Source: Prevotella sp. | Lineage (GTDB): Bacteria > Bacteroidota > Bacteroidia > Bacteroidales > Dysgonomonadaceae | Reading direction: 5' to 3' | Assembly (NCBI GenBank): GCA_031285625.1 | Contig: JAITVV010000063.1 | Location: 1-64,000, forward strand | DNA: 64,000 nucleotides | Shown: piece by piece, positions 1-64,000 of the stretch | How the letters are laid out: each line of letters starts with the position of its first letter | Numbering within the stretch: position 1 is the first letter of the stretch | The notes under the pieces: model-generated | The model's input: only the letters and a program-made list of their open reading frames with translations | Told to the model about the DNA's origin: nothing | The model's database searches: none | Translations under genes and position numbers: made by a program

Positions 1-83
1 TGTATTTGTTATTATTTTATATATCAATAACTTATGTAATATATAAAAAAGAATAAGAATAGAAGAAAATGAATGTTTTATTT

Positions 84-125
84 CTCATAATCAGGGGGTC
101 CCTGGTTCAAGCCCAGGTGGGACCA
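84..125 (+). pseudogene. 3' half of a tRNA with CAT anticodon (Ile2- or Met-type); att-site remnant
   Basis: CTCATAA anticodon loop, TCAGG stem, CCTGG-TTCAAGC-CCAGG T-arm, TGGGACC-A acceptor 3' strand. No D-arm or 5' acceptor strand upstream (AT-rich sequence instead). Confidence 0.85.
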
Positions 126-126
126 C
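113..126 (+). repeat. att core, left copy
   Basis: Identical to 20707-20720; equals the tRNA 3' end. Confidence 0.9.
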
Positions 127-159
127 GAAAGCCGAAGCCAAAATTCGGTCAAAATTAAG

Positions 160-196
160 AAAAGCCTTCTAAATGTTTAGTTTAGAGGGCTTTTTT
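160..196 (+). terminator. Hairpin/terminator after the att site
   Basis: AAAAGCCTTCTAAA-TGTTTAG-TTTAGAGGGCTTTTTT inverted repeat with T-tract. Confidence 0.7.
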
Positions 197-260
197 AGTT
201 TTTATACGCTTCTGATTAGTCATCATTCGAACCCGAAAAAGCCAATCTAAAGTCAAAAAC

Positions 261-304
261 CGTTACTAAAACATTACTATTTTTGGAAGCTATTTTTAGT
301 AATG
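261..304. promoter_or_regulatory. Putative integrase arm-type sites, left end
   Basis: CGTTACT-AAAA-CATTACT tandem plus inverted AGTAATG at 298-304; same layout at 20627-20661. Confidence 0.65.
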
Positions 305-405
305 GATTGCGTTGTAAATATCTAATTTACTATCTGTTGTCATAAGGTTGGCTGTCATTCTTCAAAAAGAAAAAACAAAAATTTGTAATTAAAATTTGAA
401 GAATT

Positions 406-1614
406 ATGAAGTCAACATTCCGTACATTATTCTATGTGAGAAAGAATCAGCCTAAAAAGAATGGTAAATATGCTATTATGGCAAAAATTACTATAAACAC
501 GAAAGTAGCTCAACTCGGAACAAAGTTGGAGATTGCTTTGGGGAATTGGGATGCAAAAGCGGATAAAGCGATTGGTCGTACAAATGAAGTAGCAGAAATT
601 AACAGGGCTCTACACGGTTTATCTTCAAAGATTACCAAAGCTTATAATCGGAGGATGGATGAAAACGGATATGCTTTTCCCGATGAAATAAAAAATGATG
701 TACTAGGATTTGAAGCATCAACTAAGACACTAATCAGTTATTTTACGGAGCATAATAACCAATACAAAATGAAAGTCGGTAAACATACTACTCATAAAAC
801 ATACACCAGATATGAACTTGCTAAAACCCGACTCATTGAATACATGAAAGAAAAACATGGGATTGAAGATATATCTATCAGAGAACTAAACGTTGCATTC
901 ATCGAAAACTTTTACCTGTACCTTATGGATAAATGCGATCTCCATAGTAATACAGCTATGAAGTGTGTACAACGATTCAGACGGGTTATTAATTTTATCA
1001 AAGCTACAGGAGAATCAATAAATGATCCATTTATCAATTTTAGAATCCGATTTCAAGAAACTGACAGGGAAGTTTTGACACAAGATGAGATAGATAGAAT
1101 CTGGAAAAAGAATTTCAGGACTCCTAAACTAAATACCGTTCGTGATATATTTATATTCAGTGTATATACCGGACTAGCCTACGTTGATGTATCCAGTCTG
1201 ATGGAAACCAGCGTACAGAAAGCTTTTGACGGAAATTTATGGATAATGATTAAAAGAACAAAAACGAATGTCAATTCAAACATCCGCTTATTGGATATCC
1301 CTAAACAGATTTTAGAAAAGTATAAAGGGAAACAAAAGGATGGGAAATTATTACCAGTTATATCCAATCAGAAGATAAATGAATACTTGAAAGATATAGG
1401 AGAATTATGCGGTATAGATAAACCTCTTTCATTCCATGTTGCCAGGCATTCGTTTGCTACGACAATAGCCCTGTCCAATGGAGTTCCTATCGAAACGGTA
1501 TCAAAGATGTTAGGGCATCGTAGTATTCGTACTACTCAGATATATGCTAAAATCACAGATTTAAAAATAAGCAAGGATATGAATGATTTGGCGAGAAGGA
1601 TTGATAGAAGATAG
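406..1614 (+). CDS. Site-specific tyrosine integrase, Bacteroidetes IntDOT/NBU-like
   Basis: N-terminal arm-binding domain, SAM-like core, YTGLAYVD, HVARHSFAT and LGHRSIRTTQIY motifs. Confidence 0.95.
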   Translation: MKSTFRTLFYVRKNQPKKNGKYAIMAKITINTKVAQLGTKLEIALGNWDAKADKAIGRTNEVAEINRALHGLSSKITKAYNRRMDENGYAFPDEIKNDVLGFEASTKTLISYFTEHNNQYKMKVGKHTTHKTYTRYELAKTRLIEYMKEKHGIEDISIRELNVAFIENFYLYLMDKCDLHSNTAMKCVQRFRRVINFIKATGESINDPFINFRIRFQETDREVLTQDEIDRIWKKNFRTPKLNTVRDIFIFSVYTGLAYVDVSSLMETSVQKAFDGNLWIMIKRTKTNVNSNIRLLDIPKQILEKYKGKQKDGKLLPVISNQKINEYLKDIGELCGIDKPLSFHVARHSFATTIALSNGVPIETVSKMLGHRSIRTTQIYAKITDLKISKDMNDLARRIDRR

Positions 1615-1650
1615 AAGGATAGATATCCAATCATAATATAGCAAAATTAG

Positions 1651-1677
1651 AGAGGTTGATTTTCAGCCTCTTTTTTT
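1651..1677 (+). terminator. Rho-independent terminator of the integrase gene
   Basis: AGAGGTTGA-TTT-TCAGCCTCT followed by a T-tract. Confidence 0.8.
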
Positions 1678-1709
1678 ACGCCTTATTTCATCTGAACACA
1701 AAGAAATAA

Positions 1710-1812
1710 GAAAGAGAACAAAATGGCAAACTCACAGCCCTTTGGGTTTTACCGAAAATCTCCATCTTTCAGATAGTATTTTCTCAAAAAGTTTGCCTTA
1801 TTTATTCCTTTC
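1710..1812. other. Long imperfect hairpin of the type seen in conjugative-element intergenic regions
   Basis: GGCAAACT (1725-1732) pairs with AGTTTGCC (1790-1797); outer GAAAG/CTTTC and inner GAAAAT/ATTTTC stems. Confidence 0.5.
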
Positions 1813-2191
1813 CAAAAAGAGGTGTTTATCAGTTGAAAAAAGGAAAATATATTTAATACTATCTTTATATAGACAGAACTACTGATAGAATATTATATTT
1901 ATCAATATATCAGATATTCTAACTTTCGATAGATAGATTTATCTATCAAAAGTTTTATTGATATATCTATGTTACTATCGTACTTTCATTTGTTCGAAAG
2001 TACGATAAAACGAACAATCTAACAATTACATGTATATTTCCACAGATATGTTACGTTGGTACGCTCCAACATAGTAGCGTGCTAACATAACAACGGCAAA
2101 ACATCATTTTTTAAGCTTCCATTTTTTTACATGGTAGTGGTTGGCACTGGTTGGCCATAGTCTAAAACTATATTATCCAACATTCAGATTC

Positions 2192-2199
2192 TAATTTTG
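2192..2199 (+). promoter_or_regulatory. Bacteroidetes -7 promoter element upstream of mobA
   Basis: TAATTTTG matches TAnnTTTG. Confidence 0.55.
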
Positions 2200-2212
2200 C
2201 AAAGTGGATTTT

Positions 2213-2332
2213 AATGCACGTCAGTGCATGGCAAGGTATGTTTTGAGTACACTCAAAACGTTTTAAGTGCCTTAAAACACCTTGCCCACTCCTCTGAAAG
2301 TCGGGGGAAATTAACTCCGGAGTCGTCAATTT
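2213..2332. other. Putative oriT region (multi-hairpin structure upstream of mobA)
   Basis: Outer stem GGCAAGGT/ACCTTGCC encloses GTTTTGAGT-AC-ACTCAAAAC and GTTTTAAG-TGC-CTTAAAAC hairpins; position just upstream of mobA as in CTnDOT-type elements. Confidence 0.6.
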
Positions 2333-2361
2333 TTGTAAAACAATAAAAACAGCTAAAGTTT

Positions 2362-2802
2362 ATGGAAAGTAACAATCAAAGAAAATGGAAAAAGGGAGGA
2401 CGAAAACCAAAGATAGATCCTGCGGTTTATCGGTATTCTATTAGTTTTAATTCAGAGGAAAATACAAAATTCCTATCCTTATGCGAGCAATCTGGAGCTA
2501 AAAACAAAGCTTATTTTATCACATCCTGTATTTTCAATAGGACATTGCGAGTCGTAAGAATAGACAAAAATCTACATGATTACTATATGAGATTAACAAC
2601 TTTCTTTGGCGAATATAGGGCAGTTGAGGTTAATTATAATCAGGTAGTGAAAGCTTTAAATTCTAATTTTTCAGAAAAAAAAGCGATGGCTTTACTGTAC
2701 AAGTTAGAACAGGCTACCATCAAATTGGTGCAAATTCAGCAAAAGGCTATTGAACTTACAAAGGAATTTGGCGAGAAGTATTTAATAATGAGACAGAAAT
2801 GA
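2362..2802 (+). CDS. mobA: Conjugal transfer relaxosome accessory protein MobA (CTnDOT-type, RHH)
   Basis: KGGRKPKIDPAVYRYSISFN, YYMRLTTFFGEY, VNYNQVVKAL and FSEKKAMALLYKLE are characteristic motifs. Confidence 0.85.
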   Translation: MESNNQRKWKKGGRKPKIDPAVYRYSISFNSEENTKFLSLCEQSGAKNKAYFITSCIFNRTLRVVRIDKNLHDYYMRLTTFFGEYRAVEVNYNQVVKALNSNFSEKKAMALLYKLEQATIKLVQIQQKAIELTKEFGEKYLIMRQK

Positions 2803-2830
2803 TGATGAATTAAAGTATAGCAAGCGAACT

Positions 2831-2975
2831 AAAAAAGCATGGATGCATTATCTCCAGCAATAGGGGTACTGGTATACCTTACGAACAAGAGTAATGCTCC
2901 ATGCTTTATGTGCATGGACATTATTTCCTTTTCTTTTGTTCGTGAATTTTAAATTACCAGTTTTCTATTCGCTAA
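2831..2975 (-). ncRNA. Candidate structured RNA (attenuator or antisense switch)
   Basis: Long stem 2834-2853/2889-2907, competing GCATGGA copy at 2912-2918, three segments at 2936-2973 complementary to the loop, U6 tail on the minus strand. Confidence 0.5.
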
Positions 2976-2998
2976 AGAAAATGAAATACAATGATCTA

Positions 2999-3632
2999 CT
3001 ATTTATCTTTTCCTCTTATTTTTTTCTTTTTAAAAATACCGTTATCCATATTATCCATTCTTTCGTTTAACTTTTCTATCATTTCATCAAGAAAGAGAGT
3101 ACGGCTTCCCACTCGTCGACGGATGGCCCTAAAGGTATCGTAACTGTCTTTTACCTCAAAGGAGAATAACTCACAAAGTCTTTCAATTAATAAATTGATA
3201 TCGATATCTCCATTCTCGAATTTCTTGGTTTCCAAAGCTCCGTATGCAAATTCTACTAAATCAGCTGCTGTTCCGGTCCAATGGATATTTGTTTTTGCCT
3301 TTTCTTCTTTTGAATTCCTTTGTTTGCTATTATTTTGTAATTGCCATTGTAAAATTCTTAGTTCAATATCAATGAGAGAGATTGCCTTGATTGTATATTT
3401 TAAGGCATTTTTTTTCCTCCTTATCGGATAACCCGTCTTGTATTCCGACAAGTTCCAAACGTACAAAACCAAGATTGTAATAGAGTTTTGTAATGTTTGT
3501 TTCAGTTTGTAATTTGTCTAAAAGTTTTACCGAAAATTCTTCATAAACTTCTGTTAACTCTGTTAATAAATCTTCTCCTTTAGAGGTTTTTGCTAATAGT
3601 AAAAATAACCTTGAACTCATTAATTGTTTCAT
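2999..3632 (-). CDS. rteC: RteC-family regulator split by a frameshift at an A8 tract (3408-3415); fused product ~210 aa
   Basis: Downstream frame has the RteC signature (WTGTAADLVEFAYGAL...IRRRVGSRTLFLDEM). The upstream 87-aa ORF overlaps it across GGAGGAAAAAAAATG; removing one A fuses them. Confidence 0.75.
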
Positions 3633-3657
3633 AATCTTATAGTGTTATTTAATGAAT

Positions 3658-3687
3658 ATACAGAAACGATTTTTATCGTTTCTGTAT
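3658..3687. repeat. Perfect 13-bp inverted repeat (terminator or operator) upstream of rteC
   Basis: ATACAGAAACGAT-TTTT-ATCGTTTCTGTAT. Confidence 0.7.
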
Positions 3688-3796
3688 CAATTATTCAAAC
3701 TAGAAACAATCTCATATTTGCATTATCAGAGTTTATCCTCTTATTTTATAAATACCAGATAGGTCTTACGAATATGTCAATATTAACATGTACACT

Positions 3797-5185
3797 TTAT
3801 TGAGCGAATTTCAATCCTTGAATTTTATTCCATCCTCCTCTGGTAAAATCAGGTATTTCTACAGGAGCAGAATTATTATCGAGAGAAATCTCTGTTAGTG
3901 GAATCAGGCAACACCACTCTGCCAGATCATATACATCCATATCAAGCGGTAAGCCTTTTTGCAAACAATAGATCAGTCGGTAGTCCATGATAAAATCCAT
4001 GCCTCCATGTCCGCCCACTTGTTTGGCTTGTTCTTCTATATCTTTTATTATCGGATGTTTGTACTTCTCCATCAAGGCCTTGCGTACTTCATCCGGAATA
4101 AACTCATGAGTAGTCAAATTCTCATGGTTTTTAGTCAATACCGCGTCCAGCATTTCACTACCCAATGCATAACCTTCCACCGGATATTTATTGGCAAATC
4201 CTTTAGTGCCTGTTAATTGGTACATGCGGTTATAGGGGCGTGGAGAAGTTACATTATGCTCTATCAGGATGGACTTTCCTCTCTCTGTACTGATCAGAGT
4301 GCTGGTATGGTCTCCATTACGGAAATCTTTTACATCTTCTCCTCTTTTCTCTTTCAGGTACTGTGGATTTCCAATGGCTTTGGTGTCCACAGAAACCAGA
4401 TAGTTCAGTTTATCGCCTCGGTGTATATTCATTACCTGACAAACGGGTCCTAATCCGTGGGTCGGATACACATCACCACGGTGTTCTTTATTAAAGTCCA
4501 TACGCCAATCGTTCCAATACTCATCCCAATAAGGTTGAAGCCCATGTATGTAAGCTCCTTCCGCGTGTACTAATTCTCCTAATAGGCCTTGCTGAACTAT
4601 ATTTAATGTTGTGAGTTCAAAAAAGTCATATACACAGTTTTCAAGTTGCATACAATGTTTACGGGTTTGTTCGGATGTATTGATCAAATCCCATATTTCG
4701 CCCATAGTCATAGCTGCCGGCACCTCGATAGCTACATGTTTTCCATCTTTCATAGCCTGCACTCCCATCATAGCATGACTTTGCCAGCCGGTAGCGATAT
4801 AAACGAGGTCTACATCGGGAAGGGCAGTAACCTTACGCCAGACTGCCGTATCTCCGTAAAATTCCCGGGCTTTGGGTAATCCTTTTTCTTCCAGTATTTT
4901 ATTTACTTTCTCTGTGTTTTTCTGTTCCACATCGCACAGGGCTACAATCTCCACTCCCGGGATATGTATAATGCGTTGGACAGCACCGGGCCCACGCATC
5001 CCCAATCCGATGAAAGCAATACGTACAGTCGGTAACGGGGTGGTTTTAAGTTCCAGGACGTCTGTTTGTCCTGCCGGACGTTCAGGTACAGGTGTTTTAA
5101 TTAGACTTGATTGTTCTTTCTGCTGTTGGTTATTACAACTGAATAATAACAAACAGGTGGAAAATAAGATGATAAGTTTTCTCAT
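3797..5185 (-). CDS. GH109 NAD+-dependent alpha-N-acetylgalactosaminidase-like lipoprotein (Gfo/Idh/MocA)
   Basis: Lipobox LFSC; GLGMRG Rossmann motif; EVPAA, LENCVY, YPTHGLGP, GGHGGMD. Confidence 0.9.
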   Translation of the reverse strand: MRKLIILFSTCLLLFSCNNQQQKEQSSLIKTPVPERPAGQTDVLELKTTPLPTVRIAFIGLGMRGPGAVQRIIHIPGVEIVALCDVEQKNTEKVNKILEEKGLPKAREFYGDTAVWRKVTALPDVDLVYIATGWQSHAMMGVQAMKDGKHVAIEVPAAMTMGEIWDLINTSEQTRKHCMQLENCVYDFFELTTLNIVQQGLLGELVHAEGAYIHGLQPYWDEYWNDWRMDFNKEHRGDVYPTHGLGPVCQVMNIHRGDKLNYLVSVDTKAIGNPQYLKEKRGEDVKDFRNGDHTSTLISTERGKSILIEHNVTSPRPYNRMYQLTGTKGFANKYPVEGYALGSEMLDAVLTKNHENLTTHEFIPDEVRKALMEKYKHPIIKDIEEQAKQVGGHGGMDFIMDYRLIYCLQKGLPLDMDVYDLAEWCCLIPLTEISLDNNSAPVEIPDFTRGGWNKIQGLKFAQ

Positions 5186-5197
5186 AATTTATAATTC

Positions 5198-6298
5198 TTA
5201 TATTTTATTGTTGTTGACAAATTCTTTCACAAAAGCGTACATATCACTGAAATTTTCTTCCATAGATAGTAGGAGCTTATATTGTGCATGTGCACGTACC
5301 AGATTATGGGTTTTATTTTTTACTTTATAGTAGTTATCACCATCTATAAAGTCCATAAGGAAGCGTAACACTTGCTCATAAGTTATATATTTGGCAGAAA
5401 ATGCCAGATTCTCTATTTCGGATTGGGTTAAAAAAGAAATGGCCTCAGACAGGTACCCTTCGGTGTAAGCTTTGAATATATCCATTTTCATATACACATT
5501 ATCAAGGATTTTATCATCTTCTTTTCCCGCATTGGTATATGACCGGATAGCATCGCCATAGTCATTCAGGCACATGCTGTTCAACACAGTGTCTAAATCG
5601 ATTACACATAGGACTTCTCCTTTATCATCAAATAGAATATTATTTATTTTTGTGTCATTATGAGTAACTCTTTGAGGAATTTCTCCGGATTTGAACTTGT
5701 CCCATAAGGACAGCATTTCTTCGCGCCGACTCTCTATCCAGCTTATTTCCTGCGAAACCAAAGCCTTTCTTCCGACAGGATCTTTACTCAATACTTCATC
5801 CCACTGCCGTAGACGAAATTCCATGTTATGAAAGCCGGGAAGTATATCGGATAAGGGCTCCTCCATATCAGAAAGCATAGACTGAAATCGTCCGATACCT
5901 TTACCTCCACTGAAGGCTAAATGAGGAGAATCGGCGCATTGATAACTCGTAGTATTATCAATAAAAAGACAAGCTGCCCAATACTCTACGTCTTCATCCT
6001 GATAGTATAATTTTCCATCTACAGATGGAATGATAGTCAATGTTTCCCGTAACGGGTCACCGCCTTTCTCCTCTATTTTCTTCTTTAGATGAGAACTTAC
6101 TTTATAGATATTCTCCATCATAGCAGGTACATCCTTGAAGATTGCTTTATTCTTGCATTGAAGAATATAGTTAGGACTATTTCCCTCTGTTTCTACAAAA
6201 TAGGTATCATTAATCAACCCTTCACCTTGCGGACGAATATCCTTTATGACTCCTTCAAATCTGAAATAGCCACCAATATCTTCTGGTAATGACATCAT
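5198..6298 (-). CDS. APH-fold phosphotransferase, N-acetylhexosamine 1-kinase (NahK)-like
   Basis: GEGLINDT, RVTHNDTKINN, VIDLDTV, DYGDAIRS, LRFLMDF motifs. Confidence 0.8.
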   Translation of the reverse strand: MMSLPEDIGGYFRFEGVIKDIRPQGEGLINDTYFVETEGNSPNYILQCKNKAIFKDVPAMMENIYKVSSHLKKKIEEKGGDPLRETLTIIPSVDGKLYYQDEDVEYWAACLFIDNTTSYQCADSPHLAFSGGKGIGRFQSMLSDMEEPLSDILPGFHNMEFRLRQWDEVLSKDPVGRKALVSQEISWIESRREEMLSLWDKFKSGEIPQRVTHNDTKINNILFDDKGEVLCVIDLDTVLNSMCLNDYGDAIRSYTNAGKEDDKILDNVYMKMDIFKAYTEGYLSEAISFLTQSEIENLAFSAKYITYEQVLRFLMDFIDGDNYYKVKNKTHNLVRAHAQYKLLLSMEENFSDMYAFVKEFVNNNKI

Positions 6299-6335
6299 TA
6301 GTTAAATATATTAGTTGATAAACTGTTTCTTCCGG

Positions 6336-7886
6336 TTATTGTTTTTCATAAGCTCCTTTATCGATGCCAGTCCCGACTATCCTTGTATTATTAATTAAAT
6401 CGAACTCATTTTCCGATGGTATATAGCCGGGATCTCCTGTATCTATACAAGGAGATGCAGTACCAAGTCGAAAATCGAATGATTCAATATCAGCAAACAG
6501 AGGGTCGCTAAAGGATGAAGTCAAATCGTTATTCCTAGCATTTTTATATTGGTCGAAAGACGGATAACTAATTCCTTTCCAGAAAAAATTGAAATTTGGC
6601 GTGCTACAATAGTAATTATTATACGATAATGTCAGATTATCATCCTTATCATATACATACAATATGTTTGAGTTTGAATTGGTCGAGTAAAAGATATTGT
6701 TTTTAACAATAGTATTCGATGAACTTATTATGGCGATCTCTCCCAAATATTTTTTATCTGTTGCTGTTGCATTTCCATAAGTTGTGTTATTTATTATCTG
6801 GCAATCTTTTATTACTCTACCCAGAGGGGACCATCCGGCTAAACCTATTCCAAATCCTTCATTATTGTAACATACATTATTCCTGATAATATTATTGCTT
6901 GCAGAATTGTTAATCACCTCACATCCAATAGTAATACCATACACATTGTTATGTGAAATGTTTTTCTCCACAAGAATGTTTGAACTGCCATCCAGATATA
7001 TACCTGCGCCACCTTCTACGGGACTTTTACAATATGAAACACGGTTTTCGGAAATGACACCATTCCTGGGATAATCAGTGTTAGGATCGCTTGAAATACC
7101 CCAATGTCCAGATGCATTTATACCAATATTTCCAGTATTTGTTACTATATTATTATTAACTAGAAACCCATCAACATTTCCTGTTATTCCGATCGCTTCT
7201 GTCCAGCCTGTACGACAATCCTTAATTGTATTACCTTTAATGATAATATCGTGAATAGATTTCGAAGCATGGTAACCGGCCACAGTTATTGCTCCGGCAT
7301 AAACATTTTCCGGATAAGTTATGGTACTGGTAGCGTACAGATTTCTGAAAGTATTCGATTCCACTTCGATGTGATGGGATGCTTCGTCAGAAGTGTTGGA
7401 AATTTTAAGACCTACGGTATACGAGCCCAAACAATCAGCAAAAACCAAACCTTTTATCTTCAGGTAGCTGACCCCATTCAGCAACATCAGTTGTTTTGCA
7501 GTATTATTTCCGCTTATTACTACTTCTTTATCATTGTAATTTTTAATTACAATATATTTGTCAGGAGTTCCTGATACTTTTACATTTACTTCTTCATAAT
7601 ACGTTCCTTCCATAATGTTAACTACGCATCCAGGCTCTACGGTAGTTACAGCTTTTTGGATAGTACGCCATGGAGAAGCAAGTGTTCCCGGGTTATCATC
7701 ATTGCCGGTTGTCGATACAAAGTAGTTACCCTCTTCGACAGAAGGAGATGGAGGGGTAGGAGCGGGCGGGTTAGCCGGATCTTCTCCGGCAGATGACGAC
7801 TCACAAGAAGCGAGGGCAAACATCATACCCAAACACATCAATATTTTAAAGATTTGTTTTCTTATATGTATATAATTTGTTTTCAT
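6336..7886 (-). CDS. Right-handed parallel beta-helix lipoprotein (DUF1565-like N-terminus; possible lyase or hydrolase)
   Basis: Lipobox LASC, Pro-rich linker, GNDDNPGT..PWRTIQKA, GIYLDG, Asn-rich repeats, C-terminal DFRL..SPCIDTG..IDKGAYE. Confidence 0.75.
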   Translation of the reverse strand: MKTNYIHIRKQIFKILMCLGMMFALASCESSSAGEDPANPPAPTPPSPSVEEGNYFVSTTGNDDNPGTLASPWRTIQKAVTTVEPGCVVNIMEGTYYEEVNVKVSGTPDKYIVIKNYNDKEVVISGNNTAKQLMLLNGVSYLKIKGLVFADCLGSYTVGLKISNTSDEASHHIEVESNTFRNLYATSTITYPENVYAGAITVAGYHASKSIHDIIIKGNTIKDCRTGWTEAIGITGNVDGFLVNNNIVTNTGNIGINASGHWGISSDPNTDYPRNGVISENRVSYCKSPVEGGAGIYLDGSSNILVEKNISHNNVYGITIGCEVINNSASNNIIRNNVCYNNEGFGIGLAGWSPLGRVIKDCQIINNTTYGNATATDKKYLGEIAIISSSNTIVKNNIFYSTNSNSNILYVYDKDDNLTLSYNNYYCSTPNFNFFWKGISYPSFDQYKNARNNDLTSSFSDPLFADIESFDFRLGTASPCIDTGDPGYIPSENEFDLINNTRIVGTGIDKGAYEKQ

Positions 7887-7907
7887 GATACTCTAATAAA
7901 AAATGAT

Positions 7908-10478
7908 TTATAATAAACTAATATAGACAGAAGCGTTTTCCAGATTTTCAGATTCTACCGTTAGCCGTAATTTACCTATTGCTCCTTTATAGCCTTTTAC
8001 AATAACTAGCATCAGTCCGTTGAAAGCTTCACGTTCAGTTTCGGAAAATGAGACCAAAGAAGTAGGATCACCATTATCGGTGGCAACAATCTCTCCCTCT
8101 CCTTCCAGTTTACATTTTATTTTATGGTTGGCAGTAGGAACAATGTTTCCTTCATTGTCACGAACAGAAACTGTAATAAAAGCCAATTCATTGTCGGTAG
8201 CTTTTATTTTATCCCTATCGGTAGAAAGATGCAATGATGCTGGTTCTCCTGTCGTTTTTATACTTTTGGTTACCCAATGCGCACCATTCTTGTAAGCAAC
8301 AGCTTTTAGCTCTCCGGGAGTATATACGACATCTTCCCATTTGAACCTATATTCATACAGACCTTTCCTTTTCTTACCTAAAGATTTGCCATTCACGAAT
8401 AGTTCGACTTCGTCACCCGAAGAATAAACGAATACAGGAGTAATTTTACCAATCCTGTCAGGAAAATTCCAATGGGGTAGGATATGTACCATTGGTTCTT
8501 CCGGCATCCAGTGGGCTTTATACAGATAGTAGCGGTCTTTAGGAAATCCCGCCAGGTCAACGATACCAAAATAGCTGCTGCGTGATAATGGACGTTCTTT
8601 TTCTATCTTTTCCAATTCTGCCCTTGCTTTTGCCAGGCCTTCTTCATCGAGTGTCGCATGATTCAGCAATACACTGGCATCACTATTGAAAGGAGTCGGT
8701 TCTCCCAGATAATCAAAGCCTGTCCACACAAATTCACCACATATAGCCGGATACTTATCCAACGCTGCAAATTCAGCATCGGCAATCGACCCCCAGCCGG
8801 GCTCTTTCAGGTCGTAAGAAGTGACATGATAGTCCTTTTCCTTTGGAAAATAAATCCCGCGAGAACTAAGCGTAGAACTGGATTCACTGGCATATCCCGA
8901 CAAGTGTTCATGCCCTGGATAGTTAAGGAATGTATCGTAAAAATCAGGACCGCCATAAACTCCCGATGGATAATTCATACCGTGGACGTCTACCTGAAAT
9001 TCTGTACCATTCACTGCGCTTTTACTGGGATAAGAAGCACCAAAAGATACCGGACGGGTTGTATCATAGAGTCTGACTATATCTCTCAGATATGCAGCTA
9101 CTCTCTTTTCAGGATGATATTGTTCTTCCACCTCGTTACCTAAACTCCACATAATGACGGAAGGATGATTCCTGTCTCTGCAAATTAATGCCTCGATATC
9201 TTTCTTATGCCATTCCTGATAATGAACCGAGTAATCGTTTTCGTTCTTACCACTCGCCCAACAATCAAATATTTCATCGAGAACAAGCATACCCATTTTA
9301 TCTGCCAGAGCCAACAATTCAGGTGCAGGAGGATTGTGGGAGGTACGTATAGCATTAGCCCCAAAGCTTTTTAATATTCTTATCTGTCTTTCCATTGCAC
9401 TGGTATTGACTGCTGTGCCTAACGCACCTAAATCATGATGCATACAGACTCCTTTTAACTGGACTCTTTTCCCGTTCAGCAGGAACCCATTATCATACGT
9501 AAACTCTATGGTACGAAAACCGAACGGCACATCATATACATCTGCCAGTTTCTTCCCATCATAAACAGAAACTCTGGCAAGATAAAGATTTCTATTCTCC
9601 AAATCCCACAAATGCGGTTTTTCCACTCTTAATGAAATCTGACTGCTGTCAATGGTGTTAGGTTGGATTGCAATATTACTTTTAGAATTCACTGCAACCT
9701 TCTCTTGAGGTTTACCATCTTTGTCCAGCTTAAATATTTCCACAATGTAACGGCTGTTTACTGCTTTCTTATTGTCATTTGCAATTTGAACTGTAATGGA
9801 TGTAGTGGCATATTGGTCATTAATTTCAGGAGTAGAAACAAACACGCCCCATTGAGGTATATGCAGGCGGTTAGCTTTAACCAGCCTTACATACCTGTAA
9901 ATACCAGCTCCCGGATACCAGCGGGAACCCAATTCTTCTGTATTGACCCTTACTGCAATGATATTCTCCGAATTGAAACGGATATGGGGAGTAAGGTCTA
10001 CTCTGAAAGAGCTATATCCATAAGGACGTTCTCCGATTTTTTCTCCATTAAGATACACTTCAGCATTGGCCATCACACCATCAAAATCAAGAAATAGCAT
10101 TTTATCTTTATCTGCATTTTGCACGCTGAAATGTTTACGATACCAACCGATTGCCCGCCAGGGTAATTTGCCTGTGTATCCGTCCAAATCTTCCCTGAAA
10201 GGCCCTTCGATACCCCAGTCATGAGGGACATCCAGTTTTCTCCAGCCCTTATCATCGAAGGCCATTTCTTTAGGAGAGGGTGAGGCCGGATTTCCATTTG
10301 TATCCGGTTCTTTGACTTTTGTACCATCGGCCTGTAAGCCGTATCTTTTAAATAACCAATCGTTATTGAAACTTATAATCTCCCTGTCCGATTGAGCATG
10401 TATATAATCCGAAAATATAAGGGGCAGTAGTAAAAATAATAAAATGATTCTCAACAATAGTTTATAAATATTCTTCAT
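7908..10478 (-). CDS. GH2 beta-galactosidase
   Basis: Signal peptide; VPHDWGIE, GVCMHHDLGALG, IRTSHNPP, RDRNHPSVIMWSLGNE, WTGFDYLGEPTP. Confidence 0.92.
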   Translation of the reverse strand: MKNIYKLLLRIILLFLLLPLIFSDYIHAQSDREIISFNNDWLFKRYGLQADGTKVKEPDTNGNPASPSPKEMAFDDKGWRKLDVPHDWGIEGPFREDLDGYTGKLPWRAIGWYRKHFSVQNADKDKMLFLDFDGVMANAEVYLNGEKIGERPYGYSSFRVDLTPHIRFNSENIIAVRVNTEELGSRWYPGAGIYRYVRLVKANRLHIPQWGVFVSTPEINDQYATTSITVQIANDNKKAVNSRYIVEIFKLDKDGKPQEKVAVNSKSNIAIQPNTIDSSQISLRVEKPHLWDLENRNLYLARVSVYDGKKLADVYDVPFGFRTIEFTYDNGFLLNGKRVQLKGVCMHHDLGALGTAVNTSAMERQIRILKSFGANAIRTSHNPPAPELLALADKMGMLVLDEIFDCWASGKNENDYSVHYQEWHKKDIEALICRDRNHPSVIMWSLGNEVEEQYHPEKRVAAYLRDIVRLYDTTRPVSFGASYPSKSAVNGTEFQVDVHGMNYPSGVYGGPDFYDTFLNYPGHEHLSGYASESSSTLSSRGIYFPKEKDYHVTSYDLKEPGWGSIADAEFAALDKYPAICGEFVWTGFDYLGEPTPFNSDASVLLNHATLDEEGLAKARAELEKIEKERPLSRSSYFGIVDLAGFPKDRYYLYKAHWMPEEPMVHILPHWNFPDRIGKITPVFVYSSGDEVELFVNGKSLGKKRKGLYEYRFKWEDVVYTPGELKAVAYKNGAHWVTKSIKTTGEPASLHLSTDRDKIKATDNELAFITVSVRDNEGNIVPTANHKIKCKLEGEGEIVATDNGDPTSLVSFSETEREAFNGLMLVIVKGYKGAIGKLRLTVESENLENASVYISLL

Positions 10479-10491
10479 GGCAGGTGGTTTA

Positions 10492-10543
10492 ATGAAGAGG
10501 GTACGTCAAACATTTATTCAGGATTTGGCGCTTCCCTCTTCAT
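10492..10543. other. Intergenic stem-loop between GH53 and GH2
   Basis: ATGAAGAGGG...CCCTCTTCAT; a related hairpin lies at 13724-13758. Confidence 0.6.
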
Positions 10544-10549
10544 GATATT

Positions 10550-11590
10550 TTATTCTTTAAATACGTCCATTGCTATAGTTGGCATTCCGTTATTATCGAA
10601 AGCCCCCATTGTATAATTTTTCCAATTGCCATAGGATTGTGGTTCCCAGTAGAATATCCCCAAGCATTTATCATTTGGAATAGCTTTAGCCTTTGTTATC
10701 AGATCACTGAGGAACAATTTACATACTTCGGCTGCATCCCATGGCATACCTACTTCACATATCATCACCTCCGAGCCATACCTACTGATCATATCATTTA
10801 TATTTGCAATGCAGTATGTATTCGCCTGTTGCCATATATCTTTTAGAGGATATAATGACATACCAATAATATCCCATTTTCCGTTGTTGGCTTTTAAGCC
10901 GTCGAATAACGAGCGGAATAAACTGTTATTATCCCCACCTTGCACATGTACAATAACTTTGGCATCAGGGAATATCTCTTTTACTGCATCGTATCCGGCA
11001 TTGTTTAGTTTAGCATAATTTTCCATGCTTACGGATGTTTTTCCATCTTCCCAAAGCATTCCGAAACCGGTTTCGTTACCTACCTGAACCCATTCCGGAG
11101 TAATACTGTGGGATTTCAGTTCATTTAAAACCTCTTTGGTATGATTGGCTACTGCAATTTGCAATTCATCCATGTCCATACCATTCCATGCTGCGGGTTT
11201 GGTTTGCTGAATAGGATCTGCCCACCAGTCGCTATAATGAAAAGCTATCATTAAACGCATGCCCAGACGGTTTGCACGAATTGCTTTTACCAGCATATCG
11301 TCCTTGTTGCACCAACCATCTTTAGGGTTTACCCATACACGTAATCGTATAGAATTCATGCCGAGGTCGCGTAATAGTGATATACATTCAGTTTCACGAC
11401 CTGTTCCACTGTAGAATTTTTTTCCTGCCTTTTCCATTTCGGTAAGCCAGCCAATATCGGCTCCTTTGGCAAAGCCTGTCATATCATAAACCGGTGGTTC
11501 TTTGCCTGGGGATGGGTTTTCATCATCGCTGCAAGCATACAAAGGTGTTGTTAACAGAAGTACGGATATAAGGATGTTTTTTAGTTTCAT
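10550..11590 (-). CDS. GH53 endo-beta-1,4-galactanase lipoprotein
   Basis: Lipobox LYAC; AKGADIGW, IRLRVWVNP, FHYSDWWADP, WVQVGNET, GIFYWEP. Confidence 0.92.
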   Translation of the reverse strand: MKLKNILISVLLLTTPLYACSDDENPSPGKEPPVYDMTGFAKGADIGWLTEMEKAGKKFYSGTGRETECISLLRDLGMNSIRLRVWVNPKDGWCNKDDMLVKAIRANRLGMRLMIAFHYSDWWADPIQQTKPAAWNGMDMDELQIAVANHTKEVLNELKSHSITPEWVQVGNETGFGMLWEDGKTSVSMENYAKLNNAGYDAVKEIFPDAKVIVHVQGGDNNSLFRSLFDGLKANNGKWDIIGMSLYPLKDIWQQANTYCIANINDMISRYGSEVMICEVGMPWDAAEVCKLFLSDLITKAKAIPNDKCLGIFYWEPQSYGNWKNYTMGAFDNNGMPTIAMDVFKE

Positions 11591-11605
11591 GATTAAAAAG
11601 ATAAG

Positions 11606-13303
11606 TTATTCAATTATATATGTTTCTTCTATCAGGTTTACTGTCAATGTATATGTTCCGGGAGCCAGCGAAGTATCATCTCTAATATTACTGCCCAGAT
11701 AATATAATTTACCGTCACTGCCACCAAATTTATGGTTCCATGTGTTATCGATATGTATCTCGAAACCCCATTGGGAAGCAATAGTGATTGTAATACTACC
11801 TGAATATACTCCCGGAGTTTCAGTAGCATTAAGTACTGTCTCAAAATCCCAAACATCATTTAGCCCGGACAAGAATATCTTGTCGCCTATTCTGAGTAAA
11901 TTGTAAGTTAATTCTTTCAACTTAATGTCAAAGAGATAGAGACCCGGAGTAGGTGCCGGCAGATTATTTTCACTTTGCCAAAGTAGTGTTCCCGAATAAG
12001 CATCGCCTTCACCCAGAGTATATTTGTTGTCCCAGTTACCATCTTCTGTATTAATACTATATCCCCATTTTGAATTTACATTTGCAACTCCTGCATAAGC
12101 CAGATTATCTTCGTTATAAATGGAAAGAGTATTATCAAAATTCCAATCACTATTGGTTATTCCATCATCAATACCAGGTAAAAAAACAAATGGACGAATC
12201 GGTTCAGGCTCAGCCAAACCACTTGAAGCCTCGCATGTCCATTCTCTAGGATTGCTCAAATCAACAGTCAATATATGTTTTCCTGCTTCAGCTACTGTAA
12301 CGGTAATCTCTCCTGCTTGCTGGGCAAGTACAATGTTTGTGTTTTCCTGTGCGAAAGCTATGGGTGTATCAATGGTTATTGCCTCATTACTATCTCCGGT
12401 CGACATATTATAAAGATTACCCCTTCCCTGCAATTTAACTTTCAAACTTCCGGCAGCGGCAGCATTGAATGCTAAATACCATTTGGTGTTGGGACGATCG
12501 AATGTCATTTCTCCCTCAATATCACCACTTACTTGTAAGGTAGGAATATATATAGTAGACCATTCTTTCTTAATAGTATTAAATTCTACATAATGACAAC
12601 CTCCGGCGTCTGGGAACCAACAATTCCATTTAGTATCGTTTGACGATATCTGGAATGGTATTCCGGTTTCTCCATCATTACCCCAGATTATACCATCTCC
12701 TCCGCATAAATAAAAGTTGTACCAGTTTACTGCACCCATAAATCCTTTATATATTCCGTTTGCTTCGGGCGAAGACAGTTTCCAGGGTGTATTTTCTTGC
12801 TCTTTATTAAGAATAAAGCCAACAGTCATGTCAATATCATACGAAGTAAGATTTACTGTCATTATATTACTATAGAAGGGCTTTGTATTATTGCTTACAA
12901 CCGATTTTAACCGAATATATACAGGGGTTTCAACACCAGCGGTCATATTCAGGTTCTTAGCTATTGCATTTAATTCGGCTCCTGTATATGCCCTTGATAA
13001 GTTAGTTTCCAATGTCTCAACTAGATTGGCCGAAAAATCATTTGAAGTAGACATTTGTGTATAAACCGATTCAAGATCAGATGAGTCCATTTCCGGGTTA
13101 CTTACAGCAAGTGTACTCTTGGTCCATGTCAAAGACAATACAACTTTACCGACTTCTTCCTGTCGAAGTACAATATTACTTGCGGTAGCAATCAGGTAAT
13201 TACTTTCGTGATCATAGGGGTCTATTTTATCATCATCTTTCTCGCAGCCAGCCAGCAATAGGATTGCTACAAGGCTATGTATAAATTTTATATATGATTT
13301 CAT
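11606..13303 (-). CDS. SusE/F-like surface glycan-binding lipoprotein (DUF5114-like)
   Basis: Lipobox LAGC; SusE-type N-terminal domain (LSLTW...YTGAELNAIAKNL); Trp-rich CBM-like repeats; directly upstream of GH53. Confidence 0.75.
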   Translation of the reverse strand: MKSYIKFIHSLVAILLLAGCEKDDDKIDPYDHESNYLIATASNIVLRQEEVGKVVLSLTWTKSTLAVSNPEMDSSDLESVYTQMSTSNDFSANLVETLETNLSRAYTGAELNAIAKNLNMTAGVETPVYIRLKSVVSNNTKPFYSNIMTVNLTSYDIDMTVGFILNKEQENTPWKLSSPEANGIYKGFMGAVNWYNFYLCGGDGIIWGNDGETGIPFQISSNDTKWNCWFPDAGGCHYVEFNTIKKEWSTIYIPTLQVSGDIEGEMTFDRPNTKWYLAFNAAAAGSLKVKLQGRGNLYNMSTGDSNEAITIDTPIAFAQENTNIVLAQQAGEITVTVAEAGKHILTVDLSNPREWTCEASSGLAEPEPIRPFVFLPGIDDGITNSDWNFDNTLSIYNEDNLAYAGVANVNSKWGYSINTEDGNWDNKYTLGEGDAYSGTLLWQSENNLPAPTPGLYLFDIKLKELTYNLLRIGDKIFLSGLNDVWDFETVLNATETPGVYSGSITITIASQWGFEIHIDNTWNHKFGGSDGKLYYLGSNIRDDTSLAPGTYTLTVNLIEETYIIE

Positions 13304-13339
13304 ATTGATTAATAATTAATGAGATGAACATTGCGGTAC

Positions 13340-13705
13340 TTTATATTGCCTTCGGGACTAACTGCCGTTACAGCCTTCTGTATTGTACGCCATGGGTAAT
13401 TTGCCTGTGTGTCCGTCCAAATCTTCCCTGAAAAACTATTCAATACCCTAGTCATGAAGTACATCCAGTTTTCTCCGGTCCTTATCATTGAAGGCTATTC
13501 CTTTAGGAGAAGGATTTCCATTTGTGCCCGGTTCTTCGATCTTTGTGCCATCAGCCGTACCGTTTGAACAACCAGTCGTTATCAAAACTGATAGTCCCCG
13601 TATATGATTGGGGATATATTGAGTTTGATAACATAAGCATCAATCTAGTTATGAGTACCTTTAAACTTCTTAATGAAGACTTTTCAGAAAAGAGATTTTT
13701 TTCAT
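13340..13705 (-). pseudogene. Chimeric relic: 5' part of a GH2 paralog fused to a fragment of a beta-helix paralog
   Basis: 13394-13592 aligns with 10161-10378; 13340-13395 translates PWRTIQKAVTAV, matching ~7620-7673; start context CTGCCATGAA shared with the GH2 gene. Confidence 0.85.
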
Positions 13706-13785
13706 GGCAGACGACGTTATAAAAGAGGGTGCTTTTCATAGAAGGATAAACACCCTCTCACTTTTTACAATGTAAATAACCTTAA

Positions 13786-15330
13786 TTAATATCCAGGATT
13801 CTGTTTAATGATACCTTGACCCGCTATAATTGCCGGCTCCGGTAAAGGAAAACGATGATGATTTTCGTTTACAATAGCTACCTGACCGTAATCGGCACAT
13901 TTTTGAGTCATTGCTTTTACATACGAGCCATCGCGAATAAGATCCTGACGGCGGCAGCCTTCATAATAAAATTCATGAGCACGTTCCATCAATAATTTAT
14001 CAAGGAAATCGCGCGAATCGGAGAAGGATGCCAGAGTATATGGTGTCAGGCCGGCACGGGTTCTCACCTCGTTCAACAGATTGACAGCTTCTTGTGTAAC
14101 TGTATTTCCATCTCTCACAATGGCCTCAGCTAACAGGGTCAACACATCGGCATAACGATATACAATCCAGTCTGTCTGGCACTCAATCCCTACATTGTTA
14201 GTTTCTATTTTATACTTCAATGGAATTACGCCATCCAGTAAAGAGTTGTTTTGTCCTTTATTGGCTTCATTATAGACATTGCCGCTCCAATCTTCATACT
14301 CGGAAATGATAGTCTGTTTGCGCTGGTCATTTCCTTCGAATGTTTTAAAGAACTTCCATGTCATTTTATAACCTCCCCATCCTCCGGCAAATGCTCCGTT
14401 AGGCGATGATTTAAGATTATTGGGTACAACATGCGGATACCATACGTGAACCTGAGAACCGGAAACACAATTGACAGACCATATAGTTTCTGAGTTCTTT
14501 TCATTTGCAAAAGTGAAGATATTAGCGTATGCTGATCCTTCAGCTCCCTTGTCTGTCACTAATGCGTATTTGTATTCTGGCTTTTGTAATTCACGGGCTT
14601 CAGTAATCGCTTTATCCCATTGCTGTGTCTGCATATAGAATTTTAGTAATACTATGTGGCACAAGCCTTTTGTAAACCGCCCATAATCAGCATCACTTTT
14701 CCCATAGCTATATGGCAGAACTTTTGCAGCTTCGGTCAACTCGGTGACAATAAATTCCCTCATCTCTTCTTCGCTTAAACGGGGAAGTATCTTCTCGTCC
14801 AGCGGGTTTTTAAGTGTTTCCATATCTGCCACAATAACAGGGCCATAGAGATCATATAGTAAAAAAGCTAAGAAGCCGCGGCCGCAACGCAGTTCCGCTA
14901 TATATTGGTTCAAGCGGTCCTGGTTCATGTCTACACCGGATATCCGGTCAATCGTAAGTGTCATTCTGCTAATCCCGTTCAAAAAAGTGGTCCAGGGATA
15001 GTAGAGACGTTCTACCTCCTGAACAGGAGGAGTCCAACGGGCAAACTCCAGAGGTTCCCACACCGAGCCGCCCCATGTGCAAAAGCCATAGTCAGATGCC
15101 ATATCAGATATAAGCATAAAACCGTTAGCGACATTAAACATACCTCCATAATTATAGTTGTGAAATGGAGTATAAGCATTCCCGGTAACCAAGTCGCGTA
15201 CATCACGTTCTGTCTTCGGATATATTTGAGGATTAATCTCATCATACATTTCCGATTTTAGCTCGCAACTTTGTAACCCACATATTATGATGGCAATTAG
15301 CCCAATTATATATATATTCTTATTTTTCAT
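13786..15330 (-). CDS. SusD/RagB-family nutrient-binding lipoprotein
   Basis: Lipobox LQSC; YRYADVLTLLAEA, LNEVRTRAG, ERAHEFYYEGCRRQDLIR, terminal QNPGY. Confidence 0.95.
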   Translation of the reverse strand: MKNKNIYIIGLIAIIICGLQSCELKSEMYDEINPQIYPKTERDVRDLVTGNAYTPFHNYNYGGMFNVANGFMLISDMASDYGFCTWGGSVWEPLEFARWTPPVQEVERLYYPWTTFLNGISRMTLTIDRISGVDMNQDRLNQYIAELRCGRGFLAFLLYDLYGPVIVADMETLKNPLDEKILPRLSEEEMREFIVTELTEAAKVLPYSYGKSDADYGRFTKGLCHIVLLKFYMQTQQWDKAITEARELQKPEYKYALVTDKGAEGSAYANIFTFANEKNSETIWSVNCVSGSQVHVWYPHVVPNNLKSSPNGAFAGGWGGYKMTWKFFKTFEGNDQRKQTIISEYEDWSGNVYNEANKGQNNSLLDGVIPLKYKIETNNVGIECQTDWIVYRYADVLTLLAEAIVRDGNTVTQEAVNLLNEVRTRAGLTPYTLASFSDSRDFLDKLLMERAHEFYYEGCRRQDLIRDGSYVKAMTQKCADYGQVAIVNENHHRFPLPEPAIIAGQGIIKQNPGY

Positions 15331-15357
15331 CTTCGTATATTCTTATGTTCTTAGTAA

Positions 15358-18300
15358 TTAGAATGAAATATCTACGCCAAAACTGAAAGATGTCACATTT
15401 GGATACGAATAATTTCCTGTATCGGTTTCAGGGTCCACTCCGTTCCAGTTTGTAATAACAAACGGGTTGTTAACATTCGCGGAAATACGTATGCTGTTTG
15501 CTATTGATTTGGCAACAGGGATTGTATATCCGACTGTAATATTCCGGCATCTCAGATAATTGATTTTCTTGAAATAGTAGTCTCCAACGCCATACGAGCT
15601 TTGAAGGAGGCTTGGAACCGTTGTATTCTGGTTGTCATTCGAATATGAATCCAAAGTGCGCCGTGACAGGTTGGTCAAATTGCCTCCTAATCCAGTTATC
15701 CATGAATCATAATAGCTGGCTCCTCGCAAACGTCCAAACTCGCCATAGAAATAAATATTGAAGTCCAGATTTTTGTATCGGACTGTATTATTAAATCCTA
15801 CGCTACATTTCGGGTCTGAGGTACCCAGGTAAACGATATCATACTGATTCAACAAGTTAGGCGAACCTTCTTCGTCATAAACATTTTTCAGTTTAATCTG
15901 CCCCGGTAATAAAGACGGTTGCCAAGCCGGAGCCGTTTCACCGGCCTGCAATAATCCGTCGGATAAATTGACATAATGAGAACGTATCGGGTCTCTTTCC
16001 GACTCGTAGTAAGCAGGTGTCCAATTCGGGTCACGTTCGTACCAGTTATCTTTGTTGGTAGAGAAAGTGAAATCGGTACTCCATGTCCAGTCTTTATTTG
16101 TAATATTCACGGTATTCAGTGTCAACTCAAACCCGCGGCCTTGTGTTTTGCCCATATTCGCTGCAATCTTATTAATCTCATTATACGCAGGCAGAGGTTT
16201 GTTGTTAACCAACAAATCAGAGATTATCCGGTTGTAATATTCCATAGTCAATGCAATCCGGTTATCCAGGAAGCCTAATTCTAAGCCAACATTGAATTCG
16301 CTAGTAGTTTCCCAGGTTAATTTTCTGTTTCCCAGTTTTGTTGTTGCAGTACCCGTATATCCGTCGTTCCCGAATACCCAGCCGGCAATCACACCGTAAG
16401 CATCTGTCATATAGTTTCCAATATTGGAGTTCCCGGTTTGTCCGTAACTGGCCCTCAATTTACCATTCGAGAGAATATTGGAAAACGGCTTCATAAATTC
16501 TTCATCACTGAACCGCCAACCTAACGATACAGAAGGAAAATAACCCCAGCGGTAATCCGGATGGAAATTTGCAGCACCGTCGGCACGGACAGTAGCCGTC
16601 AACAAGTATCTACCCAGATATGAATAGTTCAACCTGGCGAAATAAGAACCCAAAGAATTATTATAAGCAGAAGAATTTACAAATGGTTTAGCACTGCCTC
16701 CTGCCCACAAACTATTATAAAGGAAACCATCGGTAGAGAAATCTTCATTACCAGCAAATACACTTTCTACATTAAATTGTTGGTAGGAATACCCTACTAA
16801 TGCTGTCAGGTTATGGCTACCAAATTCTTTTGTATAGTTTGCCGTTAATTCCATAAGGTAATCCATATTATCCCTTTGCAGAATATTGGCTATTCCGCCT
16901 TTTGCATATCCGGCTATCGTAGTAGTAGGTACATAACTCTTGTTTTTGTCATACCTGCGGTCAAAACCTAAATTCGCTTTCAGAATTAAACCTTTTATGG
17001 GTTCTACTTGAACATAACCACTGGCAAGTACCCGGTCATTTGTCGTTTTATCCGTAATCTCCAGTAAAGAAACAGGATTCGGATACTGCGCCATATCCGG
17101 GAATATTGAATAATCACCATTTTCATCCCGGACAGGAACACTCGGGTCGAAGCGTAAGGCCGATGTTATAATACCCGCTCTTTCAAAGTCACTATCCCCC
17201 AACTGGGAATTATCATACTGATTCCGGCTCAGGTGGAATGAGAATCCGGTTTTCACATACTTAGAAATTTCCTGATCCAAATTTACTTTCATGGTAAACC
17301 TGTCCATTGCGTTATTTCTAACAATACCTTTCTGGTTAAAGTAATTTAAGGATGCTGCGTATTGTGTTTTCTCAGATCCACCGGTTAAAGATACATTATG
17401 GGATTGTTGTATTCCGGTACGTGTTATTTCATCCAGCCAATCTGTAGTTTGTGCAGCTGCAATTTCCGCATCAGTATATCTTGGAATATAAGGATCGTTT
17501 GCAGGTGCGGGTTTACCACCATATATTCCTTGTCCCGTCTTATGCAACCATGTTTCGTGAACAAACCGGTTTCTCTGTGTCATATATTCCTGGGCATCCA
17601 GCATTTTATAATTGTTCCTGACGTTTTGCACTGTCACGTTTCCGGAATAAGTAACTTTAGGTGCTCCGCTTTTACCTCTTTTAGTCGTAATAATGATAAC
17701 CCCATGACCGGCGCGTGACCCGTAAATGGCTGTTGCACTTGCATCTTTTAGGACTTCAATAGATTCTATATCATTGGGGTTGATAGATGCTAATATATTA
17801 TCGACAGTTCCGGTTTTATAGTAATTCCTATCCGAATCCAGAGTCCAAGAAGTGGAAACTGGAAAACCATCAATGATAAAAAGAGGGTCATTCCCTGCAT
17901 TAATGGATGTTGCTCCACGAATACGGAATGTCGCACCACCACCTACTTGTGCACTGTTCTGAAATACCTGCAATCCGGCAGCTTTGCCTGCCAGGGCATG
18001 AGAGACGGTTGATATGGTTCCGACAGGAGTGTCGGTCATCTTTACCGATGATATAGCACCGGTAAGGTCACGTTTTTTCTGTACTCCGTAACCCACAACG
18101 ACTACTTCATCAAGGCTTTGGGCTTCTTCATTCAATACAATCTGGAACTGTGTCTGTCCTTTTATATCAATGTTCTGACTCAAAAATCCAACGTATGAAA
18201 CAAGTAAAGTTCCGGTTTCAGGGACTGATAAAGAGAATTTCCCATTGAGATCAGTCATAGTTCCGTTTGTGGTACCTTTGACACTTACATTTGCTCCGAT

Positions 18301-18735
18301 AATAGGCTCTCCTGCTTGGTCGGTTACTGTTCCTGAGATATTTTTCTTTACTTGTTTGAATAGAGATATGTGTTTATTGGTGATACGATAAGATATATCC
18401 GTACCCTTAAATAGTTCGTCCAATACAGCTTTGATATCTTTATCTTTTACTGATATTGAACGCTGATTATTTTTGTCTATTTCTTGTGTATTATAGACAA
18501 ATTTATATCCGGTTTCTTGTTCAATTGTATTGAATATTTGTTCATAAGAAGCATTCTTAAGGTCTAGTGAGACAGCATTTGATTGGGCTATCACAAAATT
18601 TGTCGAAAAGAAAAAAAAGCTAATACAGATAATTAAAATACGAGTAAGCTGTTTTTTTTCGCAAGAAATTGAGTTATAGAACCCTAAATGGACATTATTT
18701 TTTCTCTTATGCCCAATAAGTAACTTATTATTCAT
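15358..18735 (-). CDS. SusC/RagA TonB-dependent transporter with N-terminal STN signalling domain
   Basis: STN domain, LDEVVVVGYG, IESIEVLKDASATAIYGSRA, LTWETT, terminal Phe. Confidence 0.95.
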   Translation of the reverse strand: MNNKLLIGHKRKNNVHLGFYNSISCEKKQLTRILIICISFFFFSTNFVIAQSNAVSLDLKNASYEQIFNTIEQETGYKFVYNTQEIDKNNQRSISVKDKDIKAVLDELFKGTDISYRITNKHISLFKQVKKNISGTVTDQAGEPIIGANVSVKGTTNGTMTDLNGKFSLSVPETGTLLVSYVGFLSQNIDIKGQTQFQIVLNEEAQSLDEVVVVGYGVQKKRDLTGAISSVKMTDTPVGTISTVSHALAGKAAGLQVFQNSAQVGGGATFRIRGATSINAGNDPLFIIDGFPVSTSWTLDSDRNYYKTGTVDNILASINPNDIESIEVLKDASATAIYGSRAGHGVIIITTKRGKSGAPKVTYSGNVTVQNVRNNYKMLDAQEYMTQRNRFVHETWLHKTGQGIYGGKPAPANDPYIPRYTDAEIAAAQTTDWLDEITRTGIQQSHNVSLTGGSEKTQYAASLNYFNQKGIVRNNAMDRFTMKVNLDQEISKYVKTGFSFHLSRNQYDNSQLGDSDFERAGIITSALRFDPSVPVRDENGDYSIFPDMAQYPNPVSLLEITDKTTNDRVLASGYVQVEPIKGLILKANLGFDRRYDKNKSYVPTTTIAGYAKGGIANILQRDNMDYLMELTANYTKEFGSHNLTALVGYSYQQFNVESVFAGNEDFSTDGFLYNSLWAGGSAKPFVNSSAYNNSLGSYFARLNYSYLGRYLLTATVRADGAANFHPDYRWGYFPSVSLGWRFSDEEFMKPFSNILSNGKLRASYGQTGNSNIGNYMTDAYGVIAGWVFGNDGYTGTATTKLGNRKLTWETTSEFNVGLELGFLDNRIALTMEYYNRIISDLLVNNKPLPAYNEINKIAANMGKTQGRGFELTLNTVNITNKDWTWSTDFTFSTNKDNWYERDPNWTPAYYESERDPIRSHYVNLSDGLLQAGETAPAWQPSLLPGQIKLKNVYDEEGSPNLLNQYDIVYLGTSDPKCSVGFNNTVRYKNLDFNIYFYGEFGRLRGASYYDSWITGLGGNLTNLSRRTLDSYSNDNQNTTVPSLLQSSYGVGDYYFKKINYLRCRNITVGYTIPVAKSIANSIRISANVNNPFVITNWNGVDPETDTGNYSYPNVTSFSFGVDISF

Positions 18736-18763
18736 ATTTTTGTATGTTAAAAATTTGATACTT

Positions 18764-18853
18764 GGCAGTTATAGAAGACTGCCGGTTGACAATTTACGTT
18801 TGGGGGTGTTTGCGTCATCCCCAAATGTTTTTTAGGAATTACGGACTCTTCAT
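18764..18853. promoter_or_regulatory. Structured leader between fecR and susC
   Basis: Hairpins at 18764-18783 and 18797-18827; mini-ORF MKSP* at 18853-18839 on the minus strand. Confidence 0.45.
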
Positions 18854-18899
18854 GATGTTTTTCTTTTAAGGTTTAACAATGCTTTTCTAGTTTATTTAG

Positions 18900-19796
18900 T
18901 TAATTAAGGTAAATCTCTCCACGTTTCTTTTCTATTCTATATTTTGCTGATATCTGAAGTATTGAAAGTATTTCATCTAACGTTTCTTTTTCATTAAATA
19001 CAGCATTGAATGTCTTTTTTTGCATAGCTTGGTTTCCAATGTGTATCTTAACATGGAATGCCCTTTCCAGTTCTTGTGTAATCTCGGCTAAAGTGTTATT
19101 CTCAAAACGGAATTCTCCTGTAAACCATGACATAACATTATCCATGCGTATCGGCAAGATATCAATTTCTCCTTTTGATATTGAATATATTGCCTGTTGA
19201 TTAGGCATAAGGATTTTAGCAGACTCGGAGTATTGACCGTCTTCGTATAATGCGACCTTGCCTTCGAGTAGAGATATTTTAATTTCATCGCTTTGAGCAT
19301 CTGTTATTACATTAAAAGATGTTCCTAACACTTTAATCTGTAATTTCCCTAAATCCACAATAAAGGGCTTCTGTTCATCTTTATGTACTTGAAAAAATGC
19401 TTCTCCGGAGATATCTACTTTCCTATTTTCACCATCGAATGAACGGGGATAAGTAAGACGGGCATTGGCATTCAGCCACACTATACTGCTATCCGAAAGC
19501 ACAACTTTAGTCTTAGCGTCCGCCACGGCTGTTACTTCGTACCAGATTAATTCCGGTTTAGCATTATCTGTATTTAAGAAATGATAGGAAGAAACAATAA
19601 GAAGAGCTACAGAAGCAGCAATCGAAAACCATTTCCATACTGAAGATATACTTTTTCTTAAAGGTATATCTCCAATACCTACTCGTTCTTGTAACCGTAT
19701 ATAGTTTACTTCCGAATCATATTCAGGCGATTTGAATCGAATCCGGTTTATCAGATCGTCTTTTTTGTGTTCCTGTATATTATTATCATCTTTCAT
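18900..19796 (-). CDS. FecR-family anti-sigma factor
   Basis: Single TM helix; LSDSSIVWLNANARL, GEAFFQV, IKVLGTSFNV, DUF4974-like C-terminus. Confidence 0.92.
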   Translation of the reverse strand: MKDDNNIQEHKKDDLINRIRFKSPEYDSEVNYIRLQERVGIGDIPLRKSISSVWKWFSIAASVALLIVSSYHFLNTDNAKPELIWYEVTAVADAKTKVVLSDSSIVWLNANARLTYPRSFDGENRKVDISGEAFFQVHKDEQKPFIVDLGKLQIKVLGTSFNVITDAQSDEIKISLLEGKVALYEDGQYSESAKILMPNQQAIYSISKGEIDILPIRMDNVMSWFTGEFRFENNTLAEITQELERAFHVKIHIGNQAMQKKTFNAVFNEKETLDEILSILQISAKYRIEKKRGEIYLN

Positions 19797-19883
19797 GGTA
19801 GCGCTTTTATTATAAGATGACAGTGGTTGGTAAAAACTACGGGTTGATATCTAGTTTTTTTACAATTTTTCTAACTTTTTCTC

Positions 19884-19891
19884 TAACTTTG
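19884..19891 (+). promoter_or_regulatory. -7 promoter element for the ECF sigma gene
   Basis: TAACTTTG upstream of the ATG at 19958. Confidence 0.55.
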
Positions 19892-19957
19892 CTGAAAAGT
19901 ATGTAAATGTAGGGTATACAGAAATTACATACCTTAAATAAAAAGCTGTAAAAGAAA

Positions 19958-20500
19958 ATGGAGCTGGAGTACTTGTTAGATAAAATCATAGAAGGGGATG
20001 AGAATGCTCTGCGATTGCTATTTGAAAGGTATTCACTGAGATTATTTCAGCTTGCTTATTATTATTTACAGGCAAAAGAGCCTGCCGAAGAAACGGTATT
20101 GGATGTATTTACTATCTTCTGGAAGAAAAGACAATCTTTAGGTCATATTAAAAATATTGAATCTTACTTATACACTTCTGTCAAAAACCAGGCATTACAT
20201 TATATTCGCCGGGATTATTATTCTGATAAAACGAGTATTAATTTATATGAAGTAGAACTGATTCCTGAAAATAATGATCCAGAGAGTACCCTGCTCGACA
20301 GGGAGTATGAGCACCTTATACAAGAGGCCATAGATTCATTACCTCCGAAATGCAAAGAGGTGTTTCGTCTTGTTTTATCTGACAAGCTAAAGAACAGGGA
20401 GATAGCTGAGCTGTTATCTATCAGTGAAAGCACTGTGAATGAACATATTGCTTTAGCTTACAAACGTATATCATTATATGTGAGGAAACGTTATAAATAA
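19958..20500 (+). CDS. ECF RNA polymerase sigma-70 factor (Bacteroides expansion family)
   Basis: GDENALRLLFERY, YLYTSVKNQAL, LPPKCKEVFRL...EIAELLSISESTV; divergent from FecR. Confidence 0.92.
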   Translation: MELEYLLDKIIEGDENALRLLFERYSLRLFQLAYYYLQAKEPAEETVLDVFTIFWKKRQSLGHIKNIESYLYTSVKNQALHYIRRDYYSDKTSINLYEVELIPENNDPESTLLDREYEHLIQEAIDSLPPKCKEVFRLVLSDKLKNREIAELLSISESTVNEHIALAYKRISLYVRKRYK

Positions 20501-20626
20501 TATCATTTATTTTATATATTTAAAATAGAAAACCGTCTAAAAAACATATAATTTTCGTATATTTGAATCATAAAAGAATGCCAGTCAACATCAAGCCAAA
20601 AGTGGTATTTGAGAGACATTTGAACA

Positions 20627-20661
20627 CATTACTAAAACATTACGACTGAAATTGAGTAATG
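20627..20661. promoter_or_regulatory. Putative integrase arm-type sites, right end
   Basis: TTACTAAAACATTAC (20629-20643) is identical to 263-277; inverted AGTAATG at 20655-20661. Confidence 0.65.
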
Positions 20662-20706
20662 ATGTAAACGGTTGAAATAATAACATTTAGAAAATATAAA
20701 GTGGAA

Positions 20707-20720
20707 CCAGGTGGGACCAC
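20707..20720 (+). repeat. att core, right copy (tRNA 3'-end duplication)
   Basis: CCAGGTGGGACCAC is identical to 113-126. Confidence 0.9.
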
Positions 20721-20732
20721 AAATAAGTATCG

Positions 20733-20768
20733 AAAACCCTTGTAAGACAAGCTCTTGCGAGGGTTTTT
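20733..20768. terminator. Hairpin/terminator after the right att copy (may also terminate the HTH gene)
   Basis: AAAACCCTTGTAAGA-CAAGC-TCTTGCGAGGGTTTTT. Confidence 0.7.
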
Positions 20769-20815
20769 CATTTTCTGACTTCTCTTTAAAACTGAAAATT
20801 GTAAGAATATACAAA

Positions 20816-21772
20816 TTACAACCAATCAACATATTCCCTTTGCTTCTTAAAGTACTCAGCCTGAGCAACCTCATTTGATCCGCTGATTAAGGTAGAATAT
20901 TTTTTCATAGACAAAAACCATTCCTTGTGTGCTTCGCATATCTCAGGCTTGGTTAGTACTATTCTATTGAAAAAGTTGAGAGAAAAAGAGGAAGTTATTT
21001 TCCCGTTCCACTCATAATATACACTGTTTACATCAATATTAAAACTGGATAGATAAAAATAATTATTCGATTCAGAGTTAGTGGCACTTGTTCTCATCAT
21101 TTTTTCTGCGAAGTAGAGTATTTGATGAATATCTTTCTTTATTATTTTTATTTCCTCTTTGTTTATTAACTCCAGATCATGAAAATAACGAACTAGTTTT
21201 AAAGGGGTCAGAAATACATTTGGATCTAAAATAAACGAATTGTTTTTTAATCTTCTTGTTTTAACGTTTATATTACTTCTCAATTCTTCCAATTCGGCAG
21301 GAATTTCAACTTCCGAAAATTTAGGTTTTACGACGCCTCTGTCTCTCCAATGAAGCCACAGATAATAAGCTAGCTTAAACAAATTTTTATGATGGACACT
21401 GAATTCTGCCGGGAAGTAATTCAAGGCAAATATTGCACTTGAGGATTTATCAGTAAAACGGTTATCCACATCTGCTTTATACTTTCTCATTTTATCCAAA
21501 AAACCTTCTGTTGGATCTTTGTTGATTTTTAGATCTATGACTACCTTGCTATTATTGATTTTTAATGCTACAAGTTCGTCCAAAGAAAAATCCAATAGTT
21601 CTGACAAGATAATAAGTTCTTCGAAATAGAATGACATTTTTCCGCCTAATCTTCTGTATGCAGATTCCCGGCTAATGTCAAGTACCTCTGATAAATAATC
21701 AACAGGTTTGATATGAGAAGGTATTAGTTCCAGTATTTTATTGATAATTATTGTTTTTATATCTTTATTCAT
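20816..21772 (-). CDS. HTH (XRE/BetR-like) transcriptional regulator with uncharacterised C-terminal domain
   Basis: LSEVLDISRESAYRRLGGKMSF...FSLDELV HTH; C-terminal KKYSTLISG shared with the upstream paralog. Confidence 0.75.
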   Translation of the reverse strand: MNKDIKTIIINKILELIPSHIKPVDYLSEVLDISRESAYRRLGGKMSFYFEELIILSELLDFSLDELVALKINNSKVVIDLKINKDPTEGFLDKMRKYKADVDNRFTDKSSSAIFALNYFPAEFSVHHKNLFKLAYYLWLHWRDRGVVKPKFSEVEIPAELEELRSNINVKTRRLKNNSFILDPNVFLTPLKLVRYFHDLELINKEEIKIIKKDIHQILYFAEKMMRTSATNSESNNYFYLSSFNIDVNSVYYEWNGKITSSFSLNFFNRIVLTKPEICEAHKEWFLSMKKYSTLISGSNEVAQAEYFKKQREYVDWL

Positions 21773-22759
21773 AAGAATAATCCTTGTTTGTGATGTTTTT
21801 TATATAGCTACGTTGTTGATTTATAAATTTTATCTGTAAAATCTCATTACATCCGCTTATTAATGTCGAATATTTCTTAAGAGAATTAAACCAAGAAAGG
21901 TATGTCTTACATATTCTTGCATTAGTAGACCTGATATTTATTCCATAAGATATCCATAAGTTTATTGCCTCTTTATCATCATATTTGGAATATAGTCCTG
22001 ACGAATCAATCTGAGTACTGGATAAATAGATGTAATTTGTGTATCCTTCTATCCGATCTCCCTGTTTTATAATATACTCCATTACATCAATAAATTATAC
22101 AGGTCTTTTTGTAATAGAAGCATCTCACTATCCGAAATAAGCTGTCTGTTATAATAGTATTGAATTTCCCTAACTGTGTTTCTCAAAAAATAAATATCCA
22201 ATATATATGTATGGTTTCCCGATCTTTTATATGTCTTAAGTTTTTTTTGCTTAGCAAGAAGACTATCGGATAATACAATATCTGAGAGGCTGAAGCCCAA
22301 TGGTTTCAGTTGCGTCTGATGTATCCATCTATAGTAATAAAACTTAAACAAATAATCAAAATTAACAGATGTCAGAATCATCAAGCGGTTTGCAGTAACC
22401 ATTACTTCCAACTTTTTTGCCTTACTTGTTTTATCCAAGTTATGGATATATGCAGAAAGAAAATCCAGAAAGGTTTGTTGTGGATTGAATAGCTTATCTG
22501 ATTGAGACTGGAATAAGATAGGCTGTTGTCCCGCTTCATTATTCAAACTAGTATAAACTATTTCGTCCAAGGAAATAAATAACCTGGAAGATATCTTTAT
22601 CAGATCCTCTAGAGTAAAAGAGACTTCTCCCTTTATTCTCCTGTATATTGATTCTTTGCTGATACCAAGTACATCATGCAAGAAATCGACAGGGTTTAGA
22701 TACGATGGTATCTTTGCTAAGATTTTAGCAGTTATTTTTCTCCTTAATTCTGTCTCCAT
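21765..22759 (-). pseudogene. Paralogous HTH regulator split into 225+105 aa ORFs by a 1-nt frameshift near 22090
   Basis: The two ORFs together are colinear with the 318-aa neighbour; adding 1 nt gives ...YNFIDVMEYII... (~331 aa). A sequencing error is possible. Confidence 0.7.
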
Positions 22760-23022
22760 TTATTTTATCTATAAAATCAAAAGATGATGCGGACACAAAA
22801 ATATCATTATTTTCTTCAACTAAAACAATCGAGAAAATCAGTAGTAGCAACAAAACGGGCACTATATATAATGTAAAATAAAGCAAAAATCTTAATCATT
22901 ACCAATTGAAACACAGAAAAATATTGATAAATTTTCAATTATAACATTTTTGTTTGTCAGATACTTGAAAATATCTCATTTTATATTTAATTCTTTTTCA
23001 TTATTATCTTTTCCTAAAGCTC

Positions 23023-23030
23023 TAACTTTG
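23023..23030 (+). promoter_or_regulatory. -7 promoter element for the secreted-protein operon
   Basis: TAACTTTG ~95 nt upstream of the ATG at 23125. Confidence 0.5.
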
Positions 23031-23124
23031 TATCATTCAAAGACAATTTTATTCAAAAGCATAAGTCAACAAGTTCAAAGTAAATCTTACACAGATTTTT
23101 AATAGACAACATTATCTAAATAAA

Positions 23125-24270
23125 ATGCGTAACTATATTTTTCTAAAAGTACTAACTGATAAGTTTTTTCTGTTTGTACTGTTACTTGCTTCAACTATGT
23201 CTATATACAGCCAGGTTACAATAGGTTCAGATTCTCCCCCTAGACCGGGGGCCTTACTAGAACTGAAAATAAACGAAAACGATAGGGCTAATGCTAACAA
23301 AGGCATCTTACTTCCTCGTGTAAACCTTAAAGTAAAAAATCAGCTTTATCCTATGTTCGATGAAAATGATCAGACATATACCGACAGCGAAAAAAAGATC
23401 CATACCGGCCTGATGGTATATAATATGACTAATAGCTTGCTCGAAGATTTATGTCCGGGACCATATATTTGGGATGGTAACAATTGGGACAGATTATGGA
23501 AACCCTGTTCAGATGCATTCAAGATAGAATGTACTAATATTTATGTAACAGGATATATTGACAAAGATATGAGTGCGACTACTCCGGTCGTACAAATACC
23601 ATATAAAATATCAGGCACGATGCAAGGTACATATACTGTGCCTGCAGGCACAATAGGAAGCTATGGTAATGTAGTAGCCAAGGTAGAAAAGCAGACACTA
23701 ACATCTACGTCAGGATTTATCAATGTGAAATTTTCGGGAGCCCCTACTGTCATTGAAGACTTAATTCCTTTTTCTATCCAGATAGCGAATAGTACATGCT
23801 CTATCTACCTGTCAACCATAAAACCTCCGTCCGATTGTCCTGATGGCACTACCGCAAGGGGCTTTGTTTTCGAGCAAAATTCAAAATGGTATGTCGTGAC
23901 TTCCGGTATTTATAATAATTATAAAGTCGCTCAGACGATACAATGTGATACGGAAGAAGAAGCACTAAGCCATCCTGAGGCACTCCAATATTGCGGAGAT
24001 AAGAATGATAATAGATGTGTGAGACTCTTTAAAAGAGATGGTACACATGCCGGAAATGTAAATATGACAACCCGTAGTTCCGGCTGGTTAGAAGGTATTC
24101 TCGAATTTTACCTGGGATGTCAGATGAATATTATTGCTTATAGCGGCAGTAGAATACAATGTATCGAGTTTGGCAGAGGATATATTGGAGCAGTAAATGT
24201 TTCGGGAGGCAGAGGATATTTGGGATTTACATCCCAGATAGCAACTATGTCAACTAAGCCTTTGAGATAA
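23125..24270 (+). CDS. Secreted protein: QVTIG-family N-terminal domain, Ig-like stalk, Cys-rich tip
   Basis: Signal peptide then QVTIG..P.PGALLELK..NKGILLPRVNL..HTGLMVYN..PGPYIWDGNNW. Confidence 0.7.
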   Translation: MRNYIFLKVLTDKFFLFVLLLASTMSIYSQVTIGSDSPPRPGALLELKINENDRANANKGILLPRVNLKVKNQLYPMFDENDQTYTDSEKKIHTGLMVYNMTNSLLEDLCPGPYIWDGNNWDRLWKPCSDAFKIECTNIYVTGYIDKDMSATTPVVQIPYKISGTMQGTYTVPAGTIGSYGNVVAKVEKQTLTSTSGFINVKFSGAPTVIEDLIPFSIQIANSTCSIYLSTIKPPSDCPDGTTARGFVFEQNSKWYVVTSGIYNNYKVAQTIQCDTEEEALSHPEALQYCGDKNDNRCVRLFKRDGTHAGNVNMTTRSSGWLEGILEFYLGCQMNIIAYSGSRIQCIEFGRGYIGAVNVSGGRGYLGFTSQIATMSTKPLR

Positions 24271-24318
24271 AAAGTTTATAGCAAATGCGTTTATTATAAT
24301 AAGATAAAACCAAAACGA

Positions 24319-24974
24319 ATGAAACTATTAAAAACAATAATTTGTAGCCTTGTCTTCATATTCTTCTTATGTATCAGTGGAGGGTTGAAAGCTCAGGTAA
24401 CGATTGGTTCAGGCATTGAACCAAACAAAGGAGCATTATTAGACCTGAAAGAAAAAACTCCGGTCGATCCGGCGGTTGATAATTCTACTGCTAATAAAGG
24501 TATAGGGTTGCCAAGAGTAAATCTGACCTCATTAACTACTCTTACCGACATTAGTGACGCTGTTGGTAAGGAGCTACAACATACTGGCCTAATGGTTTAC
24601 AATATCAATACCGTTGTAGCAAGTAATATTTCGCCAGGAATATATGTATGGGATGGGATACAATGGGTCAAAGGCAATACTGAAACAGTAGCCAGTAATG
24701 AATTCTATTATATGCCGTCGTTTAATCTACCATTATCGACAGTAGGTACACAATATTATCCTATATACTGGAATATATAACCCAATTTACAAAAGCAGGC
24801 TTACCTGTTCATCCGGCGGATAAAATAGAGTTTAGAATAACCTATAATGACCCGTCACTGATTACCAATATTTCTTTTCCTGCCGAATATGGAAATGAAT
24901 ATATGAAATATGATGTAATAAGTACCACAGCCCCTGTTGGTTCATTCACAAATATTATTATCGTAGTAAAATAA
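24319..24974 (+). CDS. Secreted QVTIG-family protein, frameshifted near 24765 (fused ~218 aa)
   Basis: Same N-terminal domain. The -1 frame continues LEYITQFTKAG...SFTNIIIVVK* to 24974, 4 nt before the next ATG. Confidence 0.7.
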
Positions 24975-24978
24975 GTTA

Positions 24979-26787
24979 ATGAACATGATAAAAAGAATTA
25001 TATATATAGTTTCCGCGCTTATATTCTTATGTACTGGAGAAATAAATGCACAACGTGAAACATATAACTGGATATTCGGAGATAAGGCTGGCCTTACATG
25101 GAATACTACCCGTGATTTTACTGGTATCTATGTGTATGGAGGGACTGGTTCGGTGACTCTCAACGGTATGCCAACCAATATCACTTCTCCTTTGACTGCT
25201 ACACAGGGATGTTTTACCCTGTCTGACAGGAAAGGAAAGCTATTGCTCTTTTCTAATGGCTCTAAATTATATAATGCTAACAAGGTAATAATGAATCCGA
25301 CCACAGATATGGTCGGGAACATAGACAATGCCCAGTCAGGTATACTTTTCCCTTATCCGGACAATCCAGATAAATATGTGGCCGTGACAACCGGCAGGTG
25401 GAGCAATGACTTTCTTGGCTATACCATAATAGATATGAAAGGTAACTCCGGACTAGGAAATATAGAGTCAATGAACAATTCTTTCCCTGCTGGTCGTAAG
25501 GGAAAAGTCGGCTCCAGCATTACGAGTACCAGACATGCTAATGGCGTGGACTATTGGGTTATAGCTCCAGGTAAAGGAACTCCATCTTATATAAACATCT
25601 GGCGTTTCACCCCGGATGGAATAGCTCCCCCTCAGTCTTTTCAGCTTCCTGCTAACGTAGAAGAAAACAAAGCAAACGGATACTTTAAGATTTCTCCCGA
25701 CGGAAAACATTTCGTTTGGGGAACCTTCAGCGACAGTAAACTGTTTTTTGGAAATTTTGATAATGCTACAGGAACCTTTAGCAATATAAGACATATCACA
25801 AGCTCGGCTGGAGGCAATGAGTTCTATGGGGTTGAATTTTCAATGTCGGGGAAATATATGTATGTAAGTAAGACAGCAAGTGGGTTAGTTTCAGAATTTC
25901 TTCTATATGTGTTTGATTTCGATGCGCTTATAAATTCATCGAACCCTCAGAATTATTATCAGACCCAAATGAAGCGGATATCTTTTCCCTCCACAAGTGG
26001 TATGCCTGCGGCACTTCAGCTGGGACCCGATGGCAGAATGTATATATCCGGATATCCATATTTTTCGTCTCCTGCCTCTTTTTACGTAATAGAAAATCCC
26101 GAACAATATAATAACTTGAAAATTTACAGACTGGATAATTTTCTTACAGGATCTCCCTATTTTGGCCTGCCTTCGTTTGCTGCTTCATGGTTTGAACTCA
26201 AGATCGGGGGTGAAACAGAATTTTGTTTAGATAATGTTGAAAGAGAATATACTCTTGTAATATCGAAAGGAGTCGGTAGTGAACAGCTTGCATACACACA
26301 GTGGAACTTTGGCGACGGATCGACTTTAATAAAAGATTATAATGTGACTGATGGTAATATACAATCCTATATGCATGCTTACAATACTGCCGGAAATTAT
26401 ACCATTACTGTAACAAGCCATAAAGCAAATGGTGAAGAAATAACAGCAATGGGCAGACAGACACTGAATATTAAAGTTCTTGACGTGCCTTCATTCACTG
26501 TTACGGCAAATGACGTATGTATAGGCGAGTCGGGAACAATGACAGTAAATATAACAGGTAATGATTTTACTATAAACTGGTATAATAGCATGGCTAGTAT
26601 AACTCCCATCGGTACAGGTAAAACATGTTCTACGGGAATGCTAAATGCCGAGGGGACAGTCACATTCTATGTGGAGGTTGTAAATACCTTAGGATGTAGT
26701 TCCGGAAGAGTAGCCGTAAATGTAACGGTAAAATCCTGTGGAAACAACTTTATCCCTGTAAATCCGCATATAAGGATTACTCATTAA
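24979..26787 (+). CDS. Secreted beta-propeller + PKD + Ig-like protein with C-terminal PVNP motif
   Basis: Signal peptide; NWIFGDKAGL, ALQLGPDGRMY; PKD WNFGDG...HAYNTAGNYTITV; ends IPVNPHIRITH. Confidence 0.7.
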   Translation: MNMIKRIIYIVSALIFLCTGEINAQRETYNWIFGDKAGLTWNTTRDFTGIYVYGGTGSVTLNGMPTNITSPLTATQGCFTLSDRKGKLLLFSNGSKLYNANKVIMNPTTDMVGNIDNAQSGILFPYPDNPDKYVAVTTGRWSNDFLGYTIIDMKGNSGLGNIESMNNSFPAGRKGKVGSSITSTRHANGVDYWVIAPGKGTPSYINIWRFTPDGIAPPQSFQLPANVEENKANGYFKISPDGKHFVWGTFSDSKLFFGNFDNATGTFSNIRHITSSAGGNEFYGVEFSMSGKYMYVSKTASGLVSEFLLYVFDFDALINSSNPQNYYQTQMKRISFPSTSGMPAALQLGPDGRMYISGYPYFSSPASFYVIENPEQYNNLKIYRLDNFLTGSPYFGLPSFAASWFELKIGGETEFCLDNVEREYTLVISKGVGSEQLAYTQWNFGDGSTLIKDYNVTDGNIQSYMHAYNTAGNYTITVTSHKANGEEITAMGRQTLNIKVLDVPSFTVTANDVCIGESGTMTVNITGNDFTINWYNSMASITPIGTGKTCSTGMLNAEGTVTFYVEVVNTLGCSSGRVAVNVTVKSCGNNFIPVNPHIRITH

Positions 26788-26879
26788 CAGGTTAAACGCT
26801 GAATCCTTTAATTGTTATAAATATGAGTTGTTTTGAGTCTTACATAGCAATTAATTTGTAGTTTGTAAAGTTTGTGTAG

Positions 26880-26913
26880 AAAATCCGGTAAGCCGTGAGG
26901 CCCACCGGATTTT
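26880..26913 (+). terminator. Hairpin/terminator downstream of the operon
   Basis: AAAATCCGGT-AA-GCC-GTGA-GGC-CC-ACCGGATTTT with GNRA loop. Confidence 0.65.
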
Positions 26914-27150
26914 GGTTACTGGAAGAAGAACTTTAGAATGTTCTGACATAGGATTAACTGAATAATTCCCAATCCCTTTCACTTAAATAAATTAGGCCAG
27001 ATCTCCCGAAAATAGGAATCAAGCCTAAACATTTAATGTGGTGGCTGTCCGGGAGTAGGAAATTATTCTCCAAACTCCCTCAACAACCAATTACCAATCA
27101 CCTAATCATCCCACATGATTACTAAATCTTTATATTAGCAAATCCATTAT

Positions 27151-28836
27151 TTAATTAGTACAGCTTATTATTAAATTGTTATCTGAAGGGATCAATCTGA
27201 ATACAAAGTCTGAGTTATTTCCTTTTACAATACTACCCTTTTCGCATGCAATATTATATTTAAATCCACGGAATTCTGCACTTATTGATGATTCCCTAAA
27301 ATCCTTAAAAGGTAATCTTTCTATTCTTTCTTGTGGTATTTTCAATTCCAGCATCCATATAAATCTTTTATCTTTAATACCATTACATGATACTTCTATC
27401 TTATTTTCATGGAATTCTAAAACAAAATTGTCGCCATCTTTATCTTTAGACTCAACTCTCAATACATTTTTTGAAGGTTCGCGGACAACAGGGTTTGTAA
27501 GAATTACATCTTTCTTATTCCCTTCTTTATCTACCTTTATAAATCTAAGCCCTGTCTTATCTTCGGGTGTACTCCAATAGAAACGGTCGATTACCGGAAG
27601 TGTATAATAAAAGAACTGGTTGCCTGTACCTGGTGTATCCAAGTATTCCGATTTGAAGTTTTCATCAAATAGATGAATATCTCTGAAACAGAATCCATCA
27701 TTTTCCCAAAACAAATTTGCCCTATAGAAACGGCTGTTATACCATACCGATTTGTTACCCTGATTACGCACATCAGCAAGGGTCGTAATAGCAGTAGCAG
27801 GTGTATGAGAGAATTGCTCTTTAAACCATTTGCCTGATTCTTCTAAGGTTTCTACCCTGATCTTACCAGCTGTGCGTAATGAATCGAATATAGGAAATTG
27901 CATTTCCAATCCGTCACCCATTCCTTCCCAGGTAAACGAATTCTCTTGTCCTGCCTGTGTATAGTTGAAAGCCAAACATGGCTCATTAGTAATGGATTCA
28001 AGAAAATATTCAACCCACTTCCTACTTTTTCCCGAATCATGGTATACAGGCTCAAGAGATATAACCCCCTGATAATTAGTCCCGACTCCGGCATCGTACT
28101 GATACATAGGATCGCTTCCCAGCATGCGGAAAATAGGTACCGGGATTTGTCCTGTTTCTGTCTGTGCCGGCATATAAGCATTATTTTTACTTGGATAATA
28201 CGCCTGATTCCAATAACCTCCCCACAATGTATAACCGTCTGTACCAACCTGATCTTTGCAGTTACATGAAGCAACTATCGCGTATTTATCATACATATAT
28301 TGCAATGTATGAGAGTCTATAAACCATGAGCCTACCGATTTAGGATATTTACCATATATTTCCTTAAATTTTGCCATATACACATCAACAAGCTTCTCCC
28401 TCTCGGCTTTTGTATATCCGGGTGTGAAAGCAATATTTGCAGTTGAAACCCAAGAGTGTTCGCCACGCCATTTTATTCCGGCAGCTTCAACATGTGGCTG
28501 CGTGATTTCCCACCATGCCCCTATCTCGGATTCCGCACGAAGTTGAGTCTTCATCAATTCCTGATACTTAGGATTGATAAGCGCATCGAACTGAAACAAA
28601 AATGTAGTAGGGAAATTATATTTATTAGACAGGGCTATCTGTTTTTGTACAGCATCGAACATGAGGTTATCGGAATCCTTCACACGATAGTCAGTCTGTC
28701 GGATAAAGTTGATAATATTAATAATCCGGGGAGCTTTTTCAGTAGGTTCTTTTACACTTTTCTTTTCTGTACAACCTGATAATAGTATCGGAAATACCAG
28801 TAAGAGGTATAAAAAATTAATTCCTTTTGCTTTCAT
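27151..28836 (-). CDS. PUL-associated conserved lipoprotein (GH57/deacetylase-like barrel suspected)
   Basis: Lipobox LSGC; IINFIRQTDYR, EIGAWWEI, FKEIYGKYPKSVGSWFID, GQENSF. Confidence 0.6.
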   Translation of the reverse strand: MKAKGINFLYLLLVFPILLSGCTEKKSVKEPTEKAPRIINIINFIRQTDYRVKDSDNLMFDAVQKQIALSNKYNFPTTFLFQFDALINPKYQELMKTQLRAESEIGAWWEITQPHVEAAGIKWRGEHSWVSTANIAFTPGYTKAEREKLVDVYMAKFKEIYGKYPKSVGSWFIDSHTLQYMYDKYAIVASCNCKDQVGTDGYTLWGGYWNQAYYPSKNNAYMPAQTETGQIPVPIFRMLGSDPMYQYDAGVGTNYQGVISLEPVYHDSGKSRKWVEYFLESITNEPCLAFNYTQAGQENSFTWEGMGDGLEMQFPIFDSLRTAGKIRVETLEESGKWFKEQFSHTPATAITTLADVRNQGNKSVWYNSRFYRANLFWENDGFCFRDIHLFDENFKSEYLDTPGTGNQFFYYTLPVIDRFYWSTPEDKTGLRFIKVDKEGNKKDVILTNPVVREPSKNVLRVESKDKDGDNFVLEFHENKIEVSCNGIKDKRFIWMLELKIPQERIERLPFKDFRESSISAEFRGFKYNIACEKGSIVKGNNSDFVFRLIPSDNNLIISCTN

Positions 28837-28897
28837 AATCTTATTTTAAAATTTCTTTTATAATTCTTTTACACTAAAAATTAGAGGATATTCACAA

Positions 28898-29113
28898 TCA
28901 TGTTTTTATAGTTAAAGTTCCGTCTTTTTCTACCTGAGCAGGATACTGCTTATTATTCACAGATATATTGTAACGTTTTGGAAATTGTAACCTTGTAAGT
29001 TTAAATACATAATTGCCCTGAGATAAGACTTTCCATGAATATATTTTTGATTTCCAATCTTTAATTTCCAATTTGATGGTATTGCGATTTTCAGTATCAA
29101 TAACCAGTGTCAT
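28898..29113 (-). pseudogene. Probable C-terminal gene remnant
   Basis: 71-aa beta-rich ORF without signal peptide between susD and the lipoprotein gene. Confidence 0.35.
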
Positions 29114-29203
29114 CAGTTCTCTGGTTTAAACTTTACAAGGAATATATTCAAATAAATTAGTCAAGCAAAAAATATTTTATATAAAATGCGATATGGCTAA
29201 TTA

Positions 29204-29237
29204 AATCTGGTCTGTTTTTGATTCAACAGACCAGATT
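29204..29237 (-). terminator. Stem-loop after susD
   Basis: AATCTGGTCTGTT...AACAGACCAGATT. Confidence 0.7.
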
Positions 29238-29246
29238 ATTAAAAAA

Positions 29247-30869
29247 TTATTTATAATTAGGATTTTGCACTAATGAATCTTTACTTTTGATTATCTCTGC
29301 CCGAGGAATTGGTAACAAATAATGTTGAGGAAGGAAATTCCTTTCCAGAACCATAATTGGATTATATGTAAATGTTCCATCACTTTCCTTAACCACTTCA
29401 ACTCCTTTCGCATCAATATTTTCGTAGGTTTCAGCTATAAGCCATCTACGTAAATCGAAATAACGATGATTTTCGAAAGATAGCTCAATACGGCGTTCAT
29501 TGCGTAATTTTTCGAGCAGTCTTACTCCTGTTTCTGTTACAAGTGGCATTTCCACCCCTTTGCGGCTCCTTACTTTATTTATAGCCACTCTACATTCGTC
29601 TTCGTTCCCTAAATAATATTGTGCTTCAGCATAATTCAAATAGAATTCAGCTAACCTGAAATACACCCATGGTTGGGTATTTGTCTCGCTAAGCGACTGG
29701 TTCTCATCTATAAATTTGTAAAGATAATAGCCTGTCAAAGATGTATTCCAGCTACCAACATCTCCCTGCGAGCTATCTCTTCCTTTGGGTATAAATACCT
29801 CTACTGCACGTCCTCTGTACATTGCTCCATTATACAATATGGATGCATAAAAACGTGGATCGCGTCCTTCGTATGGATTTGCCGGATCATAGCCCGAACC
29901 TGCTTCTGCAGGTTTTTTACCGGTTACCTTCATTTCGTAATCATCCACAAGATTTTGTAAAGGGCAGTTGCCTCCCCAACCATCATAGCCGTTAGGAGAG
30001 TTATATAAATTCATCCTGTGCCCGTTTACTTTTGTATATTCTCTCCTGAATATTACCTCTTTATTGCTTTCGAAAAATATTGATCTGTAATCTGAAGCCA
30101 GTTCGTAACCCTGAAGCTGAAGTATTTCGAGTGAGGCGTCACGAGCTTTTTGCCATTTGGATTGTTCATTATTAGGATTATTCAAAGGACTGGCAGCATA
30201 CAACAGTACTCTGGCTTTTAGAGCCTTGCAGGCATCTGCACATGCTCTACCCGAATTAGTACCTTCCATTTTATCCGGTAAGCGTGTTATTGCATCATTC
30301 AGATCAGACAGTATAAATTCGACACATTCATCGTATGTGTTTCTGGTTACAGAATAGTCTTCTTCTCCCATCGAATAAGATCGTGTAATAATAGGTACTC
30401 CTCCAAAACGCCAGATAAGATTGGAATAAATAAATGCACGGATAAACTTCATTTCTCCTGTCAATCTAGACTTTAAATCCTCAGATACAGTGGCCTTATC
30501 TATTTTCTCGAAATAAATATTAACGTTGCGTAAATATTCATAGGCTTTTTCCCAATAGTTGAAATTGGAAAAGCGTCCCGAATCGAAAGTTGTAATATTA
30601 TCGGCGGTCATTTCTCCCCTTGATACTATTATAGAACTCTCCTTCCCATGCCGAGTGTATGTCTCGTCTGTAGTGGAAGACATCATAGCCTCTTCAAAGC
30701 CCGTAGGATAAGCATTGTAACAAGCGTTGACATAGGCTGTCAATAAAGCCTCCTCATTAAAAACATCTTCCTCTGTCATTTTATCAAGTGGTTTCCTGTC
30801 CAGAAAATCGTCACAGGAGATAAAAATCGACGACAGCAAAATAAGACTGATATATGTTATTTTCTTCAT
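29247..30869 (-). CDS. SusD/RagB-family lipoprotein
   Basis: FISCDDFLDRKP, GRDPRFYASIL, FRLAEFYLNYAEA, ERRIELSFENHRYFDLRRW. Confidence 0.95.
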   Translation of the reverse strand: MKKITYISLILLSSIFISCDDFLDRKPLDKMTEEDVFNEEALLTAYVNACYNAYPTGFEEAMMSSTTDETYTRHGKESSIIVSRGEMTADNITTFDSGRFSNFNYWEKAYEYLRNVNIYFEKIDKATVSEDLKSRLTGEMKFIRAFIYSNLIWRFGGVPIITRSYSMGEEDYSVTRNTYDECVEFILSDLNDAITRLPDKMEGTNSGRACADACKALKARVLLYAASPLNNPNNEQSKWQKARDASLEILQLQGYELASDYRSIFFESNKEVIFRREYTKVNGHRMNLYNSPNGYDGWGGNCPLQNLVDDYEMKVTGKKPAEAGSGYDPANPYEGRDPRFYASILYNGAMYRGRAVEVFIPKGRDSSQGDVGSWNTSLTGYYLYKFIDENQSLSETNTQPWVYFRLAEFYLNYAEAQYYLGNEDECRVAINKVRSRKGVEMPLVTETGVRLLEKLRNERRIELSFENHRYFDLRRWLIAETYENIDAKGVEVVKESDGTFTYNPIMVLERNFLPQHYLLPIPRAEIIKSKDSLVQNPNYK

Positions 30870-30879
30870 TTCCGTTTAT

Positions 30880-33800
30880 TTAAAAAGTTATGTTTACACC
30901 TGCATTAAAAATTCTGACTTGTGGGTAATATGTTCCTTTACCATCGCTGCTTTCAGGGTCTATCACTTTTATCTTATCTAAAGTCAAAAGATTGTATCCG
31001 CTTAAGTATACCCTGCAATTTGAAATATTAAGCTTCTGAAACCATTTTTTTGGTAAGGTATATCCTATCTCAACATTTTTAAGACGAAGGAAAGATGCAT
31101 CTTTCAGATAAAAGTCAGAACCATACGATTCCATGCTATTGATACTTCCTCCGGCTCTAGGATTTGATCCGTTCGGATTATCCGTAGTCCACCTGTCTTT
31201 TGCCTGTTCCATATAAAAATTACCTGTTTGATCCATCCTGGAATAAATGGCTTGCTTTGCCCGTGCCTGTCCTTGCAACAAGACGCTCACATCCAGATTT
31301 CTCCATTCTGCTCCTAAGTTCAGACCAAACACTATTTCAGGGAAATTTGTCAGATCTTGTCTTACCCTATCCATAGAATTAATAATTCCATTATCATCTA
31401 CGTCTTTGAATATCAAGTCCCCAGGTCTTGCACCTTCCATATGTGGATATGAGTCTACATGAGCCTGATCTTTGAAAATACCTATTACCTCATAATATAA
31501 TCCTGCACCCAAAGGCTGACCTTCTTCTTTCATATAGTCGTATCCTTCCCCCCAAGGAGTTTCATCCATGTAGATTACTTTATTGCGTGCATATAAGAAA
31601 TTTCCAGAAGCATTAAAATTCACTTGTCCAATTTTACTTCTATGATTTACCTGAAACTCTACACCTTTATTCTGTACTTTTCCAATATTTTCGTCAGGAA
31701 GGTCTTTCAATCCTGTATATTGGGGAATGGAGGCATTGCGGCGTCTTAATATACTTGAGCGTTTGGTTTTAAACAGGTCGAATTCAAAGCCCAACAGCCC
31801 GTTCCAGAAATTACCATCCAGTCCAATATTATATGTATCAGCAACTTCCCAAGTAATATCCATATTAGGAAATCCTTCCTGATACACACCTTGTACAACT
31901 GTATTTCCAAAAACATAATTTCTTCCGGTTGCGTATTTTAATAGATACTGGAATGCTCCTACATTATCGTTACCTTGCTGTCCGTAAGACGCTCTCAATT
32001 TCAGATTATTTATCCATTCTATATTATCTTTTATAAAGTTCTCTTCAGAAAGCCTCCATCCAAGCGATACTCCGGGAAAGAATCCCCATCTTTTGCCTGA
32101 GGCAAAGATATAGGAACCATCATTTCTGAAATTGAACTGAGCCATATATTTTCCGGCATAATCATATGCTAATCTACCGAAATAACTCCTACGGGCCTGT
32201 TCAAAAGCGCTTCCTCCCACATCAAGATATTCTTTATTGGTGCTTCCGGCAAAGAGTTGGTCAATAGCTGTAGACAGATAGTTGGAACGCCATGCCCAAA
32301 AGTCGTTTCCTTTATTTTCGTTCTGCTCGTAACCTAACATTAAATCAACTCCATGCAGAGAATTGAAAGTTCTTTTGTAGTTTATCTTAGCATTCAACGT
32401 AAATGATGTTCTAGGCACATAGTCTTGTCTGAGTTCGGCAAAATCGCGTCCTCCATTTTTCTTTTTTTCATAGACGTTCGTCGCTTCATCCCATACATAG
32501 TAATAGAAAGGTGTCTTCCATTCTTTCTTCTCCATGCCTTCTTTATCAAAAGCCATATAACCGTCGACAGACAGCCCCTCTGTCAACCAAGACAAATCTA
32601 AAGTAGCAGAAAACGTACTATTAAAAACAGATTTATTGTATTTTCTATATCCGGTTTCACTGGTAACTAACGTCACAGGATTTCCGATATCCATCCCGGC
32701 TGTTGGTAATCCATTAGGATAACGAGCCAGAGATGTAGGGAAAGAACGTGTTAATGTGTAAAAAATAGTTCCGCTATCGTAACCTGAATAATGCTGGTCT
32801 TCAATTCTTCCGGCAAGGTCAACCGATACCTTCAGATGTTTTGTTATTTGAGCATCAATATTTGACCTGACATTATATTGTTTATAATAAGTATCACTCT
32901 TCTTATATATTGCATCCTGATCCGAATATCCTCCTCCTATAAAATATTTAACTCGATCATTACCTCCTCTTATAGACAGGTTATGCTTTTGCTGTAAAGT
33001 ATTTTTTCTAAGAGTTTGGTCAAACCAATCTGTATTAGGATAATGGACAGGGTCTGAGCCATTGCGAAATTTTTCGATTTCTTCGGCTGTATATCTTGGT
33101 GTACGGCCTTCATACTCTTCCACTTCATTAAATACCTGAGCAAATGTTGCTGCATCAGCCATCTTCGGCAAACGAGTCGGTTGCTGAACTCCTACATTAT
33201 ATGAATAGTTTATTGTAGGCTTACCTTCTTTACCGCGCTTTGTGGTAATGAGTATAACACCATTAGCCGAACGCGATCCATAAATAGCAGCCGATGCGTC
33301 TTTCAATACTGTGATACTCTCTATATCATCCGGATTGATTCTATCCCAGTTTCCACTTCTATTGGCAATTCCATCTATAAGAATCAAAGGATCCGTATTT
33401 CCGCTTGTACTCTTACCTCTGATACTGATAGATGCCCCATCTGAACCCGGCTCTCCGTTTCTCACATTCATAATTACCCCGGAGATTCTACCTTGCAATG
33501 ATTGCCCGATATTCATTGACGGGCTTTTTACAATATCCTCTCCTTTTGTTGTTGATATGGATCCGGTTACCAATCCTTTCTTTTGTGTTCCGTAACCAAC
33601 AACCATGACTTCATTTAGCTGCTGGTTATCTTCTTTAAGAATCACATTTATTTCTTTTTTCTCTTTAGTCTGTATTTCCTGGGCAATGTATCCTACATAA
33701 GAGAATACCAAAGTCGAATTACTATCTGTTACATCTATGATGAATTTACCATCCATATCAGTAATTGTACCTTGTGTAGTACCTTTTACCACCACGGAAA

Positions 33801-34008
33801 CCCCAATAAGAGGCTCGCTATTTTCATCTGTTACTGTTCCTGTCACTGTTCGTTTTTGCTGTTGGCTAAGCTCCTGCAAACCACTGTTAGCATAAGTACA
33901 CAATGGAGAAACCAGCAACATAGCTAATGTTAGTATTATAGCTGAAAAAGAAGAGGATATATATATTCTCTGCCTTTTCGCTTTAAATAAGAGTTTTTTA
34001 TGTTTCAT
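30880..34008 (-). CDS. SusC/RagA TonB-dependent transporter
   Basis: EVMVVGYGTQKK, IESITVLKDASAAIYGSRSANGVILITTKRG, ITWEVA, terminal Phe. Confidence 0.95.
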   Translation of the reverse strand: MKHKKLLFKAKRQRIYISSSFSAIILTLAMLLVSPLCTYANSGLQELSQQQKRTVTGTVTDENSEPLIGVSVVVKGTTQGTITDMDGKFIIDVTDSNSTLVFSYVGYIAQEIQTKEKKEINVILKEDNQQLNEVMVVGYGTQKKGLVTGSISTTKGEDIVKSPSMNIGQSLQGRISGVIMNVRNGEPGSDGASISIRGKSTSGNTDPLILIDGIANRSGNWDRINPDDIESITVLKDASAAIYGSRSANGVILITTKRGKEGKPTINYSYNVGVQQPTRLPKMADAATFAQVFNEVEEYEGRTPRYTAEEIEKFRNGSDPVHYPNTDWFDQTLRKNTLQQKHNLSIRGGNDRVKYFIGGGYSDQDAIYKKSDTYYKQYNVRSNIDAQITKHLKVSVDLAGRIEDQHYSGYDSGTIFYTLTRSFPTSLARYPNGLPTAGMDIGNPVTLVTSETGYRKYNKSVFNSTFSATLDLSWLTEGLSVDGYMAFDKEGMEKKEWKTPFYYYVWDEATNVYEKKKNGGRDFAELRQDYVPRTSFTLNAKINYKRTFNSLHGVDLMLGYEQNENKGNDFWAWRSNYLSTAIDQLFAGSTNKEYLDVGGSAFEQARRSYFGRLAYDYAGKYMAQFNFRNDGSYIFASGKRWGFFPGVSLGWRLSEENFIKDNIEWINNLKLRASYGQQGNDNVGAFQYLLKYATGRNYVFGNTVVQGVYQEGFPNMDITWEVADTYNIGLDGNFWNGLLGFEFDLFKTKRSSILRRRNASIPQYTGLKDLPDENIGKVQNKGVEFQVNHRSKIGQVNFNASGNFLYARNKVIYMDETPWGEGYDYMKEEGQPLGAGLYYEVIGIFKDQAHVDSYPHMEGARPGDLIFKDVDDNGIINSMDRVRQDLTNFPEIVFGLNLGAEWRNLDVSVLLQGQARAKQAIYSRMDQTGNFYMEQAKDRWTTDNPNGSNPRAGGSINSMESYGSDFYLKDASFLRLKNVEIGYTLPKKWFQKLNISNCRVYLSGYNLLTLDKIKVIDPESSDGKGTYYPQVRIFNAGVNITF

Positions 34009-34180
34009 AGTTTTATATTATTTTTAGAATTGTATTTTTCACAATTAATTATCTGGTAAATATGTCGAGACACTCGAATCTTATTATAATATCATGTAAT
34101 TAGTTTTTTCTTATATCATAGGCAACTATGTTTTGGGTTAACAATAAAGGCAAGCTCTGAGGTAATAATATTTACCACAA

Positions 34181-34245
34181 CAAAATTAGATTTTGAACAT
34201 ATACACAGATTTCGTGTTTTGATACTAACATTTAATATTTTGATA
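34181..34245 (-). promoter_or_regulatory. susC promoter with putative AraC tandem sites
   Basis: TAATTTTG on the minus strand at 34181-34188; TTTTGATA at 34217 and 34238 (21-bp spacing). Confidence 0.5.
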
Positions 34246-34385
34246 TATTTATAAATGCTAATAGATCAGCAGTTTTTCTATCATTTCTATCACATGAATT
34301 TATAATATTGAGATAAAATTTATCAAGCAGTTTATATTCTGCTAAAGAATTATTCATATGTTAATATTATTCAAAATCATAATAT

Positions 34386-35279
34386 TCAAATTTCTTTTCC
34401 TTGTGTTATTTCCCTGTATTTGATTGGTGTCAAACCAACTTTTTTCTTAAAAAGAGTACAGAAATAATCAGGGTTTTCGAAACCTACTTCATAAGCAATT
34501 TCCTGACTGGACAGGTCAGTATTAGTTAATAATTCCTTGCATTTTTGCACTTTCAATTCAATAAGGAATTGAGATGGAGGAAATCCGGTGTATTGTTTAA
34601 ATAATTTTCGAAACCATGAATACCCCATATTAACCTGACTGGCTATTTCTTCCGGAGTAATATTATTACTAAAATTTTCATACATAATAATTTTAGCCCG
34701 ATTGATTTGTTTTACAACTCTCAGATCTTCAAAGGAAGCATGCTTATTCTGTGAATATGCAAATCCCAATAAGTAATTTACAATCCCGGCAAGCATTTGT
34801 TGGAAGCCTGTATTCTGCTCTCTCGATATATTTATGGCCTGATTGAAAAGCTGTATAATATCATCCCTGATACCTATATTAAAGACAGGCTTATCTTTGC
34901 GAAAAAAACCATTTTCAATCCTATTATCAATATTAATTCCCTTAAATCCTATCCAGTATTCATCCCATCCTGTCAATGAATCGGGCTTATAACTATGCCA
35001 TTCACCGGGAAAAAGAAGAAACATATTACCTTCTTTGATATTGGTCAATTTTTGGCTCTTCGAAATAAAGCTTCCCCTTCCTCTTACGATATAGATCAGT
35101 TGATATTCATCCAGAATACGTCCGCGCTCTGTTGAAAAAAGATAGCGGGTAGGATGATTTCCGGGAGGATAAGGCGAATTCTTCTTTATATGCTGAAAGC
35201 CTACTGAACTAACTGTTAGTCCCCATAAAATATCTTGGTCACTTGCTATTAAGTATTTAATATGAGATGTGTTTTTCAT
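34386..35279 (-). CDS. AraC-family transcriptional regulator
   Basis: Cupin domain (LLFPGEWHSY) plus HTH pair (YSWFRKLFKQYTG, EIAYEVGFENPDYF). Confidence 0.92.
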   Translation of the reverse strand: MKNTSHIKYLIASDQDILWGLTVSSVGFQHIKKNSPYPPGNHPTRYLFSTERGRILDEYQLIYIVRGRGSFISKSQKLTNIKEGNMFLLFPGEWHSYKPDSLTGWDEYWIGFKGINIDNRIENGFFRKDKPVFNIGIRDDIIQLFNQAINISREQNTGFQQMLAGIVNYLLGFAYSQNKHASFEDLRVVKQINRAKIIMYENFSNNITPEEIASQVNMGYSWFRKLFKQYTGFPPSQFLIELKVQKCKELLTNTDLSSQEIAYEVGFENPDYFCTLFKKKVGLTPIKYREITQGKEI

Positions 35280-35534
35280 ATGTTATCATTTTTTTGAATA
35301 GGTATTATAAACAGGTAATATGCAGATCACTTATAACACTATAAGACAAACAAATACAAATGTAAAGCATTACATTATAGAGGAATTTAAGAATACCAAA
35401 ATGATAAATCTTTGTATCAAAAAGTCAAATACTCCAGATGTGATAAATAAGAAATAAATACCCTGATGCAGTATGAAGGTTTCAGCAAGATGACAACAGT
35501 GAAGTTTTTTAATATGATAAAAATTCCCAAAAAG

Positions 35535-35565
35535 AAAGCCTTCTAAATTTTAGTTTAGAAGGCTT
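35535..35565 (-). terminator. icd terminator
   Basis: AAGCCTTCTAAA-TTTTAG-TTTAGAAGGCTT; A-rich flank gives the U-tract on the minus strand. Confidence 0.75.
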
Positions 35566-35587
35566 AAGATATATTCTTAATAAAATA

Positions 35588-36817
35588 TTACACTACACCC
35601 AGTTTCGTTTTTAATCCTTGTGCAATAGTATTCAGGAAATCTTCTGTATTGAGATAATCACCCCTGTGCATGGTATCACCATATACAAGCAAAGCAAGAT
35701 CTTTAGTCATTTTACCCCTTTCTACAGTCTCGATACATACCTCCTCCAGTTTTCGGGTAAAATCTACAAGAGCCCAGTTTTCATCAAGTTTTCCTCTATG
35801 CGCCAAACCTCTTGTCCATGCAAAAATAGATGCTATCGGATTTGTCGATGTTTCTTTTCCTTGCTGGTATTGGCGGTAATGACGGGTTACTGTTCCGTGC
35901 GCAGCTTCAGCTTCCATTGTTTTTCCATCAGGAGTAAGAAGTACAGATGTCATTAATCCCAATGAGCCGAATCCTTGAGCCACTGTATCTGACTGAACAT
36001 CACCATCGTAATTTTTACATGCCCAGACAAATCCACCGTCCCATTTCAATGCAGCAGCCACCATATCATCTATTAATCGATGCTCATATGTAAGTCCTGC
36101 TTTTTCGTATGCTTCTCTATATTCTTTTTCATATACTTCCTGAAATATATCCTTGAAGCGTCCGTCATAAGCTTTTAGTATCGTATTTTTTGTTGACAGA
36201 TATAGCGGGTATTTTTTCTGCAGTGCCAGTTTGAAGCAGGAGTGCGCAAATCCATAGATAGACTCATCTGTATTGTACATAGCCATAGCAACGCCGTCTC
36301 CATTGTAATCATACACAATATGGGTTTGAGGTTCTCCTCCTTCAGGGGTGAAAGTTATGGTAAGTTTTCCCTTACCTTTGGTAACAAAATCGGTTGCCTT
36401 ATACTGATCGGCATGGGCATGACGTCCTATTACAATCGGTTTTGTCCATGTAGTTACCAGACGTGGTATATTGCTCATAATAATAGGCTCCCGGAAAACC
36501 GTTCCTCCAATAATATTACGAATAGTTCCATTTGGTGATTTCCACATCTTTTTCAGTCCGAATTCTTCTACTCTGGCTTCATCAGGAGTAATGGTCGCAC
36601 ATTTTACAGCCACATGGTATTTTTTTGTAGCTTCGGCACTGTCAATAGTTACCTGATCGTTAGTTGCATCGCGATTCTGAATACTCAAATCATAATATTT
36701 GAGGTCAATATCCAGGTAAGGTAATATCAGTTTATCTTTAATATATCGCCATATTATCCGTGTCATTTCATCCCCGTCCATTTCCACTACAGGGTTTGTC
36801 ACTTTTATCTTTTGCAT
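35588..36817 (-). CDS. icd: NADP-dependent isocitrate dehydrogenase
   Basis: [49 protein letters not shown]. Confidence 0.97.
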
Positions 36818-36842
36818 ATCGTTATTAAATTTAAGTGATACA

Positions 36843-37721
36843 TTATTGTTTCTTTTGTATATCCTTCAGCCACATTTCAAGCAAGGATAACATTTCTATA
36901 TGATATTTGAAGTTCTCTCTCATACCCCATCCATGGCCTCCTTCGGGAAAGATATACATAGTAGCGGGAATATTATTATTTTTCAGTGCTTCGTAGTATT
37001 TTATACTATTTGCCGGCTGTACACTTCCATCATCGTCACTCAGAAGCAATATGGTTGGAGGAGTATTCACATTAACCTGTTTCTCATTCGAGAAGGTATA
37101 AATATCCGTTTGGGAAGGGTTACTACCCAGCAAATTCATCTTGGAACCTCCATGAGTCGCAACTTCCATAGTTATAACAGGATAGAATAAGATTGTAAAA
37201 TCGGGCCGGGTACTTGTACCTGATTTGGCAAAATGAGTGGAAGTTGTTGCTGCCAAATGTCCTCCGGCAGAAAAACCAGCTATGCCAACCTTATTTTTAT
37301 CTATATTCAATTCCGCAGCATGATCACGAATATAGCGCACAGCCTGCTGCGCATCATCCAAAGGAACTTCCTTATGTTGATTAGGCATCCGGTACTTAAG
37401 TATAATACCTGCTATCCCTTGTTTGTTAAGCCATTGGGCAAACTGTACACCTTCATGCTGAAAAGCAAGGCCGGCATACCCGCCACCCGGGCAAATAAGC
37501 ACAGCCATTTGTGTATTTATCGACTTTTCTGGTAGATAGATAGTCAAATCCGGTACAGATACATTCCTAACTCCACCATTTTCATGTTTTTCCGGTTCGG
37601 ATATTTCATTACTGGTTGGCGGATTTCCCTCCCATAGTTTCACTACTTTCTGTGCATTCATATTTACAGATATTAAAAGGAAGAGAATACAACCAAATAT
37701 AACTTTGGATAAATTAATCAT
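36843..37721 (-). CDS. Secreted alpha/beta-hydrolase esterase (acetylxylan/feruloyl esterase-like)
   Basis: CPGGGY, GFSAGGH nucleophile motif, GGHGWG. Confidence 0.85.
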
Positions 37722-37825
37722 TACTCATCAGTTTAGAGGACGACATTTTTCAAAGATAGAAAAATTCAAGGTTATATCAAAGACACAATAAGAAAGATAT
37801 ATCAATTCATTTGTAGATTTTTGAC

Positions 37826-37833
37826 TATCTTTG
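37826..37833 (+). promoter_or_regulatory. -7 promoter element for trpS
   Basis: TATCTTTG. Confidence 0.6.
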
Positions 37834-37865
37834 TGCCTTAAAAAATGAAAATATAAAATTTAAAT

Positions 37866-38855
37866 ATGGAAACAGTTTTAAGTGGTATAAGATCCACAGG
37901 AAGACTGCACCTAGGCAACTATTTTGGTGCACTCAGAAATTTTACAAGAATGCAATATGAAAACAAATGTTTCTTTTTTATTGCTGACTATCATTCACTG
38001 ACTACTCATCCCGACCCTAAAGCACTGCATGAGAATGTCAAGAGTGTATTGGTTGATTATCTTGCAGCAGGTATCGATCCTGAAGCATCAACAATATATA
38101 TTCAAAGCGATATGCCCGAGGTATGTGAGCTATACTTATTATTGAATATGCATGCATATCTGGGTGAGTTGTCGAAAACTGTTTCGTTTAAAGAGAAAGC
38201 CAGAAAACATCAGGATAACGTGAATGCTGGTTTACTTACTTACCCTACCCTTATGGCGGCAGATATATTAATACATAATGCCGATAAAGTTCCTGTAGGA
38301 AAAGATCAGGAACAACATCTTGAGATGACCCGTAAGTTTGCTCGCCGCTTCAATAACCTATATGGAGTAGAATACTTTAAAGAACCCGTTGCATATAACT
38401 TTGGGGAGGAGCTTATTAAGATACCAGGACTTGATGGCAGCGGCAAGATGGGAAAATCTGAAGGTAATTGTATTTATCTGGATGAAGATCCTAAAAGTAT
38501 TGAAAAGAAGGTAAAACGTGCCCTGACAGATGAAGGTCCTAAAGCCCTAAATTCAGAAAAACCAGATTATATAGAGAATCTGTTTACCATCCTTAATGTT
38601 GTCTCTACAAAAGAGGTTGTTCAACATTTTGAAGATAAATGGAATACTTGTGAAATACGCTATGGAGATCTAAAGAAACAACTGGCAGAGGATATTATAA
38701 AAGTAACGACTCCTATAAGAGAGCGCATTATTGAGATACAAAATGATGATGCCTACCTGCATAAAGTGGTAACTGAAGGTGCTGAAAAGGCTAGAGAAAG
38801 TGCCCGTAAAACAGTAGCGGAAGTACGCGAAATAATGGGATTCAAGAAGTTCTGA
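37866..38855 (+). CDS. trpS: Tryptophan--tRNA ligase
   Basis: HLGN (HIGH motif), YPTLMAADIL, VPVGKDQEQHLE, KMGKS. Confidence 0.97.
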   Translation: METVLSGIRSTGRLHLGNYFGALRNFTRMQYENKCFFFIADYHSLTTHPDPKALHENVKSVLVDYLAAGIDPEASTIYIQSDMPEVCELYLLLNMHAYLGELSKTVSFKEKARKHQDNVNAGLLTYPTLMAADILIHNADKVPVGKDQEQHLEMTRKFARRFNNLYGVEYFKEPVAYNFGEELIKIPGLDGSGKMGKSEGNCIYLDEDPKSIEKKVKRALTDEGPKALNSEKPDYIENLFTILNVVSTKEVVQHFEDKWNTCEIRYGDLKKQLAEDIIKVTTPIRERIIEIQNDDAYLHKVVTEGAEKARESARKTVAEVREIMGFKKF

Positions 38856-38875
38856 ATTCCGGATAAATCAAAAAT

Positions 38876-38913
38876 AAAAAAGAAGGGCTTTCAAATGAAA
38901 GCCCTTCTTTTTT
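38876..38913. terminator. Bidirectional terminator
   Basis: AAAAAAGAAGGGCTTTCA-AA-TGAAAGCCCTTCTTTTTT between convergent genes. Confidence 0.9.
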
Positions 38914-38925
38914 ATATAATCTGAA

Positions 38926-40698
38926 CTATTTATTCTCCTGTACATATTTTATAGCCCAAGCCATTGCGTTAGCATAGAATGCACTATTATATACTGTCTG
39001 AGCAGGTGAACCATATGGATATTTAGGGGTAGGCCTTCCCTGATTATCATTTGTACAAGGCCAGATTGTAGTAGATGGGGTAGCCCTATCACCGGCTGAG
39101 AAACCACCATCACCTATCCATAAAAAATTGTTATACACAAAGATTTCTCCGTTTGAACTTAAAGATGTTGCCCCTGCAGGTATACTATTTACCCTGAATG
39201 TAGTACCGGCATCATCACCCCAATACTTACCTCTAACATCTCCAAACGGACCATTAAGTAAAGTATTATCTATATTAGGGAACATATATAATGCTCCACC
39301 TCCACCACCATAGCTCATTGTAACTGAACTACCACAAATTGCATTTATCATTGCCGCATCAGCAACACCATTATCCTGGGTCATAGCTATAAGAACACCT
39401 TTTTTATTCTGCACAAAGTCTACTAAAGCTGCATTATCAGTTGCATTTGTGTGGAAGTTATATCCTATTACAATGATATCAGGGTTATTACTGTTTATTC
39501 TGGCAGCAACTGTTCCTGTTGTATATCCTGCATCTGCAATGGTTATATTTTGCGTAGGGAACGTTCCGTTAGACCCAAAGTTAGCACTTGATTCCAGTAT
39601 AGCTCTTGAACTTTGCACTGTTGTTGCAGTTGCAGGCTGGTATGTACCCCATCCAAAGCCTAAAATTTTCATAGATCTATAGCTTACTGTAATATTTTTG
39701 TCACACGTAACATCCGCACCGGCAGTTTCTCCTGTAATGGTAATTGGTAGAGTACCAGCTTGAGTTGGCTTACCAGAAGAGAGTAAAGTCACTGTTTGAA
39801 GTCCGGTAGTACCCGCAGGCCATTGCCCACTACGGCTAAAATGCATACCTGCAGCTTCTGCAGTAAATGTATAATTACCATGACCAGTAACGTCTACCTG
39901 TACAGTAATATAGTGTGTCGAATTAAGATCAGAATTGATAATATAGTTTCCTGATATTGTTGTTGAAGCACAATTTATGGTATATGTTGCCTTGTCGATA
40001 GCCGGGGCAACCGGAATCTTAGGTAAGCTTGCAGGATCGCAACCAAGTATTACATTTTCATCATTGAATGAAAAATTTAACTGATCAGAATAAGTAGTAC
40101 CGCCCATAATAGGGGTTCCTGCTCCTGCTAGTTTCAGAAGATAACTACCAACATCAAGAAATGTACCATTAGTAGAAAACGAATATCCATTTCCTGTAGT
40201 TGCAATTATATTGTATGTACCTGCTTTGGTCACTGTGGCTGGTACAGTAATATATGAGGCACTCCCGTCAAGAGGTGTTCCCTGACGATAATTTGTTGGA
40301 ATATAATCGGGCTCACCACCGTTTGGGAATACCCGAAATTGTGTACAATCGAAAGTAGCTTCTGCAGGACCTATATCACCACAAAGACTTTTAAATTCTT
40401 TCCCGTTCCAGACCATAACACAACCTGTAGTTGTATTAAATATAACCATCCCATCAGCTCTGGTCTTTTCCGTTGTTGGTAACTGATTAATGTTTGAAGT
40501 TAAAACACTTATTTCCGCTGTACTTAATTGCGGCAATCGAAAACCTTTAGGTCCGGAAGTATTTTCGGAAATGAGTTCTAAAACCGATATATCTAAAGGT
40601 TCTTTTTCATTTCCAATTGTGACCTGTCCCGATAAATTAATTAACCCTCCCAGTATCAGAAATAGGTTTGTCAAGAGAAGCGTTAGTTTTGTTGTCAT
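38926..40698 (-). CDS. Secreted QVTIG-family protein with two Ig-like repeats and an alpha/beta C-terminal domain
   Basis: QVTIG..P..SVLEL..KGFRLPQL..GMVIFN..WNG; two C-x-...YITV.V.V...G.Y...G.P repeats; NGPFGD..GKYWG, WIGDGGF. Confidence 0.7.
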   Translation of the reverse strand: MTTKLTLLLTNLFLILGGLINLSGQVTIGNEKEPLDISVLELISENTSGPKGFRLPQLSTAEISVLTSNINQLPTTEKTRADGMVIFNTTTGCVMVWNGKEFKSLCGDIGPAEATFDCTQFRVFPNGGEPDYIPTNYRQGTPLDGSASYITVPATVTKAGTYNIIATTGNGYSFSTNGTFLDVGSYLLKLAGAGTPIMGGTTYSDQLNFSFNDENVILGCDPASLPKIPVAPAIDKATYTINCASTTISGNYIINSDLNSTHYITVQVDVTGHGNYTFTAEAAGMHFSRSGQWPAGTTGLQTVTLLSSGKPTQAGTLPITITGETAGADVTCDKNITVSYRSMKILGFGWGTYQPATATTVQSSRAILESSANFGSNGTFPTQNITIADAGYTTGTVAARINSNNPDIIVIGYNFHTNATDNAALVDFVQNKKGVLIAMTQDNGVADAAMINAICGSSVTMSYGGGGGALYMFPNIDNTLLNGPFGDVRGKYWGDDAGTTFRVNSIPAGATSLSSNGEIFVYNNFLWIGDGGFSAGDRATPSTTIWPCTNDNQGRPTPKYPYGSPAQTVYNSAFYANAMAWAIKYVQENK

Positions 40699-41082
40699 AA
40701 TCTTTTGTCTATTTTGAGTTCATTAATACCATAATAATCAGGCATCAATCCCCATTATTGGTTATCCATATGAAAGAATCAATATAGGAACAACCAATAA
40801 AACCCAATGGTTCAATCAGTTTGAACTATTGAGTGTTTTTCTTTAGACGATTCAAAAGCTTGTGAAATCTTCTTAATACCAGAACAAACTATCAAGTTAG
40901 GGCAAATAGTTACTGGAGTCTGAAAAGAGAATTTTATGCTTATTGCTCGTTGTCTTTGTCTTGCCTTTTATCAGATTGCAAAAATATATAAAAAACTGCA
41001 ATAAACAACAGTTAGAATGTTAAACTTGTTAGAACGACACATAGAATGAAATATCATTCTAACAAATTTAACAAATTAGATA

Positions 41083-43107
41083 TCAATACACTAAAGGAAA
41101 TTGAGAAATTCTTAATGTTGTACATCCATATGGTATCAGTGTGATTTCCTCGGGTTCTCCCTCCCCTGCTCCGCTCCACGAGTGAGGAATAGGACCAGCC
41201 ATTTCATTATACAATCCCCATGTTGGTATTATTTTAGCGTTTACTTTCAATTCGATAGGTGCATTACTCAAATTCCATGGATAATCCGATTTTATCTTTT
41301 CATTATCAATATTCGTCCTGATAAGTTCATTGGCCTTTTTAAAATCAAGACGATGGAGTCCATAATTCCATTTGGTTGTAGGTCGTACTTCCCAGTATGA
41401 TTCGCCGTATCTGTTTTGCTCTGCATCGCTAACTTCTTTCTTTTGCCAGTCTTCACCAATCTTAAGCGCATATACCAAAGGACCTCTCTCTATCGATACC
41501 GAATTCTCATGCCAACCCTCTTCCACTTTTACTTCCATTGGCATCTCCAGTTCTACATAGTCCCCTTTCTTCCAGTCACGGTTTATTATTTCTATTTTTC
41601 CTCCATCTGCCGTTTTATAGGAAACTCCATTTATTGTAATTGAAGCTCCCTTGGTCCAACCTGGTATTCTTATATGGAACGGAAAGTTAACAGAACGTAC
41701 CTTTTTGTCTAAAATATCAATCGTAAACCGTATTTTATTATCCATTGGATAATATGTATTTTCTGTGATGCAAACATCTATATTGTTTGCTACCTTAGCG
41801 GTTACCTCCGAAGGTGAAAATATAAGTGCTGCCAGGCCGCCGTCAGGTGTTGCATACCATAGATTCTGGGTAAACTTAGGCCAGCCCTGATGCATATTTG
41901 AGAAACAGCAAGGATATCCGGTTAATGTACCATATAGAAGATCTGTACCCGCATGGCTGTCATCTTCGTAAAAATTGCGGCGATGGCGGGTAAGCATAAC
42001 CTGATTTGCCTGCTGGAAGTATTGCTTGTGCATAAAATCATCGGTAACCTGAGTAGGTAGTGCATTGAAAGCAATCTTCTCTATATGATCTACCATCGAC
42101 AAATCTCCGGTTATTTCTATCATTTTTTCTAGCGAGTACATCATCTCTACAATGGCACAAAGTTCAACACCCTGTGTGGGATTGTTGCCGTGCAGGGGTT
42201 CATCACCACCATACATGCCCTGCGCTTGACCATTAAACTTCTTGATATCTGCAAACCCCTTTGTTAAGGCCTCTTTGTATTTTTTATCTCCGCTCTGCTG
42301 GTAATAAATAATTGGTTCTTTTAACCCTTGGGCTAGGTTTACACAATGAATACTGCCTTGGCAAGCCATATGGTTTGTTTCCAAAAACATATGGGTAAAA
42401 TCATGTCCCTGCTTATGTAGCAGATTGCCCAAGTCTAAAAGAAAAGTATCACCAGTAATATTATATAGCCAATACACTGCCTGTAAATTATCACACTCCC
42501 GGTATTCAGCCCAGAATGTCCACTTACCAAGAGGTTGATTGGGCAATGTTTCCAGTTGATACTTAAAATACTTTGTCATAAAGTCTACAACACGTTTGTC
42601 TCCTGTTGCAGAATAGTATTGTTGCAATATTTTTAGCACGACCATACGTGGCCACCAGTCGGCAGAGTTATCCCGTTGGATACCTTCTTCTCCCGGATAA
42701 TCTTTAGCAGGCCCAAAGAATCCGTTTGGTTGCTGGCTTTTTAATGCCCACTCTACCCATGGTTGTACTTTGTTTTTCAGTTCCTTATCATCGAGTATAT
42801 ATGCCAGAGGCAACAAGCCATCTATCCAGTAAGGGCCTCTTTCCCACTGATCGCCATCACCACCAAGCCATCCATTACGTTCACCCATTACCAAGGGATA
42901 GAGTGTATCCATATGCCCTGTAGCTCCTGTCTTTTGTCTTTTCAACATTTCCAAAAGCCACCCTTTAGCTTTGACAGAACCTAATGGCAGTTCCATATAG
43001 GGCTTAGTAACAAGAGGTGGTCGGTTGTTCAAATAATTTGTGTTGCTCTGGGCATTGATTAGCAAAGCTACCATACATAAAGTAATTGTTAATAATATTT
43101 TTTTCAT
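41083..43107 (-). CDS. GH127/GH146 beta-L-arabinofuranosidase-like protein
   Basis: WERGPYWIDG, HCVNLAQG, GVELCAIVE, YPCCFSNMHQGWPK, LIPYGCTTLRIS; start taken at MKKILL. Confidence 0.85.
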   Translation of the reverse strand: MKKILLTITLCMVALLINAQSNTNYLNNRPPLVTKPYMELPLGSVKAKGWLLEMLKRQKTGATGHMDTLYPLVMGERNGWLGGDGDQWERGPYWIDGLLPLAYILDDKELKNKVQPWVEWALKSQQPNGFFGPAKDYPGEEGIQRDNSADWWPRMVVLKILQQYYSATGDKRVVDFMTKYFKYQLETLPNQPLGKWTFWAEYRECDNLQAVYWLYNITGDTFLLDLGNLLHKQGHDFTHMFLETNHMACQGSIHCVNLAQGLKEPIIYYQQSGDKKYKEALTKGFADIKKFNGQAQGMYGGDEPLHGNNPTQGVELCAIVEMMYSLEKMIEITGDLSMVDHIEKIAFNALPTQVTDDFMHKQYFQQANQVMLTRHRRNFYEDDSHAGTDLLYGTLTGYPCCFSNMHQGWPKFTQNLWYATPDGGLAALIFSPSEVTAKVANNIDVCITENTYYPMDNKIRFTIDILDKKVRSVNFPFHIRIPGWTKGASITINGVSYKTADGGKIEIINRDWKKGDYVELEMPMEVKVEEGWHENSVSIERGPLVYALKIGEDWQKKEVSDAEQNRYGESYWEVRPTTKWNYGLHRLDFKKANELIRTNIDNEKIKSDYPWNLSNAPIELKVNAKIIPTWGLYNEMAGPIPHSWSGAGEGEPEEITLIPYGCTTLRISQFPLVY

Positions 43108-43214
43108 GGTAATAATTTTCAATTTGAATAATAAGGTACTGCATTACTACAGTACCTTTCAATAACCATAAACGCTCCTTACTTATCCCAAAGCTACCTA
43201 AATTAACTCGGGTA

Positions 43215-45155
43215 TTATTCTATAACAGCAGCAAAACCACCGTTTCTGGCCATCTTTATTTGTATTTTGTCACCTGCTTTTACCTGTGTATCTTTTTTGC
43301 GGTAGTCCATTGCCTGACGACCAGCATTAATTCCATCTTCAAAAGAGGTCATTTTATATGACTTACCAGTAGTAAGAAAATCCAGATTAATCTCAAATTG
43401 TCTACTGTTATTATTCGTCATGCCTCCTATAAACCATTTATTACCTTTACGTTTCGCCACAATTGCATACTCGCCGGCTTGTGCTTCCAAAGCACGGGTC
43501 TCGTCCCACGTAACAGGTACACCGGTTAAGAATTCGGTACAGTCTTCATTACGATAATACAAAGTCGGATTATCGGCAAGCATTTGTAATCCACTTTCGA
43601 AAATGACGAACAAGGCTAACTGATAGGCCCTTGTACCTATACTGGCAGAGTTAGGACGGGTACCACAATATCTATCCGGCTGCATACTTATCATTGCTCC
43701 GGGTGTATAATCCATCGGTCCAACAGCATTACGCATAAATGGAAAATAGATGCTATTGTCAGGAGTACAGCCACCCATTTGTTCCATACCTCTAACACCC
43801 TCATAAGACAATACATTAGGATATTTATATTCTAATCCGGCCGGCTTGAATGAGCCATGATAATCTACCAGAATATTGTATTTGGCAGCTTCTTTGGCGA
43901 TGCGCTCATAGTAGTTGACCATCCACTGATCGCTTCTGTCCATGAAGTCGATTTTGACTCCTTTTACGCCCCATTCACTAAATGTTTTGAATATATCAAT
44001 GTTATTCTCTACAACCAACCATGTTAGCCAAAGTATAATACCGACATTCTTTTCTTTTCCATAACGAATCAGTTCATGCACATCTACCTTTGGATTGGGT
44101 GTATATGGATCACGTGTACTCATAGCCCACCCTTCGTCCATAATGATATATTCTATACCATATTTAGAAGCAAAATCTATATAATATTTATAAGTATCCA
44201 GATTAAAACCTGCCTCAAAGTTCACATCCGGCCCATAAGGAGAGGCTTCATTCCACCATTCCCAGCTTACCTGTCCCGGTTTGATCCACGACACATCCGG
44301 TAATTGATTTTTAGTTGCCAAACGGTATGTCATCGTATTTTCCACAAGCTGTTTATCATCTTTTGTAATTACAAAATAGCGCCATGGATAGTTTCTCTTT
44401 CCTGCTGTTTTAGCTATATAATCAGCCTCTTTTACTATTTTCAGACTGCGGTCTCCATCTTCACCAAATTCGAGAGGCGCTTTAGGAAACACAGAATGTG
44501 CGCCATTTGTTCCTGTGCTTTTCAAAAACATGCATGGATAATCAGACAGGTCTGATTCTGATATGAGTATTTTATATTTCTTTTTAGTGTCGATCAATAT
44601 TGGCAATACCGACATCTTATCTGCCAATTTCCATTCGTTGCTCTGTATATGTGTATATGGCTCTTCATATGCAGTTTTAAATCCTCCGGGTTGTTGCAGA
44701 TGAAGCAAATAATTGTCAGGGAAGTTTATCATAAATTCTTCTCCCAGAACTTCCGCATCACCATTCTTATTAGTGATAAAGCGATAAGCAATACCGTCAT
44801 CAAATGCCCGGAATTCAACTGAATAATCTCCTTTAAAATTTAGTAAAAGAGAGTTGTACTGATTTTTTACAGAAGAATACTTTAAAGGAACAACCGGAGT
44901 TAGTACCTCATTTATTTTATTATTTTTTTGTCCTGTTAGTTTTGGGTTTTGCCCCAATACCTCATTGTGCAGACTTAATTGCATAAAGTTATCTTTCAGC
45001 AATACCTCGCTATTATATGCTATTGTATAATATATCTTATCCGAGATATTAAGAGATACTTTTATTTCCCCATTGGGAGACAATAATTCCGCTTTTTTCT
45101 GGGCATTCAAGCTGAATGAAAGAATTAGAAATAATAATAAAAAGTGTTGTTTCAT
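43215..45155 (-). CDS. GH97 alpha-glucosidase/alpha-galactosidase
   Basis: SWIKPGQVSWEWW, GVKGVKIDFM, YEGVRGME, VGPMDYTPG; start taken at MKQHFLL. Confidence 0.92.
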   Translation of the reverse strand: MKQHFLLLFLILSFSLNAQKKAELLSPNGEIKVSLNISDKIYYTIAYNSEVLLKDNFMQLSLHNEVLGQNPKLTGQKNNKINEVLTPVVPLKYSSVKNQYNSLLLNFKGDYSVEFRAFDDGIAYRFITNKNGDAEVLGEEFMINFPDNYLLHLQQPGGFKTAYEEPYTHIQSNEWKLADKMSVLPILIDTKKKYKILISESDLSDYPCMFLKSTGTNGAHSVFPKAPLEFGEDGDRSLKIVKEADYIAKTAGKRNYPWRYFVITKDDKQLVENTMTYRLATKNQLPDVSWIKPGQVSWEWWNEASPYGPDVNFEAGFNLDTYKYYIDFASKYGIEYIIMDEGWAMSTRDPYTPNPKVDVHELIRYGKEKNVGIILWLTWLVVENNIDIFKTFSEWGVKGVKIDFMDRSDQWMVNYYERIAKEAAKYNILVDYHGSFKPAGLEYKYPNVLSYEGVRGMEQMGGCTPDNSIYFPFMRNAVGPMDYTPGAMISMQPDRYCGTRPNSASIGTRAYQLALFVIFESGLQMLADNPTLYYRNEDCTEFLTGVPVTWDETRALEAQAGEYAIVAKRKGNKWFIGGMTNNNSRQFEINLDFLTTGKSYKMTSFEDGINAGRQAMDYRKKDTQVKAGDKIQIKMARNGGFAAVIE

Positions 45156-45317
45156 GATTATCTTCATTAATGTTGGGTTACTAAGCAACAATAATTCTAT
45201 CTGCTTTTAAATACACAGATAGAATATTGCGCTTCCAATGAACTAAAATATTACCAAATTATCTTTTTCTTTATGGTTGACCATAACGGACATTTATTAC
45301 TTAGACTCTTTTCTTAA

Positions 45318-46793
45318 TTATTTTATTGCATTTAACATATCTAGCCTACCTTCATTTACCTGTTTCAGGATCAATTCTCCAAACAGCGTATTCTGCCATG
45401 CAAACCATGATCTGGTAAAATTTGCAGGATCGTCTTTATGGAAAGACTCATGCATAAAACCCGTTCCGGCTTCTGTTTCCATAAGCATCTTTATACAAGA
45501 TTGTATTTCTTTCTCATCCGTACTGGTAAATGCTTTCATCATGATACTCATTGGCCATATCATGTCGTATCCGATATGTGGGCCGCCTATTCCTTCTCCT
45601 GCCGTACCTTTGAAAAAATACGGATTATCTTTACTCCACACATACTTACGTGTATTTTGGTAGATAGGATCATTTACGTCCATATCTCCCAGATAAGGCA
45701 TAGCCAATAAGCTAGGTACATTGGCATCATCCATCAGATACTGGTTACCAAAACCATCTACTTCAAAAGCATAAATACGACCATATTCCGAGTGATTAAA
45801 GATAGCATATTTCTTTAATGCGACCTCTACCTCTTCAGCCAGATTTTTACATTTCACTGCCAAATCCGCTTTTTTATTCACAGTTTCCAATACTTCTGCA
45901 GCCTTACGTAATGATGTAACAGCAAAGAAATTAGATGGAACCAAAAACTGGAATGTAGTTGCATCATCGGATGGACGGAAACAAGAAACGATGAGCCCTA
46001 CAGGGTTAACCGGATTGCCAAGCCCACCATTATTCATCGTATCCAGCTGACGTTCTGTTACCCGTTGAAACTTATAAGGTCCAGAGCCATCTTTACGTTG
46101 TTGCTCAAGGAATGTCTGCAAAACCAGTTGAATAGCTTGTAGCCATTCTTCATCGAAAATACTGGTATCACCTGTCGTTTTCCAGTAGTGATATGCTAAA
46201 CGAATCGGGTAACAAAGTGAGTCGATCTCCCATTTACGTTCGTGTAACTCCAATTTCATATCTGTCATATCTGACATCCATTGATGATCCGGATTCGGGT
46301 CATGCGGATCAAGGAACGCATTTGCATACGGATCAATGATGATACACTTGAACTGACGACGGATGACTCCGGCTAGCATTGCTTTCAGCTCAGGGTCACT
46401 ATTTGCCAATTGTACATAGGGCCATACCTGTGCTCCCGAGTCACGAAGCCACATAGCATGGATATCACCTGTATATACGACCGTATCATCTTTCCCATCT
46501 GTTTTACGATAACGAACTGTTGTATCCAACGTGTTAGGGAAACAGTTTTCAAACATCCATCCTAGTTTAGGATTCTTAAGAAGTTTTTTAATGCGGACAA
46601 TCTCATTTTCAACAGCCTTAGATTTAAACAATCTTTTGTCCACCGCCGGACGATTACTTTTATAATCTGTAGGTACATTACAATGCACAATTGTATTATC
46701 CTTAGGAACAGTTATTTCATGTGCCTGAAGCTCACCGCTAATCAAAAATATTGCTGCAGCTACAGCACATAATCCAATGTTTCTTTTTCTCAT
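45318..46793 (-). CDS. GH125 exo-alpha-1,6-mannosidase
   Basis: FENCFPNTLDTT, TGDIHAMWLRDS, ERKWEIDSL, FRPSDD, MDDANVPSLL, FTRSWFAW. Confidence 0.93.
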   Translation of the reverse strand: MRKRNIGLCAVAAAIFLISGELQAHEITVPKDNTIVHCNVPTDYKSNRPAVDKRLFKSKAVENEIVRIKKLLKNPKLGWMFENCFPNTLDTTVRYRKTDGKDDTVVYTGDIHAMWLRDSGAQVWPYVQLANSDPELKAMLAGVIRRQFKCIIIDPYANAFLDPHDPNPDHQWMSDMTDMKLELHERKWEIDSLCYPIRLAYHYWKTTGDTSIFDEEWLQAIQLVLQTFLEQQRKDGSGPYKFQRVTERQLDTMNNGGLGNPVNPVGLIVSCFRPSDDATTFQFLVPSNFFAVTSLRKAAEVLETVNKKADLAVKCKNLAEEVEVALKKYAIFNHSEYGRIYAFEVDGFGNQYLMDDANVPSLLAMPYLGDMDVNDPIYQNTRKYVWSKDNPYFFKGTAGEGIGGPHIGYDMIWPMSIMMKAFTSTDEKEIQSCIKMLMETEAGTGFMHESFHKDDPANFTRSWFAWQNTLFGELILKQVNEGRLDMLNAIK

Positions 46794-46813
46794 ATAATTA
46801 GATATTAGTTATT

Positions 46814-47998
46814 TCATTTATTAATTGCTGCCAGCCTTGCATACATTTCTACCATTGCTGCTTGTGTGAGTAACCATTTTTTATCATCTTTCTGTTTTCC
46901 GCTCCAGTCTGTACTGAACAATCCATGCGTATCCCGCATGCTATTCCAGGCAAAATTGAGATTCTTCTGGAAAGTATCTATATAAGTTCTATCATTATCC
47001 AAATGGTACAATTCGGCAAATCCTCTGAACATAACAGCAATAAACCAAATATCACTTTTCTTCAACAACATGAATTGTTCTCCTTCTGCAGAAGTAAAGT
47101 TTGCAAAAAAGTGATTATGAGCTGATTTTGCTATATTTTGAGCATCAGAAAGGTATATCTTATCTTTTGTCAGTTTATATAATAATGCAGCCGACTGCAT
47201 CATCTGTCCGCTATTGTAAGGATATTTTGCCTCTCCAATCTTTCCATCCAGCCTTATATTATCATAGTACAAATAATCGGAAGAATCCTGCAAGTGTTTT
47301 TTTGTCCATTCATATAGATCTTTACCCTGATAGAAATAAACACTATCCTTTGTGGCTTCAAACAGTTTAAGTGCAAAAACAGAACCCGGAGCATTTGAAC
47401 AAGTATTTTTCGATTCTTTTTTCTGCTCACACCAATAAATGCCTCCATCGAGATTATCATCTATTCCACTGGCTACAAATGTCCATATCAATTTTGCCTT
47501 ATCCAGATACTTTTGTTCTTTGGTCATCATGTAGGTATCCGTAAAGTCTATACCGAGCCATACATTATCGTCATAGAACCGATCCGACTCAGGAGCTGTA
47601 TTTATATATGATGCATATGCGGGAGGATTTCTTTTCTGGTCAAAGTATTCTTCCAACCCGGGCAATACTTTCGTATCAAGTATTTCCTGATATTTCTTGT
47701 CATTCGTAGCTTCAAACAATGCATTCACAGCAGAGAAAGTTCCGGAATAAGGCCATAGATAAGAATACTGATTAGCACTATTCGCCTGTTCCTGTGAGGC
47801 TAGATAAGTTGCAGTAAATGTATTATCAAACGGATAATTTTCACGCAACAGATTTGTATTCGGAGCAGAATAATTCTGATACAAAGAGTCTAATGTTAAT
47901 CGGGCTCTCTGCAAATTTTCACTATTCTCCTCCTTTCTATTACAGCTCAAAAGTATACCGGCACAAATTGTAAATAATAAAATATGCGTTTTTTTCAT
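46814..47998 (-). CDS. GH76 endo-alpha-1,6-mannanase lipoprotein
   Basis: Lipobox LLSC; RFYDDNVW catalytic motif, GGIYW, KNTCSNAP, YNSGQM. Confidence 0.92.
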   Translation of the reverse strand: MKKTHILLFTICAGILLSCNRKEENSENLQRARLTLDSLYQNYSAPNTNLLRENYPFDNTFTATYLASQEQANSANQYSYLWPYSGTFSAVNALFEATNDKKYQEILDTKVLPGLEEYFDQKRNPPAYASYINTAPESDRFYDDNVWLGIDFTDTYMMTKEQKYLDKAKLIWTFVASGIDDNLDGGIYWCEQKKESKNTCSNAPGSVFALKLFEATKDSVYFYQGKDLYEWTKKHLQDSSDYLYYDNIRLDGKIGEAKYPYNSGQMMQSAALLYKLTKDKIYLSDAQNIAKSAHNHFFANFTSAEGEQFMLLKKSDIWFIAVMFRGFAELYHLDNDRTYIDTFQKNLNFAWNSMRDTHGLFSTDWSGKQKDDKKWLLTQAAMVEMYARLAAINK

Positions 47999-48170
47999 TT
48001 CATTTTATGTTTTTCAATTCTTATAGTTGGACTTAACAAATATATCTTCTTTTTAAGATTTGTAATATTTCCCAAAAAGCAAACTAAATACATGTCTTAA
48101 AATCATACTATATTGTCTCGGATCTATATATTTGATTACATTGTAAATGGCTTATTATCTTGTAAATATT

Positions 48171-48178
48171 TATCTTTG
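48171..48178 (+). promoter_or_regulatory. -7 promoter element for the HTCS gene
   Basis: TATCTTTG upstream of the ATG at 48216. Confidence 0.55.
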
Positions 48179-48215
48179 TCCTGATATTATATAAAATTGA
48201 GACCTAATCATACTT

Positions 48216-51200
48216 ATGAGAAGTTACAAGCTAAGTATTCTTTTTTTTCTGGCTGCTTTCATATTTATACTGAATGTAAAAGCATATAACCTGCGACAAA
48301 TATCTAATCAGGATGGTTTATCAAACAGTGCTATCTTATCCATGTGTCAGGATAAGGATGGTTTTATGTGGTTTGGTTCATGCGATGGGCTAAATATGTT
48401 TAATGGTTTGAATATTCAGGTATATAAGCCTACTAATGATAGAAATAATTTATCCGGGAACCTTATAGAAAATGTCATTGAGGCAGAGAATGGTATTTTG
48501 TGGGTACATACCAACTACGGACTGAACAGGTTTGATAAAAAAAGGAATCAAATAAAATCATACAATCAGTTTAAAGGACGATACCTGATACAGAAGGACA
48601 GCAATAATCGTATATATATAATAAATGAGAATGGCATCCACTATTATAATGAAAATAGCGATTCTTTCAAGAGAATAGAATTGGAGAATCTATCCTATAA
48701 GGATATTCTGGATTTTATTGTTCTGGATGACCATATCCAACTATTTACAAGTAATAAGATTAATCCGGCCTATAGAATTGATGAAAATAATGACGATATC
48801 CGATTAGTACAAGATAAGCCTTTTGAACATACGGAGAATCTCTTATTTTGTTTTCACGAAAGGGATTTCCCTGATATAACATACTTTATAGATGATACAT
48901 ACACGCTTTATGAATATCATGTAAAAGACCGGAAGAAGTATTATATATTTAATTTGAAAAATGAGATTGTTAAGAATGGAGAAATATCATCAATAATAAA
49001 ATATCATAATGATTATTTTATTGGCTTCAAAACAAACGGATTACTACGTCTAATCAATATGCCTGACAAATTAGATAACTACCGAATTGAAGATGTGGGT
49101 ATAAAATCAGGGATATTTTGCTTAGCTAAAGATAAATACCAGAATTTAGTATGGGTAGGGACTGATGGACAGGGGGTGTATATGTACTCTAATGACTCAT
49201 ATTCTATCAGATCTGTCATGTTTAACTCTTTTGCAAGGAATATAGAGAAGCCTGTGAGGGCTATACTACTAGATAAAGAGAAAACATTGTGGATAGGGAC
49301 AAAAGGTGATGGAATAGTAAAAATAAAAGATTATGATTCAAAGCAAGTCCCTACAAAATATTTATCGGAATATAGTAATGCTACAAATACGTCCCTTGTT
49401 GATAATTCCGTATACGCATTTGCCAAGAGCAATAAAAACATACTTTGGATCGGATGCGAAACAGGCTTAAACTATTATTCATATAGAGATAGATCGATAA
49501 AAACGATTCAACTCACTGCAAATGGAGAACCTGTTAAGTATGTACATTCGATCTGTGAATTAAACGATACTACCCTCTGGCTGGCAACAGTCGGGACCGG
49601 TATTGTTAAAGCTACGATATCAGGATCATCGGATACTCCTGTATTAAAAAATGCAGAAAGAATCAGGATTCGAGGAGGAAAAGACTCAGAAAATTATTTC
49701 TTCACCATATATAAAGAGGATGAATCCACTCTATGGTTTGGCAACAGAGGGCGTGGTGCTTTCAAGTTGGACGTAAATACATCCAGGTTAGATACTGTTA
49801 TATTTGATAACGGGATAAATCAAACCCTGAATGACATATTTTCCATAAAGAAAGATTCGAATGGAAATTTCTGGTTTGGCACCAGTTTTGGAGTCGTTAA
49901 GTACTCTCCTTACAAAAGGGAAACTGTTTTTAATGAAAGAAACGGATTTCCAAATAATACTATACACGGTATATTATCAGATAATCAAAATAATTTATGG
50001 TTTAGTACTAACCGTGGAATAATCAAATTCAATATAGAGCAGGATAACTTTCAGATATATTCCCATCTGAATGGACTACAGATTATAGAGTATAGTGATG
50101 GAGCATACTTTAAAGATGAAGATTCAGGTACTTTATTCTTTGGTGGAGTGAATGGCTTCACTTCCATAGCAGAAACAGGCTCGGTACAAGAAGAATATTT
50201 ACCCCCAATTCATTTTGATAACCTTATGATATTTGGAAAAGAGAAAAATATATTCGACTTTTTAGATAAGGAGACTCTGGAGTTGAACTATGATCAGAAT
50301 TTTTTCTCTATTTCATTCACAGCCTTGGATTATATTAATGGCAATAACTACACATATTACTATAAACTGGAAGACCTGAGCACACAATGGATCGATAATG
50401 GCACATCGAATAATCTATCATTTACCAGCTTGTCTCCGGGAACCTATACTTTATATATCAAATATATCAATCGATTAACCGGGAAAGAGAGCGCTGTGGA
50501 CTCCATCATTATAAAAATACGGCCACCATGGTATATGTCTGTATGGGCATACATAATTTATGGCATTCTTATTTTATCCGTTATTGCACTATTTATACGA
50601 GCTGCTATTATTCGTGATAAGAAGAAGAAGTATAAAGCTATAATGAAAATGAAGCAACAGCATAAGGAAGAAGTGCAAGAATCAAAACTACGCTTCTTTA
50701 CGAATATTGCTCATGAATTCTGTACCCCATTAACATTAATATATGGCCCTTGCAGCCGCATATTATCACATAATGGATCTGATAAGTTCGTAAAGAAATA
50801 CACACAGCTTATCCAACGAAATGCAGAACGGCTAAATGATCTTATTCAGGATCTTATTGAATTCAGAAGAATAGAGACAGGTAATAAAACGCCCCAAATA
50901 GAGTCGTTATCTATTACAGAGATTGTAAATGATGTTGCAGACTCTTTCAATGATCTGGCTGATTCGAGGAATATTCGCTTTGTCAGGAATATACAAGACT
51001 CTCTTATCTGGAATTCAGATAAAGGTTTTGTATATACTATATTAACTAATCTTGTTTCTAATGCCTTTAAGTATACATCAATCAATGGCTTTATTCAGAT
51101 AGATACTGCAATACAGGAGGACAGATCCCTTATGATGGTTGTATCTAATACAGGGAAAGGGATAAAAGCTGAAAATCTGACTAAAATATTTGATCGTTAC

Positions 51201-52235
51201 AGCATATTGGATAGCTTTGAAAACAGGGAAGGGAATAATGCATCACGTAATGGATTAGGGCTAGCTATATCCTACAATATGGTTAAATTACTGGATGGAA
51301 CAATAGAAGTGAATAGTATCCTAAATGAACGGACAGACTTTATTGTCAAGTTACCGGAAAAGGATCTATCAATAGTAAACCCAGAGATTATCAGACCTGA
51401 AATTAATTTAAGGAGAGAATATGAACCGGCTATAGAAGTACCTAAATATACCTATGATAAATTTAAACCCACTATTCTGATAATAGATGACGATGTGGAA
51501 ATTCTTTGGTTTATCAGTGAAATATTTACTGATGAATACAATGTAATTCCATTAAATAAACCGCTGGACATAGAAGACATGCTTTCTAAAATACATCCCA
51601 ATATTATTATCTGCGATGTAATGATGCCCGGCATGGATGGTATTACTCTGGCCAAAGAAATAAAAGCGAATAAGAAAACGGCACATATCCCTATGATCTT
51701 GATATCCGCCAAACATACAATAGAAGAGCAGATAGAGGGATTAGCCTCCGGAGCCGAAATGTATATTGCCAAACCTTTCAATACCGATTATCTGCGAACA
51801 TCCGTCGCCCATCTCATTTCGAGGAAAGAAATGCTTAAGGACTACTTCAACTCACCATTAAGCGCTTTCGATCTGGCAGAGGGGAAGTTAACTCATAGGG
51901 AAAATACCAAGTTTGTGCAGGATATACACGATATTATAGAAAAAAATATAATGAATAACAAGCTGTCTGCACAATTCATAGCATCAGAACTAAATATGAG
52001 CCCTCGTCATTTGTACCGCAGGCTAAATGAGATTAATAGCGATAGTCCGGCTGATATGATAAGGGAAAGCCGGCTACATATTGCACGTAATTTGCTATTG
52101 AGCACGAAACTGACTATAGACGAAGTTATTTACAAGTCAGGATTCTCCAACAGGGCTACCTTCTTCAGGCAATTTGCTTCAAAATATGGTTGTACCCCTA
52201 AAGAGTATAGAGAAAGAGAAACCTTAGATATATAA
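48216..52235 (+). CDS. Hybrid two-component system (sensor kinase, response regulator, AraC HTH)
   Basis: Reg_prop propellers, Y_Y_Y domain, TM, FFTNIAHEFCTPL, NLVSNAFKYT, receiver ICDVMMP, C-terminal HTH. Confidence 0.95.
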   Translation: MRSYKLSILFFLAAFIFILNVKAYNLRQISNQDGLSNSAILSMCQDKDGFMWFGSCDGLNMFNGLNIQVYKPTNDRNNLSGNLIENVIEAENGILWVHTNYGLNRFDKKRNQIKSYNQFKGRYLIQKDSNNRIYIINENGIHYYNENSDSFKRIELENLSYKDILDFIVLDDHIQLFTSNKINPAYRIDENNDDIRLVQDKPFEHTENLLFCFHERDFPDITYFIDDTYTLYEYHVKDRKKYYIFNLKNEIVKNGEISSIIKYHNDYFIGFKTNGLLRLINMPDKLDNYRIEDVGIKSGIFCLAKDKYQNLVWVGTDGQGVYMYSNDSYSIRSVMFNSFARNIEKPVRAILLDKEKTLWIGTKGDGIVKIKDYDSKQVPTKYLSEYSNATNTSLVDNSVYAFAKSNKNILWIGCETGLNYYSYRDRSIKTIQLTANGEPVKYVHSICELNDTTLWLATVGTGIVKATISGSSDTPVLKNAERIRIRGGKDSENYFFTIYKEDESTLWFGNRGRGAFKLDVNTSRLDTVIFDNGINQTLNDIFSIKKDSNGNFWFGTSFGVVKYSPYKRETVFNERNGFPNNTIHGILSDNQNNLWFSTNRGIIKFNIEQDNFQIYSHLNGLQIIEYSDGAYFKDEDSGTLFFGGVNGFTSIAETGSVQEEYLPPIHFDNLMIFGKEKNIFDFLDKETLELNYDQNFFSISFTALDYINGNNYTYYYKLEDLSTQWIDNGTSNNLSFTSLSPGTYTLYIKYINRLTGKESAVDSIIIKIRPPWYMSVWAYIIYGILILSVIALFIRAAIIRDKKKKYKAIMKMKQQHKEEVQESKLRFFTNIAHEFCTPLTLIYGPCSRILSHNGSDKFVKKYTQLIQRNAERLNDLIQDLIEFRRIETGNKTPQIESLSITEIVNDVADSFNDLADSRNIRFVRNIQDSLIWNSDKGFVYTILTNLVSNAFKYTSINGFIQIDTAIQEDRSLMMVVSNTGKGIKAENLTKIFDRYSILDSFENREGNNASRNGLGLAISYNMVKLLDGTIEVNSILNERTDFIVKLPEKDLSIVNPEIIRPEINLRREYEPAIEVPKYTYDKFKPTILIIDDDVEILWFISEIFTDEYNVIPLNKPLDIEDMLSKIHPNIIICDVMMPGMDGITLAKEIKANKKTAHIPMILISAKHTIEEQIEGLASGAEMYIAKPFNTDYLRTSVAHLISRKEMLKDYFNSPLSAFDLAEGKLTHRENTKFVQDIHDIIEKNIMNNKLSAQFIASELNMSPRHLYRRLNEINSDSPADMIRESRLHIARNLLLSTKLTIDEVIYKSGFSNRATFFRQFASKYGCTPKEYRERETLDI

Positions 52236-52264
52236 AAAAACTCAGGTAAAGATTTACCTGAGTT
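52234..52264. terminator. Terminator between the HTCS and skp genes
   Basis: AACTCAGGTAAA-GA-TTTACCTGAGTT with A-tract. Confidence 0.8.
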
Positions 52265-52292
52265 CCATATATTTTATTTACTATCTGAAATC

Positions 52293-52793
52293 TTAATTCG
52301 TAATTCCAAGTTTAGCTTTTACCTTAGGACCTGCATCAACAGCGTTGCTGCCGAAGTGTAACAAAGCCCCCGCATTAAGGATATAAGTATAGCCATTTTC
52401 ATCACCTACAGTTTTAATAGCACCTCTTAGCTTTTCTTGCAGAGGAGTAATTAAAGTCTGTTGCTCTTTTTCGTATTCCTGTTGGCTTGTTTGTAAAAAA
52501 GTCTGATATCTTGTCTGAAGATCTTCTAGTTGTTTATTTCTGTCAAGGATAATGGCTTCAGTCAGATTTGCAGTATCACCTCTGAATGCTTCAAGCTTAT
52601 CGTTGTATTCTTTTTCAAGAGCAGCAATATTCTTTCTTATCGTCTCGCTTTTTGTGGCTAATTTTGATTCTACGTCTTTTAATTCAGGCATCTTAGAAAA
52701 TACCTCTTCCGCGTTGACAAATGCAATTTTATCTTGAGCAAACATCGCTAATGGAGCTACTACAAGTAATAGTAAAAATAGTTTCTTAAACAT
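52293..52793 (-). CDS. skp: OmpH/Skp periplasmic chaperone
   Basis: Signal peptide, KIAFVN, coiled coil, GYTYIL; second of a tandem pair after bamA. Confidence 0.88.
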   Translation of the reverse strand: MFKKLFLLLLVVAPLAMFAQDKIAFVNAEEVFSKMPELKDVESKLATKSETIRKNIAALEKEYNDKLEAFRGDTANLTEAIILDRNKQLEDLQTRYQTFLQTSQQEYEKEQQTLITPLQEKLRGAIKTVGDENGYTYILNAGALLHFGSNAVDAGPKVKAKLGITN

Positions 52794-52852
52794 AGTTATA
52801 AGTTAATTTATTTATTTGGTTAATCATTTATTTCTGTGACAAATATATATAA

Positions 52853-53368
52853 TTATTTTGAATATCCGAGTTTCGCTAAGACTTCATTACTTATATCTAT
52901 TCTGGGGGAAGCGAATATAACACTTTCGGCAGATGCCCTGTCTAGGACTAGTTGATATCCTTTAGCCTCAGAAATCTCCTTTATTGCATTGTATATATCA
53001 TCCTGTATAGGTTTCACAAGAGCTTCTCTTTTTTTGAATAACTCACCTTCAGGTCCGAAATATTTACGGTTCAGTTCCTGTAAACTCTTTTCTTTCTCTA
53101 CGATTTCGTTCTCGCGTTTTGTCTTCTGCTCACCTGACAAGAAAACAAGATCAGACTGATATGACTTATACATATTCTTCACATCCTGCTGTACTTTCTC
53201 AACTTCTCCCTGCCACTTTTTAGACATTACATCCAACTGCTCCTGAGCTGTTTCATAGCTACTGATATTCTTCAATATATAATCCATATCTATCAGGGCA
53301 AACTTCTGTGCATAGCTACCAGCCGCAATTCCGATAAATAATGCAAATAGTAAAAATATTCTTTTCAT
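52853..53368 (-). CDS. skp: OmpH/Skp periplasmic chaperone (Omp17-like)
   Basis: QKFALIDMDYIL, FGPEGELFKKR, IDISNEVL; start taken at MKRIFLL. Confidence 0.9.
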   Translation of the reverse strand: MKRIFLLFALFIGIAAGSYAQKFALIDMDYILKNISSYETAQEQLDVMSKKWQGEVEKVQQDVKNMYKSYQSDLVFLSGEQKTKRENEIVEKEKSLQELNRKYFGPEGELFKKREALVKPIQDDIYNAIKEISEAKGYQLVLDRASAESVIFASPRIDISNEVLAKLGYSK

Positions 53369-53445
53369 AACTGTTAATTTTAGTGTGATATATCTATTAG
53401 ACACACGACTAACATTTTAGTTTACTTTTCTGTGTATAAATAATG

Positions 53446-56121
53446 TTAAAACTCTTGTCCTATGATAAAGTGGAACTGGCTGCCGCTTCTATCACGTGAT
53501 CCGTTGATAGGGTCAAATCCATATGCCCAGTCGATACCCATCAGCCCGATCATAGGAAGCATTATACGTGCTCCAAAACCGGCAGAGCGTTTCAGATCGA
53601 ATGGATTAAATCTGCTTAGGTCATTCCATGCATTACCAGCTTCAACAAAGCCTAAGATATAGATTGTTGATGAAGGTTCCAGGATTAGAGGATATCTTAG
53701 TTCCATAGCCAAACGAGAATATGCACTGGCCTGAGTTCCTAATGAACCATTCTCATATCCGCGAAGACCAATTGTTTCGGTAGCATATGTACTTGAATAT
53801 CCTGACATACCATCACCCCCCATATAGAACGTTTCGAATGGTGACTTTTTGTGCTTATTGAAATAACCCACAAAACCATATTCCGCACGAGTCATCAACA
53901 CCGGTGTTTTTGTAGCTGATGATAAAGATGTAAATGTCTTAGCTTTGAATTTCCATTTATGATATTCGATCCATTTAAATTTCTCACTGGATTCATAATA
54001 ATTATCAATAAGTTTCATTGAAGCATAATCTTTTCCATCCCAAAGAGAGAACGGAGGAGTTACTTGCAAACTTAATGATATATCTGTACCGCGACGGGTA
54101 TATATAGGATTGTCGATAGAGCGTCTGCTTAGTGTCAAATTCAGGCTTAAGTTGTTTGCTACCCCATCCTTCACAATGAAGTATGCCCAGTCCTTCATAC
54201 TGTATCTCTGATATGAAAGTTCTGCCTGAATTGTAAAGTAGTCATCCGGCCAAGTTAAACGTTTACCATAACCTATAGATGCGCCTATCATTGTTATCGA
54301 CTTGTTAGGGTCAGATGCAAAACTGTAGTCTCCGCCATAGCCATTTCCATAACCACTACCATATCCGTAGCCATACCCATACCCGTAACCATAGCCGCTA
54401 TTACCAAGATATCTGCTATTGATATCCGTTTGGCGTGAATAATATAGTCCTACCGATAATGAATTAGGGCGTTTACCTCCAAACCATGGGTCGAAGAATG
54501 AAACAGAGTAAGATTGATAATATTTAGCATTTGTTTGTGCACTTAATGTCAGAGTTTGTCCCTCTCCTTGTGGAATAATACCTTTATAAGAACCCGGGTT
54601 CAACAAGTTCTTTAAAGAGAAGTTTGTAAACTTCAAACTCAATTTCCCGATGATACCTGTTTGTCCCCATCCGGCAGAAAATTCAACCTGGTCATTAGCT
54701 TTAGATACCAGTGGCAAGCCCACATCTACTGTTCCCGATTCCGGATCCGGATCTATTTTAGGATTGCTTAATTGTTCCGGGTCGAAGTGTCCCATTTGTG
54801 CAACCTCACGTATAGAGCGGATAATATCATCGCGGCTATACAAGGCTCCTGGTCTTATTCTTAACTCACGACGCACTACATCTTCATATACGCGGTCGTT
54901 ACCTGTAATAGTTACATTACGTATTGTAGCTACCGGACCTTCAGTTATACGTATTTCCAAATCAATAGAGTCATTCTCTATATTAACCTCTACAGGATCA
55001 GCATTGGAGAATAAGTAACCATGATTTTGGTAAAATACATTCATTACAGCACCATCTTCTACCAGAAGGCGTTCTGTCAGCTTTTTCTGGTTGTATACAT
55101 CCCCCGGCTTCATATTCAACTGTGCTTGTAGTTGCCATGTAGGATAAATCGTATTACCAACCCATTTTATATCTTTTACAAAGTATTGTTTTCCTTCTTC
55201 AACCTTTATCTCAATATTCATTTTATCCGGTTTTCCTTCTGCTGTAGCCGGATACACAGTATCCCAAAGAATAGTAGCATCACGATATCCTAATTCATTG
55301 TATTTAGATATCAGATTTTCTTTATCTTCTTCGTAGCTTTCAGGAACATATTTGGTTGAACGCAGGAAGTTAGCCAGCCATGCTTTGAAATTACTCTTAT
55401 GCCTGGTTTTCTTCATTGCTTTTTCAAGCGTTCTGGCACTAACCTCTTGGTTTCCTTCAATTTCAATACGGTTAACCTTTGTCTTATTCTTTTTCAACAC
55501 ATCTATGTTAAGAATAACATGGTTTTCTTTTGACAAATCAGGTGTTTCGGTAAGAGTGATCTCTGCTTTATTGAAACCTTTTTCGTCAAAATATTTCTTT
55601 ATGATCGTTTTAGCTCTGTCCATCTGGTATGGGGTTATCTGCAGATTCTTCACCATACCTACCTTTGCTGCAATATCCTGACGTTCCGATTTTTTCATTC
55701 CGGTATATACAATATCAGAAATACGAGGACGTTCTTTCAGGTTGATATCCAGCCATATCTTATTCCCGTCTATCTTTGTTGCTGCTATCTTTATATCCGA
55801 AAACAGACCTTGTTTCCAAAAACGTCTGACAGCATTGGTTATTTCGGGTCCCGGAACCTCGATAACATCTCCGACCTGTAATTGGGCAAACCCAAATAAT
55901 GTATAGTCTTCGTACATAGGATTTACCAATCCGGAGATTTTAAGGTCTGCTATCTCATATCTTTTACTTGTATTATATGAAATTACAGGTAAATCTTGTA
56001 CATTCGCCTCAAGGGCTTTATTTACATTTTTAATCTCTGTACTGTCCACATCTTGAGCCTGCATCCCAACGGAAACAAAACAAAAAATGAGAGTTAGAAA
56101 AAGTAAACCTTTATTGAACAT
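53446..56121 (-). CDS. bamA: Outer membrane protein assembly factor BamA
   Basis: POTRA repeats, IGLRGYE motif, terminal FHFIIGQEF; uppS-bamA-skp synteny. Confidence 0.95.
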   Translation of the reverse strand: MFNKGLLFLTLIFCFVSVGMQAQDVDSTEIKNVNKALEANVQDLPVISYNTSKRYEIADLKISGLVNPMYEDYTLFGFAQLQVGDVIEVPGPEITNAVRRFWKQGLFSDIKIAATKIDGNKIWLDINLKERPRISDIVYTGMKKSERQDIAAKVGMVKNLQITPYQMDRAKTIIKKYFDEKGFNKAEITLTETPDLSKENHVILNIDVLKKNKTKVNRIEIEGNQEVSARTLEKAMKKTRHKSNFKAWLANFLRSTKYVPESYEEDKENLISKYNELGYRDATILWDTVYPATAEGKPDKMNIEIKVEEGKQYFVKDIKWVGNTIYPTWQLQAQLNMKPGDVYNQKKLTERLLVEDGAVMNVFYQNHGYLFSNADPVEVNIENDSIDLEIRITEGPVATIRNVTITGNDRVYEDVVRRELRIRPGALYSRDDIIRSIREVAQMGHFDPEQLSNPKIDPDPESGTVDVGLPLVSKANDQVEFSAGWGQTGIIGKLSLKFTNFSLKNLLNPGSYKGIIPQGEGQTLTLSAQTNAKYYQSYSVSFFDPWFGGKRPNSLSVGLYYSRQTDINSRYLGNSGYGYGYGYGYGYGSGYGNGYGGDYSFASDPNKSITMIGASIGYGKRLTWPDDYFTIQAELSYQRYSMKDWAYFIVKDGVANNLSLNLTLSRRSIDNPIYTRRGTDISLSLQVTPPFSLWDGKDYASMKLIDNYYESSEKFKWIEYHKWKFKAKTFTSLSSATKTPVLMTRAEYGFVGYFNKHKKSPFETFYMGGDGMSGYSSTYATETIGLRGYENGSLGTQASAYSRLAMELRYPLILEPSSTIYILGFVEAGNAWNDLSRFNPFDLKRSAGFGARIMLPMIGLMGIDWAYGFDPINGSRDRSGSQFHFIIGQEF

Positions 56122-56184
56122 ATGCTGGTCTATAGTTATTAACTAGTTATATTGTTATTTTGTGTCGTTTTATCCGATTGGTTG

Positions 56185-56931
56185 TCAGTTACCTGAAACC
56201 TGCTCACTTGTTTTTCCAAAACGACGTTCTCTATTCTGAAAATCTAAGACAGCCTTGTATAATGATTCCTCATTAAACTCAGGCCAAAGTTCATCTGTAA
56301 AATAAAGTTCGGAATAAGCAATCTGCCAAAGCAGAAAGTTACTTATCCGTAATTCTCCTCCTGTTCTAATCAGTATATCAGGATCGGGGATACCCTTTGT
56401 TGCAAGATATTGAGGGATAAGGGACTCATCAATGTCCTCTTCTTTAATTTTCCCCTCTTTCAGATCATGAGCAATACTCTTCATTGCTTTTGTCAATTCC
56501 CATTTTGAAGAATAGCTGAGTGCCAGAATAACAGTTGTTCCTGTACATTTAGCTGTTTCGGCTAAACAGAAATCCAACGCTTTCTGAGTATCGGCAGGTA
56601 AGCGCTCTATATCACCTATAACTTTAACCCGGATATTGTTCTTTATCAGATCTGGTGTTTCATTTGCTACAGCTTGTATCATCAACGCCATAAGCGCTTT
56701 TACTTCTTCTACCGGTCTGTTCCAGTTTTCGGTAGAAAATGTATAGAGCGTAATATAAGAAATTTCAGCTTTTGCAGCAGCTTCAATAGCCCTGCGTACA
56801 GCAGTTATCCCTTCCTTGTGCCCAAAGGCCCGGTCAAGATTTTGACGTTTAGCCCAACGTCCGTTACCATCCATGATGACAGCTACATGTTGAGGTACTC
56901 TACTCTTATCTATTTGGTCAAAAAATGACAT
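56185..56931 (-). CDS. uppS: Undecaprenyl diphosphate synthase
   Basis: HVAVIMDGNGRWA, FSTENWNRP, DILIRTGGELRISNFLLWQ. Confidence 0.97.
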   Translation of the reverse strand: MSFFDQIDKSRVPQHVAVIMDGNGRWAKRQNLDRAFGHKEGITAVRRAIEAAAKAEISYITLYTFSTENWNRPVEEVKALMALMIQAVANETPDLIKNNIRVKVIGDIERLPADTQKALDFCLAETAKCTGTTVILALSYSSKWELTKAMKSIAHDLKEGKIKEEDIDESLIPQYLATKGIPDPDILIRTGGELRISNFLLWQIAYSELYFTDELWPEFNEESLYKAVLDFQNRERRFGKTSEQVSGN

Positions 56932-56951
56932 CTATATGTTGTTTTATTTAA

Positions 56952-57677
56952 TTAATCAGAATTTAAACAAGGACATACCCGAGCTCCGAAATCCCATGTT
57001 ATGGTTATCATTGTCAAAGAGTACCAGTCATTATTTTTAAAGATACCTCCTTTTATATTATAAGGACTATCTAAATCAAATTTTCCATTTTTCTCTGTAA
57101 CATCGAAAGAGTCACTGAATAGTTTTCTGAATGAAAATTCAAATCCGATATTCAACCGATCTTTCATCTTATACTTCAAACCTACTCCGATAGGTATATT
57201 TGCATCCAGAAATTTTTTCTTTCCCGAGGCAAATGTTAATCCTACTCCGGTGAATACATATGGTGTCATGCGCTTCGCCCCTAGATACCCGAATTTGTCG
57301 CTATAATTGAAGAAATTAAATTCAATCTGGCTACCTAACTCATAAAACATTCTACTAAAGGAGGCTTGCTGCTCTAATGGGAATTTATTACCAGAATCTC
57401 TAGTATCACCCGACACTTTACCTATGACAAAATTATTTTTCACAGACCATCTTAAGTCTTTGTTATATCTGAATATAACTCCGGCTGACAATCCCGGATT
57501 TTGATATAATTTTGTTTTATTGGCATCTCCCATGTAGAAAGATGTTCCCGCCATACCACCAATCTCGTACTTATAATCATCCTGCGCATTGAGAGTGATA
57601 GACGAGAAGAGAGAAGCTACAATAAGCGGAAAAATAAACAATAAATTCTCTTTTCTCATTTCAAAACCATTATTCAA
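56952..57677 (-). CDS. DUF6089 / PorG-like outer membrane beta-barrel protein
   Basis: YEIGGMAGTSFYMGDAN, alternating beta strands, KNNDWYS; position upstream of uppS-bamA as for Porphyromonas porG. Confidence 0.7.
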   Translation of the reverse strand: MNNGFEMRKENLLFIFPLIVASLFSSITLNAQDDYKYEIGGMAGTSFYMGDANKTKLYQNPGLSAGVIFRYNKDLRWSVKNNFVIGKVSGDTRDSGNKFPLEQQASFSRMFYELGSQIEFNFFNYSDKFGYLGAKRMTPYVFTGVGLTFASGKKKFLDANIPIGVGLKYKMKDRLNIGFEFSFRKLFSDSFDVTEKNGKFDLDSPYNIKGGIFKNNDWYSLTMITITWDFGARVCPCLNSD

Positions 57678-57734
57678 TATCTATCTAACGCAAAAAAACA
57701 GATCATAAGTATATTACCGGCAAACTTTAAGTAT

Positions 57735-59114
57735 TTAAGGAATGAGTTTGTTTAAACGGCCTTTCCAAATTTCTCTAACAGGTGTTGAACCTGCATCGGA
57801 TACTCCACCGAATACCCATATATAATTTTCATCATCAATCACTATAGATTGTCCCGATGCTTTTGGCATCTTAGAGTCAACAGGCTCCTTAGCAGAAGCA
57901 GCTACCCATTTGTATCCTAGGCTTGAACTTTTGTATAATACATTTTTAGTGAGAGCATACATGTAACCATCATATAAGAAAGAACTTATTCCTACATTTG
58001 CAGTAAAAGCAAAATTCTCCTGGGTAGGCATGATCTCCAACTTATTCTCTCCTTCACGTATAGTCCAGCTTAGATTTGTTTGCGCATTTGAGAACAGTTT
58101 TCCTCCTGTTGTAACCAGAAGATTATTATTCAGATTGCTTCTATCATAGATAGTAACCGAAGAAAAACCTGTTACAGGGAAGTTTACAGGAACTTCGTTA
58201 GACAAAGGATTATAGCTTAAATTCTCCACCACCTCCAATGTATTCATATCGGATGTCTTGGCAAAGTAGTATTTACCCGCATTCTCTGTAACAACTAAAA
58301 GCAAGTCTTTTGCTTCTGTTGCCGCAGGTAATACACCTATTATAGAGTATACATTTGTATTTCTCGCATTCCATGTTACACCGTCAGTTGAGCTATATGA
58401 TTTTTTAGCAGCATCTACGGCATAGAAAGTATTATTAAATAGTGTTATATTATCCAGTATAACTGTTGCCGGCAAAGTGGATATCATTGTTTGCTTTGTC
58501 CAGACCGATACATTTGACTTATCTGCCGTATATAAAGAGAAGCTACCGTTCTCGATAGTGAAAGTATAAAATGTGTTCTCTTTCAATATCGTTCTCTGCT
58601 TACCTATTGTTGAAGGTTGTGTTCCTGCACTTTTCCAGGTTAAAGTATCAGGATCCACCTTATGTATTCTTATATCAATAGTATATTCTCTAGTGTTTGT
58701 TCCATTAGCAGCTGTAACCTTAATTTTAGGTTTCAAAGAAAAATCGATAGAATCTGAACCGTTCCAGTCCGCAACAGAATCTGGGTAAATTAATTGAAGT
58801 TTACTAGGGCTTGAAGAGTTTGAGTACGTTAATGTAGTCGCAAATTTCTTCAGAGCTGTTTTGTATGGTAATGAATCTTGGTTGTAGATCAAAGCTTTCA
58901 TCTGATCTATAGAAAACATAGCTTTGGCCATTATCGGATAGTTGACCGAATCTACGGATGTTACCGGTATAGCTGATACTTTGAAAGAATATATTTGTGC
59001 ATCGGCAGATAATCCGGTAGCAGTATACTCATTATCATCGTTATTACAAGAACTTAGTATAGCAACCGAAAATATCGAAAGAAATAGTAGTCGAATAACT
59101 TGCTTCAATTTCAT
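57735..59114 (-). CDS. DUF6242-like lipoprotein
   Basis: Lipobox LSSC; FSIDQ..IYNQDSLPY, IHKVDPDTLTW, WKGRLNKL. Confidence 0.7.
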   Translation of the reverse strand: MKLKQVIRLLFLSIFSVAILSSCNNDDNEYTATGLSADAQIYSFKVSAIPVTSVDSVNYPIMAKAMFSIDQMKALIYNQDSLPYKTALKKFATTLTYSNSSSPSKLQLIYPDSVADWNGSDSIDFSLKPKIKVTAANGTNTREYTIDIRIHKVDPDTLTWKSAGTQPSTIGKQRTILKENTFYTFTIENGSFSLYTADKSNVSVWTKQTMISTLPATVILDNITLFNNTFYAVDAAKKSYSSTDGVTWNARNTNVYSIIGVLPAATEAKDLLLVVTENAGKYYFAKTSDMNTLEVVENLSYNPLSNEVPVNFPVTGFSSVTIYDRSNLNNNLLVTTGGKLFSNAQTNLSWTIREGENKLEIMPTQENFAFTANVGISSFLYDGYMYALTKNVLYKSSSLGYKWVAASAKEPVDSKMPKASGQSIVIDDENYIWVFGGVSDAGSTPVREIWKGRLNKLIP

Positions 59115-59192
59115 TTGTTTTAAACAGTTTTATTCAATATCAATGTGCAAAAATAGAAAGAATTTCGGCTTACGCGTCAATAAATCTAATAT

Positions 59193-60254
59193 TTATATAA
59201 TTTTATAGTTAGACAAACAGATATGAACCTGCCTTGAAGTGCCCCAATCACATTCTTTTATTGTATGTCCGGTAATGACCGGAGCCTTTACACCATCTCC
59301 AAAACGGATACCGGATATTTCAATAAGCGCTTCATCCCACAATTGTTTATCAATAAGGGTTTGAAGTAATTCCCGCCCACCTTCGACTAGTACTGATGTA
59401 ATTTTGCGTCTTTTAAGAATTGAGAATATGTTGTATAGTAAATTTTCATTAAAAAGCACAGATACAAAAGTTACATTTTTGATGGCGGAGACGGATTCTC
59501 GTTCAGTAAAAACAATGGTCTCTACATTTCCATCAAAAACTGTATAGTCCAAGGGAATACGTCCTTGCCTATCCAACACTATACGTATCGGATTTTTTCC
59601 ATACCAGTACCGGGTCGTCAATGATGGATTATCCTTTATAGCAGTATTTGTGCCAATCATAATGGATGGTACTTCCGACCTTTTCTTATGCACTAGTATT
59701 CGTGAAAACTCATTCGAGATTGGTGTTGGTTCCGGCTTCTCCCCATCACAGCGAACCTTATCGATAAAGCCATCTCGAGTTTGTGCCCACTTCAAATAAA
59801 TATAAGGGCGATCCTTAGTCTGTGCAGTAAAGAACTCTTTATTCAAGTTCAATGCTTCTTGCTCAAGTATTCCTATAGAAACTTCAACACCGGCATCCTG
59901 CAACATTTTCACTCCTCTTCCTGCTACTGCAGGGTAAGGATCGAGACAGGCAATAACGACACGGGGTATCCGGCTTTCAATAATCAGCTGGGCACATGGT
60001 GGCGTCTTACCATGGTGAGCACAAGGTTCTAACGAAACATAGATCGTTGATTCTTTCAATAAAGATTTATCTTTTACACTAGCTATAGCATTCACCTCTG
60101 CATGCGCCTTACCATATTCACGATGAAACCCTTCTCCAATAATTTTATCATTATGAACTACTACCGCACCCACCATCGGATTAGGACTAACATATCCTCT
60201 TCCATTAAGTGCCAGTTGCAAGCAGCGATACATATATTTCTCGTCAATAATCAT
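59193..60254 (-). CDS. ribD: Bifunctional riboflavin deaminase/reductase
   Basis: PNPMVGAV, HAEVNAI, LEPCAHHGKTPPC, LKWAQT.DG, VEGG. Confidence 0.96.
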   Translation of the reverse strand: MIIDEKYMYRCLQLALNGRGYVSPNPMVGAVVVHNDKIIGEGFHREYGKAHAEVNAIASVKDKSLLKESTIYVSLEPCAHHGKTPPCAQLIIESRIPRVVIACLDPYPAVAGRGVKMLQDAGVEVSIGILEQEALNLNKEFFTAQTKDRPYIYLKWAQTRDGFIDKVRCDGEKPEPTPISNEFSRILVHKKRSEVPSIMIGTNTAIKDNPSLTTRYWYGKNPIRIVLDRQGRIPLDYTVFDGNVETIVFTERESVSAIKNVTFVSVLFNENLLYNIFSILKRRKITSVLVEGGRELLQTLIDKQLWDEALIEISGIRFGDGVKAPVITGHTIKECDWGTSRQVHICLSNYKII

Positions 60255-60326
60255 GCTTTCGAGTTTCTACAAAGAGAAACGCAATTATTTCAGGGTTATT
60301 TTATTTTAAGTATTTTTTATGAAATA

Positions 60327-60704
60327 TTATTTTGCTGCTATGACTTCAATTTCAACTAATGCGCCTTTAGGTAAATCCTTTACAGCGAATGCCGAACGCG
60401 CCGGATAAGTTCCTGAAAACTGGGTCGCATAAACTTCATTCATACTGGCAAAATGTGCTATATCATTTAGTAAAACAGTTGTTTTTACGATATTATCAGT
60501 AGTAAGTCCTACTTCGGCAAGGATGGCTTTTATATTTTTGAAACATTGTTCGGTTTGTTCTTTTGCTCCTCCTTCTACAAAATCTCCGGTAGCCGGATCA
60601 ATTGGAATCTGTCCCGAGATAAATACCATTCCGTTTACTTCTATAGCCTGGCTATATGGTCCTATTGCTGCAGGGGCATTGTTGGTTGAAATTACTTTTT
60701 TCAT
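60327..60704 (-). CDS. ridA: RidA/YjgF-family enamine deaminase
   Basis: APAAIGPYSQA, ISGQIP, YPARS, LPKGALVEIE. Confidence 0.92.
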   Translation of the reverse strand: MKKVISTNNAPAAIGPYSQAIEVNGMVFISGQIPIDPATGDFVEGGAKEQTEQCFKNIKAILAEVGLTTDNIVKTTVLLNDIAHFASMNEVYATQFSGTYPARSAFAVKDLPKGALVEIEVIAAK

Positions 60705-60716
60705 AATTCTATATAT

Positions 60717-61113
60717 TTAATCTGGTTTCTTAATATGTATCTGTATTGGTAATTTTTGATAAACACGGACTGATTTTCCTTTATGTTTGCCAGGAGTCCA
60801 TTTTGGCATGCCCTGCATTGCTTTCTTGAAAGCGTTATTAATCGCATCTCCTCTTTCGCTTTTAACTTCTATATTTGAAAGAGATCCGTCAGTTTCTACA
60901 ATAAATTTGATATTTATTCTTCCTTGTCTGAGATAAGCTTCTTCTGGCATTTCCGATAGATCTACATTACTATAAATATAGCGGTTCATTTCACTTTCCC
61001 CTCCGGGAAAAGAAGGCATTTGCTCTACAAATGTATATACTGTCCTGCTTATTTTGTGCATTACAAGACATAAAGCCTATCCAACATATAAATAGCAGGA
61101 AATACTTGCTCAT
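60717..61113 (-). CDS. TonB C-terminal domain protein, frameshifted near 61035 (fused ~132 aa)
   Basis: VEQMPSFPGG...MPKWTPG TonB_C domain. Signal-peptide frame MSKYFLLFICWIGFMSCNAQ starts at 61113 (ATGA overlap with the rlmB stop) and is out of frame with the domain. Confidence 0.7.
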
Positions 61114-61850
61114 TTCAGACCCTTTTGTCGTATTACCTCATAAATTAGTACGCCAGCTGCTACAGACACATTAAGCGAGCCAATGGTACCAAATTGAGGA
61201 ATCACCACAAGATTGTCTGCAATCCGGAGATTATCATTAGATACACCTGTATCCTCTGCCCCCATAACGAACGCAACAGGGCCAGAATAGTCTACCTCAG
61301 TGTAATTATCTGCCCCTCGCTCTGTGGCAGCAACAACTTTAACTCCACTATTTTTAAGAAACTGGATTGCAGCAGTAAGACTTTGTTCTTTACAAACAGG
61401 TATTTTAAGTAATGCTCCGGCCGAAGTTTTTACAGCATCAGCATTCACTGTAACGCTTCCTTTTGCGGGAATAACGATGGCATCGACCCCTGCGACTTCG
61501 CATGTACGGGCAATAGCTCCGAAATTACGAACATCGGTAATGCCATCCAGAACAAGAATAAAAGGATCTTTTCCTTTTTCGTATAAGAAAGGGATAATAT
61601 CTTCGATCCGCTCATAAGTGATAGCGGAAAGAAAAGCAATAACACCCTGATGATTCTTGCGGGTAAAGCGGTCGAGGCGTTCCATTGGTACCCGTTGCAC
61701 AGGAATATCATGAGACTTCAAGGCAACAAATAATTCTTTTGAAAGGTCGCCTTGTAATTCACGACGAACAATCACTTTATCTATTTCTTTCCCGGCTTCA
61801 ATGGCTTCTAATACAGCCCGTATTCCGAAAATCATTTCTTTTTCTTTCAT
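61110..61850 (-). CDS. rlmB: 23S rRNA Gm2251 methyltransferase
   Basis: NHQGV, LDGITDVRNFGAIART, MGAEDTG, SLNVSVAAG. Confidence 0.93.
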   Translation of the reverse strand: MKEKEMIFGIRAVLEAIEAGKEIDKVIVRRELQGDLSKELFVALKSHDIPVQRVPMERLDRFTRKNHQGVIAFLSAITYERIEDIIPFLYEKGKDPFILVLDGITDVRNFGAIARTCEVAGVDAIVIPAKGSVTVNADAVKTSAGALLKIPVCKEQSLTAAIQFLKNSGVKVVAATERGADNYTEVDYSGPVAFVMGAEDTGVSNDNLRIADNLVVIPQFGTIGSLNVSVAAGVLIYEVIRQKGLK

Positions 61851-61874
61851 TCTGCTTTATTTAAGGTCACAGAC

Positions 61875-63548
61875 CTAATTATTTTGAGATTTATTACTTA
61901 TACGAGCCAATTTACTCTTTCTATACCCATATGCAAAATAGATAATCAAGCCTATTGCCAACCAGATCATAAACATCACCCAGTTTGTCCAGCCCAATTC
62001 TGTCATTAAATATAAATTTGTAAGGATTCCCATAATAGGAAGTAATGAAAATTTATATTTAAATGCTGCTATTGATAATCCAAGCCATACCAAACCAAAA
62101 ACGAGTAAAAGAGGCTTTCCGCTAATGATATCAATATAATCTGTCTTACTGACAAACAAATATACTGCAACTATGAATAAAATAAAAATGATATACTGTC
62201 CATTTATGTATGGAACCTTGAATTTAGCCTTCTTGCTTTCCCCTTTGTGATCAAGAAATAACACTCCGGCACATACAAGAATAAATGCAAAAAATGTACC
62301 TACACTAGTCAAGTCTACCACAAATTGCATATCCAGAAAAAGAGATGGGATACAAACTAAAACACCTGTCATTATGGTTGAAAAAGAAGGAGTTTTGTAC
62401 TTAGGGTGTATCTTGGAAAACTTAGGCCAAAGCAGGCCATCGCGGCTCATTGTCATCCATATGCGCGGCTGCCCTATCTGAAATACAAGTATAGCGCTGG
62501 TAATTGCAATAATAGCAGTAAAGGATATTACTCCTGCTACAAAATCCATATCCACCAACTGAAATACATATGCCAGAGGATCGTCGACACCTAATTCTTT
62601 ATAGCTGACCATACCTGTAAGGACAAGTGCTATAGCTACATATAATATTGTACAGATACCTAAGCAATACAACATGGCGCGCGGCATATCCCTTTGGGGA
62701 TTCTTGCTTTCTTCGGCTGTGGTAGATATAGAATCAAATCCGATAAAGGCAAAGAAAACAGCAGCTACGCCACCCAGCACTCCTTGTATACCATTGGGAG
62801 CAAAAGGAGACCAGTTTTCAGGCTTTACAAAAAATGCCCCGATAAGGATAACTGCAAGGATGATTCCTATTTTAAGAAATACAAGCAGATTATTTACCAT
62901 TTTTGATTCCTTGATTCCTAAAAAAACGAGAAAAGTAAGTGCAGTTACTACAAGTCCGGCAGGGAGATTAACTAATATTTTTGTTCCGAATAGTTCCGGA
63001 GCATTTTGATAGATTTGTGCTGCCTTTAAAGTATGTGCGGGTAAATCTGCACCACCCTGCAGTACAGCATTGTATGCCTTATGTGCAGTGGAGTAACCTA
63101 TAGCAAGCCAGTCGGGCCAGGCAACTCCAAACCCCTGCAAAAGAGTAGTAAAATATTCAGACCAGGAGATAGCTATCACCATATTGGAAACTGCATATTC
63201 AAGTATCAACGCCCAACCTATTACCCATGCAAATATTTCACCTAACGACACATAAGTATATGTATAAGCACTACCGCTTACTGAAATCATAGATGCAAAC
63301 TGGGCATAGCACAGTGCTGTAAACACACAGGCTATAGCTACAAAAACGAAAAGGAGAGACACTGCAGGCCCTCCATGAAAAGCAGCACGCCCAATAGTGC
63401 TGAAAATACCAGCACCTACTATAGCAGCAATACCAAAAAGTGTCAGATCCCTGACACCTAATACTCTTTTCATTCCTGAACTGATGGAATCGCCTTCATC
63501 GGAGATACTATCAATACTCTTTTTACGTATAAAGGAATTTAAACTCAT
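61875..63548 (-). CDS. APC-family amino acid permease (CAT-like)
   Basis: GIAAIVGAGIF, SGSAYTY, FFAFIGFD, AEESKNPQRD, MSRDGLL; many TM helices. Confidence 0.92.
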   Translation of the reverse strand: MSLNSFIRKKSIDSISDEGDSISSGMKRVLGVRDLTLFGIAAIVGAGIFSTIGRAAFHGGPAVSLLFVFVAIACVFTALCYAQFASMISVSGSAYTYTYVSLGEIFAWVIGWALILEYAVSNMVIAISWSEYFTTLLQGFGVAWPDWLAIGYSTAHKAYNAVLQGGADLPAHTLKAAQIYQNAPELFGTKILVNLPAGLVVTALTFLVFLGIKESKMVNNLLVFLKIGIILAVILIGAFFVKPENWSPFAPNGIQGVLGGVAAVFFAFIGFDSISTTAEESKNPQRDMPRAMLYCLGICTILYVAIALVLTGMVSYKELGVDDPLAYVFQLVDMDFVAGVISFTAIIAITSAILVFQIGQPRIWMTMSRDGLLWPKFSKIHPKYKTPSFSTIMTGVLVCIPSLFLDMQFVVDLTSVGTFFAFILVCAGVLFLDHKGESKKAKFKVPYINGQYIIFILFIVAVYLFVSKTDYIDIISGKPLLLVFGLVWLGLSIAAFKYKFSLLPIMGILTNLYLMTELGWTNWVMFMIWLAIGLIIYFAYGYRKSKLARISNKSQNN

Positions 63549-64000
63549 TTATAATTGTTCTATATTAATAGATTTTTCAGAACCCGGCATTATATGAATT
63601 GAACCTATTTTGGCAGACGAAGCTTTCTTAATAATATATGCCAGTTTACGTGAAGCTTTGTTTATTTCTGTCCAATTCCAAAGATCAGGATTGGCCATTT
63701 CCGGATATGTTGAATACCAGTTATTTGCCCTTACCTGACTATTATGTTTTATAGTAGAGTACTCAAGCTTGTTATTCCAAACCTTACCAAAATATAATTG
63801 TATTAATCCCCAGCCCTCTGAACTATAGCGAAAAGTATAACCATTACAATATTCCGGATCTAAGTTCACTTTTCTAAATATAACCTTTCCTCCAAAATCA
63901 GGAGAATATATATTAAAGTGGCCTGCACGTTTTTCTGTTTCTATTTTATGCTCTATTTCTTCCAATGTCGGATATTTTACAATTTCTTCTCCATAGCTGG
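63549..64000 (-). CDS. Hypothetical protein, 5'-truncated by the window edge
   Basis: Frame stays open from 63549 to the window end; contains GWGLIQLYFG. Confidence 0.65.
   Translation of the reverse strand, partial: SYGEEIVKYPTLEEIEHKIETEKRAGHFNIYSPDFGGKVIFRKVNLDPEYCNGYTFRYSSEGWGLIQLYFGKVWNNKLEYSTIKHNSQVRANNWYSTYPEMANPDLWNWTEINKASRKLAYIIKKASSAKIGSIHIMPGSEKSINIEQL

Follow-up and report, generated by a model that had tools for sequence, protein, structure and literature searches.

A conserved pairing of small PTL-domain genes with genes for tail-bearing, adhesin-like proteins at a Bacteroidales locus

Results

Organization of the locus
We report a conserved gene pair in which a small gene for an exported protein with a phage-tail-like trimerisation (PTL) domain is followed by a gene for an adhesin-like protein, the downstream proteins being unrelated to one another apart from a shared C-terminal tail. 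The pair forms part of a five-gene module in a 64,000-nucleotide stretch of a Prevotella sp. assembly (the window), and this module is real and conserved. We consider it fairly probable that the locus is a regulator-linked cluster that combines Sec-exported PTL trimers carrying exchangeable heads with an assembly of a small PTL protein and its tail-bearing partner. These exported proteins probably assemble into three-part stalks that resemble phage fibres and carry interchangeable binding heads.

The open reading frame list of the window contains five genes at 20816-26787, as the original prediction stated, with two HTH genes lying divergent from ORF1, ORF2 and ORF3 (Table 1). The gap between ORF1 and ORF2 is 48 nt and that between ORF2 and ORF3 is 4 nt when ORF2 is followed in its shifted frame, which confirms the tight spacing of the three-gene operon proposed from the sequence. 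A hairpin downstream of ORF3 is likely the operon end. At the other end, TAACTTTG at 23023-23030, ~95 nt upstream of the ORF1 start, is a sequence that we take to fit the Bacteroides -7 promoter consensus TAnnTTTG. No convincing invertible-promoter repeats were found in the divergent intergenic region, where the best flanking inverted repeat was 15 nt with 87% complementarity. In a relative, contigs from an RNA library end at 22682 and 22740, which weakly hints at divergent transcripts, and a DNA contig spans the intergenic region. The same arrangement (H-H|ORF1-ORF2-ORF3) is present intact in a record of Dysgonomonas sp. 521. The host of the window is an insect-gut Bacteroidales bacterium.

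Table 1. Features of the locus, in window coordinates.
Feature	Position	Strand	Description
HTH1	20816..21772	-	Intact, 318 aa; N-terminal XRE/BetR-type helix-turn-helix and C-terminal ~240 aa without family assignment
HTH2	21765..22759	-	HTH1 paralog split by a frameshift: 22082-22759 (225 aa, HTH) and 21765-22082 (105 aa, C-terminal part)
Divergent intergenic region	22760..23124		365 nt
ORF1	23125..24270	+	381 aa
ORF1 signal peptide			Residues 1-29
ORF1 PTL_trimer domain	23212-23523
ORF1 Ig-like sandwich	23518-23820		Residues 132-232; match Ig-like linker domains, Z ~8 (VIA-align)
ORF1 predicted beta-trefoil head	23827-24267		Residues 235-381
ORF2	24319..24974	+	Small-PTL gene, frameshift near 24768; annotated frame 24319-24780, 153 aa
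ORF2 PTL domain	24394-24699		In the annotated frame, after a signal peptide
ORF3	24979..26787	+	602 aa
ORF3 YVTN-type beta-propeller			~Residues 25-430, after a signal peptide; profile match to 1L0Q and other propellers
ORF3 PKD	26284-26439		Above Pfam cut-off
ORF3 Ig_7	26488-26733		Above Pfam cut-off
ORF3 Cys..PVNP tail	26734-26784		SCGNNFIPVNPHIRITH; conserved among homologs
Hairpin	26880..26913		Inverted repeat, 15-nt arms, 4-nt loop; between ORF3 and a convergent gene ending at 27151

All three exported proteins begin with a hydrophobic leader that ends in A or S before Q, and no canonical lipobox could be read in any of them. Searches of ORF1, ORF2 and ORF3 with Pfam and NCBIfam identified no T9SS C-terminal domain, and no match to PF18962 or PF13585 fell within the locus when all six frames of the genome were scanned. 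The leaders and all of these searches thus agree with the earlier statement that the three proteins lack both signals.

The shared N-terminal domain is a predicted trimerisation module
The N-terminal domains of ORF1 and ORF2 are 39% identical over 114 aa (E 6e-21) and the C-termini do not align, which confirms the common N-domain with unrelated C-termini that had been noticed first. This domain is catalogued as PF26696, PTL_trimer ("phage tail like trimerisation region", Pfam 38.1), a precomputed match for the ORF1 record and for all 46 homologs listed; 97-100% of the members of the Atlas clusters nearest to ORF1 also carry it. ORF2 was placed by its alignment to ORF1 rather than by a PF26696 score, and the Pfam entry describes a domain only. 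A literature search found no paper on PTL_trimer function, the small-PTL subfamily, the tail-bearing partners or the HTH family. The original prediction called the system undescribed and would have given way to a match with a characterised family; such a match exists in part, since the N-domain is an existing Pfam family (with no paper on it found), but its pairing with tail-tagged partners appears to be undescribed.

Three copies of the N-domain are predicted to form an intertwined homotrimer, with an ipSAE of 0.93 in each of three runs, compared with a best of three of 0.00 for the controls. At least 100% of contacts are shared among the runs, and partner pLDDT is at least 90. In a calibration on solved structures that used two copies, 20 of 30 one-chain pairs and 1 of 23 single chains attained the same mark; the present prediction used its own alignment and three copies. 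No sequence relative of the N-domain was found in the PDB at E<=10, so the predictor is unlikely to have reproduced a known structure. The predicted interface residues are the conserved motifs of the N-domain, and the prediction agrees with the Pfam name.

Small-PTL genes are paired with genes for tail-bearing proteins
Judged by its sequence, ORF2 is a member of a small-PTL subfamily with its own C-terminal domain of ~95 aa. The description of ORF3 as a propeller/PKD protein holds: its PKD domain scores above the Pfam cut-off, and the ORF3 family profile matches the solved YVTN beta-propeller and PKD protein 1L0Q, a Methanosarcina surface-layer protein, across propeller blades and PKD (E 1.2e-14). 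The similarity is at the domain level; the two proteins come from different organisms with different envelopes, and both Ig_7 and the tail are missing from 1L0Q. The PVNP tail is likewise real and conserved, with P[VIL]NP falling within the last 22 residues in 42 of the 120 ORF3 homologs listed.

In the host genome a tail of either type occurs on only 3 of 3358 genes of at least 150 aa, each directly downstream of a small-PTL gene, and across 49 named loci on 9 of 267 complete ORFs, again 9/9 directly downstream of a small-PTL gene, counts whose specificity is partly post hoc as the tail patterns were written after examples had been seen. In two other genomes all five ORF3-like matches follow a small-PTL match. 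Carriers of the type-1 tail include propeller-PKD, IgGFc_binding and FG-GAP proteins. A tail-bearing downstream gene is absent at 4 of 14 small-PTL arrays of the named loci, and two of the same-genus loci picked have none after the small-PTL gene. The predicted association beyond this locus therefore extends to the ORF2-type/ORF3-type pair (3/3 in the host genome, 9/9 at named loci), for which it is stronger than for the HTH family. Of the base or cap role first suggested for the PKD protein, these data bear out only that ORF3 is the conserved partner encoded behind the small PTL gene.

In Gram-negative bacteria, a protein with a signal-peptidase-I leader but no lipobox, T9SS domain or barrel is located in the periplasm by default. 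The three proteins, with this type of leader alone and no known surface-export signal, could accordingly be soluble binding proteins that stay in the periplasm or are packaged into vesicles, where they might capture glycans with the many Sus-like systems, and not surface fibres or adhesins; trimerisation would then provide avidity inside the envelope. The locus does lie between two Sus-like loci, but it does not share the orientation of the Sus genes, and the orthologous copy in another species has a different setting. Furthermore, distant relatives of ORF3 are T9SS cargo, that is, surface or secreted proteins, and the FG-GAP, IgGFc_binding and PKD architectures of the partners are typical of surface proteins. 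We regard a periplasmic role as unlikely and favor a surface or extracellular location for the PTL proteins and their partners.

PorP/SprF-like proteins are accessory factors for type B sorting domains, and T9SS type B cargo with cognate partners of this kind includes the gliding-motility adhesins (SprB/SprF). Distant ORF3 homologs (27-31% identity) are propeller-PKD proteins that end in CHU_C, a type B sorting domain, or in Por_Secre_tail, and close homologs terminate in the tail instead; as in type B systems, the tail-bearing protein is encoded beside a dedicated small partner gene. These parallels suggest that the tail and the preceding Ig-like domain could be a third, unrecognised signal for export by the T9SS or another route, with the small PTL protein as its cognate accessory and the pairing reflecting secretion rather than a stable complex. 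The last ~95 residues are indeed homologous in two unrelated tail-bearing partners (E about 1e-15), and genes for SprA and for a small number of canonical cargo proteins are present in the genome. However, the tail extends only ~10-17 residues past a common Ig or PKD domain, ORF3 itself has neither CHU_C nor Por_Secre_tail, the structure predicted for the small PTL protein is a soluble trimer and not an outer-membrane barrel, and none of the loci is linked to T9SS genes, so we find this reading quite unlikely.

PTL proteins carry varied heads and resemble phage fibres in architecture
The PTL family has 7105 representatives at E<=1e-3. The host genome contains 35 ORFs with the domain, and all 18 of 18 same-genus genomes have matches (6-39 each). 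A Q[VI]x[IV]G start lies directly behind the leader in 33 of 34 strong copies of the host genome and in 131 of 145 top representatives. Heads vary among a predicted beta-trefoil, Fib_succ_major, Lcl_C, a weak C1q match and a beta-propeller, with 79 of 108 scanned representatives having no Pfam match beyond the N-domain. In ORF1 (AF2 model pLDDT 83) all top VIA-align matches of residues 235-381 are beta-trefoils, and the head is predicted to be one from middling Z-scores (8-9.8) without sequence support. In two Flavobacterium-type proteins an ORF3-like propeller is fused to the PTL domain. Fib_succ_major, present in 25 of the 108 representatives and 4 of 24 proteins of the host genome, is reported in one paper to be targeted by diversity-generating retroelements, whose targets it describes as often related to ligand binding (PMC11661182). 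The PF26696 identity, the predicted intertwined trimer and the varied heads together support the proposal of a trimerisation module with swappable tips.

An N-terminal trimerising region that presents three C-terminal, lectin-like binding heads is also found in the ligand-binding proteins Legionella Lcl, the collectins and the C1q family. PTL proteins follow the same logic, and some carry the Lcl C-terminal domain (3/108, one above the cut-off) or the weak C1q match. Their trimeriser, however, is compact (~100 residues), unlike the collagen-like or coiled-coil stalks of Lcl and the collectins, and the stalk sequences are unrelated.

Phage receptor-binding proteins and tail fibres similarly place exchangeable distal binding domains after an intertwined homotrimeric stalk, here a predicted one, and rapid domain shuffling between paralogs occurs on both sides. 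The strongly expanded family, its swapped C-terminal modules and this fibre-like architecture would also suit secreted antagonistic proteins, such as lectin-like bacteriocins or tailocin-fibre-like killers, whose variable heads target competitors, which could explain a large and fast-diverging family. We consider this very improbable: toxin, enzyme and pore-forming domains were found in no scanned member, and no small immunity-like gene is paired with these genes in the loci read.

The resemblance to tail fibres proposed originally survives in the Pfam name but was not reproduced by our searches. A tblastn search of ORF1 and ORF3 against 50,697 phage records and scans of viral contigs gave nothing, and the best BFVD fold matches are marginal (E 4.8e-4, TM only 0.18). 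We also regard it as extremely unlikely that the locus is left over from a prophage or phage-tail-like particle, its receptor-binding proteins being domesticated and without a cellular role of their own: the domain name and an ESM Atlas cluster similar to ORF3, whose few records are 83% viral, point that way, but phage collections give no sequence match, phage structural, integrase and lysis genes are absent in and around this and paralogous loci, which are chromosomal operons, and every copy has a Sec signal peptide, a feature absent from virion proteins that are assembled in the cytoplasm.

An HTH family is enriched near PTL genes
HTH1 and its upstream paralog HTH2 are 33% identical over 227 aa (E 4e-31). 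No Pfam family is matched by HTH1, whose orthologs (318 aa) are 85-94% identical to it. The N-terminal piece of HTH2 matches HTH_3 (27.3 bits, cut-off 23) and BetR (22.2 bits, cut-off 21.6), and BetR is matched by 6 of 9 family members at E<=0.01. Of the 18 HTH genes or gene fragments in the host genome, 10 have a PTL gene no more than 3 kb away, and in four other genomes 21 of 45 lie within 5 kb, compared with ~5.5% expected by position in genome G003. These counts support the neighborhood association predicted beyond the locus. Conversely, 122 of 145 PTL matches in five genomes have no HTH neighbor, and a genome of the same genus with 30 PTL matches lacks any HTH match, so the HTH genes are not the dedicated regulator first envisaged. 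We conclude that the HTH family is enriched beside PTL genes but is not obligatory.

ORF2 and HTH2 are frameshifted in the host genome
The two ~320-aa HTH regulators described initially are indeed paralogs and HTH1 is intact, but HTH2 is split by a frameshift near 22085-22095, with both pieces aligning to HTH1. In contigs of a relative (X3, X5), a single additional base after 22094 keeps the HTH2 frame open. For ORF2, the C-terminal domain and its ..FTNIIIVVK end read on in the frame that is open over 24726-24974, a shifted continuation of 82 codons. Each of the two frames gives its own match to the small-PTL C-domain profile (E 2.7e-7 and 2.2e-15), a near-identical contig of X2 has an extra T behind 24768 that keeps the frame open, and genome G034 carries an intact ortholog (219 aa, 73% identical). 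Because ORF2 and HTH2 are frameshifted, the ORF2-ORF3 pair may be inactive in the host genome, and with two of five genes affected the module may be decaying in this strain.

Discussion

We propose that the PTL domain would begin at mature residue 1, the Gln left by signal peptidase I, and that the motifs ..GALL.LK.., KG.LLPRV, HTGLxVYN and G.Y.WDG..W would interlock three chains, each trimer presenting three copies of whatever follows the domain. ORF1 would present an Ig-like spacer and beta-trefoil head and could thus act as a trivalent, lectin-like binder of glycans or other ligands, and an ORF2 trimer would carry the private small-PTL C-terminal domain of ~95 aa. ORF3 appears to descend from T9SS cargo that lost its sorting domain and now ends in the Cys..PVNP tail, and it would be the obligate genetic partner of ORF2; the small PTL trimer may bind or otherwise handle this partner to give a three-armed complex. 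Transcription of the operon is most likely under the control of the two divergent HTH paralogs of XRE/BetR type. As the N-domain was already catalogued, the new point for this family is the conserved pairing of a small-PTL gene with a tail-bearing partner.

Organization of the locus and its surroundings

The locus lies in a 4.84 Mb Bacteroidales genome of 96 contigs, and its best named relatives are Dysgonomonas species. Two paralogous putative regulator genes (HTH1 and HTH2) diverge from an operon encoding three exported proteins (ORF1, ORF2 and ORF3), and unrelated Sus-like systems flank the locus on both sides. A trans-envelope signaling set consisting of an ECF sigma factor, FecR and an STN-TonB receptor (15358-20500) abuts HTH1 and is unrelated to the locus.

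Features of the locus and its flanks
Feature	Coordinates	Strand	Remarks
SusC-like TonB-dependent receptor	15358-18735	minus	with STN domain
FecR-type anti-sigma factor	18900-19796	minus	
ECF sigma factor	19958-20500	plus	
HTH1	20816-21772	minus	318 aa
HTH2	22082-22759 and 21765-22082	minus	pieces of 225 aa and 105 aa; upstream of HTH1, same strand
Divergent gap			365 nt between HTH2 and ORF1
ORF1	23125-24270	plus	
ORF2	24319-24780	plus	stops after 153 aa
ORF3	24979-26787	plus	
Hairpin	26880-26913		15-nt arms; 3′ of ORF3
Lipoprotein	27151-28836	minus	561 aa, without Pfam family; convergent with ORF3
SusD	29247-30869	minus	after the 561-aa lipoprotein
SusC	30880-34008	minus	pairs with SusD

A phase-variable promoter was considered for the intergenic region and dropped; the flanks of the region carry no convincing inverted repeats. 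One inverted repeat (22915-22929 and 23130-23144; 15 nt, 87% complementary) encloses ~200 nt immediately 5′ of the ORF1 start, which it overlaps, but is probably a chance occurrence in AT-rich DNA, with no recombinase gene nearby. A sigma-70-type scan of the intergenic region scored below shuffled expectation, with a consensus that is ill-suited to Bacteroidota.

ORF1 and ORF2 share the PTL_trimer domain

ORF1 and ORF2 are 39% identical over 114 residues (E 6e-21) and show no similarity after that, as expected from the original prediction of a common N-terminal domain joined to unrelated C-termini. PF26696.1 is the precomputed annotation of ORF1's own record and of all 46 homologs found, and Atlas clusters are 97-100% PF26696, a family that the ESM Atlas names PTL_trimer, "phage tail like trimerisation region". 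ORF2 was placed in PF26696 through its likeness to ORF1 (E 6e-21) and our own profile A1 (E 3.8e-30). The suggestion that the N-terminal domain is a trimerization module reminiscent of phage tail fibers had thus already been reached by the Pfam curators, and the description of the system as undescribed does not hold for the domain. No paper on the function of PF26696/PTL_trimer, and no functional study of PTL_trimer proteins, turned up in the literature searched.

An iterative search found 35 ORFs with a PTL domain in the genome, and four of its proteins carry the domain as a tandem pair. In 33 of the 34 strong own-genome copies the domain begins Q[VI]T.G right after a hydrophobic leader, the exception being internal to a gene that contains stops, and the same placement was found in 131 of the 145 best representatives. 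The putative first mature residue of the N-domain is Gln, which would fit the "Q-rule" for signal-peptidase-I substrates of Bacteroidetes. An 830-aa frame on another contig (G000:C64:9426-11918, plus strand) has a PTL domain at its C-terminus instead of after the leader; the six-frame match passes through one TGA and one TAA, and the frame may be a broken or mis-joined gene. Within the window, a further PTL member of 590 aa (38926-40698, minus strand) is found 12 kb away from the locus; its leader precedes QVTIGNEKEP..., Pfam gives no match for it, and there is no HTH gene in its vicinity.

The domain is abundant within the genus, with 6-39 matches per genome in all 18 same-genus genomes sampled. 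In other families of the order 1 of 12 genomes had any match, and in an even sample across the phylum, matches at E ≤ 1e-6 were seen in 10 of 199 genomes from outside the genus, one or two per genome; distant members are under-counted in these figures because the profile was trained on this genome. A HMMER search over 1.84 billion representatives returned 7105 PTL matches at E ≤ 1e-3, each a cluster at 50% identity, and 2246 at E ≤ 1e-10. No PDB sequence hit was obtained for either ORF1 or the N-domain profile, and PHROGs yielded nothing significant for ORF1-3. No phage relative was confirmed in two viral_contigs scans, and tblastn against 50,697 phage records gave no match to ORF1 or ORF3. 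The best match from Foldseek against BFVD was a "Tail protein" (E 4.8e-4), with a TM of only 0.18 and the N-domain at low confidence in the monomer models.

The N-domain is predicted to form a homotrimer

Three copies of the 104-residue N-domain, folded with our own alignment of 25 paralogs, gave an ipSAE of 0.93 in three of three runs, whereas the best of three controls gave 0.00; contact agreement was at least 100% and partner pLDDT at least 90. In calibration, which used two copies where we folded three, 20 of 30 solved one-chain pairs and 1 of 23 solved single chains reached the mark. The residues in contact in the predicted trimer are the conserved motifs of the N-domain, and since the domain has no sequence relative in the PDB, the result is unlikely to reflect a solved complex already known to the predictor. 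Modelled as a monomer, the N-domain has a low-confidence fold, which fits an obligate oligomer without proving it. The PTL_trimer domain is thus predicted in silico to form a homotrimer, in line with its proposed role as a trimerization module.

PTL proteins carry diverse heads

The model of ORF1 (pLDDT 83) shows an Ig-like sandwich at residues 132-232, followed by a head at residues 235-381 for which the top 27 VIA-align matches were all beta-trefoils (Z 8.3-9.8, which is middling; rmsd about 3 Å over 115-133 aligned residues), including Kunitz inhibitors, ricin-B-type and fungal lectins and MIR domains. The head has no sequence family match and no QxW-type repeats were seen in its sequence, and Foldseek with the ORF1 model against the PDB returned nothing at E ≤ 1e-3. 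The same head is also fused to the end of a 1262-aa ORF3-like protein at a paralogous locus on contig C37.

Fib_succ_major was found in four, and a sub-threshold C1q match in one, of 24 own paralogs and neighbors. We also surveyed 108 representatives, which are the 200-700 aa members of the 145 best, taken in rank order up to a residue limit. Fib_succ_major was present in 25 of them (23 above cut-off; one of the 25 also has Big_2) and Lcl_C in three (one above cut-off), while 79 had no family and one had only unrelated matches with no passing stretch. ORF1 and ORF2 do not match PF09603 (Fib_succ_major, FISUMP, TIGR02145) and four of their own paralogs do, so the stalk, but not the head, is shared with FISUMP proteins. 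Fib_succ_major is named in one account among the targets of diversity-generating retroelements, targets that are described there as often related to ligand binding (PMC11661182), and a Fibrobacter membrane proteome lists one Fib_succ_major protein as non-cytoplasmic (PMC4619616).

ORF2 belongs to a small-PTL subfamily and is split, as is HTH2

ORF2 belongs to a subfamily of small PTL proteins (our alignment A4) of 215-265 aa, in which the PTL domain is followed by a ~95-aa C-terminal domain ending ..[FY].NI.FV.K. This C-terminal domain (pLDDT 92-97) matched no solved fold (best VIA Z 4.2) and had no BFVD match; no T9SS C-terminal domain match appeared in the fold searches, which does not by itself exclude one.

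Two of the five locus genes are broken, and at the level of the contig this is either real mutation or consensus error. The C-terminal domain of ORF2, with the characteristic end of the subfamily, continues in a frame open across 24726-24974, and the small-PTL C-domain profile hits the two frames separately (E 2.7e-7 and 2.2e-15). Both pieces of HTH2 align to HTH1, and the 225-aa piece bears the HTH_3/BetR match; the original prediction of two paralogous HTH genes of ~320 aa therefore stands for HTH1 (318 aa), while HTH2 is not intact. A near-identical contig from sequencing run X2 (two substitutions over 945 nt) has one extra T behind 24768, and contigs of a more distant relative from runs X3 and X5 have one extra C behind 22094, so that both frames stay open; at 85% likeness the contigs of these three runs leave parts of the locus uncovered, including most of ORF2 in X3 and X5. 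Neither site is a long homopolymer. The stretch is whole in a run labelled termite gut metagenome (X1), its possible source, and the X1 contig agrees with the window. Genome G034 encodes an intact 219-aa ORF2 ortholog (73% identity), and a Dysgonomonas sp. 521 record holds the whole locus with both HTH genes intact (318 and 331 aa).

ORF3 is a propeller-PKD protein without a recognizable sorting domain

ORF3 matches PKD and PKD_4 above the Pfam cut-offs and contains Ig_7, the "CHU_C associated" Ig domain. The best match of the ORF3 family profile was 1L0Q, a solved YVTN propeller-PKD surface-layer protein (E 1.2e-14, profile positions 235-476); hydrazine synthase beta and lactonase-type propellers ranked below it. 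The earlier description of ORF3 as a propeller/PKD protein was correct. Among the best 120 of the 234 ORF3 homologs found, the close ones (73-88% identity) are from the same genus, and distant ones (27-31% identity) carry CHU_C or Por_Secre_tail, often with PF26689; ORF3 and its close relatives have no T9SS sorting domain. ORF3 ends ..SCGNNFIPVNPHIRITH. A P[VIL]NP motif falls within the last 22 residues in 42 of the same best 120 of 234 homologs, and many others of these 120 end with a ..TNRMIR..L.N.. variant. Two Flavobacterium-type homologs of ~500 aa (P0296 and P0304, one from a Flavobacterium reichenbachii record) have the ORF3-type propeller first and a PTL domain last, and one of them ends ..CPDPVNPPK, so the Cys..PVNP end also occurs after a PTL domain.

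The leaders of the three operon proteins end ..YS|QVTIG, ..KA|QVTIG and ..NA|QRETY, without a canonical lipobox, and no pilin family in Pfam or NCBIfam was matched. Type V pilins of the FimA/Mfa type, in contrast, have a lipobox Cys leader and their own family, and the poor fit to them that had been proposed is borne out for leader and family. None of the three proteins matched Por_Secre_tail (PF18962/TIGR04183) or CHU_C (PF13585/TIGR04131) at E ≤ 0.1, and six-frame genome scans for T9SS sorting domains gave 7 and 2 matches, all of them outside the window, consistent with the proposed lack of a recognizable T9SS CTD. The locus proteins thus differ from T9SS cargo, which bears a C-terminal sorting domain, though the genome encodes SprA on another contig (2723 bits). 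The GldM model matched neither this genome nor any control genome, and that search carries no information.

Small-PTL genes are followed by genes for tail-bearing proteins

The genome holds three intact small-PTL members and the split ORF2. Downstream of ORF2 and of two of the intact genes, no more than 30 nt away, comes a gene for a large secreted protein bearing the short C-terminal tail; the third intact gene is followed by the gene for the 1262-aa fusion. The tail patterns were written after examples had been seen, and the fair tests are the genome-wide background and an independent set of 49 named loci found with the small-PTL alignment. Among 3358 own genes of at least 150 aa, two have a type-1 tail and one a type-2 tail, and all three lie directly downstream of a small PTL gene. 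A small-PTL gene is present in 15 of the 49 named loci. Fourteen small-PTL arrays have a readable downstream neighbor: it is a type-1 tail protein in seven (one of which runs off the locus end), a type-2 tail protein in three, a protein without the tail in two and a gene on the other strand in two. The tail occurs in 9 of 267 complete ORFs of the named loci, and all nine lie directly downstream of a small-PTL gene. Co-localization therefore extends beyond the original locus in the form of this recurring pair.

Further partners came from same-genus loci that were fetched because of PTL, HTH or ORF3 matches. The end ..RSC.LPVNHNI.. is common to an IgGFc_binding protein (662 aa) and an FG-GAP protein (792 aa), whose last ~95 residues are mutually homologous (E about 1e-15). 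In genomes G003 and G016 all five ORF3-like matches come after a small-PTL match. The type-2 partners form one family of ~545 aa without a Pfam match; a 544-aa protein encoded after a small PTL gene on contig C30 was rejected as an ORF3 homolog (hhalign probability 0.5%) and falls in this separate family. No description of the small-PTL/tail pair, the tails or the HTH regulator family was found in the searchable literature; the domain is known to Pfam.

A larger paralogous cassette (G000:C37:84000-96000) is led by three tandem HTH genes, which are followed by a small PTL (258 aa), an ORF3-like protein (702 aa, tail ..LPVNPNIHLIN), a second small PTL (255 aa) and the 1262-aa fusion, in which an ORF3-like propeller-PKD array is joined to the Ig and beta-trefoil head of ORF1. 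At G000:C28:104700-109200 and on G008:C9, HTH-linked arrays encode three PTL proteins, each about 285-310 aa long. Their C-terminal regions are unlike those of small PTL proteins (ending ..YQYYED.. or ..F.YL..), and no tail-bearing partner comes after them.

A putative regulator family is often, but not always, linked to PTL genes

The HTH proteins form a family of ~320 aa with an XRE/BetR-type HTH at the N-terminus and a remainder without a family or solved relative. The N-terminal piece of HTH2 scored 27.3 bits against HTH_3 (cut-off 23) and 22.2 bits against BetR (cut-off 21.6). Six of nine HTH paralogs matched BetR at E ≤ 0.01; HTH1 had no match and is assigned through its paralogy to HTH2. 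The only PDB hits of the family profile were to designed proteins; they were driven by repeats, and no stretch passed.

The genome has 18 HTH-family genes or fragments (19 ORF pieces), 10 of which, at six loci, have a PTL gene no more than 3 kb away. In four other same-genus genomes 21 of 45 HTH matches were within 5 kb of a PTL domain, compared with about 5.5% expected by position in the one-contig genome G003, and among the 15 named loci that contain a small-PTL gene, five also have an HTH gene. However, 122 of 145 PTL matches have no HTH match within 5 kb, and genome G014, with 30 PTL matches, has none to the HTH family. The link is thus not obligatory, and the proposal that the HTH pair is a dedicated regulator is not supported. 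The largest regulator array seen (G003:C1:3457500-3470500) clusters five HTH paralogs, four tandem and one divergent, between a small PTL gene on one side and a gene for a 676-aa PTL protein on the other.

In a relative's RNA-seq library, one 6.6-kb contig runs from 22740 across ORF1-ORF3 and a second stops at 22682, toward the HTH genes; a DNA contig bridges the gap. The contig ends weakly hint at two divergent transcripts, and DNA carry-over in the RNA library is possible.

A model for the locus and its significance

The best-supported reading is that PTL proteins are exported homotrimers with exchangeable, probably ligand-binding heads. The locus combines a head protein (ORF1), a small-PTL/tail pair (ORF2-ORF3, broken here) and adjacent paralogous regulators. 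The destination and ligands of these proteins, a contact between ORF2 and the ORF3 tail, and the role of the HTH proteins are what we infer.

More tentatively, the locus could represent an unrecognized Bacteroidales tag-and-adaptor system, a reading that we regard as possible but rather doubtful, with a C-terminal tag, a small-PTL trimer as adaptor and XRE-type arrays that select the cassette. The tag (Cys-x-Phi-P-V-N-P/H-N.., or ..[ST]N[KR]M[IV][RT]..) would replace the T9SS sorting domain on unrelated adhesin-like proteins, its bearers being the YVTN propeller-PKD, IgGFc_binding and FG-GAP proteins and the ~545-aa family. A dedicated small PTL trimer, with its gene always immediately upstream, would recognize the tag and either join three arms into a fibre-like complex or pass them to export machinery, and expression of one cassette or another would be decided by the paralogous XRE-type regulators of the arrays.

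PTL_trimer proteins are numerous, with their 7105 clusters and up to 39 matches per genome in the genus. The records of named relatives belong to Dysgonomonas, Symbiothrix, Tannerellaceae, Paludibacteraceae and Prevotella. These Bacteroidales live in insect and animal guts, a setting in which it matters to attach to particles, protists or host surfaces. If they are trivalent binders with exchangeable heads, PTL proteins would be a major unexamined repertoire for adhesion or recognition, and the small-PTL/tail pair offers a testable handle on a known gap, the display of proteins by Bacteroidota without a lipobox or a T9SS domain.
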